From IMG/VR virus record IMGVR_UViG_3300027690_000141: 64,000 nt of DNA; one strand, 5' to 3'. The position numbers were made by a program, and so were the translations under genes. The notes below the pieces were generated by a model. It saw nothing but the letters and a program-made list of their open reading frames with translations. It was not told the DNA's origin and did no database searches. Position 1 is the stretch's first letter. The number at the start of each line of letters is the position of its first letter. The stretch comes from a virus. Positions 1-64,000 of this stretch are shown piece by piece.

Positions 1-394
1 AGGCGTTCCCCAGCTTCACCATCATCTTGGGCCTGGCCTGGCGGACCACCGGATCCTCACTCATGAGCGCGGTCTTGATCACGTCACGGCCGCCCTCCTG
101 ATCTTGATAAACCAGACGCTTCTCCTCCAGGGCGATCCGGCTCATGTCTGCTTCCTTCTGATTACGCATCCGCACCATCTCCACCTGCATGTCCGGAGGC
201 AAGGGTTCCTTGCCGATACCTGCGAGACCATCCGAGACCATCTCGATCCCGTCCTTGATCTTCTTGCCCTTCTCTCCTCCCACAATCTCCGCAACGGCCC
301 CGATTCCTTCCAGGGCAGCCACAGCCAGCTTTCCCCCTGGGACGAAATCGAGCACTCCCTCTCCGATCTTTTTAAGCACATCAAACCATCCCAT
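1..394 (-). CDS. Putative holin (3TM / DUF3154-like), 3' end runs out of window
   Basis: Hand-translated, not in ORF track: MGWFDVLKKIGEGVLDFVPGGKLAVAALEG...ALMSEDPVVRQARPKMM. GGAG RBS; the DPxVRxARP motif resembles 3TM holins; lies next to the other lysis genes. Confidence 0.55.
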   Translation of the reverse strand, partial: MGWFDVLKKIGEGVLDFVPGGKLAVAALEGIGAVAEIVGGEKGKKIKDGIEMVSDGLAGIGKEPLPPDMQVEMVRMRNQKEADMSRIALEEKRLVYQDQEGGRDVIKTALMSEDPVVRQARPKMMVKLGNA

Positions 395-1010
395 CTCTTT
401 CTCCTCCATAGAAATCCACGAATGACGCTTCGAACTCGTCTGTTCCCTCAAAATGCTTCATGAACCGATTAAAAGTGGCGCCGCTGTTCAAGACGGCTCT
501 TTGCCCTGTCAGCCATCCAGGATACTTCCCCATCAGCACGCACATCAGCGTATCTTTCTCCGTATTTCCCGGATGAAACAACACTGCCGTGTGCCCCTCC
601 ACCAGAACCTCAAAGGTATCCTTGAATCTCTGTCCATGAAATCGCCGGCACTTGTACGTGCCATGGGGTATTTGATGCTTCTGTGGGTCTCCCTCGTCAG
701 GCTCCAGCGTGCTGCCAAAATACTCGCCATCCACAATGAGCGCTCCAAGCGCCCCCTGCTCTGTTTGCTCCAACCTGATAACCTTAACTCTGATCATATG
801 TTCCTCCTTCAAGCCGACCGCCACTTCCAGCGCAGACTCGATCCGGCCGCACTGAACCTCAACTTCCTGCAGCCAGTGCCGTATCAGCTTTACGCTCTCA
901 TGGTGTTCGCTCTCCCGGTTGACTATGCTAACGGCCAAACGTATCTGACCAATCAGCCCCCGGATAGAAGCGCTTCCGTTTCTGATTTTATGCTGAGCAT
1001 CTTTTTCCAT
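381..1010 (-). CDS. DUF5675-like protein (putative phage cell-wall enzyme); strong internal start at 797
   Basis: IRLEQTEQGALGALIVDG..TLEPD...IPHGTY...LFHPGNT..DT..CVL matches the DUF5675 pattern; AAGGAGG precedes the ATG at 797; sits between two membrane-protein genes. Confidence 0.65.
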   Translation of the reverse strand: MEKDAQHKIRNGSASIRGLIGQIRLAVSIVNRESEHHESVKLIRHWLQEVEVQCGRIESALEVAVGLKEEHMIRVKVIRLEQTEQGALGALIVDGEYFGSTLEPDEGDPQKHQIPHGTYKCRRFHGQRFKDTFEVLVEGHTAVLFHPGNTEKDTLMCVLMGKYPGWLTGQRAVLNSGATFNRFMKHFEGTDEFEASFVDFYGGERDGMV

Positions 1011-1021
1011 TTCGATGTCCC

Positions 1022-1375
1022 CTACTTTTTTCTGCTGTTCTCCAGATGGGCGACCATCCGCTTCAATTCCTCCAGATCGGAATCAACACCCAGCTTCACC
1101 TTGATAACTGCGATATCCACTCTCAATTCGCTAAAAAGCTTGGCTCCTTCCCGTAAATCTTCCGCTGCCTGCCTGAGCCCACCCGCTAGAGCAGCAACCT
1201 CTGTCTTTAGCTGACAATTCGCGCAATCCTCCTTGGATAAGTATCCCTGCAACGTTTCAGCAAAATTCGCTTTCGCCTTGTAGTAGCCAATCAGCAACCC
1301 CCCGAGCCCGCACACCCCACCGATAACAGCCGTCGCCGCATATATGCCAGTACTGATTGTCCCTGCGTCAGCCAT
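1022..1375 (-). CDS. Membrane protein with N-terminal TM helix and coiled coil (holin/XhlA-like lysis protein)
   Basis: MADAGTISTGIYAATAVIGGVCGLGGLLIGYY hydrophobic segment followed by a helical region; AAGGAG RBS; first gene of the lysis cassette. Confidence 0.5.
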   Translation of the reverse strand: MADAGTISTGIYAATAVIGGVCGLGGLLIGYYKAKANFAETLQGYLSKEDCANCQLKTEVAALAGGLRQAAEDLREGAKLFSELRVDIAVIKVKLGVDSDLEELKRMVAHLENSRKK

Positions 1376-1399
1376 ATTGCCTTCTCCTTGGTATTTGTT

Positions 1400-1413
1400 T
1401 ACTACTAGTAGTA
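1400..1413. promoter_or_regulatory. Perfect palindrome TACTACTAGTAGTA, candidate operator
   Basis: Intergenic, upstream of the lysis cassette; near-identical copy at 47413-47426. Confidence 0.4.
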
Positions 1414-1427
1414 TTTTTTTCTTTTCA

Positions 1428-2447
1428 TTATGACCCGACCAGGCCTTCATACACATCTTTCCACCGCCAGATGTTCTTAGCAATATCGAACTTCGAACCA
1501 ACAAAGTTCTGAGCCGCCAAGCCCATCTCCTTCCTGTATTGAAAATCCAGCGCCGTCCGCACGGCTTTGCACCAATCCCCGTTCTCTACCACGATACACG
1601 GAAAGCCCTCTCCTATCATCTTTCCGTACTCGCCCCAGTCAGACACAATCGACGGCACCCCCAAAGCACTGTACTGCAAAAGCCTCACAGCAGACCTAGC
1701 CTTCCCAAACTCATTCGGATAAAGAGGCGCCAGGCCAAACTTGAATCCCAACGCCGCCATCACCTTCGGCAGCATGTCGATATGCACGAACTGCTCCAGG
1801 AAGACCCGGCTCGGATACCTCAGAAGCAACTCCATTGGGCAGCAGCCAATGAACCCGAGGACAATTTTCTTGTTCTCTTTCAGCACGTCGATCAGCCCCG
1901 GGACCATTATTTCCAAATCCAACACATGGTAATGACCGCCCATCCACCCAATCACGTACATATCGTCCTTCTCGTCATCCTCCACCGTCACCCGCCATTT
2001 CTCGAAATCCAGGCAATTCGGCAGCACGTACACAGGCGTCTTTGTCCGTTTCCTGATTTCCTCTCCTATCGCATCCGTTGAAACCGTTGCCGCATCACAC
2101 ACGTTGATAATCGCTTCTGTCTGCTCGCAAATCTTCTCCCTGCCCGCCGTTTTATATTCGGGACTTTTCGGGAAATGCCACACGTTATCGTCCAGCTCGT
2201 ACACGACCTTCTTGCCTCTTATACGGCAATACTCGACCAGGTGGAGCATGCTGTTCCCTATAAACCGCTGAATCACCACCACATCAGCCCAATCGACCAG
2301 TTCTTTTTGGAATCCACCGAAATCCACGGCCACAAGCGCGTGTCCCTGCTTGTGCAAATGGTGTGCAGGAAGCGTACAGCGCCAGTAGCCCAGGGCTCCT
2401 CTATCCGGGCTGATGAAATAAATTCTCATCAACTTTCGCATCACCAC
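1428..2447 (-). CDS. Glycosyltransferase, GT-B fold (GT4-like)
   Basis: GYWRCTLPA, VVVIQR, VVYELDDNVW, VYVLPN, IGWMGG..H..DLE, GLAPL..NEFGKARS.VRLLQYSALGVPSIVSD. Confidence 0.85.
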   Translation of the reverse strand: MVMRKLMRIYFISPDRGALGYWRCTLPAHHLHKQGHALVAVDFGGFQKELVDWADVVVIQRFIGNSMLHLVEYCRIRGKKVVYELDDNVWHFPKSPEYKTAGREKICEQTEAIINVCDAATVSTDAIGEEIRKRTKTPVYVLPNCLDFEKWRVTVEDDEKDDMYVIGWMGGHYHVLDLEIMVPGLIDVLKENKKIVLGFIGCCPMELLLRYPSRVFLEQFVHIDMLPKVMAALGFKFGLAPLYPNEFGKARSAVRLLQYSALGVPSIVSDWGEYGKMIGEGFPCIVVENGDWCKAVRTALDFQYRKEMGLAAQNFVGSKFDIAKNIWRWKDVYEGLVGS

Positions 2448-3174
2448 CGTCTTTCAACCTCTCAATCATGGCGTCACCGTCCACATTCAAGGACTGCCCC
2501 TGTATCTTTCTCCCTACAGCTAGGTGTCTCTGGACACAGCCAAATTGCATTCCTGTCTCCAGGGCCCGGAGCAAAAACCCCCAATCAGCAGACCGCTTGA
2601 ACCGCGGGTTTTCATCCCACGGAATATTCTCGGATCCGAGATTCCGATGAACGATAGACGCGTGATCAATCCGATTACAGATATTTCTAACCCAATACTC
2701 ATTCCCATCGTCCCACCCATCACAGAGATCGACGACCTGGCCGACAACCGCCATGTCGCTGGACACGAAAAGCAGCTTCATCCAATGGTAGGCCAGGTAG
2801 ACGCCCGGATGCTCATCCAGAAATTCAACCATAACCCGGTTCCGTTGGGGCAAATACAGATCGTCATCGGGCAGATATGAGATATACCGACCCTTGCAGA
2901 CCTTGAGCGCCTTGTTGATAATCATACTCAGTCGGGACGTCTGCAGCCGATCTTCGTAACTCGGCCGCTCCATCAGAACATCGAACTCGTCGAATTTCGC
3001 GGAATAGTCTTTTATCACGGCTTCCGTTCCGTCCGTTGATCCATCATCGCACACGACAACCTGCGTTCTGCCTTGATAATCCTGTTCCACAAGACTCCGA
3101 AAGGCGTCTTTCAAGACTTCCCTCCGGTTCCACGTCGTCACAATGATCGAAATATCCGTACAGAAATCCATCAC
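2401..3174 (-). CDS. Glycosyltransferase family 2 (GT-A)
   Basis: ISIIVTTWNR, VVVCDDGSTDGT, INKALKVCKGRYISYLPDDD (DxD), DWGFLLR. Confidence 0.9.
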   Translation of the reverse strand: MMDFCTDISIIVTTWNRREVLKDAFRSLVEQDYQGRTQVVVCDDGSTDGTEAVIKDYSAKFDEFDVLMERPSYEDRLQTSRLSMIINKALKVCKGRYISYLPDDDLYLPQRNRVMVEFLDEHPGVYLAYHWMKLLFVSSDMAVVGQVVDLCDGWDDGNEYWVRNICNRIDHASIVHRNLGSENIPWDENPRFKRSADWGFLLRALETGMQFGCVQRHLAVGRKIQGQSLNVDGDAMIERLKDGGDAKVDENLFHQPG

Positions 3175-3704
3175 TCTGTTTCTTCTTTTGCGATTGGCGG
3201 CTTCCTTATGAAATGCCGGAGGACCCGCATCTCTTCACCGCTACTCTTCAGCCCCTTCAGCTCCAGCTGAATAGGTGCAATGCTCAACTCAAAACTTATC
3301 GCTTGAAGATCCTCGAACTCCTTCAGCCATCCATCAAAATCTTCCCACACGAAGTTACCAAGGCCATCTGTCACCGGATCATCTTTCTTCCACTTCCGCA
3401 CAACCTTGCCTGATTTGTCTTTCTCTTCGCCATCCGCCTCATATTTCTCCACAAATCTCAGGGCAAGTTCGCGTTTGGTCTTCAGGTAAGTCTTTGACTT
3501 ATCGAGCAGCTCATCAAACGCCGCAGTCAACCAATAAAGCGGCTCGGCATCAAACTCTCGCTTGAGCAGCTGTCCGACAACCGGACGCAGCCCTCCTCTC
3601 TGACCGTCGATGATCTGCTCAAAGATCAAATTCGTTAGCTTGATACGCCCTCCTCGACCCTCGATTGACGTTAACTTCTTCTGCTGTTTCTTCTCTTCTT
3701 TCAT
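3171..3704 (-). CDS. Hypothetical phage protein (helical; typical of genes after tail fibres)
   Basis: Start refined to MKEEKK (GGAAAGG RBS); KLTN..L..YWL..L..Y.K.KRELA pattern. Confidence 0.55.
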   Translation of the reverse strand: MKEEKKQQKKLTSIEGRGGRIKLTNLIFEQIIDGQRGGLRPVVGQLLKREFDAEPLYWLTAAFDELLDKSKTYLKTKRELALRFVEKYEADGEEKDKSGKVVRKWKKDDPVTDGLGNFVWEDFDGWLKEFEDLQAISFELSIAPIQLELKGLKSSGEEMRVLRHFIRKPPIAKEETE

Positions 3705-3738
3705 GACCTTTCCCTTTCGTAACTGACGTTGAGATAAT

Positions 3739-3999
3739 TTACTCCTCCTTCTTTCTCTGATCGGGAGCAATTCGCTGGATCTGGAAGAATGAATGTGGTT
3801 GATAGACGTTCGGCCCAATTTCGACAATGCGAGCACTAATATGCATCCTACAGGAATGTTTCTTCAAAACCTCCAAAATATCGTCGAAGCAAGCCCTGAG
3901 AATCTCCTCATCGGTTCGCGGCTCTGGGCATCGTTTTTTGATCCCACCCATCTTCGATTTTCTCTCGTTAAAATCGATAACTAGACCATCTGACATCAT
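3739..3999 (-). CDS. Hypothetical protein
   Basis: 86-aa ORF with GGAGG RBS directly after the tail fibre gene. Confidence 0.6.
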   Translation of the reverse strand: MMSDGLVIDFNERKSKMGGIKKRCPEPRTDEEILRACFDDILEVLKKHSCRMHISARIVEIGPNVYQPHSFFQIQRIAPDQRKKEE

Positions 4000-4014
4000 C
4001 GCCTCCCAACCATC

Positions 4015-7000
4015 CTACGTAAACTTAAACTCCAATCGAATTGCCACATCCCCGCCCGTGCGATTCTTAACTCTAGCCGCCGTTCCAGCATCGTAACAAC
4101 AGAATTTGCCGTCGGTATCCGTTGTTACAAAGATGGCGGCATCTGTGCTCACCAAAAGCTGCACGGAGGCATCATTAGCGACATGATAAATCGCCATCTC
4201 CGTCGCATACCATACAGTCAAAACCCCATTAGTTCCAGGCAGTTGAATATAATCCTCATCACCGAAAGTATCGTGCTGCCAGACCCAATACCTCAGCGAC
4301 CCCGTTGCTTCCACCGTTTGAGAGGCACTATAATCGTAAAATTGATGCAGATGATCCAGAGTCATCATGTCTAAAGCAAAAAAAGCCATTCTTGCCTCGG
4401 TGGCCCAATTATCATCTGTCCAGTGAATGTAGAGCCTGTTTGTGTTCGCGTTGATTCCAGCGCCATAAACGTAATAGGTATCGGAACCAGCGTTCATCCG
4501 CAGATAGGGAGAGGATAGACGCAGTGTGCCTGTATCTGTACTTCTCAACTGCAAACCGTGATTTGGATATTCGCCGGAATCAGCATAGAGAGTAACATCA
4601 CCGTCTGATTCAATGTGGAGGAGGGAGATGTCCGCCAATAAGCCGCCGTCGTTGATTTTAAATTTGTAGCTGTCGCTACTGTCAACTCCGAGAGTGAACC
4701 TGTCGACTCCATCGGTATCCAGGACGATGACCGAATCACCCGATCCTTTGTCAATTTCAAGGGATTGGCTAAAGGTCACAACTCCGGTGGTGGTAAATGC
4801 GAAAGCGCCTCCGTTGCTATTGATGCCATCTAGTTGCAACGTATTACCATCATGGGTATGACTCGATGCTGCTGCTCCAATGTCGCTCAGAACCTGAGCA
4901 CCAGTACGATATTTTACAAGTCCGCTGTCGCTCACCAGGAATTTATCGTAGTCAGCTGCTCCCGCTGCCAAGGAGCCTATGGTCACTGTTCCAAATGTTA
5001 CAGCGCTGGTTGTGGTCAGTCCCTGGTTTAATGCTCCGAGATAACCCCATTGTGTTGCGGAGATGCTAGTCGTTCCGATATTTTCAAGCTGGCTGATTTC
5101 GCCAGATGTTAGGTTTTTTAGGTTGCTATCGAGCCCAAGATCGGAAAGAACTTGGTCGCCTGTCCTGTATTTGATGACTCCTGTATCACTGACCAAGAAC
5201 TTATCCGTATCGGCGGTTGCAGCAGCAATTTGGCTCAATGTCACGTTACCATTGTAGTCGATCGTCAGCCTATTGGTATTGCTAGTGGCGAGATAAATGT
5301 TACATTGAGTGCTGGACAATGATTCAATTTTAACGTATGCCTTATATCCAGCAACGCTGTTACAAGCAGCTTCGAAGTATGCATAAGACTCAGCATACCC
5401 ATAAATTCCGAGAAATCTATACGAATCCTCACCAACTGTCAGATTCGTTACTTTCGTCGTATTGGGATTGATCTGCGTCAGTGTCCCATCATAATTGTGA
5501 TAAAATTCCGTGCTGTAGCTCGTTCCTGAGAAGACGATACGAGAAGCATTACTTGCGGCCCCGGTTAATATGAGATCACCGCCAGCCTCCAATTTGATGT
5601 CACCACCATTCTTAATCGTGATCGCATTGGCCTGCGATGTGCTTAGAAAAACGCCAGATCCAGCTTCATACTTTATATACTCATTCGATCCATCCCCCGC
5701 GTATATTTTGGGCGAGCCAGCATTGTACTGTAATTGTATGCCGGCATTTCCAAATGCGGCAGACATTATGCTGATGCTTTTATTACTGGCATCCAATATG
5801 ATATGAGTAGAGTTCGAAAGGGTGGACGCATTCATGGTCCAGCCAGATATCGTAGCATCTCCGCTAATGGGAAACGAAATTCGGGCCGCGTTTGCTGCGT
5901 TGAAGATTTGAAGACCGTTCGTGCTGTCCCATTGAATCCTCTCAGTCGTGCTCGAATCTCCGGCCCAAAAACTTGCTCCATACTCTGCTCGCTGATTGGC
6001 AGAAGCATCGTAGAACTTGACAGCACTCGCGCCCAACTCAGCCAGCTTATTGCCTCCTTGATAAAGCTCCACGCCTGACGCGGTAACTTCAATCTTTTCT
6101 GTCGCATCGGCACTTTTGCGCATCAAATACAGATAGCCGGAATCAAGCACGGCATTTCGCAGTTTGCCGTAAGTTGTACCATCCGTGATGTCATCCAGGT
6201 CGCCGTCACAGGTGCTCAGGACAATATGACCGGCACTGATATCCGTTGCCAAAACCTTCCCGTAAGTGCCGTCTGCGATGTCGTCAAGGTCGCCGGAGCA
6301 TGCAGAGAGCAGGATATGACCTGCTGAGATGTCGGTTGCAAGCACTCGCCCGTAGGTGCTGCCGTCCGAGATCTGGTCCAGGTCTTCGGGAATAATATCA
6401 ATCGAAAATTCATCAACCTCGTAGGTTCCAGCGACAGAGCTATAATTTACCCAAAGCAATGGCCTGAAATATCGCACGTCATTGTGCATGGTCCCAGGAT
6501 CGGACGGATCGGAATGCTGTCCACCATTTCCAGAGGCTGCCCGCCCCTTGAAATACCCTGTGTAAACGGTCCAATCACTTGGAGCCTGGCCCGCTGCTGC
6601 AAAGTAATGCTGACTTGATAGGTTATTTTCTCCGTTTATGTTAACCCATGCCGTATCCGTAGAATTTCTTCCGACGACACCTAGATAACACGTGCCAGTG
6701 CCTGCCGTTCTTCGTATTCTGCATCGGATTCGATACAGTTTATTCTCGTCGTAAGGAATGCTCTTGCCATGAACACCGCGCCACATATCATCGCCGGCAT
6801 TATTCCCTATCTGGACGATCTTACCTCCCGCAAGACCACCAGTTGTTATGGTGGTTTCCCCAGATCCGCCCGTATTTGGCCAACGAATATCGAAGTCATT
6901 ATTTGGATCGTCAAAGCGCTCATAGAACACCCCGCCTCCGATGCCGCCCACGCTAATCATGTCAGAGACATACAACTCGCCACTCGGACCAGCCACAATC

Positions 7001-10000
7001 ACAGCATTTCCACTCGAATCATAAATGGCCAAACCTTTAGTCGCATCCCATTGGATTCTTTCCGTGGCATCCGTGTCGCCGGCCCAAAACAGCCCCGCCG
7101 ATGTCAATTCGACATGCTTGATACCATTGCCATACATTTCGATGCCAGTGCTGTCAATCTGGACATACTCCCCTCCAGAGACAAGACCCAATTTCAGCAC
7201 ACCAGCCGTTAGATCGGTGTAGACGTTAGATCCATCTTTTATCTGCACGGCCGTTGATGTAATGTTGACATGTTCAGAAGTCGTCAATCCAATTGTGGTT
7301 GTAGCAGCAAACTTAGCATATATAGAAGCGCCATCTTTGCACTCAACACCAGTTGAAGAAAGTTTTACATGTTCATTCGATTGATTACCTATGTAGGCGA
7401 GACCGGCGCTTGTCAGTTCAAGAAGTTTGACAGCATTGCCATATCCTTCAACTCCGGTTGAATCGATCTGGATGTATTCACCACCTGACTGAACACCAAG
7501 AGTTATAGCTCCACCAGTTATGTCGGTATAAATCGTCGTACCATTTTTCAACTGAACGGAGGTTGCATCGATATAGACATGCGCATCCGCTGTGTTTCCA
7601 ATCGTCGTGGTAGCTGCAAAGGAACCATAAACCGTTGCGCCATCTTTCAACTCAACTCCAGTCGAGGACACCTTAACATGCTCATTAACCTGGTCTCCTA
7701 CATAGGCAATTCCACCACTAGTAACTTCAACAATTTTTACTGCATTTCCGTATATCTCAATCCCGGTTGAATCTACTTGGACATATTCACCACCAGATGC
7801 AAGACCTAACTTGAGCACTCCGGCGGTCAAATCCGTGTAAACGTTCGCTCCGTCTTTAAACTGCACGTGGGCTGAAGTTATTTCTATATGCTCGCTGGCC
7901 GTTGCACCAAGAGTTGTCGTTAGTGCGAATCTTCCATACAACGTGCCCCCGTCATATAGACTGACGCCGGAACTATCGACGGCTACATGCTCAGAACTCG
8001 TATCTCCGACGTAAGCCTCACCTGTGCTTTTCAACTCAAACTTCTTCGAGAAGTTCCCGTATCCTCTCACACCATTCGAATCGATGACCATGTACTGGCC
8101 GCTCGAAGTCAAACCTAACCACAACTGTCCGGAACTCAAATACGTATAAGTATCACTTCCTTGTTTAATCGATACAGCACCCGATGTAATCTCAACGTTC
8201 TGTCCAGAGGTATCTCCCAGAGTCCAAGTCGTGCTGCTGAGCTGCCCCATCACCGTGGTACTATTTCGGAACCTGATCCCATTCGTCGGATCGATGACAA
8301 TGTGCTCAGCTGAGTATTTGCCAAGGCCGAGGCCCATTACGTCAGCACTGTATCCATAAACGCCGTTGAGATTTCCAAGTGCCCATCCCGCCGTATAGTC
8401 ATTCCAATTCGTCGTTGCAGTCCTGATCCATCCAACAACCGTGGGGCCGTAGACGGTTGCCTGATTAATCGCATGCACCGAATATTGCTCGATCCAACCC
8501 TCGCTTGCAGCATAACCGAGCGAGACGACGGCGTCTCCATCATACCAACTATCAGCACCACCTAGATCGACGTTACGAGTAACGGTGTAGTCGTATGGCC
8601 CTGCTCCTGTTGGTCCGCCAGTGATTTGCATGATCTCGAATTTGGCCGTTGCGCCATCTTTGGACATCATCATTACGTAATCGTTTACGGCAAAGTGATT
8701 ATGCTGAACAGTGATCGTCGTGACGGTCGTATTGATGTCGGCTGTCAGATAGGACGTCGGACTTGTAACGATGTGCCCTCCGAGAGTAGCCAGCACGTCT
8801 TCGGCAACCAGGGTTTGAACCCACAGTTCTCTTCCGTGAATCGCGAGCCAGCGGTTCGCGAGGGTGCCCAAATCGATATCCGCAGCTCCCGGATAAACGT
8901 CGCCTCCAGGCGTCAAAACAAGATCGCCCGCTGGTGCAAGCGTGAGATTGCCAGAGCTCGTCGTGATCGACTGCGCACCTGTGAACTGAAGATCTCCGTC
9001 CATGGAAACTGTGCCACTGGCAACTGAAACTACTGCTGCTCCACCAATTTCCAAAGTGAGTGTGCCTGATGCGCGGTTGATGCTTCCGCACGTCACTTCC
9101 CCCGTAGCGTTGACGTTCAGATCACCGCCCGTATTCAATTTGCCAGATGACTCCAAACTTAGAAGCACTGACCATGTAATAGGATCGTTGGCTGTGCCGG
9201 CAGCCGCGTATTTCATTTCCCAAATGGGACTAGAACTAATTGTCATGTCCCAAAAGAACGCATTTTCAGAGCTGGTCAAATACGTTTCGCTTGATCCCTG
9301 AGAAGCATTCCATTTCAATTGTATCCGCCCATTTCCATCCTGAACAGACAACAAGGCGCTTGATGTACCGCCATGTAATTCAATTGCTTCTCCAGAGGTT
9401 CGACGAGAATCAGCCGCTCCGCCGATCATAAAACCTACGGCATCTAGCTCTCCTATATCCTCGACATTTTGGCTATTCCAATTAAATGCGGAATTCGCAT
9501 CTCCCGAAAGATCCGATAAAAGTTCTGTTCCCGTGCGATAATCCACGTTACCGGAACCATCCAAGACCAAAAACTTGTCAACATCGGAGCCCGCCGCAGC
9601 CACCGTCGTCAGAGTCATAGTTCCGCCGAAGTTCGCCGCACCCGCTCCCGTTACCGTCCAATTCGGCGTGTTGATTACATAGGAACTGGGAACCGAAACC
9701 ATGTGAAGGAACGTATCGAACGTGCCGGAGCAATAAACTCCGTACTCGATCTTATGAGTGTCCATTCCTTCAATGATGCGAATCGCGTACTTCCAATCCT
9801 GCGTTTCCCCGCCTAGAGTCCGCAGGGTGAGGAGAGTCGCGTTGCTCGTGTAAGTTGCAGACGTTATGACACCGCCGATGTCTATGACACCATAATTGTA
9901 AACGTCGGTCGAAATGGTCACATCGACATCTATAACGCTGCTGCCCGTCAGGTTCCAATCTCCGGCTCCATTGATTGTGAGACCAGCAAACGTAGGGCTT

Positions 10001-13000
10001 GCACTCGTCCGAATATCCTGAATCGTATCCAGAGTGGTTGTCGCGATCGCCACACTATTTCCGCAAGCAAGCCATGTCACATAGCCAGCACTATCATCCC
10101 AAAACATTATCCGATCCGCTCCCGGGTCAGAGAGAGATTCCAATCCGAGATGGGAAAGTGAAACCGAATCAGCACCGACTGCAATGCCGTTGCCTGCTCC
10201 AACATTCAGGGTCCGTGATGCAGCAATCGTCCCACCGCCCGTTAGACCATTTCCTGCGGTGATCGAGACACTGGTATGATTGATATGCTCGTTGGCGACA
10301 AAGTTTGTGCATTTATCATGATCAACGCTAAGGATTGGAGTAGCATCGATGGAAAGTTCATCTGCAAGCTGAAGCCAGGCAACAACACCGGCACTATCGT
10401 CCCAGATCAAGATTCTATCTGCTCCAGGATCGGAGAGGCTCTCCAATCCAAGATGAGAAAGCGAGATCGTTCTATTGGCCGCAATCGTTCCTCCTCCGGA
10501 AAGTCCCGTGCCGGCGCTGATCGAAACCGTGCTATGTGGGATATGCTCATCCGCGACGAAGCCTGAAAAGCTATCGTGATCCAGCGAATACACACTAGAG
10601 GGAGCCGAGATTGTAATATCTGTTACCGAAATTGACGACCCAAACGTGGCAGTCTGATCCGTTTTGAGCGTGAGGGCAAGCGCTACGGCAGATCCGGTGT
10701 TCGTATAGAACCGAAGTTCGCCTTTATCCGTGCCAAGATCAGCATCGGCATTAGCTGCAGCAATCTTCGCCAAAGTCTTTTCCGTGTTTGCATTGTTCTG
10801 CAAATGAATATTGGCCATGTCGTTCGTGGCTGTCGTGCGGGCGCCACGAATGTAAAGATTGGCGTCTTGGCTTGAGCCGGCTGTTGTTTGGATGTAAAGA
10901 TTCGGGGTTGAAGCCGTTTCGAGATAAAGATCGTCCCCCGTTACCTTGAAATCCTGATCTAATGAAGCGATGGTTCCATTCCACTGAAACGTCGCTGCGC
11001 CACCTGTGAATCGATCCAAAATGAGCTGTACGTTCACGTCGCTCTCATCGCTATTGATCGTGAACGTATCAGACTTCGTGCTGCCAACTTCAGATCCGGA
11101 AATGATCACGCCATCCTGCTCTAGCTGCGTCCCTGTCCAGCGCAGATAACCACCAGCAGGATTGCCGACGCGCCACTTGTAGGCGTCGCCATCGTTTCCT
11201 TCCCATACGCCGATTCCGGACATATACGCTGTGGCAGCACCAAGCATGATCGCCGGCGTCTGAGCGTTCAGAGTAATGCTACCCGCGCTGAGCGTATTCG
11301 TGCCAATCGTCCAATTTGCGATTTTTCCCGATACGAATTTTGCAGTTCCATCCTTCAGTACATACGCAACGGCGTTCTCCGGATCGCTGATGAAACTCGC
11401 CTCATTGCAACCCCACCACGTATCGCCATCCGTATCGACGTGGAAGCTGCTCGCGGTCGTCTTATCGGGAATGTGAACTTCGCCCGCCGTAAGCTCGCCG
11501 CGAATGACTACATCGTTGAACTCGGCGTATCCCTCCCCAGTTCCTCGGAAGCCGATGTACCAGCCCGCCGAACCCTGAGAATAGTTCTCCGATTGCAGCG
11601 CATCCGCACACTTAGCCGACGTAATATTGTAATCTTTGACGTCATCCGTCTCAGCCCTCTTCGGCTGCGCATTCACCGAGCTTGTCTGTGTGCTGCTGTT
11701 GTCGCTCGTATCATACGCCTTCAGCCAATAGTAGTAGGTCTGATCGTAGGATACGTCTCGATCGACAAACGCCATCGTCTCGCTAGGCGCACCTGTGACG
11801 ACGAATTGCGCCGATCCTCCAGGGAAGCTGTCAGATGTGTTTCGCCATATGCCTACCGCGTAGAAATCGAGATCAACCGGGTTCGTCCACTTGAGCTTGA
11901 TACCGGCAATAACCGCTGTCGCCGATACGCCGCTCGGCACTCCAGGATTACTGGATTTCCCTATCACGGTATGCGCCTGGGTCGAGCAAAACTCAGTCAG
12001 CTCACCTGATCGAAGCACATATCGTACGCGAATATCATACTCGATGCCTTGCTCTACATCGTAAAGCGACAGCTCACTTTGATATCCGCTGAAATATCCT
12101 ACCCGCCAATTCTCACTGGTGGCATGAACCCGGTAATGAACCTCAGTCCATCTGATTTCGGCTCTGTAGCCGCTTGCACTTCTCAGGCTGATCACAATTC
12201 GCGGCTGAAGCGAACCATCGGCGCCCCGATATAAAACGGATTCATCGGACCGAATTTGATAAATCGCAGGTACACCGGTCTTTCCTGAATCAGTATAGGG
12301 GCTCGTGATTTGGCTCTCGTGCTCACCGATCGGCAACGTCGTGGCGGAATAGACGTTAGGCGAGTAATCAACGCAGGTGATCTTGGCCGTCAAATTCGGT
12401 CCCGGCTCGATGGAATGGATCAACAATTGAACGGATTCAGAACTAGATTCACCGAAAAGCCCCAAGTCTCCAACATCGGGAGCACTCGAAATGGGAATCG
12501 GCGTAGTGAACGTCAGCGTATACTGCTCGCCCACATCGAGATTCACCGCGTGCACGGAGGACGTTCCATCGCTATGACGAAAACGGATCGCGTATGATTT
12601 CCCCTCCACCATCGTCATCACACTATCCATCGTGACAGCAGTTACGTTCCCTCCCGATTCGGCTCGCAATTTGATCCGGCCCACTGCAACACCCCACAGC
12701 GGAACATCATGCGTCACTCGAATCAAATCGCCTCGAGTCGCTACCAGGTTTTCCACGTCCGCATAAAAAGAATATCTCTCGGGGCGCAACTTCGCCACGG
12801 CTAGGTGATAGCGGGCTAAATTGTAAGCCTGATCAGGGTCCGTCACTCCAGGAAATTCGAGCCGCTCATAAAGCGTCGCATTTTCCTCATTGTATCCGTC
12901 ATCATAAACAATGCGCTCGTCAACCTTCCAAAACTGCCATCGATTCGCAAAGATCACTCGAAGCGCATGCGGCAGCTTGACGAACTCCTTTTTCCCCTGG

Positions 13001-15186
13001 AATCCCCATGAATTTCTTGGCGTAAAATGCTGAACAGGGGTCGATTGCGGCTTGTCAATAATGACCGTGTACTTCCCATCGACAAAAGCAGGAGACGCTC
13101 TTCCGGCAGCAGCAATTTGATGCAGGACTTCACTCACGGTGGATTGTGTATCGATTACAGCATTATACTCGTATCCTACGCTACCTACTTGTTCATCACC
13201 ATCGAGAGTCTCAGCTACATAGGTCGCCTGGATGACTATTTCATTGGTCGAGGACGCTGGATCTACCGTATAACGTCCATCGTAATTCGTTGTACCATCA
13301 ATGAAAATCGTCTCGTTATCAGCAAACGTATGCCCTGTGCATGGCAAACCAACAAGTCCGCCGCCTTTATCAGCAACCGAACCACTATCGAGCATGTGTT
13401 CTTTCGGAGCGCAAAACTCATGCCACTCCTGCAATTTAGTCAGATCGATACGTGCATCTTCCACTGCTTGTTTATTTGCAGGATGCTGAAGCACATGGCG
13501 AAACAGCGATGCCGGATTCGATGTGGCCCGTTCGACCCACGATTCTCCGTCCCAATCTTTGCAGACTGACTGTACGACGCAATTGAATGTATCGAGAATG
13601 CCCGACATCTGATCCGTTGCACGAATTCGAATCGACGCAAGTGCCAACCCTTCCTTTTGAATTACGGTTGTCTCTCGAATTGATCTGAGCGTCGCCCAAT
13701 ACAGTGAATCAAAGATTCGGTCGTCCGTTGCATCGGCTGTCACCCGCCTCACGCGCACATCGTACTTGCCCTGAGAAACCCTCCAGTTGTAATTCTTGTA
13801 AATGATTTCATTTACTCTTGCCGTCGCGCTTGGCCGACATCGAATCGATCCACTGGAAACCTTCACGCTCATACTGGCTGGTGATGTCGGAACCACTTGA
13901 AACCCCGTACCATCATAACAGGAACTACTGCGTTCATCCGTTATCATGCCTGCTGTAATCGAAGTTGCTTCAGGCGGGATTTCAATCGTTGCAATGGGGC
14001 AAGCCCCTGGAGGCACAAACGCATTCGGAGGGACAGCATCCCATCTGCCATAAGCTCCAGCAATCTGCACCCATGGGCCATAAAGCGCGGCAGCGCCTGT
14101 GAACGGGTTCATGTAAACTCGATATTGATATGCTACTATACGATATGACCAGGGCTCGTAATTTACCGGCGCTGACATCGGGCCGAGCGTCTGCTCGTTC
14201 ACGCTGACGTAATCCCACACATTCGTCCATTCGCCCGAATCCGCTACCGCAATCTGAATCTCCCACTCAACCGTTCTGGATGTCCGCTGTCCTGAAGTGC
14301 TCCACTCAACAAGCCCCTTAGGGAACATGAAATCAAGCGAGATGATATCCGTATCAGTCTCCGTCGTTCGCGTTATCCATCCACCCGCTTGGGTCAGCTC
14401 GACGTTGACGGCTTCCTCATAATGCGGCGCACAGTAAATTGCCAGAGATTCTCCCGGCGCTCCTCGATTGAGACTGTACTGCGCATCAAAATAATCTGCA
14501 TCCGCAAGGCTTGTTTCACCGATTTGGAGATCCTTGAACTCCACAACCCCATAACCGATCACAAACAATGCACGGATGTAGACATCATTCCCCACGATCT
14601 CAGTATACGGATATGCACCATAAGGCGGTGCAAACCGGTATTCACCTAGTACAACTGGAATCGGGCCATACGGGTTCGCCCTGTTGCGCAAACCGCGCAC
14701 ATCAACAGCCGAACTTGGCAAGGGGCCAGCCAAATCCGTTAGCTGTCCAGGTTCGGGAGGAGGTGCAATCGCATTTACCAGCAGCGTTCCAACCATCGTG
14801 GTAGCAGCTGCAGCTGCCGCACCCAAAAACTGGCCGCCCCATTCTGCTGCAGCAACCCATCCACCGATGGCAATCGATGCAGCCATGACCCCAATAAACA
14901 GGAACGTTCGCAGCGGATCTTTATCTCCTCCACCACCCTGCGGAATAACTCGAATATCCGTAATCGATCCAAACGGAGGTCGCACCACCGGCCACAGATC
15001 GGGATGAATCGGTTCACCATTCACAAAGGCTCTAACGGCAACACCTTCCCGATGAAGCTCTAGTTCATCAACCAGCTCTTGAATCGACCATCCGCCGCGG
15101 GTCAGCTTCATTGCCTCCACTTGGAAAGGATGTGGAGCAACGAACAGGTACTGGGGGATCATTGGAAGAAGTTTATCGTTGTTCAT
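4015..15186 (-). CDS. Giant tail tip/fibre protein: lambda I-like + J (TipJ)-like + FN3 + about 2,500-aa repetitive fibre
   Basis: Start refined to MNNDKLL, overlapping the NlpC stop. N-terminal I-like segment (AFVNGE..IPQGGGG + hydrophobic stretch); J-like motifs NPYGPIPVVLG, SNPASLFRHVL, HFTPRNSWGF, GDLIRVTHDVP; FN3-like GIKLKWTNP..DLDFYAV; many internal repeats. Confidence 0.9.
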   Translation of the reverse strand: MNNDKLLPMIPQYLFVAPHPFQVEAMKLTRGGWSIQELVDELELHREGVAVRAFVNGEPIHPDLWPVVRPPFGSITDIRVIPQGGGGDKDPLRTFLFIGVMAASIAIGGWVAAAEWGGQFLGAAAAAATTMVGTLLVNAIAPPPEPGQLTDLAGPLPSSAVDVRGLRNRANPYGPIPVVLGEYRFAPPYGAYPYTEIVGNDVYIRALFVIGYGVVEFKDLQIGETSLADADYFDAQYSLNRGAPGESLAIYCAPHYEEAVNVELTQAGGWITRTTETDTDIISLDFMFPKGLVEWSTSGQRTSRTVEWEIQIAVADSGEWTNVWDYVSVNEQTLGPMSAPVNYEPWSYRIVAYQYRVYMNPFTGAAALYGPWVQIAGAYGRWDAVPPNAFVPPGACPIATIEIPPEATSITAGMITDERSSSCYDGTGFQVVPTSPASMSVKVSSGSIRCRPSATARVNEIIYKNYNWRVSQGKYDVRVRRVTADATDDRIFDSLYWATLRSIRETTVIQKEGLALASIRIRATDQMSGILDTFNCVVQSVCKDWDGESWVERATSNPASLFRHVLQHPANKQAVEDARIDLTKLQEWHEFCAPKEHMLDSGSVADKGGGLVGLPCTGHTFADNETIFIDGTTNYDGRYTVDPASSTNEIVIQATYVAETLDGDEQVGSVGYEYNAVIDTQSTVSEVLHQIAAAGRASPAFVDGKYTVIIDKPQSTPVQHFTPRNSWGFQGKKEFVKLPHALRVIFANRWQFWKVDERIVYDDGYNEENATLYERLEFPGVTDPDQAYNLARYHLAVAKLRPERYSFYADVENLVATRGDLIRVTHDVPLWGVAVGRIKLRAESGGNVTAVTMDSVMTMVEGKSYAIRFRHSDGTSSVHAVNLDVGEQYTLTFTTPIPISSAPDVGDLGLFGESSSESVQLLIHSIEPGPNLTAKITCVDYSPNVYSATTLPIGEHESQITSPYTDSGKTGVPAIYQIRSDESVLYRGADGSLQPRIVISLRSASGYRAEIRWTEVHYRVHATSENWRVGYFSGYQSELSLYDVEQGIEYDIRVRYVLRSGELTEFCSTQAHTVIGKSSNPGVPSGVSATAVIAGIKLKWTNPVDLDFYAVGIWRNTSDSFPGGSAQFVVTGAPSETMAFVDRDVSYDQTYYYWLKAYDTSDNSSTQTSSVNAQPKRAETDDVKDYNITSAKCADALQSENYSQGSAGWYIGFRGTGEGYAEFNDVVIRGELTAGEVHIPDKTTASSFHVDTDGDTWWGCNEASFISDPENAVAYVLKDGTAKFVSGKIANWTIGTNTLSAGSITLNAQTPAIMLGAATAYMSGIGVWEGNDGDAYKWRVGNPAGGYLRWTGTQLEQDGVIISGSEVGSTKSDTFTINSDESDVNVQLILDRFTGGAATFQWNGTIASLDQDFKVTGDDLYLETASTPNLYIQTTAGSSQDANLYIRGARTTATNDMANIHLQNNANTEKTLAKIAAANADADLGTDKGELRFYTNTGSAVALALTLKTDQTATFGSSISVTDITISAPSSVYSLDHDSFSGFVADEHIPHSTVSISAGTGLSGGGTIAANRTISLSHLGLESLSDPGADRILIWDDSAGVVAWLQLADELSIDATPILSVDHDKCTNFVANEHINHTSVSITAGNGLTGGGTIAASRTLNVGAGNGIAVGADSVSLSHLGLESLSDPGADRIMFWDDSAGYVTWLACGNSVAIATTTLDTIQDIRTSASPTFAGLTINGAGDWNLTGSSVIDVDVTISTDVYNYGVIDIGGVITSATYTSNATLLTLRTLGGETQDWKYAIRIIEGMDTHKIEYGVYCSGTFDTFLHMVSVPSSYVINTPNWTVTGAGAANFGGTMTLTTVAAAGSDVDKFLVLDGSGNVDYRTGTELLSDLSGDANSAFNWNSQNVEDIGELDAVGFMIGGAADSRRTSGEAIELHGGTSSALLSVQDGNGRIQLKWNASQGSSETYLTSSENAFFWDMTISSSPIWEMKYAAAGTANDPITWSVLLSLESSGKLNTGGDLNVNATGEVTCGSINRASGTLTLEIGGAAVVSVASGTVSMDGDLQFTGAQSITTSSGNLTLAPAGDLVLTPGGDVYPGAADIDLGTLANRWLAIHGRELWVQTLVAEDVLATLGGHIVTSPTSYLTADINTTVTTITVQHNHFAVNDYVMMMSKDGATAKFEIMQITGGPTGAGPYDYTVTRNVDLGGADSWYDGDAVVSLGYAASEGWIEQYSVHAINQATVYGPTVVGWIRTATTNWNDYTAGWALGNLNGVYGYSADVMGLGLGKYSAEHIVIDPTNGIRFRNSTTVMGQLSSTTWTLGDTSGQNVEITSGAVSIKQGSDTYTYLSSGQLWLGLTSSGQYMVIDSNGVRGYGNFSKKFELKSTGEAYVGDTSSEHVAVDSSGVSLYDGGTLYGRFALTTTLGATASEHIEITSAHVQFKDGANVYTDLTAGVLKLGLASGGEYVQVDSTGIEIYGNAVKIVEVTSGGIAYVGDQVNEHVKVSSTGVELKDGATVYGSFAATTTIGNTADAHVYIDATSVQLKNGTTIYTDITGGAITLGVQSGGEYIQIDSTGVEGYGNAVKLLELTSAGLAYIGNQSNEHVKLSSTGVECKDGASIYAKFAATTTIGLTTSEHVNITSTAVQIKDGSNVYTDLTAGVLKLGLVSGGEYVQIDSTGIEMYGNGIKHVELTSAGLFWAGDTDATERIQWDATKGLAIYDSSGNAVIVAGPSGELYVSDMISVGGIGGGVFYERFDDPNNDFDIRWPNTGGSGETTITTGGLAGGKIVQIGNNAGDDMWRGVHGKSIPYDENKLYRIRCRIRRTAGTGTCYLGVVGRNSTDTAWVNINGENNLSSQHYFAAAGQAPSDWTVYTGYFKGRAASGNGGQHSDPSDPGTMHNDVRYFRPLLWVNYSSVAGTYEVDEFSIDIIPEDLDQISDGSTYGRVLATDISAGHILLSACSGDLDDIADGTYGKVLATDISAGHIVLSTCDGDLDDITDGTTYGKLRNAVLDSGYLYLMRKSADATEKIEVTASGVELYQGGNKLAELGASAVKFYDASANQRAEYGASFWAGDSSTTERIQWDSTNGLQIFNAANAARISFPISGDATISGWTMNASTLSNSTHIILDASNKSISIMSAAFGNAGIQLQYNAGSPKIYAGDGSNEYIKYEAGSGVFLSTSQANAITIKNGGDIKLEAGGDLILTGAASNASRIVFSGTSYSTEFYHNYDGTLTQINPNTTKVTNLTVGEDSYRFLGIYGYAESYAYFEAACNSVAGYKAYVKIESLSSTQCNIYLATSNTNRLTIDYNGNVTLSQIAAATADTDKFLVSDTGVIKYRTGDQVLSDLGLDSNLKNLTSGEISQLENIGTTSISATQWGYLGALNQGLTTTSAVTFGTVTIGSLAAGAADYDKFLVSDSGLVKYRTGAQVLSDIGAAASSHTHDGNTLQLDGINSNGGAFAFTTTGVVTFSQSLEIDKGSGDSVIVLDTDGVDRFTLGVDSSDSYKFKINDGGLLADISLLHIESDGDVTLYADSGEYPNHGLQLRSTDTGTLRLSSPYLRMNAGSDTYYVYGAGINANTNRLYIHWTDDNWATEARMAFFALDMMTLDHLHQFYDYSASQTVEATGSLRYWVWQHDTFGDEDYIQLPGTNGVLTVWYATEMAIYHVANDASVQLLVSTDAAIFVTTDTDGKFCCYDAGTAARVKNRTGGDVAIRLEFKFT
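6161..6390 (-). repeat. About 2.5 tandem ~30-aa repeats (DLDxIxDGxTYGxVLATDISAGHI) in the tail fibre
   Basis: Seen directly in the translation. Confidence 0.9.
7070..8250 (-). repeat. About 3.7 tandem 103-aa (309-bp) repeats in the tail fibre
   Basis: EH dipeptides starting each unit at about 7992, 7683 and 7374 (309-bp period); unit EHVxxxSxGV..KDG..Y..FA.TTT.G...H..I....VQ.K.G...YTD.T.G...LG..SGGEY.Q.DSTG.E.YGN. Confidence 0.9.
10030..10590 (-). repeat. Duplicated ~90-aa segment (DHD..FVAxEHI.H..VSIxAGxGLxGGGTIAA..LSHLGLESLSDPGADRI..WDDSAG)
   Basis: Seen directly in the translation; two copies. Confidence 0.9.
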
Positions 15187-15595
15187 GTCTGAAAAATCCC
15201 AATATCCGATCTCTCCAAAGCGGAGAAGTGTATCCTTCAATACACGTTGAAATTCCACGGGTGACGTGGATCATTCGACCTTCACCAATCACCGTCCCAA
15301 GATGAATGGGAAGCCCTCGGATCCGCAGCAAAACCGCATCCCAGATCCGGGCATCAGTCACCGGTTTCCATTCATGCATGTGTCTTTCAATCGTCGTCAG
15401 CACGGCTCGATAATCAAGCGCACTATCGTATTCCTCCCCATACGAGGGAAGCTCGATACCCAATTGCTCTCGATAGATCAATCTGAGCAGCCCCCAGCAA
15501 TCAACACCATTACGGTCCCGTCCGCGGGACTTGAACGGAATGCCGATATACTGACTAAAACAGTCCTGGGAAATATCCTGGCGTAAAGGCTTCAC
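15173..15595 (-). CDS. NlpC/P60 tail tip protein (lambda K-like)
   Basis: YIGIPF...GVDCWGL catalytic Cys, HLG His; sits between the L-like and J genes. Confidence 0.9.
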   Translation of the reverse strand: MKPLRQDISQDCFSQYIGIPFKSRGRDRNGVDCWGLLRLIYREQLGIELPSYGEEYDSALDYRAVLTTIERHMHEWKPVTDARIWDAVLLRIRGLPIHLGTVIGEGRMIHVTRGISTCIEGYTSPLWRDRILGFFRHEQR

Positions 15596-16025
15596 CGGGA
15601 AATGGCTCCTGCAAAAAAGTCTCGACGCTCAAATCACCCGTAACTGTATAAGCATCGTAACTTATGTTTTTGAACTCGTAATCGGGAAATTGGACTTCAA
15701 CCGCGTTCGGATCACTCGCCAGCACAATCTTTATGGTTATTGTCGGAGACGACGGCACGCTCCTGATCGCCTCCACAATATCTCGCGCTACGTTGTCAAT
15801 CGTTAATGTGCCTTGCGTCAGCGTTTTTTCTGTGTCACTCGGGACAGAAATCTCGAATGGATACGGATAATACGTGTTGCCTCCGGACGTCGTAGCAACT
15901 CCATCGCTCGTCACCCGCAAAGGCGACGAAAGCTCGTCATGGTCAAGCGTGATCAACACAATGAAAACTTCGTCCGTCTGCTGCCCGTACACGGCAGATT
16001 TAAAGGCGCTTGATACATTCCTCAT
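15555..16025 (-). CDS. DUF1833 family tail tip protein (lambda L position)
   Basis: LITLDH..L..PLRVT, YYPYPFEISVP, TLTIDNV, LQEPFP..FTPG.FPGLF. Confidence 0.85.
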   Translation of the reverse strand: MRNVSSAFKSAVYGQQTDEVFIVLITLDHDELSSPLRVTSDGVATTSGGNTYYPYPFEISVPSDTEKTLTQGTLTIDNVARDIVEAIRSVPSSPTITIKIVLASDPNAVEVQFPDYEFKNISYDAYTVTGDLSVETFLQEPFPGEAFTPGYFPGLF

Positions 16026-16378
16026 GGCATTTCCTCGAGCTGCACCATGACCTCGTACAAATTGTCACCCCGTTGAAAATACCGGGGCTTTCCCACAAAT
16101 CGCAGCTCCGCCGCACTGCCCGTTCGGGGATTTTTCCAGTCAAAGACCAAAGAGCCCCCTTTCACGTCGGTCAGAAAAAATGCATCCAGACTCGCCACCT
16201 GGGATCTCGTCAAATACAACGTCACCTGAAAATCTCTGACATTGGCTGTAAATCTTCGCCGCACCTTGGCAGGGCCAGCATCCATCTGGGTTCTGATTGC
16301 GTTATCAGGCGGCGCCTCTTCTAAATTGCGCTCCAAAGGATACGCCGGCAAGCTTGAAGGCCACTGCGGATTTGCCAT
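16022..16378 (-). CDS. Minor/distal tail protein (lambda M position)
   Basis: WPSSLP, IRTQMDAGPAKVRRRFT, FDWKNPRTG..RF; directly after the tape measure. Confidence 0.8.
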   Translation of the reverse strand: MANPQWPSSLPAYPLERNLEEAPPDNAIRTQMDAGPAKVRRRFTANVRDFQVTLYLTRSQVASLDAFFLTDVKGGSLVFDWKNPRTGSAAELRFVGKPRYFQRGDNLYEVMVQLEEMP

Positions 16379-18945
16379 TACCTGCTCCCTACGGCCGGGT
16401 TGAGCCCGAACGTTCGTTTCATCGCACTATACACCGGACCCCCGCTCGTAACGTCCTTCGCCACAAGCTGCCCGATCGTCACTTCTATGCTCTTCCTCCC
16501 GCCGAACAAGCCCGATCGTTTTTTCACATCAACAGGCTGACCGGTATAATTATGGATGTTCACCGTCACGTCCGAACCGTCACGCCCAGGCATTTCTCTC
16601 GTTCGATCCTGCTTGCTGATTATCTCTTCACCTCTCTGAACTATTACTGGGTACTCATCCCACCTCAGGCCCTCATGAGCCCGCTTCGCACCCATAAACG
16701 CCGCTGCAGGCATCGTCCTTTTTGGAAATGAAGTCTCGCCTATGATTCCACCTGAATGCGTCCAGATAGCTTCAACTCCAGCCGGAGCAGCCGGTTTAGC
16801 AGTCCCTGGAGAACCAAACCAGGCTCCCACATATCCGGTTATCCCTTTCGTGAGACCCTCTGCCATGAGATCCGCAAATGACCTCTGGACAGACGCCAGA
16901 AACGCATTCACATAATCGCTCAGGCTTTTAAGGTTCCCCTGCATCGCATCAAAAAACAAATCCGAGAAAGCCTCCTGCATCCCTTGTGCAGTATCCACGG
17001 CCAGATCACGCCACTGCTGGAAAACCGATCTCGTTCCCTTGACAACGGTATCCAACCCGTCCAGGATCCCGGCTACCCAATTCTTCGAGCTTTCAAGCGA
17101 CTTTTGATTTGCTTCTCTCTGCGCTTTCTCTCTTTCTTCCATTGCTTCCAGGTAGGCTTCATTCAGCTCGTCCAATTGGGCTCTCTCGTATTGCCGGATC
17201 AAATCAATCATTTCTTTCTCGTCCGCGTACTTCTCCAACAGTGCTTGCACTTCCTGATTCAGAGCCCATCGCCTGTAATCCAATTCTTCCAGGGTCAGCT
17301 GCTTGATTCGATTGGTCAGCTGCTTCTTCATCTCCTTTATTTCTTCCATCTTCCGGAGTTCTGCTTCGCTCGGCTCTTTTTTCTCAGGAGGAGGAGGTTC
17401 TTCTTTCCCCGGCTTCGGAATCTCCTTCACCTGGGGAAGCCGTTTTTCCAACTCTCTCCACAGCCGGTCCAGCTCCTTCGAAATCCGGGTCTTCAAATCC
17501 TCTCGCTCGCGCTCCTCCGGAGTCAGCTCAGGTGCTATCCTCTTCCGTACCACCGGCCCACCTTCCTCCGGTTTCTTCAGCCACTCCTTGATCTGTTCGT
17601 ACGCAAGCCAGACAGACGACATGGCACCTCCCGCCAAAGCTCCCGGGCCCTTCGCAATAGCACCTCCCACAACCATCGACAGAACCCAGGCTGTGATCGG
17701 ATGCTTTCTCAGCTCTTCTTTCAAACCTTCGAGCAAACCTTTCGCCAGGCTCGCTCCAACGGGGATAAGCACCGATCGCGCGAACCAAATCATGGCATCG
17801 GCCATGTAACTCAGGATCAACTTGAACCCATCCTTCGTCAAACCACCTACCTCGCGCCAGAGCCCCTTGAAGGCATCCTTCACGTTGTTGAAAATCTGCT
17901 TCAGGTTCGCAAACAACGATTTTTCGTCGAGGTCCACGCCTTTCGTCATCAGGCTCCTGACGCCTTCGATCGCCCCCATGTAAAGCCGCGCTATCGTTTT
18001 CCCGAAATCTTCCGTACCCTTACTCTTCAAAAGCTTGTCCAGCCACTCGTTCATCTCCATCAGAAGATCAACAAGCTTCTGGTACGGGCCATACTGGGCA
18101 ATGATATTAATCCACTGCTTGTACTTATCCGAGAGGTTCCCCCACTGAATTCCCAGGCTCTCAGCTGTTTTTCTCAGTGTTTCAGCACCAACGTTTAACT
18201 TCACAAATGCATCCAGCGCTTTGATTGCGAGTTCAGGCGATTCTCTCAACTGCTCCATCGTAAGACCGGCAGCTCTCGCAACTTCTTCCGGTCGGATTTC
18301 AAACCGGTACATCAGCGTCCGCCATTGGCCAGCCAGCGCTTCCCGAATCGCATACAGGGCCCCTCGGACACCCTGCTGCGGATCCAACGCCGCCAGCCCC
18401 TGCACGATGTTCATGATCTTTTCGAGTTCTTCCCTCGAATCCCTCAAGAACATCGGCTTCAAGGCAGACATCATCGCCATACCCTTCATGGCTTCCATCA
18501 CGTCTTCGTACATGGCCGGATACTTTGCCGCGTACTCCATTGCCCATTCACTCAGTCTGCGGACCGCCGCTTCACTTTTCAGCACGCCGCCGAGCGCAGT
18601 CTCGATGAGATAGAATCCTTCCCTGGTCCTCATCAGACCAAATGAAAATTTGGTTGCCAAAGTAACACCTATTCCAGCCACAGCCGCTCCCATGCCAACG
18701 AGAGCTTTCGTCGCCAGCATGACCAAATTCATGAACGGTCTCAACAAACTCATGGCGCCGGAAATACCGACACCCATCACGCCGAACCCCCGAGACACAA
18801 GCGGGCCCATACGACTGCCTTCCGCACCCAGCCGCATGAAGCCGGTCTGCATGGCCTTGCTCTTGGTCTCGATAGACGACATCTCTTCGTACGTCTGTCG
18901 ATACCCTCGCGTGAAAAATCTGACTCCAAAATTTCCTTGTGGCAT
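16378..18945 (-). CDS. Tail tape measure protein (855 aa)
   Basis: Long Ala/Gly-rich helical protein with tape-measure core (ALYAIREALAGQW..L, QWGNLSD) and C-terminal HxGG...NIHNYTG..IEV motifs; follows the chaperone pair. Confidence 0.9.
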   Translation of the reverse strand: MPQGNFGVRFFTRGYRQTYEEMSSIETKSKAMQTGFMRLGAEGSRMGPLVSRGFGVMGVGISGAMSLLRPFMNLVMLATKALVGMGAAVAGIGVTLATKFSFGLMRTREGFYLIETALGGVLKSEAAVRRLSEWAMEYAAKYPAMYEDVMEAMKGMAMMSALKPMFLRDSREELEKIMNIVQGLAALDPQQGVRGALYAIREALAGQWRTLMYRFEIRPEEVARAAGLTMEQLRESPELAIKALDAFVKLNVGAETLRKTAESLGIQWGNLSDKYKQWINIIAQYGPYQKLVDLLMEMNEWLDKLLKSKGTEDFGKTIARLYMGAIEGVRSLMTKGVDLDEKSLFANLKQIFNNVKDAFKGLWREVGGLTKDGFKLILSYMADAMIWFARSVLIPVGASLAKGLLEGLKEELRKHPITAWVLSMVVGGAIAKGPGALAGGAMSSVWLAYEQIKEWLKKPEEGGPVVRKRIAPELTPEEREREDLKTRISKELDRLWRELEKRLPQVKEIPKPGKEEPPPPEKKEPSEAELRKMEEIKEMKKQLTNRIKQLTLEELDYRRWALNQEVQALLEKYADEKEMIDLIRQYERAQLDELNEAYLEAMEEREKAQREANQKSLESSKNWVAGILDGLDTVVKGTRSVFQQWRDLAVDTAQGMQEAFSDLFFDAMQGNLKSLSDYVNAFLASVQRSFADLMAEGLTKGITGYVGAWFGSPGTAKPAAPAGVEAIWTHSGGIIGETSFPKRTMPAAAFMGAKRAHEGLRWDEYPVIVQRGEEIISKQDRTREMPGRDGSDVTVNIHNYTGQPVDVKKRSGLFGGRKSIEVTIGQLVAKDVTSGGPVYSAMKRTFGLNPAVGSR

Positions 18946-18949
18946 TTAT

Positions 18950-19711
18950 CTACGCCTTGCTCGACAACCTATCCAATTCACTGTATATGGCATCCAGCCT
19001 GCCCTGGGCCCTCAATGCGGCCAGATACTCCTCAGGCGGCGGTTCTTCCCCCGTTCCCCGATAATCCGGTGGATAAAGCTCTCTCCTTTTTATGTCGAAA
19101 AACACCATCCTCTTTACATCGTCCAATGTCAGAGAATCGCCGTACTTCAAAAACCTGCCCCAGAGTACGTCATTCATCGCACATCTGCGAGCCACAGGCC
19201 CCAACTTCCCAAGACACGCTCGCATGCGTCGTTCATCCCATCTCTTCTCCTCGGCCATCCTGCCGCCAAATCGATTCGTGATCCCAATCTTCGCCTTGCA
19301 CTGCCGTTCATTAAGATACTTAATATCGTCAGGAAAATCCTTCAGCGGATCCGCGAGCCTGGCTTTCACATCCTCTTCCATCTCGCCTTTATCCTCGTCG
19401 CCCTCATTAATCTGTCCGCCCAGCATCTTTATACGGATTTTCAACTCCTCGATTTTCCGCTTCTGGAGGTTACTCCAGTAAAGCTTCAACATGGGGCGCG
19501 TAAAGCCAATCAGCTGCCTGGTCCCGTCCTCTTTCCTGATCCACTGTCCCTGTATGTATTCTCTCGTAAACCCGTACTCGTGCGCGAACTGCTCGTAGAT
19601 CTCACCTATGGTTACGCGCCTTCCACCTCGGCCTTGACCTCTTCCGCCTTTCCTCCCATCAACCTGTTCGCTCCCAGACCGAGCATGTCCAGGAGCGCCT
19701 TGAAGTTTTTT
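18950..19711 (-). CDS. Tail assembly chaperone T portion, expressed as G-T via -1 frameshift
   Basis: The -1 frame is open from the slippery site to 18950 and encodes TIGEIYEQFAHEYGFTREYI before the first ATG (19492). Confidence 0.75.
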   Translation of the reverse strand, partial: KKLQGAPGHARSGSEQVDGRKGGRGQGRGGRRVTIGEIYEQFAHEYGFTREYIQGQWIRKEDGTRQLIGFTRPMLKLYWSNLQKRKIEELKIRIKMLGGQINEGDEDKGEMEEDVKARLADPLKDFPDDIKYLNERQCKAKIGITNRFGGRMAEEKRWDERRMRACLGKLGPVARRCAMNDVLWGRFLKYGDSLTLDDVKRMVFFDIKRRELYPPDYRGTGEEPPPEEYLAALRAQGRLDAIYSELDRLSSKA

Positions 19712-20172
19712 GCAGACTCCTCCGGAACCACTCCTTCGTCCTTGAAATTCTGCTTGTAAATCACTCCGGCCGCGTGCTTGAACTGTGCGATCGTCATTCC
19801 CTCTTTCACCTTGGCGGCTTTTATCCCTACCAGTTCCTCCACGATTTTCACGATTCGATCCTCTCTGGTCAGCGCTTCGACAGGGCTCTTTTGCTTAGGC
19901 TCGAGCACCGCATCTGCACACTGATTGCAGACATCCACACGGCCCATGGCATTCCTGAACACCTTCCGACACGATGGGCACACCATATCCGTTGTGAAAA
20001 TCTCCTCGAATATCTCGGATATGATTCGCGACATCCTCTCGACCTGGCCTTCCGTCATCGGGTAGACGAAATAGGCTTCGGTTCCAACCACAATCACCTC
20101 TTTTTGCATTTCAGGATTCAGCGTTTTCAATTCGTCCGGAATTGCCGTTTTTTCAGGCTCCATACAGTTCAA
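19612..20172 (-). CDS. Tail assembly chaperone G
   Basis: Position upstream of TMP; contains slippery A AAA AAC near its 3' end. Confidence 0.8.
   Translation of the reverse strand: MNCMEPEKTAIPDELKTLNPEMQKEVIVVGTEAYFVYPMTEGQVERMSRIISEIFEEIFTTDMVCPSCRKVFRNAMGRVDVCNQCADAVLEPKQKSPVEALTREDRIVKIVEELVGIKAAKVKEGMTIAQFKHAAGVIYKQNFKDEGVVPEESAKNFKALLDMLGLGANRLMGGKAEEVKAEVEGA
19705..19711 (-). promoter_or_regulatory. -1 programmed ribosomal frameshift heptamer A AAA AAC
   Basis: GCA AAA AAC in the G frame fits X XXY YYZ; the -1 frame joins G to T. Confidence 0.8.
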
Positions 20173-20183
20173 CCCCTTTCTTT

Positions 20184-20474
20184 CTACGACTCCACATATC
20201 GGTACAAATCAATCGTTGCATTGAATAAGTCATCAATCACGTCATGAACCGGGACACGGCTCGGGGTTCCCCGAATGATCCAACCGCTGCCAGAACCCGA
20301 TCCCTGGATAGCATCAATCTCGGCCTGAAGCTCCTGTGTATTGATCCAGTAGAACCTGTATCTCTTCATTTCAGCGCAGCCAGCATCGTAAACCACAGGT
20401 GTCCCGTCAGACAGCCTCTCCATCAGCTGGTCTTTGAGCTTTATGGCCGGATCAATGATCTTGGAGTAACTCAT
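20184..20474 (-). CDS. Hypothetical tail-region protein
   Basis: 96-aa ORF coupled to the upstream gene. Confidence 0.55.
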   Translation of the reverse strand: MSYSKIIDPAIKLKDQLMERLSDGTPVVYDAGCAEMKRYRFYWINTQELQAEIDAIQGSGSGSGWIIRGTPSRVPVHDVIDDLFNATIDLYRYVES

Positions 20475-20475
20475 C

Positions 20476-21216
20476 TTATGCTGATGCTACGTCGTCAAAT
20501 ATTTCTGCTGTTTCCTCTACGTTTGCCGGGCCTTCGCCGTTCAGCGTAATCGTCCTGCTCAACCGGTACCACTCACTGATTGCATCAAGCTCCGCAATCG
20601 TGAAAAGATCAGGGCTCAGGATATTCTCCTGCGCGTTCTCCTCGGTATTCCCCTGGTATTTCACCAGCTCGCAGGAAAACTTCTGCCAGTCCGTATTGCT
20701 GCTTGTGACTTCCACCCTTCGCACGTACCAGCCTGATCCTTCCTCGATCGTCGGCCCGGCAGTGCCATACACGGCCGGCGTGATCGTGATCGCGCTGCCA
20801 TACACGTCACCTCTGTTTCCCGTTCCCATGCCCACAGGAGGATCGCCTTTACCGTTGATAGTCAGCACCTTCCTCAGCCTGTGAAAAATCAGGCCATCCG
20901 TATACGTCAGCTTGTCACCCAGCTCCGGACTTTCACCCGGCTGCGTTGCCCTTCTGTGGGGCTCCGTAGCCTCCTCCTCTTCAGCCAGCGTCACCGTCTC
21001 GAGTGGAACCCCCAGCGAATTCTTTTCAGAATCGTCGGACTTTCCTATCCCGAACGTGCCCGCGCAAAAGCTGGGATTCGACCTTCTGAGCGTGTCCGTA
21101 TGCCTCAGATCAAAAATCTCAGTTGAAAAACCATCTCGGTATTCGAGCTCCTCAGTCGCATAACTGTGGCTCTCCTCCTCAATGGTACCCGCTGCTCCGA
21201 ATTTTGGGAAAACCAT
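20476..21216 (-). CDS. Putative tail tube/major tail protein (atypical)
   Basis: Acidic, beta-rich, GGAGG RBS; the only candidate between the terminator-like gene and the chaperones; TINGKGD..VEVTSSNTDWQKFSCELVKY. Confidence 0.45.
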   Translation of the reverse strand: MVFPKFGAAGTIEEESHSYATEELEYRDGFSTEIFDLRHTDTLRRSNPSFCAGTFGIGKSDDSEKNSLGVPLETVTLAEEEEATEPHRRATQPGESPELGDKLTYTDGLIFHRLRKVLTINGKGDPPVGMGTGNRGDVYGSAITITPAVYGTAGPTIEEGSGWYVRRVEVTSSNTDWQKFSCELVKYQGNTEENAQENILSPDLFTIAELDAISEWYRLSRTITLNGEGPANVEETAEIFDDVASA

Positions 21217-21234
21217 CTTTTTTCCCTCCTTTGC

Positions 21235-22932
21235 TTACTGTGAATTGATCTCCTGAATAACTCGCTCCATCAATTCAATCACCATCGAGACCGTTACCCG
21301 AGTTACGCAGTAGATCTCCGGTTTGCTGCAATCAACATGCTCTGCAGACGTTCTGTTTCTGCATCCCTTGCAATCCAGATCCTCAACCCAAATTGGAAAT
21401 TCATTTGCATCCGCAATACGCGACTTCGGGTCAACACAGCCATAAATGATACATGCCGGCGTTCCCACCGCTTTCGCCAGATTCGCGCACAAGGAATCAA
21501 TCCCCAAAAAAATCATGCTCTGATCAATCACTGCCGCTGTTTGCTTGACTGAACACCCCCGCACATCCCTACCGATCCCGGTACAGATAGTGTTTCTGTC
21601 TCCAAGCTCCAGGATATCGAACCCCTTTTTCGTGAAATGCTCAAATACCTCACGGAACCTATCAATCGGCCATTCCCTGCTTCTCCAGCTTCTGCCCGTG
21701 TGCACAGCTATCGAGAACGGATTCGAGGCTTGCATCCTCGCCCACAAAAGATCAGATTCACTCAGCACAATTTTCATTCTTCTGTCTTTCAACGCGACAC
21801 CGCACTGCTTCGCCATCACATCAATCGCATTGGCTGTTGGATCGCTCTCGTAGCGAGGGGCAAAGGCGAAATCGAATGATCCCCTACTACCAGAAGTAAA
21901 CTTTTCAAGCCGGTCTACATTCGGATTCCCCTCAAGCACATCCACACATTCAGTTTGCACGGTTATGAAGGACAAAGGATGCCGGGCTTTTAGCTCCCTC
22001 AGGATCGGTGTCAGCATAAGCACATCGCCTTTAGCTCCTCTTCGCTTCACCAGAATCTTCGGCTTTCTTGCACTCTCCTCAACCACCTTGCTTTTGTCAG
22101 CATCCTTTTTCGCCGTTTCTCCTAGCCACTTTTCGAACAGCAGTCGATCACTCTTAGCAGGTTGATCGCTGTACTCTTCCCTGAGCTGGCCTAACGACTT
22201 ATTGCCGAAGTGTCTCAGGGGCAGCCGAACCGCCTTGATTTTCAGCCCCATCTTTTTGACGCGGAACGACAGGTCCGCATCCTCGCTGTAAGCCGGATTA
22301 AACCTCATATCAAACCCGTTCAGTTCCTGAAACAACCTACGCCTACCAAAAAGACACCATCCTTCCAGATAACTCCACTGATCTGTTTCCCGCCCCTGCC
22401 CGACGTGTACAAAACGCCTATTTTGATAATCTGCCCGAACCTTCCCGCAACTTGCCCCCACCAATGCCGCGTTCTCGCTCGCCTTAATCAACATATCCAG
22501 CCAGTTCGCACCGAAAACCTTGCAGTCATTATTCAGCAGCAACACATACTCGCCTTCCGCAACCTTCAGGCCCTGGTTATTCCCAGCGGAAAAACCCCTA
22601 TTCACAGGATTTCTCACGATCACATGTTTCTCGCTGTCCAATGCCGAGAGCAAATACACAAATGTCCCGTCCGTCGACCCGTTATCCACTACCACAAACT
22701 GATACATCTCCCGCTTCGTCATTTCTTTGATCGACTCGATACAGGTCTTCGTATACTCAATATTGTTCCAGCAAAGAACAATTATGCTCACAAACACACT
22801 CGCGACGTCTTGCCCTGGAAGCTTCAGTTCCGTCTCAGGCATCACCAGATCATCCATTTCGGGCTCGTGGAACACCGTAACAATCGGTTCCATCGTCATC
22901 CTGTCATAATTTATTTCAGTGAGTATCTTCAC
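21235..22932 (-). CDS. Bifunctional glycosyltransferase GT2 + GT9 (heptosyltransferase-like)
   Basis: N-half VSIIVLCWN, VVVDNGSTDGT, GFSAGNNQG, LLNND, EDADLSFR; C-half GAKGDVLMLTPILRELK..HP, GIDS...LAKAVGTP. Confidence 0.9.
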   Translation of the reverse strand: MKILTEINYDRMTMEPIVTVFHEPEMDDLVMPETELKLPGQDVASVFVSIIVLCWNNIEYTKTCIESIKEMTKREMYQFVVVDNGSTDGTFVYLLSALDSEKHVIVRNPVNRGFSAGNNQGLKVAEGEYVLLLNNDCKVFGANWLDMLIKASENAALVGASCGKVRADYQNRRFVHVGQGRETDQWSYLEGWCLFGRRRLFQELNGFDMRFNPAYSEDADLSFRVKKMGLKIKAVRLPLRHFGNKSLGQLREEYSDQPAKSDRLLFEKWLGETAKKDADKSKVVEESARKPKILVKRRGAKGDVLMLTPILRELKARHPLSFITVQTECVDVLEGNPNVDRLEKFTSGSRGSFDFAFAPRYESDPTANAIDVMAKQCGVALKDRRMKIVLSESDLLWARMQASNPFSIAVHTGRSWRSREWPIDRFREVFEHFTKKGFDILELGDRNTICTGIGRDVRGCSVKQTAAVIDQSMIFLGIDSLCANLAKAVGTPACIIYGCVDPKSRIADANEFPIWVEDLDCKGCRNRTSAEHVDCSKPEIYCVTRVTVSMVIELMERVIQEINSQ

Positions 22933-23381
22933 GGCAGAATATCAGGCCTCCAAACATACAGATGATACGTCAAAAACATCACGGACACGTTATTAGTCCT
23001 CTCGTCGGGCCCCCTTCTGTTATCTCTCAACCTGGGACAAATCTTCGCCTCGCAAGGCACCGGATTCTGCGGATCACTGTAATCGTACAGCTCAATCTCG
23101 TTCACATTCATGGCAGCGATGACAAAATCCCTCATCTCCTTCAGCTTTCGCCTCATTCCGTCGTCAGCGATCTTCGACTTGCAGTCCAGCTGCAAAATCA
23201 GCGGTTCTCCCTGTCCGTGACCGTCATCTACCCAGTTCATCTCAACCCATTGGTTAATACTCGGATTCTCAGGCGCTCTTTCAGAAAAATAGACCTTGTA
23301 CGTCGCGCCCACCTGGTCGAACAAAAACTTGTTCGTCGATCTCTCGATATTGAATGGTAAACTGCAAGGCCCTGCACCCAT
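22929..23381 (-). CDS. Putative tail terminator/completion protein
   Basis: Synteny after the HK97 gp10-like gene; size and composition. Confidence 0.5.
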   Translation of the reverse strand: MGAGPCSLPFNIERSTNKFLFDQVGATYKVYFSERAPENPSINQWVEMNWVDDGHGQGEPLILQLDCKSKIADDGMRRKLKEMRDFVIAAMNVNEIELYDYSDPQNPVPCEAKICPRLRDNRRGPDERTNNVSVMFLTYHLYVWRPDILP

Positions 23382-23384
23382 ACC

Positions 23385-23855
23385 TTAATTCTCCAACTCG
23401 GCTGCTACGCTTCCCTGCAAATCATTGAGCTTCTTCTCCAGTCCTGCCTGCGTCCTTCTTATCATTCCCACAGGCTTTATCCCGGAAACGACATGCCCTG
23501 CGCTGAAACAGTCTTCTCCCGTCACTGGATCCACCCAATGAAGCACCTCTGCGAACACAGGGAATATCCAATGATCCCTGGTCCCATACTCGAGATAACC
23601 CACAACCTCATCATCACTCAACACGCTCCACGCCAGTTCGCTGAACAGCACATAATGGTCGAACTTTAACGTCCAAGAATCAGCAACCCGGTCTCCTTCC
23701 TTGGATTTCCCACTCTTCGGAGTTAAATCGATCAGGTTCTGAAACGTCCAGTAAGCCAGGTCCACCATCTCACCAAAAGCACGCTGTAGCGCTTTTTGAG
23801 CTTTCGCGCCCTCGGCTATCAACGGCTTCAAATCTATTTCAACGCCAACCTGCAT
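23385..23855 (-). CDS. Tail completion protein (HK97 gp10-like)
   Basis: LTP..G...SW...YLEYGTRDHWI.P...L.W...VSGIKPVGM pattern. Confidence 0.7.
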   Translation of the reverse strand: MQVGVEIDLKPLIAEGAKAQKALQRAFGEMVDLAYWTFQNLIDLTPKSGKSKEGDRVADSWTLKFDHYVLFSELAWSVLSDDEVVGYLEYGTRDHWIFPVFAEVLHWVDPVTGEDCFSAGHVVSGIKPVGMIRRTQAGLEKKLNDLQGSVAAELEN

Positions 23856-23856
23856 A

Positions 23857-24240
23857 TCACACCTTGCCCGCCCTCACGACGCAGCGGCCGCTCGACGCCT
23901 TGTAATTCACCTGAATCGGCTCGTACTTGTTGTTCTGGTAGCTTATGAAATCCGACAAATACACCTCATGATCGTACAGCACGAAAACCATGTCAGCCTC
24001 TTCATACTCTATCATCCCGCGAACCGACTTCCGTTTTCGCGCCCTCGGAAACACCGCTGCATCGATACCGGAAAGCCCGGGTACCAGCGTAGCCGAACCT
24101 TCCAGCACCAGATAATCACTGGAGCCCGTCACATCGTATCGCAGAATATCGATGCTCGGACTCCCCTGCAGCACGCGAAAATCCTCCCAGCCTCGCCGCA
24201 GATCAGCATCGATCATCACCCTGTCGTCAGTCGTCAACAT
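23857..24240 (-). CDS. Putative head closure/neck protein
   Basis: Synteny after the neck gene; beta-rich 127 aa. Confidence 0.5.
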   Translation of the reverse strand: MLTTDDRVMIDADLRRGWEDFRVLQGSPSIDILRYDVTGSSDYLVLEGSATLVPGLSGIDAAVFPRARKRKSVRGMIEYEEADMVFVLYDHEVYLSDFISYQNNKYEPIQVNYKASSGRCVVRAGKV

Positions 24241-24243
24241 TCT

Positions 24244-24939
24244 TTAACCCGCACGGAACACCCCCAGGTGCCCCCCCAGTTTCTTGCGGAACTCTTTCTT
24301 CTTGTCTTCAGCCACTTTCCGCGCACCATCGGCATCGTAATTTATGCTGGCACCTTCCATCGATACACTCGATATCCGAGTCCTCTTTGAAGCCAAAATA
24401 CCTTCAGCCTCTCCTTCCGCCCACAAAAGCAGCACGTCTTCGTCCCGGGCCGGAATTTCGCTCAACGGCTTCTCACATGCCGCTATAACCCCCACCTTCT
24501 TCCCTGAGACAGTCGGCGCGGGAATAAGCCGCAGGGTGCCGTCGAAAAAATCCCAGTCCCCGCCAAAATGCTGTTTGAACGCCTCAAACTTCTGCTGGAT
24601 CTGAACTACGATGGATGGGTTATGGAAAACATTAATCCCGCTCAGGCTGACCTCTCCGTACTCGGGCAGAGCATACAGATCCGTATCGGAATAACTGCCA
24701 ATCGGATCCCAGCAGCAGTCAAACACCTCGATCACGCTGGAACCTATCTTCTCCAACAACGACACTTCAGCAACGTCTTTTTCCGTATCGAAGCTCGCAT
24801 AAACCTTTTTAGGCTTATACTTCGAATACTCCCACACCGCACTGTCAATCGCGCTGCCCAGCGTATTGCTGTCTATCTCCGACTCTGAAGGAGATCCGAT
24901 CTTACCCCTTAATTTCTGTATCAGATCTTCCTTGTTCAT
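24244..24939 (-). CDS. Neck/head-tail adaptor, T4 gp13-like
   Basis: N-terminus LRGKIGSP..SEI...LGSAIDSAVWEYSKYKP resembles the T4 gp13 N-terminus; DGTLRLIPAP; follows the capsid cluster. Confidence 0.6.
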   Translation of the reverse strand: MNKEDLIQKLRGKIGSPSESEIDSNTLGSAIDSAVWEYSKYKPKKVYASFDTEKDVAEVSLLEKIGSSVIEVFDCCWDPIGSYSDTDLYALPEYGEVSLSGINVFHNPSIVVQIQQKFEAFKQHFGGDWDFFDGTLRLIPAPTVSGKKVGVIAACEKPLSEIPARDEDVLLLWAEGEAEGILASKRTRISSVSMEGASINYDADGARKVAEDKKKEFRKKLGGHLGVFRAG

Positions 24940-25153
24940 CTAGCTTCGTCTCCTTTTCATCTTCGTCATTGCCCTGCTCAATCCCGTCCACCGCCTCCAG
25001 GGGCCCTCCCTTTCCCGCGTAAACTCTGAAATGCTCTCCCTTGATCGTTTTACCTGCCGGCACAAGAATCGGGCTGAAGCTCTCGTCATAAACGACCTGA
25101 TCGATTCTCGTTTTGTTCCTAAACGTGGGTTTCGCTACTTTTGCCTTCACCAT
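24902..25153 (-). CDS. Small protein sharing an NKT..QV.YD module with the GT9 N-terminus
   Basis: MVKAKVAKPTFRNKTRIDQVVYDESFSPILVPAG; GAGGAG RBS. Confidence 0.6.
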   Translation of the reverse strand: MVKAKVAKPTFRNKTRIDQVVYDESFSPILVPAGKTIKGEHFRVYAGKGGPLEAVDGIEQGNDEDEKETKLDEQGRSDTEIKG

Positions 25154-25157
25154 CTCC

Positions 25158-25628
25158 TCATTCTCCTTTCTTTCTTCCAACAATCAAAAAACTGTATCGG
25201 TCTTTCCCTTCAACATCCATGCGGCTTTCCACGACCTCTATATCACCCAGCTCAACAAGCCAGTCCGTCACCATTTCCATCGTCAATTCATGAAGATGCT
25301 CAGGGTTCGGCTCTTTGTAATAGTCCTTGTGCGGCAAGTACAAAATCATGTACCCACCCGCCTTGAGAATCCTTTTCCACTCTCGCAGGCACTTCTTCGG
25401 GTCGGCCACATGCTCAAGAAAATGGCTTGAATAGACATAGTCAAACGTTTTATCCAGCGCCCACTTCAGCGGTCCGCACGCATCCCCCACGACGCTAACC
25501 CCCGGCAGATTTCTTAAATCTACTCCAATGGCTTCGGCCTTTATTTTGTCATCGCCACAACCAAAATCCACACCCAGCCCGCTGCAATACCGCAGCACTT
25601 TTTCTCTGATTTTCGAACTCTCACTCAT
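25158..25628 (-). CDS. Class I SAM-dependent methyltransferase (type 11-like)
   Basis: GVDFGCG motif I, FDYVYSSHFLEH, EWKRILKAGG. Confidence 0.9.
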   Translation of the reverse strand: MSESSKIREKVLRYCSGLGVDFGCGDDKIKAEAIGVDLRNLPGVSVVGDACGPLKWALDKTFDYVYSSHFLEHVADPKKCLREWKRILKAGGYMILYLPHKDYYKEPNPEHLHELTMEMVTDWLVELGDIEVVESRMDVEGKDRYSFLIVGRKKGE

Positions 25629-25643
25629 GTTGGATCTCTCATT

Positions 25644-26351
25644 CTAGGCCGATTCCGCTGTTGAACGCTTTAAAGCTTTTTCAAAAATCACCAATTCTTT
25701 TCCCCAACTCCTGTAATCAGGAATGATAAAATCATAAATTTGTCTCTCCTGTTCCTCACGCAGATCCAAATCAAGAAAAGCCGCCAAGCGACGGGCTTCA
25801 CCAACCGGGTCTCTTCGGATCCCTTCATAACTCACATTGATTTGCGGCACTTCCAAATGATTTCCCATCAGCCGCCCTAACACAGCCACCTGCTCACCGA
25901 TTTCAACCAGCTCCCTGCCCAATGAAGATTCCAAGCTGTACACCACTTTCTTGTGTGTCAGGAGAGACAGGGCATTCTCCAGCGGGTCTCTGAAGACAAA
26001 AACCAGATAAGGATGACGAATATGCGGCAAGAAAAGATCCAAAGAAAAATGCGTCAAAGCACTCTTCCAGCCAAATAGCTTCTGTCCCGCCCCATGTTTT
26101 TCCAGAAGACGCTTGATTTCATCGGTATACGTCTCCTTCAGCTCACCATCCGGCCTTCCGTCAGCTCGTATCTTCGTGGTGAGAGCGATGAATTCCCGGT
26201 TTTCAAAACTCCCTCCGGGATTCTGTGTCGAAGGATTCCTTTCCGGACACATATCGACGCCCATAAGATGGAGCATGCCGGCAGCCATGGACGTTCCACT
26301 TCGGGCAATTCCCAGAACAATCACCGTCTTCTTTTCATCGCTGGAATTCAC
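25644..26351 (-). CDS. Sulfotransferase family protein
   Basis: VIVLGIARSGTS (5'-PSB loop), WK, FVFRDP (3'-PB), VSYE..RRDP. Confidence 0.85.
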   Translation of the reverse strand: MNSSDEKKTVIVLGIARSGTSMAAGMLHLMGVDMCPERNPSTQNPGGSFENREFIALTTKIRADGRPDGELKETYTDEIKRLLEKHGAGQKLFGWKSALTHFSLDLFLPHIRHPYLVFVFRDPLENALSLLTHKKVVYSLESSLGRELVEIGEQVAVLGRLMGNHLEVPQINVSYEGIRRDPVGEARRLAAFLDLDLREEQERQIYDFIIPDYRSWGKELVIFEKALKRSTAESA

Positions 26352-27367
26352 AAGCTCTCCATTATCCTCTCATAAACAACGCCTTCATCGGCTTTTTGAA
26401 GACAATGCCAACCCCTCCCGCACCGATCTCCATCCTCCCAACACGGCCTGCAACCATGAAGTGTAGCCAAATCAACCACCCTGCAGTGTGGATACCTCAC
26501 CCTGTTCTCCGAAGGAATACACGCAAAAAACGCCACGTTTTTCTTGCCCAACGATCCTGCCATATGCGTCAGTCCGGAATCCGTGCTGACGACAAGCTCG
26601 CACATATCCAACACCGCTGCCAATTCCAACAAACCGGTAGCCCCACACAGGTTGATTACGTTGGATCCCGTCCACCCAACAGACGGATCACCGTCAATCA
26701 AGGCAACCTGCACTCTCTCGCTCAGTTTTTCGATGATTCTCTTTGCTTTAGACAGGGGGAAACTGCGCTGGGCGCTGGCGCCTCGGAGCTGAAAAGCAAC
26801 AAGGGGGCCTCCGGTGTATCCCTTCGAAACAAGGATCTGTTCGGCCATCCTCTTCTCCTTCTCCGAGTAAGCCAGGGCATACCTGTACTCGGTCAGCTCA
26901 AGGCCAAGGAGACGGGCATAGATAGCAGACCGGTGATACTGCTTTCCCCAGCCCGCTCTTTCGGCCCGTTCGAGCGCCAGGTTGAAATCGTAACCGAAAT
27001 CGTAATCCTGGTACTCTACAAGCTTGATTTTAACCGTTTCGATAAGATCAAAATAACGAAACAACGGCTCGTAATGCGGAACCGTCGCAAAAAGCAAACG
27101 GCACAAAGGAAAAAGCTCCTTTATGCGATAGAACATCGGCGTCATTAGAAGAATGTCGCCGACGCTTGAGGTCCGGACCAGGCAAAGGCTGGCTTCCGGA
27201 TTCCGTTGCAAAATCTTGACAACCGACTCGGCAGGCGTGAAGTTCGGAACCGATCTCACGCCTGCCAGATCAATATCGTTTATTGCGAACTGCGGTTTCA
27301 CATAGACAGGCTCCAACTGGCCGTCATAAAAAACCTGAACCAAGCCTGTCTTGTTCTGCCATAACAC
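26348..27367 (-). CDS. Glycosyltransferase family 9 (heptosyltransferase-like)
   Basis: RTSSVGDILLMTP..IKELFP, RSFP, LLELAAVL..VVSTDSGLTHMAGSLGK, C-terminal CRPC..C..C. Confidence 0.9.
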   Translation of the reverse strand: MLWQNKTGLVQVFYDGQLEPVYVKPQFAINDIDLAGVRSVPNFTPAESVVKILQRNPEASLCLVRTSSVGDILLMTPMFYRIKELFPLCRLLFATVPHYEPLFRYFDLIETVKIKLVEYQDYDFGYDFNLALERAERAGWGKQYHRSAIYARLLGLELTEYRYALAYSEKEKRMAEQILVSKGYTGGPLVAFQLRGASAQRSFPLSKAKRIIEKLSERVQVALIDGDPSVGWTGSNVINLCGATGLLELAAVLDMCELVVSTDSGLTHMAGSLGKKNVAFFACIPSENRVRYPHCRVVDLATLHGCRPCWEDGDRCGRGWHCLQKADEGVVYERIMESL

Positions 27368-27378
27368 CGCATGCCTGA

Positions 27379-28527
27379 TCAGCTGGCTACCAGGGTCACG
27401 GTGGCGAAGTAATTCCCGCCCACCATCTTTTTGGCAAACCGGGTCATGACGCCACGACGCGGCGTGAAATCATCCGGGTCCATAATCAGCGGCGTGGTGT
27501 ACAGAGGGATATAGGGCGCATACACGTATCCGGTCTCGATCCAGCTCGTCCCTTTATAACCCATCAGGATCTTGTTCGGCGTGAACCACGGATGCTTGTA
27601 CACCTTGTACTTCTGCGCCAGGGTCCCGAAACGGATCACCCCGATATTCTCTGTTGCTGCGTCTGCGCCTTCGAACAGCTTGAATTTCTCCAGCTTCTCC
27701 AGCCTCGCGCAAACATCCGCATCGGCTACGATCCAGGCCGCATTTCGGTACACCTTCTTGAAAATCAGGTTATTTGCGTCCGTGATCGCATCGTACAGGG
27801 TCTCCTTGTACACCTTCGGATCCAGCGTGGAATACGGACCGCTCGCCGGCACGGTATACACCCAATTCACGTTGCCGGCAGTGGCACCCGCCAGAATATC
27901 CGCAAGGATCTCCGCATCGATCTCTCGGATGATCTCATTGGACGTGACACCCATCAAAAGCGTTTCGGCATCCTCACCGTGATAAGCCTTCAGATCTTGC
28001 TGTGTTTCTATCTGCCACTTCGCCTTCAGCGCTTTTTCCTTCGCCGACACCGATTCACTGGCGATCCTAAACGTCATTTCTGCCACAGCACCGCCCGGCG
28101 ATCGATCTCCATAAGCTGCATCATCACTGAGATCCACCCGATCACCTGAAGATCCGGGACTCGCGGAACGATAGAAATCTAGATAGAAAACCTTTCCATC
28201 CGGCACGTTCATCGGCTGCATCGAAACCAGCTCGTTCACAATCAGCTTCGGAAAAACCCGCCTGACCATCGGGAAAATATACGGAGCAGCTGCCGCAACA
28301 TCCGTGTACGCAGTCGTTTCCAGATGCCACTTCAGGTTGTCCAGCAAAATCTCCGTCACGATGCGCCGATGCAACGCAGCTTCGGGGCTTTCATGCTTTC
28401 CGTACTGGTCAACGATCCCCAGAGTTTTTCCTTCCACGCCTTCGGTCAGATAACTCCATCGCTTTTTGCGCTCCTCCACTTCCGCAAACGGATTTGCATC
28501 CGGCAATAGTAGACTTTTGACTTCCAT
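27379..28527 (-). CDS. Major capsid protein, T4 gp23-like
   Basis: PMVRRVFP.LI.NELVSMQPM..PDG.VFYLDF; LKAKWQIETQQDLKAYHG.DAE; EIIREID.EI; GYKG....GYVYAPYIPL; DFTP..GVMTRF. Start refined by the AGGAGGG RBS. Confidence 0.95.
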   Translation of the reverse strand: MEVKSLLLPDANPFAEVEERKKRWSYLTEGVEGKTLGIVDQYGKHESPEAALHRRIVTEILLDNLKWHLETTAYTDVAAAAPYIFPMVRRVFPKLIVNELVSMQPMNVPDGKVFYLDFYRSASPGSSGDRVDLSDDAAYGDRSPGGAVAEMTFRIASESVSAKEKALKAKWQIETQQDLKAYHGEDAETLLMGVTSNEIIREIDAEILADILAGATAGNVNWVYTVPASGPYSTLDPKVYKETLYDAITDANNLIFKKVYRNAAWIVADADVCARLEKLEKFKLFEGADAATENIGVIRFGTLAQKYKVYKHPWFTPNKILMGYKGTSWIETGYVYAPYIPLYTTPLIMDPDDFTPRRGVMTRFAKKMVGGNYFATVTLVAS

Positions 28528-28571
28528 TTCAGGACCCTCCTTTCGTCTCGTCTCTTCCACAGAGTCCAGAT

Positions 28572-29804
28572 CTAAACAGCAATGCCCGCTAGACGTTGCT
28601 GCTTTCGTTTCAGCTTTTCGTCCTCAGTCAGCTGCTTCTTTTTCTTGTCAGCATCATCCTGATCATCCACGTGTCCGGTCCCACTGGGCGTCTCTTTCAG
28701 CTGGACGATCTTATTGACGTAACTCTTCTCTTCCTCGATCCGTTGATCCACTTCCTCTTTGGTCTTGCAGCTGCCAAGCCTTTCCTTCAACACAGCTTTG
28801 AAAGGCTCGTTTTTCAGGACTTCTTCCAGGTGCTCTTTGACTTCCTGCCGGTCGATCTTTTCAGTCGCCTTTCCCAGATCTTCTCTGAGCTTATTCCGCT
28901 CTTTTTCGACCGCATCAAGCCGTGCTTCGAGCTTGGAAACCTGCTCGTCCTTTTGAGGAGGTCCATCCTGACTCTCGCCAATGAAATCCTTCACGATATC
29001 AGCGATTTCGCCCAGCATGCTCTCGAATTCCTCGTACTTCGGGACCAGGTTCTCTTTCACTTCCGCAGTCACCTCTTTCACGATATCGTCCCGGTTCTTC
29101 GCAATTTCATCCAGGATCTTGTTCTCGAACTCGTTGGTCAGCTTGTCCGTCACCTCTTTTGTGACCTCTTTCCTGACACGCTCTTCCGTTTCCTTGACAA
29201 TCGCCTCAACAAGATCAGGATGATCTTTCTTGAATTTTTCAAGGTCCATGTCGCTACCTCCTTGTTTACTCTCTTGAAAATAATTGATCTCCGCATCAAG
29301 ATTGCTATGCCCAGCAACCGCGTCTATCGCGACAAGCTCGAAGTCTTTCTGAACAATCTCCCCTTCCTGCCCGTCGACTTTCTGCCTCTTCGTACTCCCA
29401 AATCCCCGCGTGCTGATATCCACAGAAGCACCACCTCTCAACACAGCCTTCAGATCTTTGCCTGCATGGGTTTCGAGGACGTCAGCTTCGAACTTGAAAA
29501 GGTCTCCTTCTGTAAACAGCTTCGTGTACTTTATAGCCGTCCTGGACAGCCTGCTTTTGCCATCATCCGGGTGATCCAGCTCTCCAAGAAACTTGCCCGC
29601 TTCAACCAGAGGCATCAGGCGCTTCGCCTCTGTTTCCCACAAGCCAGTCGAGTAATAGCGCCCATTTTTGTTGAAAACATTTCCCTTGGAAGCCACACCG
29701 CCGATCTTCATCGGCTTGACCACTTTGCCGGCCTCAACAACTTCCTCCTCGAGAATGATGCTCTTCCCTTCGAAGATTTCTTTCAGCTCTACCCGGGCCG
29801 ACAT
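28572..29804 (-). CDS. Prohead protease (T4 gp21-like) fused to an acidic coiled-coil scaffold
   Basis: NKNGRYYS, GELDHP (His), ISTRGFGS (Ser), DFELVAIDAV; Glu/Lys-rich C-terminal half. Confidence 0.9.
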   Translation of the reverse strand: MSARVELKEIFEGKSIILEEEVVEAGKVVKPMKIGGVASKGNVFNKNGRYYSTGLWETEAKRLMPLVEAGKFLGELDHPDDGKSRLSRTAIKYTKLFTEGDLFKFEADVLETHAGKDLKAVLRGGASVDISTRGFGSTKRQKVDGQEGEIVQKDFELVAIDAVAGHSNLDAEINYFQESKQGGSDMDLEKFKKDHPDLVEAIVKETEERVRKEVTKEVTDKLTNEFENKILDEIAKNRDDIVKEVTAEVKENLVPKYEEFESMLGEIADIVKDFIGESQDGPPQKDEQVSKLEARLDAVEKERNKLREDLGKATEKIDRQEVKEHLEEVLKNEPFKAVLKERLGSCKTKEEVDQRIEEEKSYVNKIVQLKETPSGTGHVDDQDDADKKKKQLTEDEKLKRKQQRLAGIAV

Positions 29805-38128: not shown

Positions 38129-39978
38129 TCAAGTATCCATTTCTCCGTTTCAGGAACTTCCGGATGACCAACAGGTTCTCTCTTTCCTTCCACGTACCCC
38201 ATCCTCGCAGGTGGAGGAGGCGCCGGCTTTCGATAATCCTCCTGTATCTTGTACACTACGGCCGCTACACAGTCCGACACATCCTTTTTGCCCCCTGGTC
38301 TGTGATCAATCTTCGTCTGGTAATCTTCGAGGCTCAACAGGCAGTCGATCACCGGCTGGTAGTAATACATCTTCAGCCTGTCCTCGTAGAGTGCATCCCT
38401 CAGATTCTCGTAAGGCTCCCTGCTCGTATCAACGGACAGATAATCTCCCTTGATCCCTTTGGCCCTCAATATCTGCATCGTGTCTCTGCTCTCAAATCCG
38501 TCCAGGGTCACACTCTCGAACACAAATCCCAATGCCACCAGCTGATAGATCAGCGACCGAAAATCGCCAATGATAATCTCACCGGCCACAGGGGGCGTCA
38601 CCTCCAACATGAAATCGACGTACACCACCGGCATGGATTCCAGCACGGGCTCTCCCAACTCGTAATCGATCCTCTGGACTTGCGTGACTCCGGCCATGTG
38701 CCCCATAGCAAAACCCGCGCTGTCGCCCGTCAACGCCAAATCAATATGAGCATAGCGCCGCGCTCTCGGATTGACTTTCGGCACCATAACCCCTTCATCC
38801 GACTTCTTGCACAGCACCTCCCTCAAGATCCGCCCCTCTTTCAGCGTCGTCATCTCCTGGCTGAACGGGTGCTTCCTGTCCCGGCTGCTGCAGTCGAAAA
38901 TCTTCTCTATGTTCCTGATGAAACGCTCTATCGCTTCAACAGGCTCCCCGGCGATCTCTTGCAAAGCCCCATGAACATCCTTCTTGAACTCATCATAAAA
39001 ATCCATAGGCACATCAATTACTTTCGCGCCTTCAGCAGCTTCCTCGCCATCCTCCAGGACTTTAGCAACCACATCCCCTCTGCCTACTTGCACTCTGAAC
39101 ATCCTGCTGCTGTACGTCCCCGGAGGCCTGTTGCCATACAGACTATACCGCCGCCAGAAAATCCCTTTATTCTCCTCAGCTTCCTGGATCTTTTCTTCCG
39201 TGAATTCATCCGGGTACCTCGAGCTCGACATCATCAAAAGCTTCCCAGGCAAAATTTTGCCCCTCGTCATAAACCTCGACTTGATCCTTCTCGAAAGCGA
39301 CTTATACAGGCTCTTGGCTTGATCAAACACGCCCTTCGTGAACCTGGCCTCTCTCGCCTGGCTCTTCATCACTACGGGAAAGAAATTCACCTCGTCTATG
39401 CACGCTCCGAATATCGTCAACCCAAGAATCGACGTGTCCAGGCTCGAACCGGGAGCAAGCCACACGTTCTTGTCGAACCGCAGCTCCGTCACCAACTGCT
39501 TATCAAACTTGAACTGTTCGTTGAAATACGGGCTCATCTTGATCACGTTCATCAAGTCCTTGAAAATCACGTTCTTCGCCTGCTGCTGCCTGACCGACAG
39601 ATTCACGAAACTGATCGTCGTTCCCGGCTTGAACCCGTACATCTTCGCCGGATCCCTGAAGCATGATACTTGGTAAACCATGTACAGAATCGCCAATTCA
39701 GCGAACGTACTTTTCCCTGACCCAATACTGCCTGCCAGAATCGCCTCGTAGTAATCTCCCTCGAAAAATTCTATCAGATCATCCATGATCCGCGGCCAGA
39801 TCGACTGCCCGACATGGCCCATGAAATATTCGTCCGTCACGAACGTCTCTATGTCGACAGGATTCCACTCGTAATCTATCTCATACAGTTGATTCATAAA
39901 GGCGGGGTCGTCGAGGGCCCTCTCCAGCAAGTCAAGCTCCTGATCTTCCAGATCATACAAGATGCTCTCTACCTTCAT
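38125..39978 (-). CDS. terL: Terminase large subunit
   Basis: Walker A GSIGSGKS, Walker B ACIDEVNF, coupling motif MSS, RNase-H-like HIDLALTGD ... KDVSDCVA; upstream of the portal. Confidence 0.9.
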   Translation of the reverse strand: MKVESILYDLEDQELDLLERALDDPAFMNQLYEIDYEWNPVDIETFVTDEYFMGHVGQSIWPRIMDDLIEFFEGDYYEAILAGSIGSGKSTFAELAILYMVYQVSCFRDPAKMYGFKPGTTISFVNLSVRQQQAKNVIFKDLMNVIKMSPYFNEQFKFDKQLVTELRFDKNVWLAPGSSLDTSILGLTIFGACIDEVNFFPVVMKSQAREARFTKGVFDQAKSLYKSLSRRIKSRFMTRGKILPGKLLMMSSSRYPDEFTEEKIQEAEENKGIFWRRYSLYGNRPPGTYSSRMFRVQVGRGDVVAKVLEDGEEAAEGAKVIDVPMDFYDEFKKDVHGALQEIAGEPVEAIERFIRNIEKIFDCSSRDRKHPFSQEMTTLKEGRILREVLCKKSDEGVMVPKVNPRARRYAHIDLALTGDSAGFAMGHMAGVTQVQRIDYELGEPVLESMPVVYVDFMLEVTPPVAGEIIIGDFRSLIYQLVALGFVFESVTLDGFESRDTMQILRAKGIKGDYLSVDTSREPYENLRDALYEDRLKMYYYQPVIDCLLSLEDYQTKIDHRPGGKKDVSDCVAAVVYKIQEDYRKPAPPPPARMGYVEGKREPVGHPEVPETEKWILE

Positions 39979-40616
39979 GATTCTCGTCCTTCATTCAATA
40001 ATTGCTGCGCCTTTGGCCTCTCGTAAACTCCCCGCTCCGACTTGATCAGCCTGATCACCTGCCGGAGCTTTTCACGTTTCTCGGGCGGCATCTGTTTCAG
40101 CTTGTCGTCAAACCGCAACAGCAACTCCTCGGGCTTCCGATCAACGAGACCCAATTGCGCCTGGATCTCGTAAATCGCCACAAGCGTCGACCTCGCCTCT
40201 TTCACCTCATCCCGCGTCTGCGTCAGCGGCATGCTCACCCCGGCATCCCCCTTCATCGTCTCTTCCAGCTCAAGCCATTTGCAAATGCGATTCACCTGAA
40301 GCTGGTATAAGGTCTCGAGCTCAATCAATGCATCAACCTTCGTCGAAATCTTCTTTATGTACTTGTTCAATTTTGGATTTTTCTTCAGCGCCTCTCTCAG
40401 CAAATAATTGACCTTGGCTATCGTCCATTCCGATGGCTTGCCAATCAGTTTGTTTTTTGCCCGGGTCAAGGCCATATTGAGTGCAGATAGCTTCATGTCA
40501 GTGAAGTATCCCTGCTCCTGAAGGTTCCTCGAAATAGGGAGCACCTGCTCTCCGGACCTCAGCTTCTTCTCAATCTCCGGCCAGAACGGTAAATTATGCA
40601 GATCCTTCTGTTCCAT
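39975..40616 (-). CDS. Putative terminase small subunit
   Basis: Helical, ATGA-coupled to terL; assignment by synteny only. Confidence 0.55.
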   Translation of the reverse strand: MEQKDLHNLPFWPEIEKKLRSGEQVLPISRNLQEQGYFTDMKLSALNMALTRAKNKLIGKPSEWTIAKVNYLLREALKKNPKLNKYIKKISTKVDALIELETLYQLQVNRICKWLELEETMKGDAGVSMPLTQTRDEVKEARSTLVAIYEIQAQLGLVDRKPEELLLRFDDKLKQMPPEKREKLRQVIRLIKSERGVYERPKAQQLLNEGRES

Positions 40617-40633
40617 CTTCCTCACATACGCCT

Positions 40634-40665
40634 AAAAAAGCCCCTGTCCAAAACGAACAAGGGCT
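40634..40665 (-). terminator. Intrinsic terminator directly upstream of the terminase operon
   Basis: AGCCCTTGTTC-GTTTT-GGACAGGGGCT + TTTTT. Confidence 0.75.
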
Positions 40666-40672
40666 CTCGGTT

Positions 40673-40849
40673 TTATGCTGCAGCAAGATCCTCCAACTTC
40701 TTTTTCGCCAGTCGAATTTCCATGTCTAAGCGCTGCTCTTTTCGATGTTCCGGACAGATGCCGTGGCTATGCTCCACCTCCGACATACTCACCACGGTCT
40801 TTCGTCCTTCAGCCTCACACCAGCTACAATAGACCGGATACCTTTTCAT
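40673..40849 (-). CDS. Small Cys/His protein (58 aa)
   Basis: Hand-translated MKRYPVYCSWC...SHGICPEH; ATGA-coupled. Confidence 0.6.
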   Translation of the reverse strand: MKRYPVYCSWCEAEGRKTVVSMSEVEHSHGICPEHRKEQRLDMEIRLAKKKLEDLAAA

Positions 40850-41199
40850 CCGCCCACCTCGTGCTCATGCCACAGACATGGCTCATCCAGCTTCTCTCCG
40901 CAGACAGGGCAAAAGTCCTCTCCGAAAATTTCCCTGTCCGCTTGCTTCACATCAAACCAGGCCAATTCGTACGAAAGACAACCAGAACATCTCCAATACC
41001 CGGTCTTGCACGGGTATGCGTTGTACGCCGCAATCGATGCGCCGCACACCTCACAGCCACCCATGATAGCAAGGCCGACCCGTTCGAACTCCCCTCCGGT
41101 AATCGAACCGTCGTCATTTGCTTTCACGCCTCTGTACTTAGCCAGGTCCAAAATCGTTACAGGGCGCCTGGTCAAGTCCACAGTCGCCATAGTATCCAT
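40846..41199 (-). CDS. Hypothetical Cys-rich protein
   Basis: Three CxxC pairs. Confidence 0.6.
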   Translation of the reverse strand: MDTMATVDLTRRPVTILDLAKYRGVKANDDGSITGGEFERVGLAIMGGCEVCGASIAAYNAYPCKTGYWRCSGCLSYELAWFDVKQADREIFGEDFCPVCGEKLDEPCLWHEHEVGG

Positions 41200-41223
41200 T
41201 ACTTTTCCCTTCTTTATTCAGGT

Positions 41224-41430
41224 TCATTCAAGCGTTTTTAACCCTTCTTTGCTATCCCAAATCACGACTTTATTCATCGTGATTACCTTCGCAACTACCA
41301 TTCTGCCTCTACCAGACCCTTGAGAATACCTTGGGCTTCTATATGCAAAATCGCCCACTACTTTTATGTTCGCACCTCGCGATTTCGCATATCGAGTAAC
41401 TTTGCTCCATTGTTCTGATAATAGAGACAT
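41224..41430 (-). CDS. Hypothetical protein
   Basis: 68-aa ORF with GGAG RBS. Confidence 0.5.
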   Translation of the reverse strand: MSLLSEQWSKVTRYAKSRGANIKVVGDFAYRSPRYSQGSGRGRMVVAKVITMNKVVIWDSKEGLKTLE

Positions 41431-41440
41431 CTCCTCTCCC

Positions 41441-42313
41441 CTATTCTTTCAGTTCGTATCCGCTATACGGCAGATCCATGTCTTTGAACAAAACCTCACT
41501 CCAATCGACCTGGCCTTCCTTGCTCACTTTCACCGCGTTTTTCAGCAACCCGCCTTTCAGATAGAATTCCTCTTCCTGCGCCCTCTCGATCGTGATTCCC
41601 TTTCCCTTCGCCACCTGTCGGATCTTCTCTTTCCCCCGCTTCGTATGCTCATCCACCGCATACTCCGGGATCTCGATCCGCTTGCCTTCCTTCCGTTTCT
41701 TCTGCACGTACCACATGAAATCATCAGCCATTCTGCTCTTTGGCGCCCTGCAGAGATAAAGGATGAGAAACCCGATCTGCTCGGCCGGAACCGGCATCCA
41801 GTTCTTTCCCCTCTCCTTCATTTCCTGAAATCTCGTCTCCAGCCCCTGTCTCACCGCCGAAACCAGCAATACCGCATTCGGATCCGCCAGGCCGATATCT
41901 TCACATGCAATCGTTTGCAGCCGGTGGAGGAGATACCGCCAGTATCCACTATCAATCATCTCCATCGCCCAGTATCCCGCCTCGGCTTCCTTCCCTCTCC
42001 TGATCGATTTTTGGATGGCCGACGTCACTTCGTCCATGGGATATCCACCCTTACTCAACCACGGGTCGTTCCCGCTCTTCCTCGTCCTCTCTTCTTCTTT
42101 CATCTTCCCCTCATTTATCAGAACGTCCTCAATGTGCTTGCAGTTCTGTCCGTTTCCACCATTTTCCCATGTCTGGGCCAACCTCTTTTCGAAATGGGGG
42201 CAGGTGCAGGATGGGGGCTCCAGCCCCACCTCGTAAAACACCTTCTTGTCACTATGACTCCTGACGATGAACTTCCCGTCAGGTCTTTTCGTAATCAGAC
42301 TGCTCTCTTCCAT
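41441..42313 (-). CDS. SWIM Zn finger fused to an MgsA/RarA C-terminal-like domain (no ATPase)
   Basis: YEV...SCTCP...CKHI (SWIM); SAIQKSIRRG...A.YW..M...RL..IACEDIGLADP.A...YLCRAPKSR...IPEYAVD.HT. Confidence 0.8.
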   Translation of the reverse strand: MEESSLITKRPDGKFIVRSHSDKKVFYEVGLEPPSCTCPHFEKRLAQTWENGGNGQNCKHIEDVLINEGKMKEEERTRKSGNDPWLSKGGYPMDEVTSAIQKSIRRGKEAEAGYWAMEMIDSGYWRYLLHRLQTIACEDIGLADPNAVLLVSAVRQGLETRFQEMKERGKNWMPVPAEQIGFLILYLCRAPKSRMADDFMWYVQKKRKEGKRIEIPEYAVDEHTKRGKEKIRQVAKGKGITIERAQEEEFYLKGGLLKNAVKVSKEGQVDWSEVLFKDMDLPYSGYELKE

Positions 42314-42351
42314 TCTCAATCCCTCCCTTCTGTGTTTTATGTTTTATGATA

Positions 42352-42379
42352 ACTTTAACACATCCGGCAGGAATATCAA
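42352..42379 (-). promoter_or_regulatory. Sigma70-like promoter TTGATA-N16-TAAAGT with extended -10 (TG)
   Basis: AT-rich gap upstream of the SWIM-MgsA_C gene. Confidence 0.55.
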
Positions 42380-42380
42380 G

Positions 42381-42416
42381 AAAAAAGCACGAAAAATCAA
42401 CGCCTTATGCTTTTTT
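42381..42416 (-). terminator. Possible terminator ending the sugar operon
   Basis: AAAAAAGCA...TGCTTTTTT inverted repeat overlapping the SDR stop; large loop. Confidence 0.4.
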
Positions 42417-43367
42417 TATCTCAGCTTCCAAGATCTCTTCGATTAGCTCATCAAAGCTAATCTGCAATTTCCAGCCAAGCTTTGACAATCTCCAAATATC
42501 TGCTACCGGCCAACCCGTGCCACATCGGGCATTTTCGAACACAACAACATCGTCTACCGGTGGAGCGTTCTCTATCTGCAATAAACCTGCTCCCAGCTCA
42601 TACGCACGCTTCACGATACTGTACACATTTCTCCGCATCCCCGAGCCGATGACATAATCCGTGTTCTCTCCCTTCTCCATGATCAAAACCATCGCTTCAG
42701 CAACGTCACGGGCATGCAAAAAATCACGCACGTCTAATCGGCTCTTCATTTCTATCGGTTTCTTAACCTTCCCAAATTCAGCCAGCTCCCGGCACACCCT
42801 CACAACCTCTCTCGCCACACGCACCAACAGGTAATCACCTTTCTGAACTGCTGATGAATGATTGAATGGAATCGCCGCGGCTACGTGAAGGCCGTATCTC
42901 CTGTACACCCGGGCCATCATCAGGCCGGCCGCCTTTGTCGCCCCGTAAAAATCAGTTGGATTCAATGCTGTCCGCTCGCTTTGAGGACCCGCGGCGTACT
43001 CCCCAAACACATTGTCCGATCCCACATAAAGCACTTTGACCTTTGGATTAAACCTCCTGACAGCCTCCAGCACATTCAACGTGCCCATCACATTCACTTC
43101 CACCATTCCTCGTGCATGCGTATCCGCCATCTTTGGATCCGCAACTGCCGCCAGGTGATAAATCTCCTCCACCTTACACGTCTCCAGCGCTCGCCGAATT
43201 GCCTCAAAATCCATGATGCCACCCGAAAACCGACCCCCTACCCTCTCCACATTGTCCGGGCCCTCAACAATATCAAGTCCGTACAGCACGTAACCCTTGG
43301 CACTCAGGATCTCAGCCAGCCAGTACCCATCCTGGCCCGCATAACCAGTAATCAACACGCTTTTCAC
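42405..43367 (-). CDS. NDP-sugar SDR, GDP-mannose dehydratase (Gmd)/Rmd family
   Basis: VLITGYAGQDG, YHLAA, YGATK (YxxxK), FNH, RDFLHARDVAEAM; VGSDNVFG lacks the Gmd Glu; GTGA overlap with the ParB stop. Confidence 0.85.
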   Translation of the reverse strand: MKSVLITGYAGQDGYWLAEILSAKGYVLYGLDIVEGPDNVERVGGRFSGGIMDFEAIRRALETCKVEEIYHLAAVADPKMADTHARGMVEVNVMGTLNVLEAVRRFNPKVKVLYVGSDNVFGEYAAGPQSERTALNPTDFYGATKAAGLMMARVYRRYGLHVAAAIPFNHSSAVQKGDYLLVRVAREVVRVCRELAEFGKVKKPIEMKSRLDVRDFLHARDVAEAMVLIMEKGENTDYVIGSGMRRNVYSIVKRAYELGAGLLQIENAPPVDDVVVFENARCGTGWPVADIWRLSKLGWKLQISFDELIEEILEAEIKKA

Positions 43368-44095
43368 ACTTTCACCCCCGTATCTCTTTCCAACAGATTG
43401 TTCATGTACACGTTGACGTCCGTCTTTCTCTCCAGGCACTCTTCCACAATACGATCGATATTCTTCTTCGTCCTGTCCGTCATTTTCACCATCAAGTGGT
43501 CTTGCCCTCCATACCGGAACACCAGAAAGCTCTGTTTCAACTGCTCGCCATGCTGGGCAAAGATCCGTTTGATAATCCGCGCCAGCGACTCCACGTCCTC
43601 TATCTCACCTTTCGACTTGTCCAACCGGTCCACAATCTCAGGGGGAAGCGACTTCCGGATATCCCTATACAGATTTTTCCAGGCTCTCTCGCTCACCAGC
43701 CCCATCTGCGAGCGCAAATAATCGGGGTCGTACTGCTTCCTGAGCCGGTTAAACAGCCTTGTGAACTTAAACGGATTCAGTCTGCCCCTGATCACGTTCT
43801 CTCGTATCAACCGGATCTTGCGCTCATTCTCCGACAGCTCTTGAACGACGCAGGGCACTTTCGTCATGCCAAGCACTCTTCCTGCAGCGACCCGGTGAGC
43901 CCCCGCTACGATCCAAAACCCATCCTCCTTGAATTGAACCACCCTCACCGGATCAATAAAACCGTGCTCCTTGATCTCTTCCACCAAAGCAGCAAAAATC
44001 TCCGGCTCTTCCTCGTTCGGATTCTCCTCGTCCGCATACAACTGATCGATCGGAATCCAGACAATATCAACCTTTGGAACTTCTTCCGCCATCAC
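43364..44095 (-). CDS. ParB/Srx N-terminal domain protein
   Basis: IPIDQL...NPN...LVEEIKEHGFIDPV...IVAGAHRV.A...VPCVV...EN.IRG. Confidence 0.85.
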   Translation of the reverse strand: MMAEEVPKVDIVWIPIDQLYADEENPNEEEPEIFAALVEEIKEHGFIDPVRVVQFKEDGFWIVAGAHRVAAGRVLGMTKVPCVVQELSENERKIRLIRENVIRGRLNPFKFTRLFNRLRKQYDPDYLRSQMGLVSERAWKNLYRDIRKSLPPEIVDRLDKSKGEIEDVESLARIIKRIFAQHGEQLKQSFLVFRYGGQDHLMVKMTDRTKKNIDRIVEECLERKTDVNVYMNNLLERDTGVKV

Positions 44096-44103
44096 GACCT
44101 CAT

Positions 44104-45147
44104 CTATCTATATTCGAGCCAATGTCGATGCGCCGGGTCCGCAATCCACGCTACAGTTTTTTCAAGCGACCTCTCAAACGATACAGGCGGCTCCCATTCC
44201 ATCAGCAGCATCTTATCGCCGCTCAACGAATAACGCAGATCATGCCCCGGACGGCTGCTGTGGAAGTCCACCATCTCGTACCGAAGCGGTTTCCCTAGAA
44301 CGTCCGCGATCAACTGCGCCATTTCGAGATTCGAGACCTCTCTTTCGCCAACCACGTTATACTTCTCCCGCGACACAAACCTTGGCACCAAATACCTGGC
44401 AGCGGCCGCTACGTTCCGACAGTGGATATAAAACCGGGACCCCGCTTTCGTTCTCGTCGCGTCCGAATGAATCGTCACAGTCTCGCCGGCCAGAATCTTT
44501 TTCACACACTGGGGAATGAACTTTTCCGGGTGCTGCCTTTCGCCAAAGTTGTTCATCGTGTGCGTGATAAACACCGGCAACCTGTACGTATTCGCCCAAG
44601 CCAGACAGAGCTCTTCGGCGCCCGCCTTGGTCGCCGAATACGGGTTTGTCGAGTTGTACCGGTCCCACTCGTAATACGTTTCGTGACCTTCTAGACAAGT
44701 TCCCCGACGCCAGTAAATGACCGTCTGCACGGCAGGCCCGAACACTTCATCGGTCGAAAAATAATGGAAAACAGTCAGCCGTGGCAGTTTCCTCGCAAAA
44801 TTCAACATATGCATCGTCCCAACGACATTGGACATCACAAACGGCTCCGGGTCAGCGATCGACTTATCCACATGCGTCTCCGCCGCCAGGTGGAAAATCA
44901 CTTCTGTCCCCGACAGCTCCTCAATCAATCCATCGGCGATCGGCCTTGTAATATCGGCTGTGAAGATCCTGACCCTCTTGTTGTCGTACGCCTCGATATC
45001 CCTTATCCTGTCCAACTTCATCGAGGCGTATGTCAGCTTGTCAATGATATCGATTTCCCAATCCGTGTTTTTCAGGAAATCCTCCACGAAATGGTGTCCA
45101 ACAAAACCACAGCCGCCCGTTATCACCACACGCTTTGCCATAATCAT
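44104..45147 (-). CDS. rfbB: dTDP-glucose 4,6-dehydratase (RmlB)
   Basis: TGGCGFVG, DKLTYA, HLAAETHVDKSI, STDEVFG, YSATKAG, NNFG..Q.PEKFIP, RPGHDLRY. Confidence 0.92.
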   Translation of the reverse strand: MIMAKRVVITGGCGFVGHHFVEDFLKNTDWEIDIIDKLTYASMKLDRIRDIEAYDNKRVRIFTADITRPIADGLIEELSGTEVIFHLAAETHVDKSIADPEPFVMSNVVGTMHMLNFARKLPRLTVFHYFSTDEVFGPAVQTVIYWRRGTCLEGHETYYEWDRYNSTNPYSATKAGAEELCLAWANTYRLPVFITHTMNNFGERQHPEKFIPQCVKKILAGETVTIHSDATRTKAGSRFYIHCRNVAAAARYLVPRFVSREKYNVVGEREVSNLEMAQLIADVLGKPLRYEMVDFHSSRPGHDLRYSLSGDKMLLMEWEPPVSFERSLEKTVAWIADPAHRHWLEYR

Positions 45148-45158
45148 CGCCTTTCATC

Positions 45159-45235
45159 TGGGAGCGGGGACGGGATTCGAACCCGCGATTGCCGGCTTAT
45201 GAGACCAGCGGCTTAGACCCCTTGCCTACCCCGCA
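45159..45235 (-). tRNA. tRNA with CAU anticodon (Met/fMet-like, atypical)
   Basis: TGCGGGG/CCCCGCT acceptor stem, GGC/GCC D-stem, CTCATAA loop, GCGGG-TTCGAAT-CCCGT T-arm, encoded CCA. Confidence 0.9.
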
Positions 45236-45246
45236 TCCAATTACTC

Positions 45247-46416
45247 CTACAACGCCTTAATCGTCCTCTTGTACTCCTGCACGATCACTCCCACCATGTA
45301 CTCGATTTGGTCCGTCATGAGCGCCCCGTAGCACGGAAACATCAGTACATGCGTCGATGCGTACTCCGCCATCGGGCATTTGAAACCCAGCTCCTTGTAC
45401 ATCGGCTGAACGTTCATCGGCCAGAACGGGGGAATCAGCGCTACCCCCCGGCTTTCAATCCGAGTCGTCATCTCATCGAACTGTTCTATCGTTTTGAGCC
45501 CATGAAACATCAACGGAAACTGATAGTAACAATGACCCGGATAATCCTTCATCCAGCTTACGCGGTCCTCTTCGGCCAGATCCGCACAGAGCACTTCCAG
45601 GATCGTTCGCCAACTCGCAGCAGCCTGCCGCCTTCGCTCTATGTTCTTCTGCAGGTTCCGTATCTGCGATAATCCGAACGCCGCAGCCACGTTGCTTATC
45701 TCGTAGTTATACCCGATTACTGGCAGGTCCCGGTACCTCGATACCGTTGAATCGTTATGCAGACCAAGATCGCTGTAGAACTTGACCAACCTCAACAAAT
45801 TTGGATCATCCATCACACAACCACCGCCTGTACCAAGCGACGTCAGCATCTTGTCTCCCCGGAATGAATAACATCCAATCACTCCGAGCGTTCCCTGGTA
45901 TTCATCTGGCCACCTCGGGCCCCGGTATTTGCCACCAGCGTTCTCACACGCATCCTCTATGAACGGAACCCCTTGCTTCTGGCAAACCTCAATCACCTCC
46001 TGCTTGCACGAACTGCCGTACAAGTGAGTAACCAAGACCAGTCGCTTTCGGCTTCGATACAGATACAGCGCCTCCTCGACCTTCTCCGGGTCCATTCCGT
46101 ACGTCTCGTACTCGCAGTCCACGAAAACAGGCGTAGCACCCACGTAGCTCACCGGGAACACGGTGGGCGAACACGTGTACGCAGGCACCAGCACCAGCCA
46201 ATCCTTATCGATCCCCAGCGACAACAGCGCACAATGAATAGCGCCTGTCCCTGACGACAGCGGCCATGCGTACTCCTTGCCCACGTATTCCGCCCAAGCA
46301 TTCCCAAATTCAGCCAGTTTCGGACCCCTGGGCGACATGATATTCGATTTGATCGCATCGACCGCAGCCTGCACGTCCTCTTGGTCGTAATCAATGTGGT
46401 GAAACGGTACCTTCAT
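45247..46416 (-). CDS. DegT/DnrJ/EryC1/StrS sugar aminotransferase (perosamine synthase/VioA-like)
   Basis: SSGTGAIHCAL, VGATPVFVD, THLYG, IEDAC, YSFRGDK (PLP Lys), GYNY, LMFPCY..L. Confidence 0.92.
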   Translation of the reverse strand: MKVPFHHIDYDQEDVQAAVDAIKSNIMSPRGPKLAEFGNAWAEYVGKEYAWPLSSGTGAIHCALLSLGIDKDWLVLVPAYTCSPTVFPVSYVGATPVFVDCEYETYGMDPEKVEEALYLYRSRKRLVLVTHLYGSSCKQEVIEVCQKQGVPFIEDACENAGGKYRGPRWPDEYQGTLGVIGCYSFRGDKMLTSLGTGGGCVMDDPNLLRLVKFYSDLGLHNDSTVSRYRDLPVIGYNYEISNVAAAFGLSQIRNLQKNIERRRQAAASWRTILEVLCADLAEEDRVSWMKDYPGHCYYQFPLMFHGLKTIEQFDEMTTRIESRGVALIPPFWPMNVQPMYKELGFKCPMAEYASTHVLMFPCYGALMTDQIEYMVGVIVQEYKRTIKAL

Positions 46417-46627
46417 ATTCCTTTCTCCTTTCAGTCTTGAATTCTCTTGTCGGCTTTCTCAGCAGCTTCTCGATAAACCAGACTCTCTTCCTTAACGTTG
46501 ACGCATAACGCATCAGCCTCTCTTTCACTTGAGGCGTAAGCTCGTCATATCTATCAAGCCTTTTAATCCATTCCCAATCACCTGTATCGTCTCCTTTTCT
46601 CCTGCTCCTGTCTCTTCCATTCCCCAT
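46391..46627 (-). CDS. Hypothetical basic protein
   Basis: Start refined to MGNGRD after GGAGG. Confidence 0.45.
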   Translation of the reverse strand: MGNGRDRSRRKGDDTGDWEWIKRLDRYDELTPQVKERLMRYASTLRKRVWFIEKLLRKPTREFKTERRKEYEGTVSPH

Positions 46628-46641
46628 CAAAAGACCTCCTT

Positions 46642-47394
46642 TCACCTTTCCATCTGCTCCACCACGACCAACCGAAACCTGCCGTGCTTCTCGATCCATC
46701 CTTTGAACACCGGCATGTGCTGCGCAGTCAAATCGATCAACAGCGTCACAGGCGCCACCAGCCACCACAGCCATTTCGGTGTCCGAACGAACAACGCCCG
46801 GTCAATCACGTTCGCCGTAATACCTTTCAATTTTAGATGTACATGCAGATCGTTTTTCGCTATCCACAGCGCCTCAACCAAAAATTCGTCCCATGTGATC
46901 GGATGCTTGTAGTCCAGCCCAACCTGATACCAAGGAGACTCCATCCTCAGGTCCTCAAAAAGCACCGTCACAGGAGCCACCGCCATAATCGACGCCAACG
47001 CTTTCTTCCAATCGTTCGTACACTCCAACACGCTGCACACCACGGCGACATCAGGCGTCCATGCTTTGACCAAATTGACTTCAGGCAGCAGCTCGATATC
47101 CACGCCGGGTACATACATCAATCGATCAGCTACACGCTCCTTGTTTCGCCCGTAATCGAATCGATCCACACCCATGACGTAACACGCGAACTTCTGAATC
47201 AACCACAAATCCAGCCAGCAATCCCCGCAGCCAGCGTCCAAAATCGTTTTTCCTCTCAACAAATTTTCAACCCGCTTGAAACAGTGTTTGATCAGCGTCT
47301 TGCTGTACCAGTCCTTCCATCTGTCCAGATACCACGTGGACCCTTCTCCCAAATCCGCACGGTTCTTCCAGTATGTTTCGCTCTTTGCCGGCAT
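46642..47394 (-). CDS. Class I SAM-dependent methyltransferase
   Basis: ILDAGCG, VMGVD, VCSVLEC. Confidence 0.85.
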   Translation of the reverse strand: MPAKSETYWKNRADLGEGSTWYLDRWKDWYSKTLIKHCFKRVENLLRGKTILDAGCGDCWLDLWLIQKFACYVMGVDRFDYGRNKERVADRLMYVPGVDIELLPEVNLVKAWTPDVAVVCSVLECTNDWKKALASIMAVAPVTVLFEDLRMESPWYQVGLDYKHPITWDEFLVEALWIAKNDLHVHLKLKGITANVIDRALFVRTPKWLWWLVAPVTLLIDLTAQHMPVFKGWIEKHGRFRLVVVEQMER

Positions 47395-47412
47395 GTATCG
47401 TCCTCCTTTATA

Positions 47413-47426
47413 TACTACCAGTAGTA
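47413..47426. promoter_or_regulatory. Palindrome TACTACCAGTAGTA, candidate operator
   Basis: Intergenic, just upstream of TATATA and the AAGGAGG RBS; 13/14 match to 1400-1413. Confidence 0.4.
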
Positions 47427-47454
47427 AATTTTCCCAACGAACAAAATCATTGAC

Positions 47455-48903
47455 CTACTTTACGATCGGAACAAACCTCGGATACTCCGTCTCGCAGTCA
47501 TCCACCCAGCCGTCCGGTACGAAGCTCCTGTAAATCCTGATCGGGTAAATCCCCTTGATCCCACCGACCCAGCGCCTCTGGATGATCTTCTTCCCCCGCA
47601 CTCGCTCTATCGCGTCCAAGAGGACCGGGAACGATACAGGCGGGTCGATGCTTTCCAAGGCCTTCTTCACCAGATCCACAGTCTCTTGCGCCCACTTGTA
47701 CCCCTTCTCCACTTCACCGCCACATCTTCTCCTCGATTCGGCAATCTCCCACATCCGATGCGCCGATCCAAGCTTATCCATCTTTTGCTTCACCCATTCC
47801 CTGGTACCGCAGTCGTCAAACCGCTTTTTCGCTTCATCGTAGCTCTCATAAATCCACCGGAGCATGGCCGCGCACTCATCGTCCGTATCGAACAGAAAAG
47901 GATACCCTGGCGGGTACATCAGCTCTTCCTCTGGATAATGATACTTCTTGAACAACACGATCACATCACCGTACATCCACTCGTACGGTGCAGCAGCCCC
48001 AGGGTTCAGCTGATAAAAGATCGCCACATGGCACGATTTCATCACTTTCATCGCATCCAGATACGGCAGATCCCGTAACACCTGGACCGACTCCTTGGCG
48101 CCGTAACTCTTCAAAACCTGATCAAGCCTCGCCGCTCCTCCTACCGCAGTCACGTAAATATCCACGTCCCTGCCTGCCATCATCAGCTGCAAATACTGCC
48201 TGACCGACTTCTCGCCCCCCTTCGTGTTCGTGAACCGGCCTCCCCAATACAGCGAGAACTTCTCGTTCTTCTCCACCTTCAGACTGTCCAACTCTTCACA
48301 ATCGGGCCCCATCATCACCTCAGATCTCGTCTCCAGAAACCGCTTCACCATCTCCGACGAACAATACCCTCTGACCAACTCCGTGTGCCTTCCCGTACAA
48401 TACGGGCAACACGAAATCCAATCCGTGCTTGCCAGCGCCAAAGCCCGGGCATGGATCGGAAACATATCGTCGTTCACAACCCAGTTCGTCTCCGACCATT
48501 CCAAAATCGTCGGATATCCGTTCCAATGGACCACAGGCGTATACTCCCAAAACCGTCTCGCCGAAAACCAATCCCTAAGCATCAGCGCCAAGTAACAATC
48601 ATTCGACATGATCATGTCCACGAACTTCTCGTCCGCGGCCCCCCGAAACTCCCTCTGGATAGCATCCATCACCATGTAATGCTGGTGGAGGTTTGTTCTC
48701 GGACTATCGCCGAATGAGAACTTGATCAGCTTCACCCTGGGCATGGGGGGAGGCTGGTACATATCCGGAAGCACCCAATACGTAAAATAACCCCGTTCGA
48801 CAGCCGCCTTCACCATATACAGGGCATACAAATAGCATGAGTCGCCGCGCCAATGATCACCACGCGGCGCATCCATTATCTGCGTCATCAGAACTCGAGC
48901 CAC
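47455..48903 (-). CDS. Divergent GT-B glycosyltransferase
   Basis: C-terminal half SLYWGGRFTNTKG, LPY...MKSCHVAIF, PYEWMY.DVIVL resembles the GT-B nucleotide-sugar-binding domain. Confidence 0.65.
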   Translation of the reverse strand: MARVLMTQIMDAPRGDHWRGDSCYLYALYMVKAAVERGYFTYWVLPDMYQPPPMPRVKLIKFSFGDSPRTNLHQHYMVMDAIQREFRGAADEKFVDMIMSNDCYLALMLRDWFSARRFWEYTPVVHWNGYPTILEWSETNWVVNDDMFPIHARALALASTDWISCCPYCTGRHTELVRGYCSSEMVKRFLETRSEVMMGPDCEELDSLKVEKNEKFSLYWGGRFTNTKGGEKSVRQYLQLMMAGRDVDIYVTAVGGAARLDQVLKSYGAKESVQVLRDLPYLDAMKVMKSCHVAIFYQLNPGAAAPYEWMYGDVIVLFKKYHYPEEELMYPPGYPFLFDTDDECAAMLRWIYESYDEAKKRFDDCGTREWVKQKMDKLGSAHRMWEIAESRRRCGGEVEKGYKWAQETVDLVKKALESIDPPVSFPVLLDAIERVRGKKIIQRRWVGGIKGIYPIRIYRSFVPDGWVDDCETEYPRFVPIVK

Positions 48904-49106
48904 TATATCTTTTCCTCGTCGACCGGAATTTCTTTGCTCAACATCGATTCCATCTTATCTAACGCCCCGATCACCGCTTGTAGCCTTCTCCTCGAAACCC
49001 GCCAACGCTCGCCGATCATCAGATCGGAAAGAATTCTCTTCGCAGCTCGTACTTTGACCAAATTGGCCAAAAGCACATACTCGTTTTCGTTCACCCCCAA
49101 CGCCAT
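48903..49106 (-). CDS. Hypothetical protein
   Basis: 67-aa ORF abutting the GT start. Confidence 0.45.
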   Translation of the reverse strand: MALGVNENEYVLLANLVKVRAAKRILSDLMIGERWRVSRRRLQAVIGALDKMESMLSKEIPVDEEKI

Positions 49107-49143
49107 CCCCTCTTATACTAAACAAATTGCCTCTCGGGATTTT

Positions 49144-49521
49144 TCACTTCAACAAGATATACCAGGACTTATTCCCCAAACTCCGCCCCAACTCCATCAC
49201 ATGCTTGATTTGGTGTCGTTTCCATCCTCTCGGAAACGCCAAAGCATCAGTTCTGATAGGCTCCGAACCTTGCTTCGTCTCCAACGCCTTCAAAGCTCTC
49301 TTGGCAGCCCGTTCTTTCCCCTCTCTAAGACTGAATCGAGATTTGTCCAACGCACTGCAAATCGCCACGCCGACTCCCACTTCGTTGCTAACGTTAATCG
49401 TACAAACCACGTGACTCGGCTGCTGCACATGAAACTTTACCTTATTTGGCTCTACAGCCAAAATCTTTTCGATCACTTCCTTGCTCAATTTCCTCATCCA
49501 CTTGCTATCATTCCCCTTCAT
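49144..49521 (-). CDS. Hypothetical phage protein
   Basis: Start refined to MKGNDS; GVAIC...D..F....G...A..RAL pattern. Confidence 0.55.
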   Translation of the reverse strand: MKGNDSKWMRKLSKEVIEKILAVEPNKVKFHVQQPSHVVCTINVSNEVGVGVAICSALDKSRFSLREGKERAAKRALKALETKQGSEPIRTDALAFPRGWKRHQIKHVMELGRSLGNKSWYILLK

Positions 49522-49759
49522 CACAAACCCCCTCTCTAACCTCAACATCCCTTTTCCTTGGACGAAACGACCACGCCGGCAATAAATCCCTCGTCCCGTC
49601 TTCATACAGCAACTCGCCACCTCCATACACATACGATGGCGGTCCCCAAACGATGACATCCACAACTTTTTTAAACTCCTGCGTACTCCCGACCACTCGA
49701 CAATACTTGCCCCGCCACCAATTCAAATACCTGTCTCGTGCGTCATCAATTCCTGCCAT
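49508..49759 (-). CDS. Hypothetical protein
   Basis: 83-aa ORF overlapping both neighbours. Confidence 0.5.
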   Translation of the reverse strand: MAGIDDARDRYLNWWRGKYCRVVGSTQEFKKVVDVIVWGPPSYVYGGGELLYEDGTRDLLPAWSFRPRKRDVEVREGVCDEGE

Positions 49760-51011
49760 TTCCTATCATCCTCACGGTCGGATTCGCTCTCTCCTTCTGC
49801 AGCACATCCATCGCCTTCAACAAAATCGCCTTCGGGACCCCCTGACGCTCGGCCGCAGTCACCGAAAAATGCGAATCAGCCGAATACTTCCAATCCAAGT
49901 TAATAAAGCTAGCCACATTCACCACCCAGTAATCAATCTCGGTCATCGCCTCCGCTTCACGAATGGTCTTCTCCATCGCCTTGACGTCGCCATCGTAATA
50001 GCTCCCAAAAAGCAGGTATCCCACCAGCGTAAACCCGTGCTTTTTGAACGACCGGACAGCCTTCGCGATGTCGGCCACACTCTGCCGCTTGTCCATGGCC
50101 TTCAAAACCTTATCGTCCAGGGCCTCGATCCCCAGCTTGACCGTACGCACACCGACATCCTTCAGCGCCTCCGCCATCTCATCGCTCAAATCAATCAGCC
50201 GACTCTCACACGTGAACTGGTACGAAAAATGCTTTAATAATCTACCTATTTGTTTTACATGCGAAATTCGTGCAGGAAAACACATGTCGTTGATGTACAG
50301 CGCGTTTCTTTTCGTACCGAGTATACGGGTGTGGACATCCCGGACAAAATTCTCTGCACTTCGATACCACACCTCTTTCCAAATCACAGGCGTGTAACAA
50401 AAATTGCACTTAAACGGACACCCAAACCTGCTCAAAATGTAGTCCGTACTCTGCCCTGCCGGGTAAACATACTGAAATTCCGGCAACATATCTTCCAGGG
50501 GCCTGCCCTCTCTCGTCTGTTCAAATTTCGTCACCATATCCACCAGGCTCTCATTCACCGGCCCCACGAAAAACCCGTCAAACGGCTCCCTGAACGGATA
50601 CGGGTCTCTCGTAAACTGTGGTCCAATTCCGAACACCTTCGCGTATTTGCTAATCTTTTCAGCTACATGAAACGCGATATACGGGCTTCCCAAATTCTTG
50701 GTCGGAATGTAGTTGTCTCCGGCCGCCACAACCACGACTCCCGGCTCGAACTGCATCACTTCTTCCACGCACTGATCAATCACAGGCGACTTCCCATCAC
50801 AGGCAGCCTGATACATTTCCTGGTTCTCGAACAACACTCGCCATGGCAAATAGACCGGTGTTCCGCTATAATCACCGTTCACAACCACATGCTCGACACC
50901 GGCCTCGGCCAAAAATCGACTTGCGTAACACAGCTCCAGGCCGATCCTGTCATTATGCGACCCAGCCGCTTTCAGAAACGGGGCCTGCAGCAATACGACA
51001 CGCTTCTTCAT
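49746..51011 (-). CDS. B12-binding radical SAM protein (class B-like)
   Basis: N-terminal cobalamin-binding-like region (LGSPY..H.AE), SRFGCPFKCNFC (CX3CX2C), YRSAENFV, CESR, KLGIEA.DD.VL..M.K; start refined after AGGAGGT. Confidence 0.88.
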   Translation of the reverse strand: MKKRVVLLQAPFLKAAGSHNDRIGLELCYASRFLAEAGVEHVVVNGDYSGTPVYLPWRVLFENQEMYQAACDGKSPVIDQCVEEVMQFEPGVVVVAAGDNYIPTKNLGSPYIAFHVAEKISKYAKVFGIGPQFTRDPYPFREPFDGFFVGPVNESLVDMVTKFEQTREGRPLEDMLPEFQYVYPAGQSTDYILSRFGCPFKCNFCYTPVIWKEVWYRSAENFVRDVHTRILGTKRNALYINDMCFPARISHVKQIGRLLKHFSYQFTCESRLIDLSDEMAEALKDVGVRTVKLGIEALDDKVLKAMDKRQSVADIAKAVRSFKKHGFTLVGYLLFGSYYDGDVKAMEKTIREAEAMTEIDYWVVNVASFINLDWKYSADSHFSVTAAERQGVPKAILLKAMDVLQKERANPTVRMIGNGRN

Positions 51012-51178
51012 AGCGCACCTCCTTGCCGTAGCCCCTGTCAAAAACTCCTCGAACTTTTATTTTCCCTATAACATCATCAACAGATCCGTTAACCACGGTT
51101 AATCAGCCATCACGCCTGGCCTTCACTTTTCTTTCAACGCCCTCACACATCCTTTCACTTCCCTCAACGCTCCATTAA

Positions 51179-51391
51179 CTAAACTACACACTTCGCCCAT
51201 CGACAGAATTTCTCCATCGACACAGTTGGATAACGCCGCCCTATTCGCACTGCCGGACTGTCGTACTGCACCCGCAGACGATCTTCACTGACCCACAGCA
51301 CAGTCCGATCATCATACAGATCACTGAACACCGTCTTGTACGCCCTTTTTCCTCGGTACGTCTTGCCAACCTTGATCTCTACCGGATCCAC
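51179..51391 (-). CDS. Hypothetical protein
   Basis: 70 aa, IKVGKTYRGK; GGAGG RBS. Confidence 0.6.
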   Translation of the reverse strand: MDPVEIKVGKTYRGKRAYKTVFSDLYDDRTVLWVSEDRLRVQYDSPAVRIGRRYPTVSMEKFCRWAKCVV

Positions 51392-51450
51392 GACTCCTCC
51401 ATCTCCATCAGCACCTTCTCATTTGGTGTATCGTCATCAATCATTTTTTC

Positions 51451-51516
51451 TCCCAACATTCCGCATCACCAGCGGCGTAGTTCTTTGCGCCGCCTGCGTT
51501 CAGGCGCTCGTTAGCC
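51451..51516 (-). mobile_element. attC-like site (66 bp)
   Basis: GGCTAAC GAGCG CCTGAACGCAGGCGGCGCAAAGAACTACGCCGCTGGTGATGC GGAAT GTTGGGA; 2 nt after the upstream stop. Confidence 0.75.
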
Positions 51517-51518
51517 AT

Positions 51519-51731
51519 TTAAAGAATTTGGCGCAGATCAATGATCCTTCCAGACGGCATCTGTTCCTTCAGTTCCTTTTCGAATTGCGTACAATCGTCA
51601 TTATTACGCACTGCAATTCGATGAACAAAGACCTTGCATTTTGTCCCCCCCTCGGTCACGCCCTCCCACAAGCGGACCTTAACACCGTCAATGATCGTGA
51701 TTTTATCAGTGACTTCCATTTGCACCTTCAT
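51519..51731 (-). CDS. Cassette ORF, hypothetical (70 aa)
   Basis: MKVQMEVTDK...; RBS follows the R' GTTAGCA. Confidence 0.65.
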   Translation of the reverse strand: MKVQMEVTDKITIIDGVKVRLWEGVTEGGTKCKVFVHRIAVRNNDDCTQFEKELKEQMPSGRIIDLRQIL

Positions 51732-51746
51732 GTCTCTCTCCTTTCC

Positions 51747-51797
51747 TGCTAACACGGTAATCAGCGGCTTTCTGTCCGATCAATTTCCTGGTTATCA
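51747..51797 (-). mobile_element. attC-like site (51 bp, short)
   Basis: TGATAAC CAGGA AATTGATCGGACAGAAAGCCGCTGATT ACCGT GTTAGCA. Confidence 0.7.
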
Positions 51798-52153
51798 TCC
51801 GCTCTGCCATTTCCCAGCAACAACGTTCCCTCGTCCGGATACTCGGTGTAAAGGGCATACAGGCCGGGGCCGGAATGACTCGGATCGCCCTCCGCTACTT
51901 CGACAACAGTGACCTCTGTTTGCGGATCTCCTCCGAAAAACTCCAGTAAATCCTTTGCTTCTTGGTATGTGAAATCCATTTTGTTCCCCTGAGGGATAAT
52001 GCCGTCCTCTGGATTGACTTGTTGGGAGGCACCCTTCACAGCACGCCATAGATCGTAAATTATCTGGCCCTGGATATTATCGGCCAGCCATTCATGGTCA
52101 CTGAATAAAGTGTCCAGATGTTTGTATTTTTCGAACACTTCATTTATGGTCAC
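51761..52153 (-). CDS. Cassette ORF, hypothetical (130 aa)
   Basis: GTG start after GTTGGGAGG; stop lies inside the downstream attC. Confidence 0.65.
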   Translation of the reverse strand: MTINEVFEKYKHLDTLFSDHEWLADNIQGQIIYDLWRAVKGASQQVNPEDGIIPQGNKMDFTYQEAKDLLEFFGGDPQTEVTVVEVAEGDPSHSGPGLYALYTEYPDEGTLLLGNGRADDNQEIDRTESR

Positions 52154-52161
52154 AATAAGCC

Positions 52162-52219
52162 TCCCAACGATCAAGCTCAGCCGCGTCTTTTTGCGGTCGG
52201 CTGAAGCAACTGGTTATAC
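52162..52219 (-). mobile_element. attC site (58 bp)
   Basis: GTATAAC CAGTT GCTTCAGCCGACCGCAAAAAGACGCGGCTGAGC TTGATC GTTGGGA; L''/L' GCT[T]CAGC/GCTGAGC with an extrahelical base. Confidence 0.88.
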
Positions 52220-52220
52220 G

Positions 52221-52430
52221 TCAATATTCGACACGTTCAATAATAATTGGGTTTCCACACTTCGGGCAGATGACTTCTTCCCCCTCAATTTCGTCCCATT
52301 TGTTATTGAATATCGGAATTGCAAATATGCCGTCCTGGTCAAACTCACCATCCGACAAATCAAGTGTTTCGCCACAGTAGTTGCAATCAATGAACAGGTG
52401 CCAAGATAACGTTACTGTGCCTTTTTCCAT
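52221..52430 (-). CDS. Cassette ORF, Zn-ribbon protein (69 aa)
   Basis: CNYC...CPKC; AGGAGG RBS after GTTGGAC. Confidence 0.7.
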   Translation of the reverse strand: MEKGTVTLSWHLFIDCNYCGETLDLSDGEFDQDGIFAIPIFNNKWDEIEGEEVICPKCGNPIIIERVEY

Positions 52431-52443
52431 ATTTCCTCCTGAC

Positions 52444-52505
52444 GTCCAACTATCCTGATCACTTGCGCCGGACTTTCGGCGTCAAGTCGATTGGCTTTGT
52501 TAGCC
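52444..52505 (-). mobile_element. attC site (62 bp)
   Basis: GGCTAAC AAAGC CAATC[G]ACTTG[A]CGCC GAAAGTCC GGCGCAAGTGATC AGGATA GTTGGAC; both extrahelical bases present. Confidence 0.9.
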
Positions 52506-52713
52506 TTTCAAACTCGCCGTTACCGATGAATGGAGCTAAAGGCCACGAAAATCCGTGAGCGTATTGATCGCAACCTGCAACTCCATGATAATTCCATCTT
52601 CCGTCTCTTCCCTTAAAAACTATGCCAACAATCCATTCATCCGCCGAGAGGGGAAATCCGAAATTCTTTGTGCATTTGAACCGATACACACCAGATTTAT
52701 ACGGTCGTTTCAT
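52459..52713 (-). CDS. Cassette ORF, hypothetical (84 aa)
   Basis: Starts after GTTAGGC+GGAG; reads into the attC (LTKPIDLTP) and stops inside it. Confidence 0.65.
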   Translation of the reverse strand: MKRPYKSGVYRFKCTKNFGFPLSADEWIVGIVFKGRDGRWNYHGVAGCDQYAHGFSWPLAPFIGNGEFERLTKPIDLTPKVRRK

Positions 52714-52727
52714 TGCGATTCTCCGTA

Positions 52728-52755
52728 GCCTAACAAGCTGTTATCTGGACAGCCT
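52728..52755 (-). mobile_element. Collapsed/partial attC (R' GTTAGGC)
   Basis: AGGCTGTCCAGATAAC AGCTT GTTAGGC after the upstream stop; internal arms missing. Confidence 0.5.
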
Positions 52756-52941
52756 TTATTCTTCAATCTCCCGCAAAAAGTCCTGAATTTTGACGCTTTT
52801 ATAGCCGTCAAAACGTCTCGAATATCTCCGTCCGTAGAGAAGCAAAAAGAGTTCGTCAACACCATCAACCCACTTATCAGGGTCATCATCCAAGAAATAG
52901 TCGATAGCCTTTTTCAGCTTTTTACGTTCCTCTTTTGTCAT
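52756..52941 (-). CDS. Hypothetical protein (61 aa)
   Basis: MTKEERKKLKKAIDYF..., GGAG RBS. Confidence 0.6.
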   Translation of the reverse strand: MTKEERKKLKKAIDYFLDDDPDKWVDGVDELFLLLYGRRYSRRFDGYKSVKIQDFLREIEE

Positions 52942-52963
52942 TTCCGCTCCATCTCGCGTAGGG

Positions 52964-53281
52964 CTATAGAAGGCCGTCGCCGTTTTCGGTCGGCTGGACT
53001 GATTTGTTAGGCCAAAACACCTCAATCTCAATGGCTCTATCTGGTACGTTAATTCCGAGGTATTCCGAATATTCAAGAAAACAGTCCACGCACAACGACC
53101 CACCTCCATCATCTGGAACCCCCACTACATCGCGCCAAATTCTATCTTCCACGCTCCACCGCACCCGGAACGCCTTACCGCACATCCAACACGATTCATA
53201 GGGCCACCGCTTCAGTGTCAATGACCGCCATTGATAAATTAGCAGCCATCGGATTCGTCTAATCAGTCGTTTCAACACCAT
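52964..53281 (-). CDS. Hypothetical Zn-binding protein (probable cassette ORF)
   Basis: CWMC...LCVDC; C-terminus derived from an attC arm. Confidence 0.6.
   Translation of the reverse strand: MVLKRLIRRIRWLLIYQWRSLTLKRWPYESCWMCGKAFRVRWSVEDRIWRDVVGVPDDGGGSLCVDCFLEYSEYLGINVPDRAIEIEVFWPNKSVQPTENGDGLL
52975..53012 (-). mobile_element. attC left arm only
   Basis: GCCTAAC AAATC AGTCCAGCCGACCGAAAACGG; translates as PNKSVQPT at the end of the upstream ORF. Confidence 0.55.
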
Positions 53282-53348
53282 ATTAACCTGCGGCAACAGA
53301 GTAACTGGCGCCTCACAGGGAATTGGTGGAGTTGCCGTGGCACTGGGA

Positions 53349-53849
53349 TTAGGGTTTTTCTTCCATCTCCCGTAGGGCTTTTTCTATCCACTGGCGCGTT
53401 TGCTCATCCAGAAGCATTTTATGCCTATTATTTCGATACCAAGCACTGGTGTTAGGAGCTCCTTGCGCCCTACCTGTTCCCTTCCAATCAGCAAGCATCT
53501 CTTTCCGGTATTTGAGAGGCATTGGAAAGACCACTTTGCCTCCATTATCTTCTTGCAGTATCCACCATTGCCAGTGATGTTTGTTACGTTTTTGATGAAG
53601 AAGCCAGGCAAAATTGAAGGAGAAATCGTTGGTGTTTTCGGTTTTATAGTAACTGATTTCGTCTTTATCTTCCTTGATGCCTTTTTTGCCTTTACCGTAG
53701 AAATAATCGGCATAGGGGAGCCATTCTGAAGGTAAGAATTTACTCCAATCATGAATAATGCCGAGTAAAGGAATACCTAGTTTGCAACATTCCAAAAAGA
53801 CAAACCATTTGTGGCGGAGCATGTAAGATAGGTACTGTAGATGTTTCAT
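53349..53849 (-). CDS. DUF5662-like HD-superfamily protein
   Basis: RHKWFV, IIHDWSKF..EW, AWLLHQKRNKHHW, MP..Y..EMLADW; visibly AT-rich. Confidence 0.8.
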   Translation of the reverse strand: MKHLQYLSYMLRHKWFVFLECCKLGIPLLGIIHDWSKFLPSEWLPYADYFYGKGKKGIKEDKDEISYYKTENTNDFSFNFAWLLHQKRNKHHWQWWILQEDNGGKVVFPMPLKYRKEMLADWKGTGRAQGAPNTSAWYRNNRHKMLLDEQTRQWIEKALREMEEKP

Positions 53850-53977
53850 TTCTCCTCCATTTCCTGCAATGCCTCATATGCAGATCGATCCGCTTCATTC
53901 CTGCATTCGGCTACCGATCCCACAAAGTAATACTCCCAATCACCCCATCTATGCCTTATTTTCGCCCTCATTCCCAT
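53846..53977 (-). CDS. Small hypothetical protein (43 aa)
   Basis: Hand-translated MGMRAKIRHRWGDWEY...EMEEK; ATGA-coupled to DUF5662. Confidence 0.45.
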   Translation of the reverse strand: MGMRAKIRHRWGDWEYYFVGSVAECRNEADRSAYEALQEMEEK

Positions 53978-54008
53978 ATTTTATACTCCGTCAGCTTTCA
54001 CTCGCTTC

Positions 54009-54329
54009 TTAATTTTCATTGACGAATTGCACTTTAACCCCCGCTTCAGCAGTCTTGCCCCCTACCTTTTTCCTTCTCCGTCTGCTGACCTTACTTCTCT
54101 TTTTTGTCGACGCAACCCTGATTCGCGTGACCTTTTCAAACTCTTTAATTTCACATCTATTATAGGGCACCATCAAAAACCCATGGCTCACGATCCAAGC
54201 CTTGCCCGATCTCTTCTTCTCCCGGATGAGCCTGATCATATCCATCAAAATCGAATAGTAGGCAAAAACAACAGCCAAGCAGAAAAAACCCAGTGCAGCC
54301 GCATACATCAGAATTAAGCTCGTTTTCAT
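54009..54329 (-). CDS. Hypothetical membrane protein
   Basis: N-terminal TM LILMYAAALGFFCLAVVFAYY. Confidence 0.55.
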   Translation of the reverse strand: MKTSLILMYAAALGFFCLAVVFAYYSILMDMIRLIREKKRSGKAWIVSHGFLMVPYNRCEIKEFEKVTRIRVASTKKRSKVSRRRRKKVGGKTAEAGVKVQFVNEN

Positions 54330-54330
54330 T

Positions 54331-54495
54331 TTATTTCTTCTCCTCAAATTCTCTGCAAGCCTTCTGCATTGGAAATCGGCCGCAACCTCTCAGCGAACAT
54401 AGACGAAACGATTGTTCACACAAATGCGGCTCTTTTCCCGACACCTTAAAATCAACCAGGCGCTTACACTCTCCACATTTTCGGCCGGCGCCCAT
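54331..54495 (-). CDS. Small Cys-rich protein, paralog of 58052-58243
   Basis: Hand-translated CGEC..LV.F...HLCEQSFR.C.L.GCGRFPMQ..CREFE. Confidence 0.6.
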   Translation of the reverse strand: MGAGRKCGECKRLVDFKVSGKEPHLCEQSFRLCSLRGCGRFPMQKACREFEEKK

Positions 54496-54813
54496 TTATA
54501 GTCGCCCACAAATCACAGCCATAAACATACAACCAACAATAAAGCCAACCAGGAGCCCCCATCCCAGCATCATCCTCGCCCACGACTTTTCCTCCTCCGA
54601 ACTCTGCCGCATGTTCCACAAGCGTATTGCTCTCCCAACGCTCTTTCCCCAGCCGCCATCTGCAGCACAGGAACGGCATCGAACAAAATGGGCAAAGGCA
54701 TCGGGATCGTCCTGGCAATCCTGATACCCAGCCCGAAGGACTTTATCCAGAATACCCTCTCCCCCACAGAACCGGCACGACTTTACTGCCGATTTCAAAT
54801 TGTCCATTGCCAT
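54496..54813 (-). CDS. Lar-like restriction alleviation protein with C-terminal TM
   Basis: CRFCGG...FVRCRSC.A.G...AIRLWNMR. Confidence 0.6.
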   Translation of the reverse strand: MAMDNLKSAVKSCRFCGGEGILDKVLRAGYQDCQDDPDAFAHFVRCRSCAADGGWGKSVGRAIRLWNMRQSSEEEKSWARMMLGWGLLVGFIVGCMFMAVICGRL

Positions 54814-54819
54814 CCACTC

Positions 54820-55056
54820 TTAATCTTCACACAAGCACTCAATTTCTAAAATCGCAGCTGGGACATCCGCACGAATGAACCCTAATTTTCTACCCACGAC
54901 TTCGCAATTCGGATGCGCCTTCAAAAACCAGCCTACGTCCCGCATGTCCTGCTTCGTAATCACCAGCCATCGAAAACAGTGGATGTAAACCAGCAAACCT
55001 ATCAATATCCACCTGACCAACCCCATTTCACTCACATCAACATCAGCAGAACCCAC
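54820..55056 (-). CDS. Hypothetical protein
   Basis: 78-aa ORF in the gene run. Confidence 0.4.
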   Translation of the reverse strand: MGSADVDVSEMGLVRWILIGLLVYIHCFRWLVITKQDMRDVGWFLKAHPNCEVVGRKLGFIRADVPAAILEIECLCED

Positions 55057-55130
55057 CCGAACATCACTGTCGCAAAACCCACCCAGAATCCCAGGCTTTT
55101 TGTCGCTCTGCGATACATCTCATCACCTCC

Positions 55131-55493
55131 TCATACACATCGGTCCGGAGGCAGTTCATGCTCCTCCCCGATCTTTCGCCACAAATGAAGGCAATACTGC
55201 ATCTTATTGACATACTTCGATTTTTTCGGATGGAACTGCACCACCGTTTCGTCTTCCCGCCAAAACAGATCCTTCACGAAACACATCTCCTCCCATGTCG
55301 GACACCTGTTTCGAAGGCTCACGCTCACATGGTCCCATCCTGTGATTGTGTCCGTGCCTGATGACATCACCCTCAACAAACCACCAAGCCTGGGGATCTC
55401 AAACCAACCCCAGTTCTTGCCCGGCTCGCTTGGGCCAACCGGGTTATTCTGAACCCTGTACTGCTCAATCCTGAGATTTGGCTCGTTTCTCAT
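55131..55493 (-). CDS. Conserved phage hypothetical protein
   Basis: GWDHVSVS..RCPTWEEMCFVKDLFW..ETVVQFHP..YVN..CLHLWR. Confidence 0.75.
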   Translation of the reverse strand: MRNEPNLRIEQYRVQNNPVGPSEPGKNWGWFEIPRLGGLLRVMSSGTDTITGWDHVSVSLRNRCPTWEEMCFVKDLFWREDETVVQFHPKKSKYVNKMQYCLHLWRKIGEEHELPPDRCV

Positions 55494-55499
55494 CGTCTC

Positions 55500-55739
55500 T
55501 CACTGCTCCACGTACACCGAGCCCATCACAGCCACATGCGTGCAATTCGGCCCTATCACCTGCCATCTAAGCTCTTCTTCAGCCCCGCGATCGCTCACAT
55601 ACGCGCCCCTGAAACAGACGCAGTCCATCCGGCACCCGTTGTTGATAATCGGGCAGAAATTTCTCTCGACCCACTCTCTATCCCTCTTCTCCGCTTCAGC
55701 CAGCGCAGCCTCTTTCGCCTTAAACCTGTTTTCCCCCAT
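55500..55739 (-). CDS. Hypothetical Cys-containing protein
   Basis: FCPII...C..DC. Confidence 0.55.
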   Translation of the reverse strand: MGENRFKAKEAALAEAEKRDREWVERNFCPIINNGCRMDCVCFRGAYVSDRGAEEELRWQVIGPNCTHVAVMGSVYVEQ

Positions 55740-56097
55740 CCCCCGACTCCTTCTCCAACCTACGACCCTCCTCCTCCAACTCCACCATCAGATCAAAAAG
55801 CTCTCGTGACTTGCCCGTGGCCAAATCTCTCAGATAGACCTCACTCATCCTGCCCCAGTTCTCGACCATCGGCCGCCACTTGGGAAACGCCTCCGCCACC
55901 TCGTTCAGCCGGCCTTTCCATTCAGGGAATCGTAACAGCAAACGAAAACACCGGCCAAAATCAGCTGGATCATGAGGAACATCAAAACGAAACCTCGTCG
56001 GCAGGTTCTTCCCATTAACAACCCCGACCATCACAGCCCAGATCGTCTGGGATGAAATCCCTGTATCGCCGCATAAAATCCATTCATCAGGCGTCAT
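55720..56097 (-). CDS. Conserved phage hypothetical protein
   Basis: W...GDTGISS.TI...PHDPADFGRC..LL..PEW. Confidence 0.7.
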   Translation of the reverse strand: MTPDEWILCGDTGISSQTIWAVMVGVVNGKNLPTRFRFDVPHDPADFGRCFRLLLRFPEWKGRLNEVAEAFPKWRPMVENWGRMSEVYLRDLATGKSRELFDLMVELEEEGRRLEKESGDGGKQV

Positions 56098-56486
56098 TTG
56101 ATCACCCCCTCCAACGCCCTCTTTATGATCGAATCCGGCACGTCAAACAGCATCTGCTGTCCCCTCCACGGTATCGGTCTCTTGAACTCCCGCGGATCCT
56201 CAAACACGAATCCCCAATCCCCGAAAAACCACCTCGAATCGCATCGGTCAACGCAATCCACCATCTCCACTATCCCCTGCAGGGCTCCGAACACATGCCG
56301 CTCTTTCTCCGGGACCCACACATCCATCCTGTACACCAGGAACTCGTACCCCTTCTGATCCCAATTCTTACTTCCATGGATCACCAGAGGCCCCCTGTAC
56401 CCGCAGTACCAGCTCCTGTTCTCCACGTCTTTGTCTGTATGCAGGACTGCCCACGCCCATGGCTGTTTCAAGCTAAGCGCTTTCAT
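56094..56486 (-). CDS. ASCH domain protein
   Basis: MKALSLKQPWAWAV...KDVENRSW...YRG..IH...G.V.M.DC. Confidence 0.9.
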   Translation of the reverse strand: MKALSLKQPWAWAVLHTDKDVENRSWYCGYRGPLVIHGSKNWDQKGYEFLVYRMDVWVPEKERHVFGALQGIVEMVDCVDRCDSRWFFGDWGFVFEDPREFKRPIPWRGQQMLFDVPDSIIKRALEGVIK

Positions 56487-56513
56487 TTAAAATTCGCTCC
56501 ACTCTTCATGGTT

Positions 56514-56708
56514 TTAAGCTACTTTCTCCAGATGCCCCCAATTGTCAGCAATTTGATCCAATATCGAAGGCGCCGGCCGCTCCTCTCCGTACCTTCGAAA
56601 CGAAATCCACTTAGCTAGAAACACGATCAGCTCCTGCGCTTCATTTTCCATTTGAAGATTCTCGCCCAACTCTTCTTTCATCCGCTCGATGTCCATCATC
56701 ACCACCAC
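56514..56708 (-). CDS. Hypothetical protein
   Basis: 64-aa ORF. Confidence 0.45.
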   Translation of the reverse strand: MVVMMDIERMKEELGENLQMENEAQELIVFLAKWISFRRYGEERPAPSILDQIADNWGHLEKVA

Positions 56709-56959
56709 TCCTCAACTTCCAGCTTATGAGCCTCCACCAGTTCATGACATCTCAAGCAAAGCGTTATGCAATTCTCTTCAGTATCCAACCTCAGCCTGCT
56801 CCGCTTGATCTTGTGATGCACCGTCAACCACCACCTAGATCCACACTTCGGATTTCTGCAGCGCCATCCGTCCCTCTCCAATATCCTGTCTCTGAACTCG
56901 CGGTACGCTTCATCCTCCAGCTTCACCCGTCCCTCTTTTGGAAAACCAGGATTCACCAT
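56699..56959 (-). CDS. HNH endonuclease
   Basis: RDGWRC..C...VHH...N..TLC..CH. Confidence 0.85.
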   Translation of the reverse strand: MVNPGFPKEGRVKLEDEAYREFRDRILERDGWRCRNPKCGSRWWLTVHHKIKRSRLRLDTEENCITLCLRCHELVEAHKLEVEEWW

Positions 56960-57516
56960 TAGACTGGCTCCTCAAAAAGCTTCCTCTGTTTGAAATCCTG
57001 GATCCACTTCTCCTTCTTCCGCAGCTGTTCGCCCAGGTCCTCAATCACTCCCCGCAGCTTTTCCGTTTCTCCCTCTTGATGATCCAGCCTCCTCCCAATC
57101 GACGCCACCAGGCTCCATGTAGGCGGATATGCTTCCCGATCCGGGGCCTCCACAACCACAGTCACGTTTCCATCCTCATCCACTTCCACCAGGCCCACAT
57201 CCCTCGGTACCTCCCCCGGCTTGATCAGTCCCTTCGGAGCCGCAAAATAAAACTGGTTGCAGATCGTCAGCACAGGGTGTCTCTTCCACGGCCTTTTCTT
57301 CTCTCTCAAGAAATCCGGCCGACTCACCTTCACCTCGTACGCTATCTTGTGATTTCCCTTGTACGGCCAGCAGTTAATCACGAACAGATCGATCCTCTTC
57401 TCCTCAACACTCCCGTGCGCCGTACCCAGCCGCAACTCTCTGATACAGGCCCACTCCTTTTTCCCGCTGTGGTTGTGCCTCACTACCAACGCTTCAACTA
57501 TGTCATCTGCTTTCAT
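56959..57516 (-). CDS. MmcB-like PD-(D/E)xK nuclease-fold protein
   Basis: RE...RIDL...AYEVKVSRPDFL.E...K...CNQFYF..P..I...EVP...GL. Confidence 0.8.
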   Translation of the reverse strand: MKADDIVEALVVRHNHSGKKEWACIRELRLGTAHGSVEEKRIDLFVINCWPYKGNHKIAYEVKVSRPDFLREKKRPWKRHPVLTICNQFYFAAPKGLIKPGEVPRDVGLVEVDEDGNVTVVVEAPDREAYPPTWSLVASIGRRLDHQEGETEKLRGVIEDLGEQLRKKEKWIQDFKQRKLFEEPV

Positions 57517-57554
57517 TTTTTACTTCCGGTAGTAAACCACCCAACCCGGCACCT

Positions 57555-58055
57555 CTACTTCCTCCAGATTATGTGATACATCATGTACTTCGCTTGAAAA
57601 AACTTCTTGGCATGCTCCGCCACGCTTTCCGGGTCGTACTTTCCACAGCTGAACACATCCAGGTAAGCCGCATTCTCCCGCTCGACAAAATGACCGGACA
57701 CCAACGATGTTTCAATCAGCTGTACCATGGAATACCCCTTCACCCTCTCATCTTCTCCGAAATGCACCACCTGGCACGGCCCATATCGTTTGGCCAGCAG
57801 CAAATCATCACACAGTTCCTCCACATACTGCCGGATACTCTCTTCTTCTCGAACTGCACACGGATTGCAGCAATGTAAATCAATACTCGTCAATTTTCCC
57901 CAAGGAACAACATCGTCCCTAAGCGATTTCACCTGCTTCTCGCGTCCAAGACAACAGCTACAGCCCTCCATCTTGAACCGGTCATCCAGCACATGCCAAT
58001 CACCACAGCTACAAAACATCCCTATCCTTCCAAACTGATTTTCTCTGTCCTTCAT
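57555..58055 (-). CDS. speD: S-adenosylmethionine decarboxylase proenzyme (pyruvoyl)
   Basis: WG...IDLH.C, VHFG..GYSMVQLIET|SLVSGHF, YLDVFSCG.YD. Confidence 0.85.
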   Translation of the reverse strand: MKDRENQFGRIGMFCSCGDWHVLDDRFKMEGCSCCLGREKQVKSLRDDVVPWGKLTSIDLHCCNPCAVREEESIRQYVEELCDDLLLAKRYGPCQVVHFGEDERVKGYSMVQLIETSLVSGHFVERENAAYLDVFSCGKYDPESVAEHAKKFFQAKYMMYHIIWRK

Positions 58056-58243
58056 TTCGAGCCTCCCTTCCTTTCGAACTCCCGGCAACCCCTTTGCATC
58101 GGAAATCGGCCGCAACCTTTAAGCAAGCACTTTCTGAAGGATTGTTCGCAGAGATGAGAATCCGCCCTGGCTGACTGCCGAAAATTCACCAGGTACTTGC
58201 AATCTCCGCATCGAATAGGCTTCCTTTCCTGATTCCGCTTCAT
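58052..58243 (-). CDS. Small Cys-rich protein, paralog of 54331-54495
   Basis: CGDC...HLCEQSFRKCLLKGCGRFPMQRGCREFE. Confidence 0.65.
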   Translation of the reverse strand: MKRNQERKPIRCGDCKYLVNFRQSARADSHLCEQSFRKCLLKGCGRFPMQRGCREFERKGGSK

Positions 58244-58265
58244 CCTTCGTAAACTCGTTCATCCC

Positions 58266-58478
58266 TTAGCCTCTGCGAATCTCTTTCATAGTAACCTTTC
58301 CATTCGGACGCACAGCAGTCACTTTATACCTTGTACCTCTGATATTCAGGATCGTTCCCTTCTCCAGCCTGAACACACGAACCTCTTGCACCTTCGGATC
58401 CTGCAACGCCTTTTCCAGCTTTTCCGGCTCGTAAGGCTCCGGATCTCTCATCGTACCGTCCTTCTCTATCACCTGCAT
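58266..58478 (-). CDS. Hypothetical protein
   Basis: 70-aa ORF with GGAG RBS. Confidence 0.6.
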   Translation of the reverse strand: MQVIEKDGTMRDPEPYEPEKLEKALQDPKVQEVRVFRLEKGTILNIRGTRYKVTAVRPNGKVTMKEIRRG

Positions 58479-58481
58479 CTT

Positions 58482-59042
58482 CTACGCTCCTCTCGATCGG
58501 ATATACAATTCATGCCCTCCCAAAGGCCGTTCCTTCTTCAAGTTCTCGGCTATCAGCTCTCTCCAAAGAGGAGGCCTCGTCACACCAATTCCTCTCCCCG
58601 CCCATTCAACCCAATAATTCCACCACAACAACCACCTGGGCGCCACAAGCCAGGATCTCTTGTCCGCCCGAAACAACATGCTGATCGGATACCCCGATTC
58701 GGTCGGACTATGCCCGGCACACAAATCAAACGCACGAATAGGAAGTAAGTACCATCTCCTGGTCCTCGGGTACAGCCGTCCACGAGTTATTCTGTAAACA
58801 ATCGATCCAGCCAAGAACGCCCCGCGCTGCCAATGCCCCACTTTCGCTTGATCGTCCGACAGGTACTGCCTACCCCAGATCCCGACATCGTGCACAAAAA
58901 TACAGATCAGCTCCCACCACTTAGGCCATCTCTTGTACTCCAGCCGCCAGGCCATCAATACAAACAGCGGGTGCAGCAAAAACTGATGACATCCGATCAA
59001 ATACGACTTTGTACCCTCTTTCATCACTCCAAATCCTCCCAC
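58482..59042 (-). CDS. HD-like hypothetical protein
   Basis: SYLIGCHQF..HP..V..AW...HDVG...H. Confidence 0.65.
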   Translation of the reverse strand: MGGFGVMKEGTKSYLIGCHQFLLHPLFVLMAWRLEYKRWPKWWELICIFVHDVGIWGRQYLSDDQAKVGHWQRGAFLAGSIVYRITRGRLYPRTRRWYLLPIRAFDLCAGHSPTESGYPISMLFRADKRSWLVAPRWLLWWNYWVEWAGRGIGVTRPPLWRELIAENLKKERPLGGHELYIRSRGA

Positions 59043-59401
59043 ACTTCCTCAATCATGCCGCACACGACTTCTCTTGCGCCTGGCGTCAGCCCTGCAAGAC
59101 AATCTTCCGAAATCTCTCCTCCCACCTCCTGAATATGCTCCCGTAAATCCTCCAATACCATTGTGTAGGAATAGCCTTCACAGAAAAAGCTGTCTCTGAT
59201 ACTGACGCAATCACGACAGATCTTATAAGTGTCAAACCTGCCCTCCCATCGGCCAGTCTCAACCCTATACGTTTCACCTTTTTGAATAACCCGGCCGCAC
59301 TCCGAACAGACATGCTCCTTTCGGGCCCGGCGCTCAAAGTGAGAATAGAACTCAGGCCCATCCCCATCGACATTCACATAAACACACGAACAGCTGTTCA
59401 T
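59024..59401 (-). CDS. Phage Zn-finger hypothetical protein
   Basis: RARKEHVCSEC..I..GE.Y...KIC..C; ATGA-coupled. Confidence 0.7.
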   Translation of the reverse strand: MNSCSCVYVNVDGDGPEFYSHFERRARKEHVCSECGRVIQKGETYRVETGRWEGRFDTYKICRDCVSIRDSFFCEGYSYTMVLEDLREHIQEVGGEISEDCLAGLTPGAREVVCGMIEEVWEDLE

Positions 59402-59658
59402 GAATTCCTCGTCACATCCGCAATAAACATGGCAAAGTTCGCCACGTCGACACATTCCTTGATAATCTGATCCTGACCGACCCCTTCCTGCCAATCCGCT
59501 GTCTCTAAGACCTCTTCTAGCTCATCCACCTCGTCAACCAACCGATCAAAAAGCCAACCCAGGTCCTCGTCGAGCCAGCCTTCTTCCCCACGGTCTTTGT
59601 CATGCTTAGACAAAGCCGATTCCATCTGCTCTCCGAACCATTTAACGCATTCCCTCAT
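59398..59658 (-). CDS. MazG-like all-alpha NTP pyrophosphohydrolase
   Basis: L.DEVDEL.E...I.KECVDVANFAMFI. Confidence 0.75.
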   Translation of the reverse strand: MRECVKWFGEQMESALSKHDKDRGEEGWLDEDLGWLFDRLVDEVDELEEVLETADWQEGVGQDQIIKECVDVANFAMFIADVTRNS

Positions 59659-60389
59659 CAGCCTTCTTCCCCATACAGGTTCTTGAACCTCATCACCGAC
59701 GCCTCATCCATTGGCCCATACGTTCCGATGAATTCCTGGGCCAGCACCTGCAAATGATACGACTTCACGTCACTGCCGGTCAGCCTCGCAGCGGTCTCCA
59801 GGGCCCGGTCCACGATCTCCTTCTGTGACGGGCTCAACGAAAATCCCATGTAAATCTTCTCTTCATAATCCGTTTCGCCCCTGGACTCCTTGACCGCTTT
59901 TCGCAACTCTTCCACGCTCAGTTCCTTGGCCTTCATCAGCCACTCTTGCCTGTTCTCGTCGGTAAGCTCCGGCAGCTCCTTCATCTTTGTCCATTCGATC
60001 CCCCGCACATCCTCCTTGGAAATCCCGGCCTTCTCGCAGTTCTCCACAATCGCTATAAGGTACGCAGCCTTCCTGTACCTGAATCCGTGCCGCTTCTGCG
60101 TATACTCCTCCAGGTTTTCAAAGCCCAACTCCTTGTACAGCCCTTCATCTCGTATCTGCTTCAGCACCGCCCCCATGTCGAAGTACACGTCGAAGATCGA
60201 ATTCTTCATCTCCCTCACTTCATCGTCCAACTGCTCCGCTCTCTGCCTCCGGCCCACAAAAATCGCCGGCACCGCACTTCTGTATTCCTCGCAGTCATTT
60301 TTCTTCCCGCACAACTCGCAGAGCTTCACGCTCTTTCGTTGATTGTCCCTCTTACACCAAACAGACGTCGAAACAACCTCTGCTTCCAT
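59658..60389 (-). CDS. DUF3102-like helical DNA-binding protein
   Basis: MGAVLKQIRD..LY...F..Y....GF....A..LI; start refined to MEAEVV. Confidence 0.55.
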   Translation of the reverse strand: MEAEVVSTSVWCKRDNQRKSVKLCELCGKKNDCEEYRSAVPAIFVGRRQRAEQLDDEVREMKNSIFDVYFDMGAVLKQIRDEGLYKELGFENLEEYTQKRHGFRYRKAAYLIAIVENCEKAGISKEDVRGIEWTKMKELPELTDENRQEWLMKAKELSVEELRKAVKESRGETDYEEKIYMGFSLSPSQKEIVDRALETAARLTGSDVKSYHLQVLAQEFIGTYGPMDEASVMRFKNLYGEEG

Positions 60390-60393
60390 ACCG

Positions 60394-60957
60394 CTAACCC
60401 CTTTCTCTAACCGTGACTTCTGTCCTGGGCCGTTCCGAGTCGTAATCGTAATCCACGCTGCCCACGACATACTTGTCATTCTCGAAAAGAGAATCTTCAA
60501 CCGCCTTTCTTATGTTCCCAACATCACCGTGCTTTTTATTTGCAAAATACACCATGCAATCAACTCGCATCTTGCCTTTCTGTCGCAGGAATTCTCCAAT
60601 TTCCCTCGACGTAGCACTAACTCCGTCCAATTCCGATTCATAATAACAGCACTGCGCCACATACCTCTTCCAATCCAAATACCGCCTGATCATCGCCTTT
60701 TTCTTGCGCTGCGCGTTGGATTTCAGCCTCCGATCATCCACATGGATCATTGTCAATTCGTTTTGCGTCATTCTCAAATAGGGCACCGGATTCCCAGTCC
60801 GGGACTCTTGATTCCCCGGCACCACAAACCTCAACGTTCTGCCTCTTTCCAAGATCCAGTTCCAGCTATCACTGCCGCAGAAGGGGCACCTTCTACTGCC
60901 TTTGTTATTGAAAATCTGCATGCAACCCTTACATTCCTTGCTGTACTTACGAGACAT
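60394..60957 (-). CDS. rusA: RusA-like Holliday junction resolvase with N-terminal Zn finger
   Basis: CxxC..CPFC; GNPVPY.R, HGDVGNIRKAVEDSL..ND..V, PRTEV.V. Confidence 0.7.
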   Translation of the reverse strand: MSRKYSKECKGCMQIFNNKGSRRCPFCGSDSWNWILERGRTLRFVVPGNQESRTGNPVPYLRMTQNELTMIHVDDRRLKSNAQRKKKAMIRRYLDWKRYVAQCCYYESELDGVSATSREIGEFLRQKGKMRVDCMVYFANKKHGDVGNIRKAVEDSLFENDKYVVGSVDYDYDSERPRTEVTVRERG

Positions 60958-61681
60958 TTCCTTTCTTTTCCTTCCTGTAATCCGGTCCATCCACATACAC
61001 AAGCTCGCACATCTCGTAAATCCGCGACCTGATCGCCTGATCCAAATACATGCGCCTCTGGTCCTTCTTATCCGAATCCTCCAACGGAAAATTCGAGCTG
61101 AACGAAGTCGCTTTCCCCTCGTTCAGCCTTCGGTCCACGATCATGAACAACTTCTCCTCCACCATCTCCGTGGTCTTCTCCTTGCCCACGTCGTCAATCG
61201 CCAGGTATTCCACCGTGCAAGCATCCTCCAGAATCCCGATTTCCCAGTTGTTGAAAATGTCGCGTCTCACACTCTCAAAGAGCCAGGGCGCCGATATCAG
61301 AAGCGCCGGCTTCAGCTGCCTCTGCAGTTCATTCACCATCGCCGCCATCAAATGCGTCTTCCCGGCCCCCCACTTCCCGAACAGGTAACACGATTTCCCG
61401 CTTCGCACAGCTCGAAGCGCCTGTTCCTGTCGCTTCGTATGAACCACGAAATTCTCGAAGCTCTTCTCGCGAAGCTTGGGCGGCATCGCATACTTCTCGT
61501 TCAACTCCATTATCTTCCTGAACGCCCGCTTCTTCTTCACGCACTCGCAAACGACCGTCAGCCCCGCCTGATTCTGAACATACCCATAATTACACTGCGG
61601 ACAGTCCGGGTCGTAATCATACGCTGCATCCAGCAGATACCTATTCTGTTTCAAATCGACTCCAATCCACTCCACCCTCAA
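60947..61681 (-). CDS. DnaC/IstB-like AAA+ helicase loader
   Basis: CPQC..CEC, SFENF, GKWGAGKTHL, LAIDDVGKE, SSN, RIYEMC. Confidence 0.92.
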   Translation of the reverse strand: MRVEWIGVDLKQNRYLLDAAYDYDPDCPQCNYGYVQNQAGLTVVCECVKKKRAFRKIMELNEKYAMPPKLREKSFENFVVHTKRQEQALRAVRSGKSCYLFGKWGAGKTHLMAAMVNELQRQLKPALLISAPWLFESVRRDIFNNWEIGILEDACTVEYLAIDDVGKEKTTEMVEEKLFMIVDRRLNEGKATSFSSNFPLEDSDKKDQRRMYLDQAIRSRIYEMCELVYVDGPDYRKEKKGNVS

Positions 61682-62573
61682 GCTCCCTGTCGTCTCTACT
61701 CATCAGTCTGTTCACTTGGGTCGCAAACACACCTATCGTCCGGCCCGCTTTTTCCAAAAACGGATCTTCGATCTCCATGAACTTGTCCACCAACACCGTC
61801 GCTTCTTCGTATTCCATTCCCTTCAACACCTTGCTCACCAGCGCTCCTTCCTTCTCCCAGCTTACAAGGTAACTTTTCCTGAATTTCTTTTTGTAGGCCT
61901 GGGCGAAGTAATCGATCAGTCGCTTCACGTTCGGATTCACCGCTCTCTCATTCGACGCCAGCGCAGTCGTCACAGTCTCCGTAATCCTCTTGAACGCCGG
62001 TCTCATAGACCTGACCCATTCATCAGCCCCCACAAGCAACGCTTTCGCATCCTTTCCTTCAGCCACATCCGCAATACTCCTCTCCACAGCCTTGTCTTCA
62101 AACACTTCCAGAACTCCAGTCGGCCGAAACGTGTACATCAGATGCAAAAACAGTATCCGGTCCTTGTCCGACAACTTCATCCACGACTTCAAAAACCTCT
62201 CGCTGGCGCTCTTGTTCTTCGCCGAATACTTGTCCTGATACACATGCCAGTCCGTATTCCAGATATATTCGTCGCCAAACACAACCTCCGACCTGATCAG
62301 CCCCACCTCCAGAAAATCCATCTTATCCCTATGCCACGCCTGAAGCATATCCGTGATGCTTTTCCACTCCCGGCTCTTGTAGACGAGGTTGATAATCTCA
62401 AGCTCGTTATACGCTTTCAGACTGCTGTTGCTCATCAGCCCCGGGAACACCATTCTGTCCGCGTTCAGCACCAGCAGCCACCATCTCCACCTTTGACCGT
62501 CGTCATTCAGGGCCACCACCCGGTCCCCATGCACCCCCGACGTCAAAAACTTTACATACCCTCCTGAAGTCAC
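61641..62573 (-). CDS. Putative replication initiator/replisome organiser
   Basis: Directly upstream of the loader; C-terminal YF...Y...Y...KE..L...DPFL..F....N.L domain. Confidence 0.6.
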   Translation of the reverse strand: MTSGGYVKFLTSGVHGDRVVALNDDGQRWRWWLLVLNADRMVFPGLMSNSSLKAYNELEIINLVYKSREWKSITDMLQAWHRDKMDFLEVGLIRSEVVFGDEYIWNTDWHVYQDKYSAKNKSASERFLKSWMKLSDKDRILFLHLMYTFRPTGVLEVFEDKAVERSIADVAEGKDAKALLVGADEWVRSMRPAFKRITETVTTALASNERAVNPNVKRLIDYFAQAYKKKFRKSYLVSWEKEGALVSKVLKGMEYEEATVLVDKFMEIEDPFLEKAGRTIGVFATQVNRLMSRDDRELEGGVDWSRFETE

Positions 62574-62588
62574 CCATGCCCCCGCACA

Positions 62589-62786
62589 TCACTCCACAAC
62601 ATCCATCTTGTCACCACAGACCGGACACCTTTCACCAGGCAAAAGCGATATGCCACCGCAGCAGGTCAGACAAAAATCCTCGTCCTCCGCGTTTTCGGAC
62701 GCCTGGCGGAAAAGATCATTGACCATATCGATCTCTTCCGGATTTAGTTCATCACGCCTTTTTCTCTGCTGCCGGCTCAATTTCAT
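62589..62786 (-). CDS. Hypothetical Zn-binding protein
   Basis: CLTCC..CPVC. Confidence 0.55.
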   Translation of the reverse strand: MKLSRQQRKRRDELNPEEIDMVNDLFRQASENAEDEDFCLTCCGGISLLPGERCPVCGDKMDVVE

Positions 62787-62807
62787 CTTTTTCCTTCCAA
62801 CAGGATT

Positions 62808-63212
62808 TTAAAACGGGATATCGTCATCCGGAACGCTTGTCGGCTCTTCACGGCCACTCCAGCCTTCCTCTTTAGTCTTCTTCCCCCCACCGCCAAGAAG
62901 CACCAACCGATCAGCCTTGATCTCCGTCATATACCGTTCAATGCCACCGCTATCCGTCCATTTCCGCATGCTGATCCTTCCGATGATACACACCTGGTCT
63001 CCTTTCTTTACATACTTCTCTGCTATCTCCCCCGTCTTCCCCCAACACACTATCCTGTGCCACTCCGTTCTCTCCTGCTTCTCTCCATTCCGGTCCGTCC
63101 ATCTCTCGTTCGTTGCCATTCTGAACGAAGTCACAGACGTGCCTGAGGGCGTATATCTTATCTCCGGATCTTGGCCCAAATGCCCTATCAGCGTTACCTG
63201 GTTTAAAGACAT
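62808..63212 (-). CDS. ssb: Single-stranded DNA-binding protein
   Basis: MSLNQVTLIGHLGQDPE, TEWHRIV, KGDQV, acidic tail DDDIPF. Confidence 0.97.
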   Translation of the reverse strand: MSLNQVTLIGHLGQDPEIRYTPSGTSVTSFRMATNERWTDRNGEKQERTEWHRIVCWGKTGEIAEKYVKKGDQVCIIGRISMRKWTDSGGIERYMTEIKADRLVLLGGGGKKTKEEGWSGREEPTSVPDDDIPF

Positions 63213-63233
63213 CTTCTCCTCGCTTTCCACGCC

Positions 63234-63635
63234 TTACTTTTGTTTCCCTTTGCTATTGGCCTCCACCCTGGCAGCAAACGTCACCAAATCGTCCACTGCC
63301 ATAATATTCCACAGCTCCATCGCAACCAGGGGCTCGATATCCAGCCTCACCCCATACAATGTCATGTGGACCCACCACCACTGACCATCGATATAAGCAC
63401 GGCATTCCCCATGAAGCTCCTTCGAACCGACAACCGGTGCAGTGATAATCTCGTATTCATCCGTGTAATCCGAAATAACAGAGCAGCAATAAAGCGCTTC
63501 ATGACGACACTCTCCAAAAAACGACGTATTACTCTTGCCATCATCCGAACCGGAATCCGAGTCAATACAGGCGGTCACGCACGTCAGCAATAGAAAAAAC
63601 ATCATCGCTGATCGTGCAATTCTTCCACCTGTCAT
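63234..63635 (-). CDS. Putative lipoprotein
   Basis: Signal-like MMFFLLLTCVTAC followed by a Ser/Asp linker. Confidence 0.5.
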   Translation of the reverse strand: MTGGRIARSAMMFFLLLTCVTACIDSDSGSDDGKSNTSFFGECRHEALYCCSVISDYTDEYEIITAPVVGSKELHGECRAYIDGQWWWVHMTLYGVRLDIEPLVAMELWNIMAVDDLVTFAARVEANSKGKQK

Positions 63636-64000
63636 CCGATCTCTATTCCTCCACCGTTGAACACCAACCTATAGTCGGCAAGGGCTACAGCTTCCGGCCT
63701 GTGCGACACGTAAAAGCACGTCTCCATATCGCCCAGCTTCATCAACCCCCGGTACATCTCGATAAACCTTTTCGCATTGTCCGTACTCAGGGCCCCATCT
63801 TCTTCGTCTGCGAAAATCGTCTTGTAGTTCCTAGCCGACTTCTCTTTCGAGATCAGCGTCATGGCTAGACGCAGCGCCTTGAGAATCCAGACTTTCTCGC
63901 CACCGGATAAGTTATCTAACAGCACTTCCGGACCTGCTTCCGGCAGCAGTAGGATATCCAGCACCTCTCGTCCCTCGTCGTCCTGCGTCCTGAACTTCAC
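63632..64000 (-). CDS. SbcC/Rad50-like ATPase, C-terminal fragment
   Basis: LSGGE signature, IFADEEDGAL Walker B/D-loop, SH switch. Confidence 0.85.
   Translation of the reverse strand: MKFRTQDDEGREVLDILLLPEAGPEVLLDNLSGGEKVWILKALRLAMTLISKEKSARNYKTIFADEEDGALSTDNAKRFIEMYRGLMKLGDMETCFYVSHRPEAVALADYRLVFNGGGIEIG

What the first reader, a model, noticed from the sequence alone, without database searches (positions are those of the whole stretch)
42405..51011. Amino-deoxysugar + ParB + GT-B + methyltransferase + B12 radical SAM cluster near terminase: candidate DNA hypermodification pathway
Seen in sequence: radical SAM, divergent GT-B, methyltransferase, DegT aminotransferase, intact RmlB, ParB/Srx protein and a Gmd/Rmd-like SDR lie co-oriented about 2 kb upstream of the terminase genes. 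Established: RmlB plus a DegT enzyme yields a dTDP-amino-dideoxyhexose from host dTDP-glucose; ParB-like genes near terminases recur in phage DNA base-modification loci described by comparative genomics. Inference: a methylated amino sugar is transferred to DNA, possibly during packaging, as an anti-restriction/anti-CRISPR shield. Alternative: the cluster supplies donors for the virion GTs. No hydroxymethylase or TET enzyme is visible in this window, so the acceptor is unknown.
Basis: partly seen in the sequence, partly recalled or inferred. Interest (0 to 1): 0.75.

Follow-up and report, generated by a model that had tools for sequence, protein, structure and literature searches.

The report
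Phage amino-sugar transferase module with ParB
Just ahead of its DNA-packaging genes, a sediment phage carries genes that build a methylated amino sugar and a sugar-transferring enzyme always paired with a ParB-like protein; the target is probably the phage's own DNA, but that is unproven and the usual base-preparing enzyme is missing.

Summary
Window 42405-51011 (minus strand) encodes a cobalamin-type radical SAM enzyme, a GT4/GT-B glycosyltransferase, a SAM methyltransferase, a DegT aminotransferase, an intact RmlB-like 4,6-dehydratase, a ParB/Srx-like protein and a Gmd/Rmd-like SDR. They are co-oriented and end 1.8 kb upstream of TerS/TerL.

The glycosyltransferase belongs to a distinct family of about 470-500 aa (288 cluster representatives) with a C-terminal extra domain. 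Thirteen of the fifteen contexts examined have a ParB-like gene beside or near it; the other two are truncated or unclear. A MgsA_C-like protein often accompanies them.

Contexts include cultured phages: Stenotrophomonas DLP5/DLP_3, Vibrio KarBoss, Rhodobacter RcF, Agrobacterium JP1 and Arthrobacter AK. ParB therefore travels with the transferase. This echoes published ParB/GT/terminase DNA-hypermodification clusters, and DLP_3 DNA resists 15 restriction enzymes.

However, no TET/JBP, thymidylate-synthase-like or TGT enzyme exists in this record or in the tested cultured carriers. The proteins are not basic, and four other glycosyltransferases lie among the virion genes.

My odds: DNA target 0.45; phage protein or virion 0.25; envelope or small molecule 0.15.

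This scan noted a similar module before in another genome (e1-5327723). I class it as a new variant of a known kind.

The parts
49746..51011 (-). Cobalamin-type (class B-like) radical SAM enzyme, 421 aa. The role is a sugar C-methylase or an AprD4-like sugar dehydratase; a role on the acceptor is not excluded.
   Evidence: Radical_SAM 1.1e-17. CxxxCxxC present. The AF2 model has an N-terminal Rossmann-like domain plus the rSAM core, closest to TsrM, MgmA, AprD4 and OxsB. Orthologues sit in L004, L006, L007, L015 and L037.
48903..49759 (-). Three small ORFs (83, 134, 67 aa) between the rSAM and GT genes. They are not conserved and their function is unknown.
   Evidence: Called genes in L002. 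Absent in L004, where the GT directly follows the rSAM. No Pfam, PHROG or NCBIfam hit.
47455..48903 (-). GT4-type GT-B glycosyltransferase, 482 aa. The catalytic core spans about residues 1-395. Residues about 403-482 form a family-specific C-terminal domain that looks like a winged helix.
   Evidence: AF2 model pLDDT 86. BshA/MshA/PimA are the top Foldseek and VIA hits, Z 27.3. Arthrobacter phage GTs match at TM 0.75-0.79. The C-terminal domain gives only weak wHTH-like matches. The family has 288 representatives, mostly aligned end to end.
46642..47394 (-). Class I SAM-dependent methyltransferase, 250 aa. Probably methylates the sugar on N or O.
   Evidence: Methyltransf_23 1e-4. Orthologues at 30-45% identity in L004, L006, L007 and L015 carry clear Methyltransf_23 hits.
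46391..46627 (-). 78-aa ORF overlapping the DegT start. Function unknown.
   Evidence: Called gene in L002. No family hit.
45247..46416 (-). DegT/DnrJ/EryC1-family PLP sugar aminotransferase, 389 aa. Probably a 4-aminotransferase of an NDP-4-keto-6-deoxyhexose.
   Evidence: PF01041 228 bits, full length. LegC/PseC are the best NCBIfam hits, both below cut-off. The nearest solved structures are perosamine synthases and PglE.
44104..45141 (-). RmlB-like NDP-hexose 4,6-dehydratase, 345 aa. Lineage-specific addition to the cassette.
   Evidence: TIGR01181 257 bits, below its cut-off of 365. 190 bits to solved RmlB 8du1, with STDE and YxxxK conserved. Absent from L004 and L006.
43364..44092 (-). 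ParB/Srx-like protein, 242 aa. It has the N-terminal ParB_N domain with a GxHR motif in place of GERR, plus a conserved C-terminal half. It is the conserved partner of the GT.
   Evidence: ParB_N 4.7e-11. phrog_26387 7e-53. Alignment with seven orthologues. Solved ParB/Noc are the best PDB hits. Its 4-bp overlap with the next gene is seen. Atlas structure neighbours are viral ParB_N proteins.
42405..43367 (-). Gmd/Rmd-like extended SDR, 320 aa. It lacks the dehydratase catalytic Glu and is probably an NDP-keto-sugar reductase or epimerase.
   Evidence: GDP_Man_Dehyd 1e-51. Gmd and Rmd structures are the best hits. The motif reads SDN here, SDS and SND in orthologues, and STDE in RmlB.
41441..42313 (-). 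SWIM zinc finger plus MgsA_C (RarA C-terminal-like) protein, 290 aa. It accompanies the cassette in relatives.
   Evidence: MgsA_C 1.1e-12 and SWIM 1.5e-4. MgsA_C genes sit beside the cassette in L004, L015 and L036. L036 is 43% identical over 153 aa.
39975..40616 (-). Small terminase candidate, 213 aa.
   Evidence: Overlaps the TerL start. Its feature neighbours include Terminase_5, Mu gp27 and DUF2280 clusters, and the Atlas model (low confidence, pTM 0.33) matched no dioxygenase-like fold.
38125..39978 (-). Large terminase, 617 aa. It marks the start of the packaging and head module.
   Evidence: PF27249 MJ0330_N on the called gene. 40-45% identity to TerL of relatives upstream of a T4-type portal.

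Best explanation
This is a glycosylation module placed directly upstream of, and co-oriented with, the packaging genes, so it is presumably expressed late. It has two layers.

Layer 1 is a conserved core found in many unrelated phages:
- a GT4-type GT-B transferase with a family-specific C-terminal domain;
- a ParB/Srx-like protein;
- often a MgsA_C-like protein.

Layer 2 is a donor-tailoring set.
- The RmlB-like dehydratase makes an NDP-4-keto-6-deoxyhexose from a host NDP-hexose.
- The DegT enzyme aminates it to an NDP-4-amino-4,6-dideoxyhexose.
- The SAM methyltransferase methylates it.
- The cobalamin-type rSAM either C-methylates or, like AprD4, dehydrates the sugar.
- The Glu-less Gmd/Rmd-like SDR reduces or epimerises a keto intermediate.

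Shown: the gene content, the catalytic motifs, the folds and the conserved synteny.

Inferred: the order of steps, the sugar's identity and the acceptor.

I take the most likely acceptor to be the phage's own DNA, modified after replication and before or during packaging. ParB would be the DNA-side partner, by analogy with ParB-dependent phage thymine dioxygenases. Which DNA atom accepts the sugar is unknown, because no known base-activating enzyme is present.
For: 1. The cassette rSAM-GT-MTase-DegT-ParB-SDR recurs in L004/L005, L006, L007 and L015. A deeply diverged version occurs in L037: rSAM 29% identical over its full length, two GTs, two ParBs, then TerS and TerL.

2. GT and ParB homologues lie adjacent or near each other in these carriers:
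- Arthrobacter AK phages, Rhodobacter RcF, Agrobacterium JP1 and Stenotrophomonas DLP5/DLP_3;
- Vibrio KarBoss;
- G003, a head-module relative, where the pair lies about 15 kb from TerL, so ParB follows the GT and not the terminase;
- L036 and L037, two distant family members chosen for their distance, not for context.

3. All eight aligned GTs share the C-terminal domain. The profile finds 288 representatives, mostly aligned end to end.

4. The literature supports a DNA reading.
- GTs (31%), ParBs (27%) and terminases (19%) are the commonest neighbours of phage 5mYOX DNA-modification genes, and ParB activates the dioxygenase on dsDNA (PMC13229309).
- Phage sugar epimerases feed DNA GTs (10.1101/2023.12.21.572611).
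- BshA-like GT4 enzymes are predicted DNA arabinosyltransferases (activity assayed in the paper), with the same top PDB matches as here (PMC13326640).

5. Stenotrophomonas DLP_3 carries SDR-DegT-MTase-GT-ParB-TerL, and that GT is the only GT domain reported. Its DNA resists all 15 restriction enzymes tested (PMC7326821). It has no ThyA-like or TET/JBP gene.

6. Two further DNA-associated domains (MgsA_C, SWIM) travel with the cassette.
Against: - No Tet_JBP, thymidylate-synthase-like or TGT gene is found in the 95.7 kb record or in the cultured carriers tested. No DNA polymerase or nucleotide-metabolism genes were seen either. The record is estimated at only 64% complete.
- The GT core and ParB are acidic to neutral (pI 5.5-6.8), and the charge of the GT's C-terminal domain is not conserved.
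- The winged-helix reading of that domain rests on weak matches, TM 0.5-0.63.
- GT4 enzymes mostly act on lipids, small molecules and glycans.
- The region upstream of the terminase is a common insertion site for cargo genes (established knowledge).
- DLP_3's restriction resistance has not been traced to this cassette.
- No read-level test was possible: only the source run holds the DNA, and only as contigs.
Confidence: 0.45

Rival explanations
1. Protein glycosylation. The cassette's sugar is transferred to a phage protein, such as capsid, tail, portal or terminase-associated protein, or ParB itself. Transfer would be by the GT4 enzyme, or the donor would be handed to the GT9, GT2-GT9 and GT2 enzymes encoded among the virion genes.
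For: - GT9 (26348-27367) and a sulfotransferase (25644-26351) directly follow the Gp23-like capsid gene.
- A GT2-GT9 fusion (21235-22932) and a GT2 (2401-3174) lie among the tail genes.
- The cassette is co-oriented with the late genes.
- The GT and ParB are not basic.
- Virion glycosylation by GTs encoded next to capsid genes is known in mycobacteriophages (Freeman et al. 2023, recalled from memory and not read here).
Against: - The cassette's GT is linked to ParB and MgsA_C, not to structural genes, in every context with enough DNA.
- DLP_3 is reported with one GT domain only, the cassette's (PMC7326821).
- G001 keeps the capsid-adjacent GT9 (54% identical) but has no GT-B family member, so the two sets are inherited independently.
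- No Ser/Thr-rich tract was found in any structural protein.
Confidence: 0.25
2. Host envelope or small-molecule glycosylation. The cassette is cargo that modifies lipopolysaccharide, a surface glycan or a metabolite. The purpose would be superinfection exclusion or lysogenic conversion. ParB would be near it only because both sit by the terminase.
For: - The nearest solved structures are BshA, MshA, PimA, WaaG and PglA, which act on small molecules, lipids and glycans.
- The DLP5 and DLP_3 authors proposed host membrane or LPS modification (abstract; PMC7326821).
- The phage looks temperate: IMG/VR classes it as a provirus, and it has repressor-like HTH genes.
Against: - No flippase, polymerase, acyl or undecaprenyl-linked enzyme or membrane protein is in the cassette.
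- The GT has no predicted membrane anchor in the model.
- The ParB partnership holds across phages of Actinomycetota, Alpha- and Gammaproteobacteria, and also where the pair is about 15 kb from TerL.
- The cassette lies between the early genes and the packaging genes, not by the repressor/lysogeny genes.
Confidence: 0.15
3. DNA modification started by the radical SAM enzyme. The cobalamin-type rSAM, rather than tailoring the sugar, activates a DNA base in place of the oxygen-dependent TET/JBP dioxygenase. This would suit an anoxic sediment host.
For: - The rSAM is conserved with GT and ParB in L004, L006, L007, L015 and L037.
- The sample is a sediment metagenome.
- Other agents of this scan raised the same idea for other rSAM-ParB-GT clusters. 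That is a lead only, not independent evidence.
Against: - The GT4-ParB pair occurs without any rSAM in DLP5/DLP_3, KarBoss, RcF, JP1, the Arthrobacter AK phages, G003 and L036. The pair therefore does not need it.
- The rSAM always co-occurs with DegT and a methyltransferase, which fits sugar tailoring.
- AprD4, a sugar diol-dehydratase, is among the closest structures.
Confidence: 0.08

Closest known systems
Phage 5mYOX (TET/JBP)-ParB-glycosyltransferase DNA hypermodification clusters (O'Toole et al. 2026, PMC13229309; Pyle et al., 10.1101/2023.12.21.572611)
   Same: - A ParB-like protein and a GT lie together beside the terminase genes.
- Accessory sugar-tailoring SDRs and methyltransferases are present.
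- The modification would be post-replicative.
   Different: - No 5mYOX, C5-methyltransferase or thymidylate-synthase homologue is present, here or in the tested cultured carriers.
- The ParB has GxHR instead of the CTP-binding GERR, and a fully conserved C-terminal half rather than a long disordered linker.
- The donor pathway (dehydratase, aminotransferase, rSAM) is far more elaborate.
- The target is unproven.
GT4/BshA-like DNA arabinosyl- and glucosyltransferases of 5-hydroxycytosine phages (Acinetobacter phage DLP3, RB69, HY126, RL38J1; PMC13326640)
   Same: - Same GT-B/GT4 fold, with the same top solved matches (3mbo BshA, 6kih, 7fg9, 7qsg, 2gej).
- The phage HY126 GT (9iqz) matches the model at Z 20.2.
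   Different: - Those phages make 5-hydroxy-dCMP before replication with a thymidylate-synthase-like enzyme, and encode their own replication machinery. Nothing of the kind is found here.
- Those GTs are not described with the C-terminal domain or a ParB partner in the passages searched (0 mentions of ParB in the paper).
Delepquintavirus cassette: Stenotrophomonas phages DLP5 and DLP_3 (PIG-L, WcaG, WecE, MTase, GT, ParBc, TerL) and the same set in Vibrio phage KarBoss
   Same: - Homologous GT (alignable end to end) and ParB (27-30% identity).
- SDR, DegT and MTase lie upstream and TerS/TerL downstream.
- About 95 kb siphovirus genomes.
- DLP_3 DNA resists 15 restriction enzymes.
   Different: - They have no rSAM and no RmlB-like dehydratase.
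- Their methyltransferase is not detectably related to this one.
- They carry a PIG-L deacetylase.
- Here ParB is embedded between the sugar genes.
NDP-4-amino-4,6-dideoxyhexose pathways (RmlB or Gmd plus perosamine synthase, PglE or DesI), and the rSAM/SDR deoxygenation pair AprD4/AprD3
   Same: - An intact 4,6-dehydratase.
- A perosamine-synthase-like DegT.
- A methyltransferase.
- A B12-domain rSAM close to AprD4 in structure.
- A reductase-like SDR.
   Different: - There is no nucleotidylyltransferase, so the host must supply the NDP-hexose.
- All NCBIfam equivalog scores are below cut-off, so the sugar's identity cannot be assigned.
- The genes are encoded by a phage next to the terminase.
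Mycobacteriophage virion glycosylation (Freeman et al. 2023; recalled, not read here)
   Same: - Phage-encoded GTs and methyltransferases expressed with the late genes.
- This phage also has GTs right after its capsid gene.
   Different: - Those GTs sit inside the structural operon and have no ParB partner.
- The cassette studied here is upstream of the terminase and follows ParB.

Membership tests
ParB-dependent 5mYOX DNA hypermodification cluster | A TET/JBP-type 5-methylpyrimidine dioxygenase is present | tested here: not met
   PF12851 finds nothing at E<=10 in the own record and nothing at E<=1 in seven cultured phage records (six GT-ParB carriers plus RcZahn). The TerS-like 216-aa protein shows small-terminase-like features (Atlas model low-confidence). 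No unannotated ORF of 200 aa or more lies in the cassette.
ParB-dependent 5mYOX DNA hypermodification cluster | [quoted passage not shown] | tested here: met
   ParB_N 43 bits. Solved ParB/Noc are the best PDB matches. It is adjacent or near the GT in 13 of the 15 contexts examined.
ParB-dependent 5mYOX DNA hypermodification cluster | The CTP-binding residues of ParB (GERR box) are conserved | tested here: not met
   G-x-H-R is invariant in seven orthologues, where canonical ParB has GERR.
ParB-dependent 5mYOX DNA hypermodification cluster | A modified nucleoside is present in virion DNA | not testable with these tools
   Only the source run holds the DNA, as contigs. The indirect evidence is that DLP_3 DNA resists 15 restriction enzymes (PMC7326821).
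Pre-replicative glycosylated hydroxy(methyl)pyrimidine pathway (T4, RB69 type) | A thymidylate-synthase-like dNMP hydroxymethylase or hydroxylase is present | tested here: not met
   PF00303 finds nothing in the own record or in eight phage records searched.
Pre-replicative glycosylated hydroxy(methyl)pyrimidine pathway (T4, RB69 type) | The phage has its own DNA polymerase and dNTP-pool enzymes | tested here: not met
   None was seen in the 95.7 kb record. It has a DnaC-like loader, SSB, an SbcCD-like pair, an SNF2 helicase and HNH nucleases only. The record is estimated at 64% complete.
GT4 retaining GT-B glycosyltransferases | Two-Rossmann GT-B fold closest to GT4 members | tested here: met
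   BshA Z 27.3, rmsd 3.0, 349 residues aligned. PimA, WaaG and PglA score Z 22-23.
GT4 retaining GT-B glycosyltransferases | Pfam Glycos_transf_1 scores above the gathering threshold | tested here: not met
   16.9 bits against a cut-off of 26.4. The sequence is highly divergent.
dTDP-glucose 4,6-dehydratase (RmlB) | Catalytic Thr-Asp-Glu and Tyr-x-x-x-Lys are present | tested here: met
   STDE and YSATK align with the solved RmlB 8du1.
dTDP-glucose 4,6-dehydratase (RmlB) | The NCBIfam equivalog cut-off is reached | tested here: not met
   TIGR01181 scores 256.8 bits against a cut-off of 365.1. The nucleotide specificity is therefore open.
Class B (cobalamin-dependent) radical SAM enzymes | CxxxCxxC cluster motif, plus an N-terminal Rossmann-like domain preceding the rSAM core | tested here: met
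   Motif seen. The model is closest to TsrM, MgmA, AprD4 and OxsB, with alignments of about 440-520 columns.
Class B (cobalamin-dependent) radical SAM enzymes | A detectable B12-binding domain (PF02310), or demonstrated cobalamin binding | tested here: inconclusive
   PF02310 was not reported at E<=0.01. Distant homologues P0030 and P0031 carry it. AprD4 has the same domain without cobalamin (established knowledge).
Phage virion glycosylation modules (mycobacteriophage type) | The GT is encoded within the capsid or tail operon, with a Ser/Thr-rich acceptor tract in a structural protein | tested here: not met
   The cassette lies upstream of TerS/TerL. No Ser/Thr-rich tract was found in a structural protein. 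Other GTs of this phage do lie beside the capsid gene.

The most novel reading that the evidence does not exclude
The GT4-ParB(-MgsA_C) module glycosylates phage DNA without any hydroxymethyl- or hydroxy-pyrimidine intermediate. Attachment would be either directly on a canonical base or the backbone, or after activation by the ParB/Srx-fold protein or the cobalamin-type radical SAM enzyme. In this phage the installed sugar would be a methylated 4-amino-4,6-dideoxyhexose. That would be a new chemical class of DNA modification, and it would be present in cultured phages (DLP_3/DLP5, KarBoss, RcF, JP1, Arthrobacter AK).
Probability: 0.2. Interest if true: 0.9.

Novelty: new variant of a known kind. 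Interest (0 to 1): 0.6.

Why it matters
Known phage DNA glycosylation always starts from a base that carries a hydroxyl handle (5hmC, 5hmU or 5-hydroxycytosine). That base is made by a thymidylate-synthase-like enzyme or by a TET/JBP dioxygenase.

Here a distinct, fairly large glycosyltransferase family (288 cluster representatives) is tied to ParB-like and MgsA_C-like proteins in phages that have neither enzyme. One such phage has DNA that resists 15 restriction enzymes.

If the target is DNA, the acceptor chemistry is new. The amino-sugar tailoring genes would add a positively charged, methylated sugar to the list of DNA modifications. That bears on restriction and CRISPR evasion, and on tools for DNA labelling.

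If the target is a protein, it would define a ParB-partnered protein glycosylation system, which is equally undescribed.

Either way the question can be tested directly, because several carriers are cultured on tractable hosts.

Tried and rejected
- **Close relatives of the GT in viral contigs and genome contigs:** none found. megablast of the cluster against phages found nothing.
- **Complex prediction of GT with ParB:** no verdict, score 0.00. This counts neither for nor against binding.
- **Read-level test for modification:** impossible. Only the source run holds the DNA, as contigs.
- **The 216-aa protein upstream of TerL as a hidden dioxygenase:** rejected. It shows small-terminase-like features (Atlas model low-confidence).
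- **Other unannotated proteins of 200 aa or more in the record:** PHROGs gave nothing relevant.
- **'DLP3 DNA carries arabinosyl-5-hydroxycytosine' (PMC13326640):** rejected as an explanation for the relative. That paper's DLP3 is an Acinetobacter T4-like phage, not Stenotrophomonas vB_SmaS_DLP_3. The latter has no ThyA-like gene.
- **One shared methyltransferase family across all carriers:** rejected. The DLP5/KarBoss methyltransferases are unrelated to this one by BLAST.
- **Promoter and terminator scan:** no more sites than chance.
- **PADLOC:** nothing beyond the generic ParB_N part of ParB-methyltransferase fusions.
- **Failed exact-sequence look-ups:** three returned 'not on record'.
- **Scan-memory look-ups by sequence:** no look-alikes.

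Full report
**Setting**

The window is the reverse strand of an IMG/VR 'provirus' record of 95,663 bp, estimated 64% complete. The same contig occurs as a 103.8 kb Logan assembly from a sediment metagenome. Almost all genes lie on the window's minus strand.

The phage has these modules:
- a T4-type portal, a prohead protease and a Gp23-like capsid protein;
- a lambda-J-like 3,747-aa tail protein;
- a replication and lysogeny region with repressor-like HTH genes, a DnaC-like loader, SSB and an SbcCD-like pair.

No DNA polymerase was found.

**Observation**

In order of transcription:
- A radical SAM enzyme (49746-51011). It has an intact CxxxCxxC. Its AF2 model (pLDDT 81) has an N-terminal Rossmann-like domain and is closest to TsrM, MgmA, AprD4 and OxsB.
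- Three small, non-conserved ORFs.
- A 482-aa glycosyltransferase (47455-48903). The sequence barely touches Glycos_transf_1. The model (pLDDT 86) is a clear GT4 GT-B, with BshA at Z 27.3.
- A class I methyltransferase (46642-47394).
- A DegT aminotransferase (45247-46416), closest to perosamine synthases and PglE.
- An RmlB-like 4,6-dehydratase (44104-45141) with intact STDE and YxxxK.
- A ParB_N protein (43364-44092).
- A Gmd/Rmd-like SDR (42405-43367). The dehydratase Glu is replaced (SDN), so it is more likely a reductase or epimerase.

A SWIM+MgsA_C protein, three small ORFs, a small-terminase-like protein and TerL follow.

**The cassette is conserved**

The transferase has only 12 close homologues in 5.8 billion clusters, and the rSAM has 11. 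Their contigs repeat the same set:
- L004/L005 and L006: rSAM-GT-MTase-DegT-ParB-SDR.
- L015: MgsA_C-MTase-rSAM-GT-MTase-DegT, then two unannotated genes.
- L007: adds further methyltransferases, a FemAB-like gene and a PRMT-like gene.

The RmlB-like gene is an addition of this lineage.

A profile of the transferase finds 288 representatives at E<=1e-3 and 150 at E<=1e-10 among 1.84 billion. Most are 450-510 aa and align end to end. I looked up two distant members, chosen for their distance and not for their context:
- L036: NTP_transferase-GT-x-MgsA_C-x-ParB_N.
- L037: flavin reductase-DegT-rSAM-MTase-GT-GT-ParB-ParB-TerS-TerL-T4 portal.

The L037 rSAM is 29% identical to ours over its full length. 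The L036 MgsA_C is 43% identical.

**ParB follows the transferase**

tblastn of the ParB against 50,697 phage records gives 15 full-length hits. In every group I opened, a homologous GT lies one or two genes upstream:
- Arthrobacter AK phages: GT-ParB-x-MTase.
- Rhodobacter RcF phages and Agrobacterium JP1: SLOG-GT-x-ParB-TerS-terminase.
- Stenotrophomonas DLP5 and DLP_3: PIG-L-SDR-DegT-MTase-x-x-GT-x-ParB-TerS-TerL.

Vibrio phage KarBoss is annotated entirely as hypothetical, yet it has SDR-DegT-x-GT4-ParB-x-TerL. All eight GTs align over their full length, including the C-terminal domain.

In G003, a relative by portal and capsid, the GT-ParB pair lies about 15 kb from TerL, among replication genes. 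The linkage is therefore to the GT and not to the terminase.

The ParB family has an invariant G-x-H-R, the sulfiredoxin/'ParB nuclease' form, instead of the CTP-binding GERR. Its C-terminal half is conserved.

**What the literature adds**

- O'Toole et al. (PMC13229309) show that a ParB-like protein activates a phage thymine dioxygenase on dsDNA. GTs, ParBs and terminases are the commonest neighbours of such dioxygenases.
- Pyle et al. (10.1101/2023.12.21.572611) show that phage GTs glycosylate 5hmC in DNA and that some depend on a partner sugar epimerase.
- PMC13326640 describes BshA-like GT4 enzymes as predicted DNA arabinosyltransferases, tested there in vitro. Their top structural matches are the same as for this model. 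The phage HY126 GT (9iqz) matches at Z 20.2.
- Peters et al. (PMC7326821) report that Stenotrophomonas DLP_3 DNA resists all 15 restriction enzymes tested. They found one GT domain only, the cassette's.

One trap needs noting. The 'DLP3' of PMC13326640 is an Acinetobacter T4-like phage, not this one.

**What is missing**

Tet_JBP, Thymidylat_synt and TGT profiles find nothing in the own record. They also find nothing in the cultured carriers tested: DanielleIgnace, RcTiptonus, JP1, DLP5, DLP_3 and KarBoss, plus RcZahn, although not every profile was run on every phage.

The rest of the record holds a DUF6094 methyltransferase, an SNF2 helicase, HNH nucleases, SprT and a GHKL ATPase. Nothing there would prepare a base.

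So the module cannot be filed with either known route to glycosylated DNA.

**Evidence pointing away from DNA**

- The GT core and ParB are acidic to neutral, and the charge of the C-terminal domain is not conserved.
- The winged-helix likeness of that domain is weak.
- The complex prediction gave no verdict.

**The rivals**

This phage has a GT9 and a sulfotransferase right after its capsid gene. It also has a GT2-GT9 fusion and a GT2 among the tail genes. Virion glycosylation is therefore likely in its own right.

The two sets are inherited independently:
- G001 (capsid 72% identical, GT9 54% identical) lacks the GT-B. It keeps only a ParB homologue and a divergent DegT-like gene before TerL.
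- G003 has both sets.
- DLP_3 is reported with only the cassette GT.

No Ser/Thr-rich acceptor tract was found.

Envelope modification is suggested by the fold's usual substrates and by the DLP5/DLP_3 authors. However, the cassette has no membrane or lipid-carrier component.

The idea that the rSAM replaces TET is unlikely as a general answer. That idea was raised by earlier notes of this scan for other clusters. Most carriers of the GT-ParB pair have no rSAM. Where the rSAM is present it always comes with DegT and a methyltransferase.

**Mechanism I commit to**

A host NDP-hexose is dehydrated (RmlB-like), aminated at C4 (DegT) and methylated (MTase). It is further tailored by the rSAM (C-methylation or AprD4-like dehydration) and by the reductase-like SDR. 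The GT4 enzyme then transfers it, working with ParB and probably the MgsA_C protein.

The acceptor is most likely phage DNA (0.45). Otherwise it is a phage protein (0.25), or an envelope or small-molecule target (0.15). rSAM-initiated DNA chemistry forms a small separate share (0.08).

Gene content, motifs, folds and synteny are shown. The order of steps, the sugar's identity and the acceptor are inferred.

**Verdict**

This is a new variant of a known kind: ParB-linked phage glycosylation next to the terminase, without the base oxidase and with an unusually rich amino-sugar pathway.

This scan noted a comparable module in another genome (e1-5327723), and TET-less ParB-GT pairs elsewhere (e1-3282632, e1-457524).

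Interest is 0.6. The gene logic is partly anticipated by published surveys. The missing acceptor chemistry is a real open question, and it can be tested in cultured phages.

Noticed in passing
window 57555-58115 (-): A phage-encoded S-adenosylmethionine decarboxylase (PF02675 AdoMet_dc) lies about 6.5 kb upstream of the cassette. Decarboxylated SAM is the aminopropyl donor. A polyamine aminopropyltransferase is mentioned in one published DNA-hypermodification cluster.
   Followed up: no
window 21235-27367 and 2401-3174 (-): GT9 and a sulfotransferase directly follow the Gp23-like capsid gene. A GT2-GT9 fusion and a GT2 lie among the tail genes. The GT9 is conserved after the capsid gene in relatives G001, G003 and L028.
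   Followed up: partly
window 41441-42313 (-); L004, L015, L036: A SWIM+MgsA_C (RarA C-terminal-like) protein accompanies the GT-ParB cassette in varying positions. There are weak MgsA_C-like matches beside the cassette in KarBoss and beside a second GT in DanielleIgnace.
   Followed up: partly
L019 (Vibrio phage vB_VibS_KarBoss, PQ758715.1, 29285-39779): Genes annotated as hypothetical are in fact SDR, DegT, a DLP5-like methyltransferase homologue, a GT4 and a ParB-like protein, followed by TerS/TerL candidates. This is the same architecture as the Delepquintavirus cassette.
   Followed up: yes
L009 5630-6019 (RcTiptonus gene 20) and JP1_003: The 'DprA-like' gene directly upstream of the GT is a SLOG/YAcAr nucleotide-binding domain. 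Its role beside the GT-ParB pair is unknown.
   Followed up: no
L032 (G001:C1:2046-5460): The closest head-module relative has a ParB homologue (35% identical, missed by Pfam), two unannotated genes and a divergent DegT-like gene directly before TerL. It has no GT-B family member. This is either a reduced or a different ParB-linked module.
   Followed up: partly
L007 4702-5664: One relative's cassette adds a PRMT5/PrmA-like protein arginine methyltransferase homologue and a FemAB-like (Acetyltransf_6) gene next to the GT. This might hint at a protein or peptide substrate.
   Followed up: no
whole window: There is a strong, uniform strand composition bias. GC skew is about -0.3 on the plus strand, so the coding strand is G-rich.
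   Followed up: no
G000:C1:13716-14729 (outside the window): A DUF6094 / N6-methylase-like methyltransferase lies between two HNH_3 endonuclease genes, next to an SNF2 helicase.
   Followed up: no

What the first reader, a model, noticed from the sequence alone, without database searches (positions are those of the whole stretch)
51451..53012. Integron-type attC gene-cassette array inside a phage genome, with no integrase in the window
Seen in sequence: on the coding strand four intergenic elements of 62, 58, 51 and 66 bp (52444-52505, 52162-52219, 51747-51797, 51451-51516) have the full attC layout: R'' (xxxTAAC), 5-nt spacer, imperfect inverted L''/L' arms, spacer, R' (GTTRRRN). The 52444 site has both extrahelical bases (ATC[G]ACTTG[A]CGCC / GGCGCAAGTGAT). 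Each site starts at or before the upstream stop codon, and each R' is followed within about 25 nt by an RBS and start. R'' of a cassette tends to complement the previous R' (GTTAGGC/GGCTAAC; GTTAGCA/GGCTAAC), as expected for cassettes inserted from circles. There is no U-tract, so these are not terminators. Established: this is the substrate architecture of IntI integrases, and attC clusters without intI are called CALINs; they are regarded as rare in phages. Inference: this phage acquires or reshuffles accessory genes as integron cassettes, using a host IntI or an integrase encoded elsewhere in its genome.
Basis: partly seen in the sequence, partly recalled or inferred. Interest (0 to 1): 0.92.

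Follow-up and report, generated by a model that had tools for sequence, protein, structure and literature searches.

The report
Decaying integron cassette array in phage
A large phage from a sediment metagenome carries a short row of small genes separated by integron-type attC recombination sites, only one still fully canonical and with no integrase in the record; this is a real but already described kind of element (a phage-borne CALIN).

Summary
The hairpins are at the stated coordinates, and they are integron attC sites, not terminators or chance.

**Site scores.** I built two covariance models from real attC sites.
- Site 2 (52219-52162) fits the canonical geometry perfectly. It scores 34-37 bits (E about 1e-5), within the 32-66 bit range of held-out genuine attCs.
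- Sites 3 and 1 score 18.9 and 14.9 bits. That is above the 12.6-bit maximum in 99 kb of control phage DNA.
- Site 4 is not supported.

**Homologues elsewhere.**
- The genes upstream of sites 1 and 3 have homologues in other contigs that are followed by strong attCs at the same position. These contigs include a Mu-like phage and an array that also holds a Dam methylase cassette.
- One of those attCs is nearly identical to site 3.

**Decay.** The array shows a half site, a collapsed site, and a fused ORF with an internal R' relic.

**Context.**
- No tyrosine recombinase lies anywhere in the 95.7-kb record.
- Phage genes flank the array on both sides.
- A second two-site array lies outside the window.

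**Novelty.** Phage CALINs were described by Qi et al. 2023 (PMC9892861). This scan has also reported phage cassette arrays on many other genomes. I class this as a new member of a known kind, of moderate interest.

The parts
52964..53296 (-). ORF of 110 aa (start uncertain), the first unit of the array. Its 3' end overlaps the half site.
   Evidence: No Pfam, PHROG or PADLOC hit. No relative found in IMG/VR.
52956..53012 (-). Half attC: a good left arm (R'' GCCTAAC, 5-nt spacer, 3 bp, bulged C, CAGCCG, bulged A) with no matching right arm.
   Evidence: R1 8.8 bits, rank 6 of 7 in the 64-kb window. Not reported by R2. The left arm resembles the real attC L088:2615-2684.
52756..52941 (-). ORF of 61 aa (cassette c0), 40% GC.
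   Evidence: No family hit and no relatives.
52728..52755 (-). Collapsed attC: a short hairpin, then R''-like AGATAAC, 5 nt, and R' GTTAGGC (52734-52728). This R' marks the 5' boundary of cassette c1.
   Evidence: R1 6.6-9.0 bits, matching the R boxes only. The homologous cassette in L151 starts with GTTAGAC at a similar distance from the ATG (16 nt, against 14 nt here).
52459..52713 (-). Cassette c1 ORF, 84 aa. Its last 15 or so codons are encoded by site 1.
   Evidence: 72% identical to P0010, carried in a Mu-like phage contig. Protein identity stops where the attC begins.
52444..52505 (-). attC site 1, degenerate. R'' is GGCTAAC and R' is GTTGGAC, with two bulged bases but 7/7-nt spacers and 5 bp between the bulges.
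   Evidence: Fold z = -3.2. R1 12.3 bits, R2 14.9 bits (E 0.8 record-wide). It is the positional homologue of L151:6209-6266, which scores 33.7 bits.
52221..52430 (-). Cassette c2 ORF, 69 aa, zinc-ribbon-like, 42% GC.
   Evidence: Homologues at 73% identity in other phage contigs (L137-L140) have no attC, only a 27-nt spacer.
52162..52219 (-). attC site 2, canonical and probably functional. Layout: GTATAAC, 5 nt, GCT, bulged T, CAGCCG, bulged A, loop, CGGCTGAGC, 6 nt, GTTGGGA.
   Evidence: R1 33.9 bits (E 2.4e-5), R2 37.3 bits (E 7.7e-6). Zero mismatches in the 9-bp L box in a rule-based scan. Held-out true attCs score 32-66 bits.
51761..52153 (-). ORF of 130 aa formed by in-frame fusion of two cassettes. 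The N-terminal 58 aa (c3a) have lost their attC. A relic R' (ATTATCC, 52000-51994) precedes the ATG at 51979 of c3b, a conserved cassette protein of about 72 aa.
   Evidence: Residues 59-117 are about 75% identical to the 74-aa P0003, and the conserved part ends at GNGR. DNA alignment with L146 continues upstream into that cassette's R' GTTATCT.
51747..51797 (-). attC site 3, a short 51-nt type with canonical spacing and two L-box mismatches. R' is GTTAGCA.
   Evidence: R2 18.9 bits (E 0.1), R1 7.1 bits. Nearly identical to L146:342-389, which sits in an unambiguous three-attC array, and homologous to L141:6179-6238 at 34.3 bits.
51519..51731 (-). ORF c4, 70 aa, member of a widespread family of small proteins.
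   Evidence: 590 representative clusters at E<=1e-3. The three contexts sampled are phage-like and have no attC.
51451..51516 (-). It also reads as a 25-codon ORF. It is not supported as an attC, and may be a heavily decayed one.
   Evidence: No hit on the coding strand with R1 or R2. Fold z = -1.5. R'' matches the complement of the preceding R' at 6 of 7 positions (read).

Best explanation
This is a cluster of integron attC sites lacking an integrase (a CALIN), embedded in the early/accessory gene block of a large tailed phage. Most of it is decaying.

Origin (inferred). Each unit, a promoterless small ORF plus a 3' attC, entered as an integron cassette. There are two possible routes. An integron integrase supplied in trans by a host could have inserted it, by attC x attC recombination or by attC x secondary-site recombination of the attG type (Loot et al., bioRxiv 10.1101/2022.09.11.507474). 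Alternatively, the phage captured a piece of an existing array.

Present state.
- The genes lie on the same strand as the neighbouring phage genes, have no promoter-like or terminator-like sites of their own, and are presumably read through from phage promoters.
- With no IntI in the phage, nothing selects for the sites, so they erode.
- One site remains canonical (site 2). Two are degenerate but recognisable (sites 1 and 3). One has collapsed to its R boxes. One has lost its right arm. One was deleted, fusing two cassette ORFs.

Shown here: the identity of the sites, their homology to attC-bounded copies of the same genes elsewhere, and the phage context.

Inferred only: how the cassettes entered, and that site 2 alone would still be a good IntI substrate.
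For: 1. Covariance models built from real attCs. Site 2 scores 33.9 bits (R1) and 37.3 bits (R2), E about 1e-5. Held-out real attCs score 32-66 bits.
2. Clustering and controls. The five best R2 hits in the record fall in two clusters, with noise at 10.6 bits or less. Control phage DNA gave no more than 12.6 bits in 98.8 kb with R2 and no R1 hit in 646 kb.
3. The same gene with an attC in other contexts.
   - The c1 homologue in a Mu-like phage is followed by a 33.7-bit attC.
   - c3b homologues are flanked by attCs of 28-42 bits in L141/L142, L144, L146, L149 and L143. Their neighbours differ: a Dam methylase, IS91, and BrnT/CopG.
4. Site 3 is nearly identical to L146:342-389.
5. Protein identity ends where the attC begins.
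6. Orientation is the ordinary one. The bulged bases sit in the 5' arm of the coding strand, and the coding-strand scores exceed the opposite-strand scores.
7. The array is inside the phage. An SNF2 helicase, SbcCD-like genes and a methyltransferase lie upstream. A radical SAM gene lies downstream; the terminase and structural genes further on are taken from first-reader notes. An independent Logan assembly gives one 103.8-kb contig across the region with no differences.
8. Array GC is 47%, against 51% for the record. c0 and c2 are 40-42%.
9. Precedent: Qi et al. 2023 (PMC9892861).
Against: - Only one site reaches the score range of genuine attCs. By a 20-bit cut-off like that of Qi et al., applied to my own models, the window would hold a single attC and would not qualify as a CALIN.
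- Both models are home-made. The training sites were chosen by a rule that already imposes canonical geometry, and calibration was short, so E-values are rough. R2 also contains attCs found through homologues of this window's own genes.
- Site 4 fails.
- Homologues of c2 and c4, and one of c3b (L150), occur in phages without any attC. Some of these genes may therefore be ordinary phage genes.
- No IntI, attI or host is known, and no recombination was tested.
Confidence: 0.82

Rival explanations
1. The array is still an active cassette platform. All four (or more) sites are substrates of a divergent integron integrase, encoded by the host or by the missing third of the phage. Their low scores would only reflect a model trained on class 1-like attCs.
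For: - Scores of sites 1 and 3 rise when metagenomic attCs are added to the model (R1 to R2).
- The short type seen at site 3 recurs almost unchanged in L146.
- The record is only 64% complete.
- A second two-site array lies at the end of the record.
- Qi et al. found that 5 of 6 phage attCs recombine.
Against: - There is visible decay: a half site, a collapsed site and fused ORFs.
- Site 3 has two L-box mismatches that its L146 counterpart lacks.
- Site 1 has non-canonical spacing, whereas its L151 counterpart is canonical.
- No integrase was found in 95.7 kb.
Confidence: 0.12
2. The hairpins are ordinary phage intergenic regulatory structures, such as RNA-stability or processing sites, weak terminators, or translational-coupling elements. 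They would only resemble attC sites by convergence.
For: - They lie between small co-transcribed genes, just before each RBS.
- The purine-rich RBS region partly accounts for GTTRRR.
- Sites 3 and 4 do not fold significantly better than shuffles.
Against: - Site 2 matches attC in both sequence and geometry at E about 1e-5.
- Homologous genes elsewhere carry high-scoring attCs, including in a bacterial-looking array with IS and toxin-antitoxin cassettes.
- There is no U-tract and no terminator call on the coding strand.
- Other phage contigs give no hits.
Confidence: 0.04
3. The array is host chromosomal integron DNA that reached the 'provirus' record through mis-assembly or wrong boundary calling.
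For: - IMG/VR labels the record a provirus.
- The self proteins are also on record on contigs of up to 182,857 bp.
- The second attC pair lies at the extreme end of the record, on the opposite strand, next to ORFs with no phage family hit.
Against: - The window array lies about 40 kb inside the record, with co-oriented phage genes on both sides.
- A second assembler gives the same uninterrupted sequence at uniform depth.
- The cassette genes have homologues in other phages.
Confidence: 0.02

Closest known systems
CALINs (clusters of attC sites lacking an integron integrase) in bacteriophage genomes: Qi, Rajabal, Ghaly, Tetu, Gillings 2023, Front Microbiol, PMC9892861
   Same: - attC-bounded, co-oriented small cassettes inside a phage, with no IntI.
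- The cargo is phage-type genes. A related array (L141) even carries a DNA methyltransferase cassette, as theirs do.
- Inverted or isolated GTTRRRY motifs occur at the boundaries.
   Different: - This is an uncultured sediment phage with a T4-like head (head type per a first-reader note), not one of their 21 phages.
- Most sites here are decayed.
- With a 20-bit threshold applied to my models, only one site would pass.
- I also show that the same cassettes occur in unrelated phage contigs.
Integron attC sites and cassette arrays of class 1 and class 1-like chromosomal integrons (Cury et al. 2016, IntegronFinder, PMC4889954)
   Same: - Site 2 has the same geometry: R box, 5/6-nt unpaired spacers, a 3 bp-bulge-6 bp-bulge L box, and a variable stem.
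- Its sequence is very close to real sites such as L126:983-1054 (Methyloversatilis) and L088:2615-2684.
- Gene orientation is the ordinary one.
   Different: - There is no intI, attI or Pc promoter.
- The R boxes depart from RYYYAAC/GTTRRRY outside the AAC/GTT triplets.
- The array sits in a virus and is eroding.
Isolated cassettes inserted at secondary genomic sites (attG; SALINs): Loot et al., bioRxiv 10.1101/2022.09.11.507474
   Same: Cassettes are found outside any integron platform, are expressed from neighbouring promoters, and plausibly arrived by IntI acting in trans.
   Different: There are several adjacent cassettes here rather than single ones. The insertion route was not tested.
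PeSL-type mobile regulatory cassettes of T4-type phages
   Same: Small early genes are each flanked by a stem-loop, and modules are shuffled between phages.
   Different: Those elements carry an early promoter and are thought to act through homologous recombination. Here there is no promoter, and the sites match attC.

Membership tests
attC site (integron cassette recombination site) | Conserved AAC in R'' and GTT in R', within RYYYAAC and GTTRRRY | tested here: met
   All four sites have both the AAC and GTT triplets. The full consensus is met only in part (GTATAAC/GTTGGGA at site 2; GGCTAAC at sites 1 and 4). Real attCs in the IntI1-like arrays also show GGCTAAC, GCATAAC and GTTATGC.
attC site (integron cassette recombination site) | L''/L' imperfect inverted repeat with two extrahelical bases in the 5' arm (3 bp, bulge, 6 bp, bulge), and 5-nt and 5-6-nt unpaired spacers next to the R boxes | tested here: met
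   - Site 2: exact, with 0 of 9 mismatches.
- Site 3: correct spacing, 2 mismatches.
- Site 1: bulges present, but 7/7-nt spacers and a 5-bp segment.
- Site 4: not met.
attC site (integron cassette recombination site) | Significant score against an attC covariance model | tested here: inconclusive
   Home-made models were used, not the IntegronFinder attc_4 model.
- Site 2: 33.9 and 37.3 bits, significant.
- Site 3: 18.9 bits (E 0.1).
- Site 1: 14.9 bits (E 0.8).
- Site 4: no hit.
Controls: true sites score 32-66 bits; noise reaches at most 12.6 bits.
attC site (integron cassette recombination site) | Recombined as a folded bottom strand by an integron integrase | not testable with these tools
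   This needs an attC x attI conjugation assay.
CALIN (IntegronFinder definition) | At least two attC sites less than 4 kb apart, with no intI nearby | tested here: inconclusive
   No intI or other tyrosine recombinase lies anywhere in the 95.7-kb record. With R2 at E<=1, three sites within 760 bp qualify. With R1 only one qualifies, because site 1 has E 1.4.
Mobile integron gene cassette | The same ORF-plus-attC unit occurs in different arrays with different neighbours | tested here: met
   - c1: the window versus the Mu-like phage contig L151.
- c3b: the window versus L141/L142, L143, L144, L146 and L149.
- Not met for c2 and c4.
Complete integron | intI gene with an adjacent attI and Pc promoter | tested here: not met
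   TIGR02249 and PF00589 gave no match in the record. tblastn with IntI1 was negative in the window, in the rest of the record (L134-L136) and in all homologue contexts.

The most novel reading that the evidence does not exclude
Unrelated phages of sediment and groundwater communities draw on one shared pool of attC-bounded cassettes that carry phage accessory genes. The phages seen here are this T4-like-head phage, a Mu-like phage, and the Dam-carrying contig L141. Bacterial arrays such as L143 draw on the same pool. Phages would then be regular participants in the integron cassette economy, and possibly a place where cassettes are born. The evidence for the second idea is that the same genes (c2, c3b) exist both with and without an attC.
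Probability: 0.25. Interest if true: 0.7.

Novelty: new member of a known kind. Interest (0 to 1): 0.4.

Why it matters
Phage-borne attC arrays give integron cassettes a viral route between cells, and give phages a ready-made way to sample accessory genes.

This locus adds two things to what is published:
- It is a clear example of how such an array decays once it has no integrase. It shows site erosion, site collapse and ORF fusion. The same decay would make such arrays invisible to standard thresholds.
- It gives direct evidence that identical cassette units sit in unrelated phages and in a bacterial-looking array.

It does not change the known picture. The kind was described in 2023, and this scan has met it repeatedly.

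Tried and rejected
- Rfam: there is no attC family, and only three chance-level hits came up in 50.5-54.5 kb.
- Phage GenBank collection: one 107-bp match to a Moorella phage, so no close relative.
- Recombinases in the record: TIGR02249 and PF00589 gave nothing. PF00239 gave only a 12.7-bit sub-threshold match.
- The search for related loci found nothing with the radical SAM protein, the single c3 protein, the 110-aa ORF or the 61-aa ORF.
- 52 IMG/VR contigs sharing the neighbouring DUF5662 gene hold no attC and are too distant (62% aa identity or less) to compare gene order.
- The exact-sequence look-up of the window's own 69-aa protein was withheld.
- A degenerate pattern scan of IMG/VR gave mostly chance matches. 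Only 4 of 80 loci were canonical attCs, but those four sit in tandem arrays of 2-4 sites.
- PADLOC, PHROGs and Pfam gave no function for any cassette protein beyond a zinc-ribbon-like signal in c2 and partial matches of c3 to two PHROG families of unknown function.
- Terminator reading rejected: there is no T-tract and no call on the coding strand.
- Mis-assembly rejected.
- A first relaxed Python scan timed out.
- No structure prediction or complex prediction was attempted. Neither would bear on the DNA sites.
Full report
**Setting**

- The window is the reverse strand of G000:C1:28514-92513, part of a 95,663-bp IMG/VR record labelled provirus and rated 64% complete by CheckV. It comes from a sediment metagenome.
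- The finding lies in a dense run of small genes, all on the minus strand.
- Upstream of that run are an SNF2 helicase, an SbcCD-like pair and a methyltransferase.
- Immediately upstream is a DUF5662 gene, and immediately downstream a radical SAM gene.
- According to other first-reader notes, a sugar/modification cluster, the terminase and the structural genes follow.
- An independent Logan assembly of the source run covers 49-56 kb in one 103.8-kb contig, with no differences.
- The array is therefore inside a phage genome and is not an assembly artefact.

**The observation**

On the coding strand the units are:

| Unit | ORF | Following element |
|---|---|---|
| c-1 | 110 aa | half site, 53012-52956 |
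| c0 | 61 aa | collapsed site ending in GTTAGGC, 52734-52728 |
| c1 | 84 aa | site 1, 52505-52444 |
| c2 | 69 aa | site 2, 52219-52162 |
| c3 | 130 aa | site 3, 51797-51747 |
| c4 | 70 aa | site 4, 51516-51451 |

- The motif GSCTAAC occurs five times on this strand in 95.7 kb, and three of those are here.
- Folding alone supports only site 1 strongly (z = -3.2). The others give -1.5 (site 4), -0.5 (site 2) and -0.1 (site 3).
- No terminator-like site is called on the coding strand, and promoter-like sites are at chance level.

**Test against real attC sites**

Rfam has no attC family, so I built my own models.

1. *Source of real sites.* I took IntI1 from plasmid R100. With it I fetched 80 loci carrying IntI1 or 73-77% identical chromosomal relatives, and extracted the attC sites of their arrays.
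2. *What real sites look like.* They share a strict geometry: R'' of 7 nt, a 5-nt spacer, 3 bp, a bulged base (C in 53 of 64 sites), 6 bp, a bulged base (A in 55 of 64), a variable stem, a 9-nt L', a 5-6-nt spacer, and R'.
3. *Model R1.* It was built from 50 of these sites. It recovers held-out sites from five other loci at 32-66 bits. It finds nothing in 646 kb of other phage contigs with default filters.
4. *R1 on the window.* With filters off, over the 64-kb window and both strands:
   - Site 2 scores 33.9 bits (E 2.4e-5).
   - Site 1 is second at 12.3 bits (E 1.4).
   - The collapsed site and the half site are also among the seven listed hits.
   - Site 3 appears only in a local search, at 7.1 bits. 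Site 4 matches only through its R boxes.
5. *Model R2.* It uses 31 of the same sites plus 12 attCs found later in metagenomic contigs, and none from this record. Over the whole record it gives:
   - site 2 at 37.3 bits;
   - two sites in L136 at 25.6 and 22.7 bits;
   - site 3 at 18.9 bits (E 0.1);
   - site 1 at 14.9 bits (E 0.8);
   - then noise at 10.6 bits or less.
6. *Control for R2.* The best hit in 98.8 kb of unrelated phage DNA, filters off, is 12.6 bits.
7. *Independent scan.* A rule-based scan that does not use the models finds site 2 with zero mismatches in the 9-bp L box. That happened once in 646 kb of control DNA.

**Comparative evidence**

This is the stronger argument.

- *c1.* The closest homologue (P0010, 72% identity) sits in a Mu-like phage contig with GemA, Portal_Mu and a terminase.
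  - It is followed by a 33.7-bit attC at exactly the position of site 1.
  - It is preceded by GTTAGAC 16 nt before its ATG. The window has GTTAGGC 14 nt before its ATG.
  - Protein identity ends where R'' begins.
- *c3.* Its C-terminal half (from Met59) is a conserved protein of about 72 aa. The conserved part ends at GNGR, and the tail is encoded by the attC. Its homologues are attC-flanked in several contigs:
  - L141/L142: three tandem sites of 34-35 bits, with a Dam methylase as the next cassette.
  - L144: 42.4 and 22 bits.
  - L143: 33.4 and 18.9 bits, beside IS91, BrnT/CopG and a nucleotidyltransferase, which looks bacterial.
  - L146: 28.6, 16.4 and 42.6 bits. L149: 31.2 bits.
- *Site 3.* L146:342-389 is almost the same sequence as site 3.
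- *A fused ORF.* The L146 alignment continues upstream of Met59 into that cassette's R' (GTTATCT). The window has ATTATCC there, at 52000-51994. The 130-aa ORF is therefore two cassettes fused after the attC between them was lost.
- *Genes without attC.* Homologues of c2 (73% identity, L137-L140) and c4, and one c3b homologue in a 273-kb viral contig (L150), have no attC.
- No context contains an IntI.
- All attC hits lie on the coding strand of their neighbouring genes, which is the ordinary integron orientation.

**Interpretation**

- The elements are genuine integron attC sites. The block is a CALIN inside a phage.
- It is eroding. One site is canonical, two are degenerate, one is collapsed, one has lost its right arm, and one is deleted with an ORF fusion. 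Site 4 is unsupported.
- Array GC is 47%, against 51% for the record. c0 and c2 are 40-42%. That fits foreign origin.
- The most likely history is that a host IntI, acting in trans, inserted the cassettes, or that the phage captured part of an array. The sites then decayed because the phage has no integrase.
- How the cassettes entered, and whether site 2 is still used, are inferences.

**Comparison with what is known**

- Qi et al. 2023 (PMC9892861) screened 10,705 phage genomes. They found integron components in 21 of them, including 17 CALINs. They recombined 5 of 6 phage attCs with IntI1, and they noted methyltransferase cassettes.
- Loot et al. (bioRxiv 10.1101/2022.09.11.507474) showed that IntI inserts cassettes at secondary genomic sites.
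- This scan's earlier notes also list many phage cassette arrays on other genomes. Some of those have inverted genes or their own recombinase. This one has the ordinary orientation and no recombinase.
- The locus is therefore a new member of a known kind. Two details are new: the visible decay series, and the same cassette units shared among unrelated phages.

**Caveats**

- Both models are home-made.
- The training sites were chosen with a rule that presupposes canonical geometry, so low scores for non-canonical sites do not exclude function.
- Calibration was short, so E-values are rough.
- R2 includes sites reached through homologues of the window's own genes.
- The host is unknown, and about a third of the phage may be missing from the record.

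Noticed in passing
L136:1391-1452 and L136:2127-2185, minus strand (G000:C1:93790-93851 and 94526-94584, just beyond the window's first base): A second pair of attC hits (R2 25.6 and 22.7 bits; R1 21.7 bits for the first). They separate three ORFs of 326, 222 and 286 aa that run convergent to the phage late operon at the very end of the record. The ORFs have no Pfam, PHROG or PADLOC hit. One site lacks the AAC triplet (GCGCATC). These may be phage morons, or host integron DNA at the prophage boundary.
   Followed up: partly
L141:5924-6723 (NCBI GCA_029980085.1, contig JARPNB010000003.1; the same sequence as L142 and L148): Three tandem attCs of 34-35 bits share an AAAAAGAC loop motif with window site 2. 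They bound a 74-aa cassette and a Dam methyltransferase cassette, in a 44-kb contig full of small phage-like genes.
   Followed up: partly
L151:5854-6266 (JGI 3300027852, 36.7-kb contig): A Mu-like phage (transposase, GemA, Portal_Mu) carries the c1 cassette between a long 131-nt attC-like site (13.6 bits) and a canonical 33.7-bit attC.
   Followed up: partly
L176, L180, L203, L218 (IMG/VR contigs of 66, 26, 5.7 and 27 kb): Tandem arrays of 2-4 sites with canonical attC geometry in further 'viral' contigs. They were found by a pattern scan followed by a rule-based check. Whether the arrays lie in phage DNA or in host flanks was not examined.
   Followed up: partly
window 51451-51525 and 51377-51445, minus strand: Two tiny ORFs of 25 and 22 codons are chained by overlapping stop/start signals (TAAATG, then ATGA, and the second tiny ORF's last codons overlap the GTG start at 51391). 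They lie between c4 and the 70-aa phrog_9722 gene. Whether either is translated is unknown.
   Followed up: no
L137:3888-4091 and L150:8001-8174: Close homologues of cassette genes c2 and c3b sit in other phage contigs with short spacers and no attC. The same genes therefore exist in both cassette and non-cassette form, which bears on how cassettes arise or lose their sites.
   Followed up: partly
window 53012-53006 and 52734-52728, minus strand: The R'' of the half site (GCCTAAC) and the R' of the collapsed site (GTTAGGC) are exact complements and bracket the 61-aa ORF. A weak L' remnant (GGCTG) lies near the right end. This could be one attC split by an insertion, or simply two consensus boxes.
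   Followed up: partly
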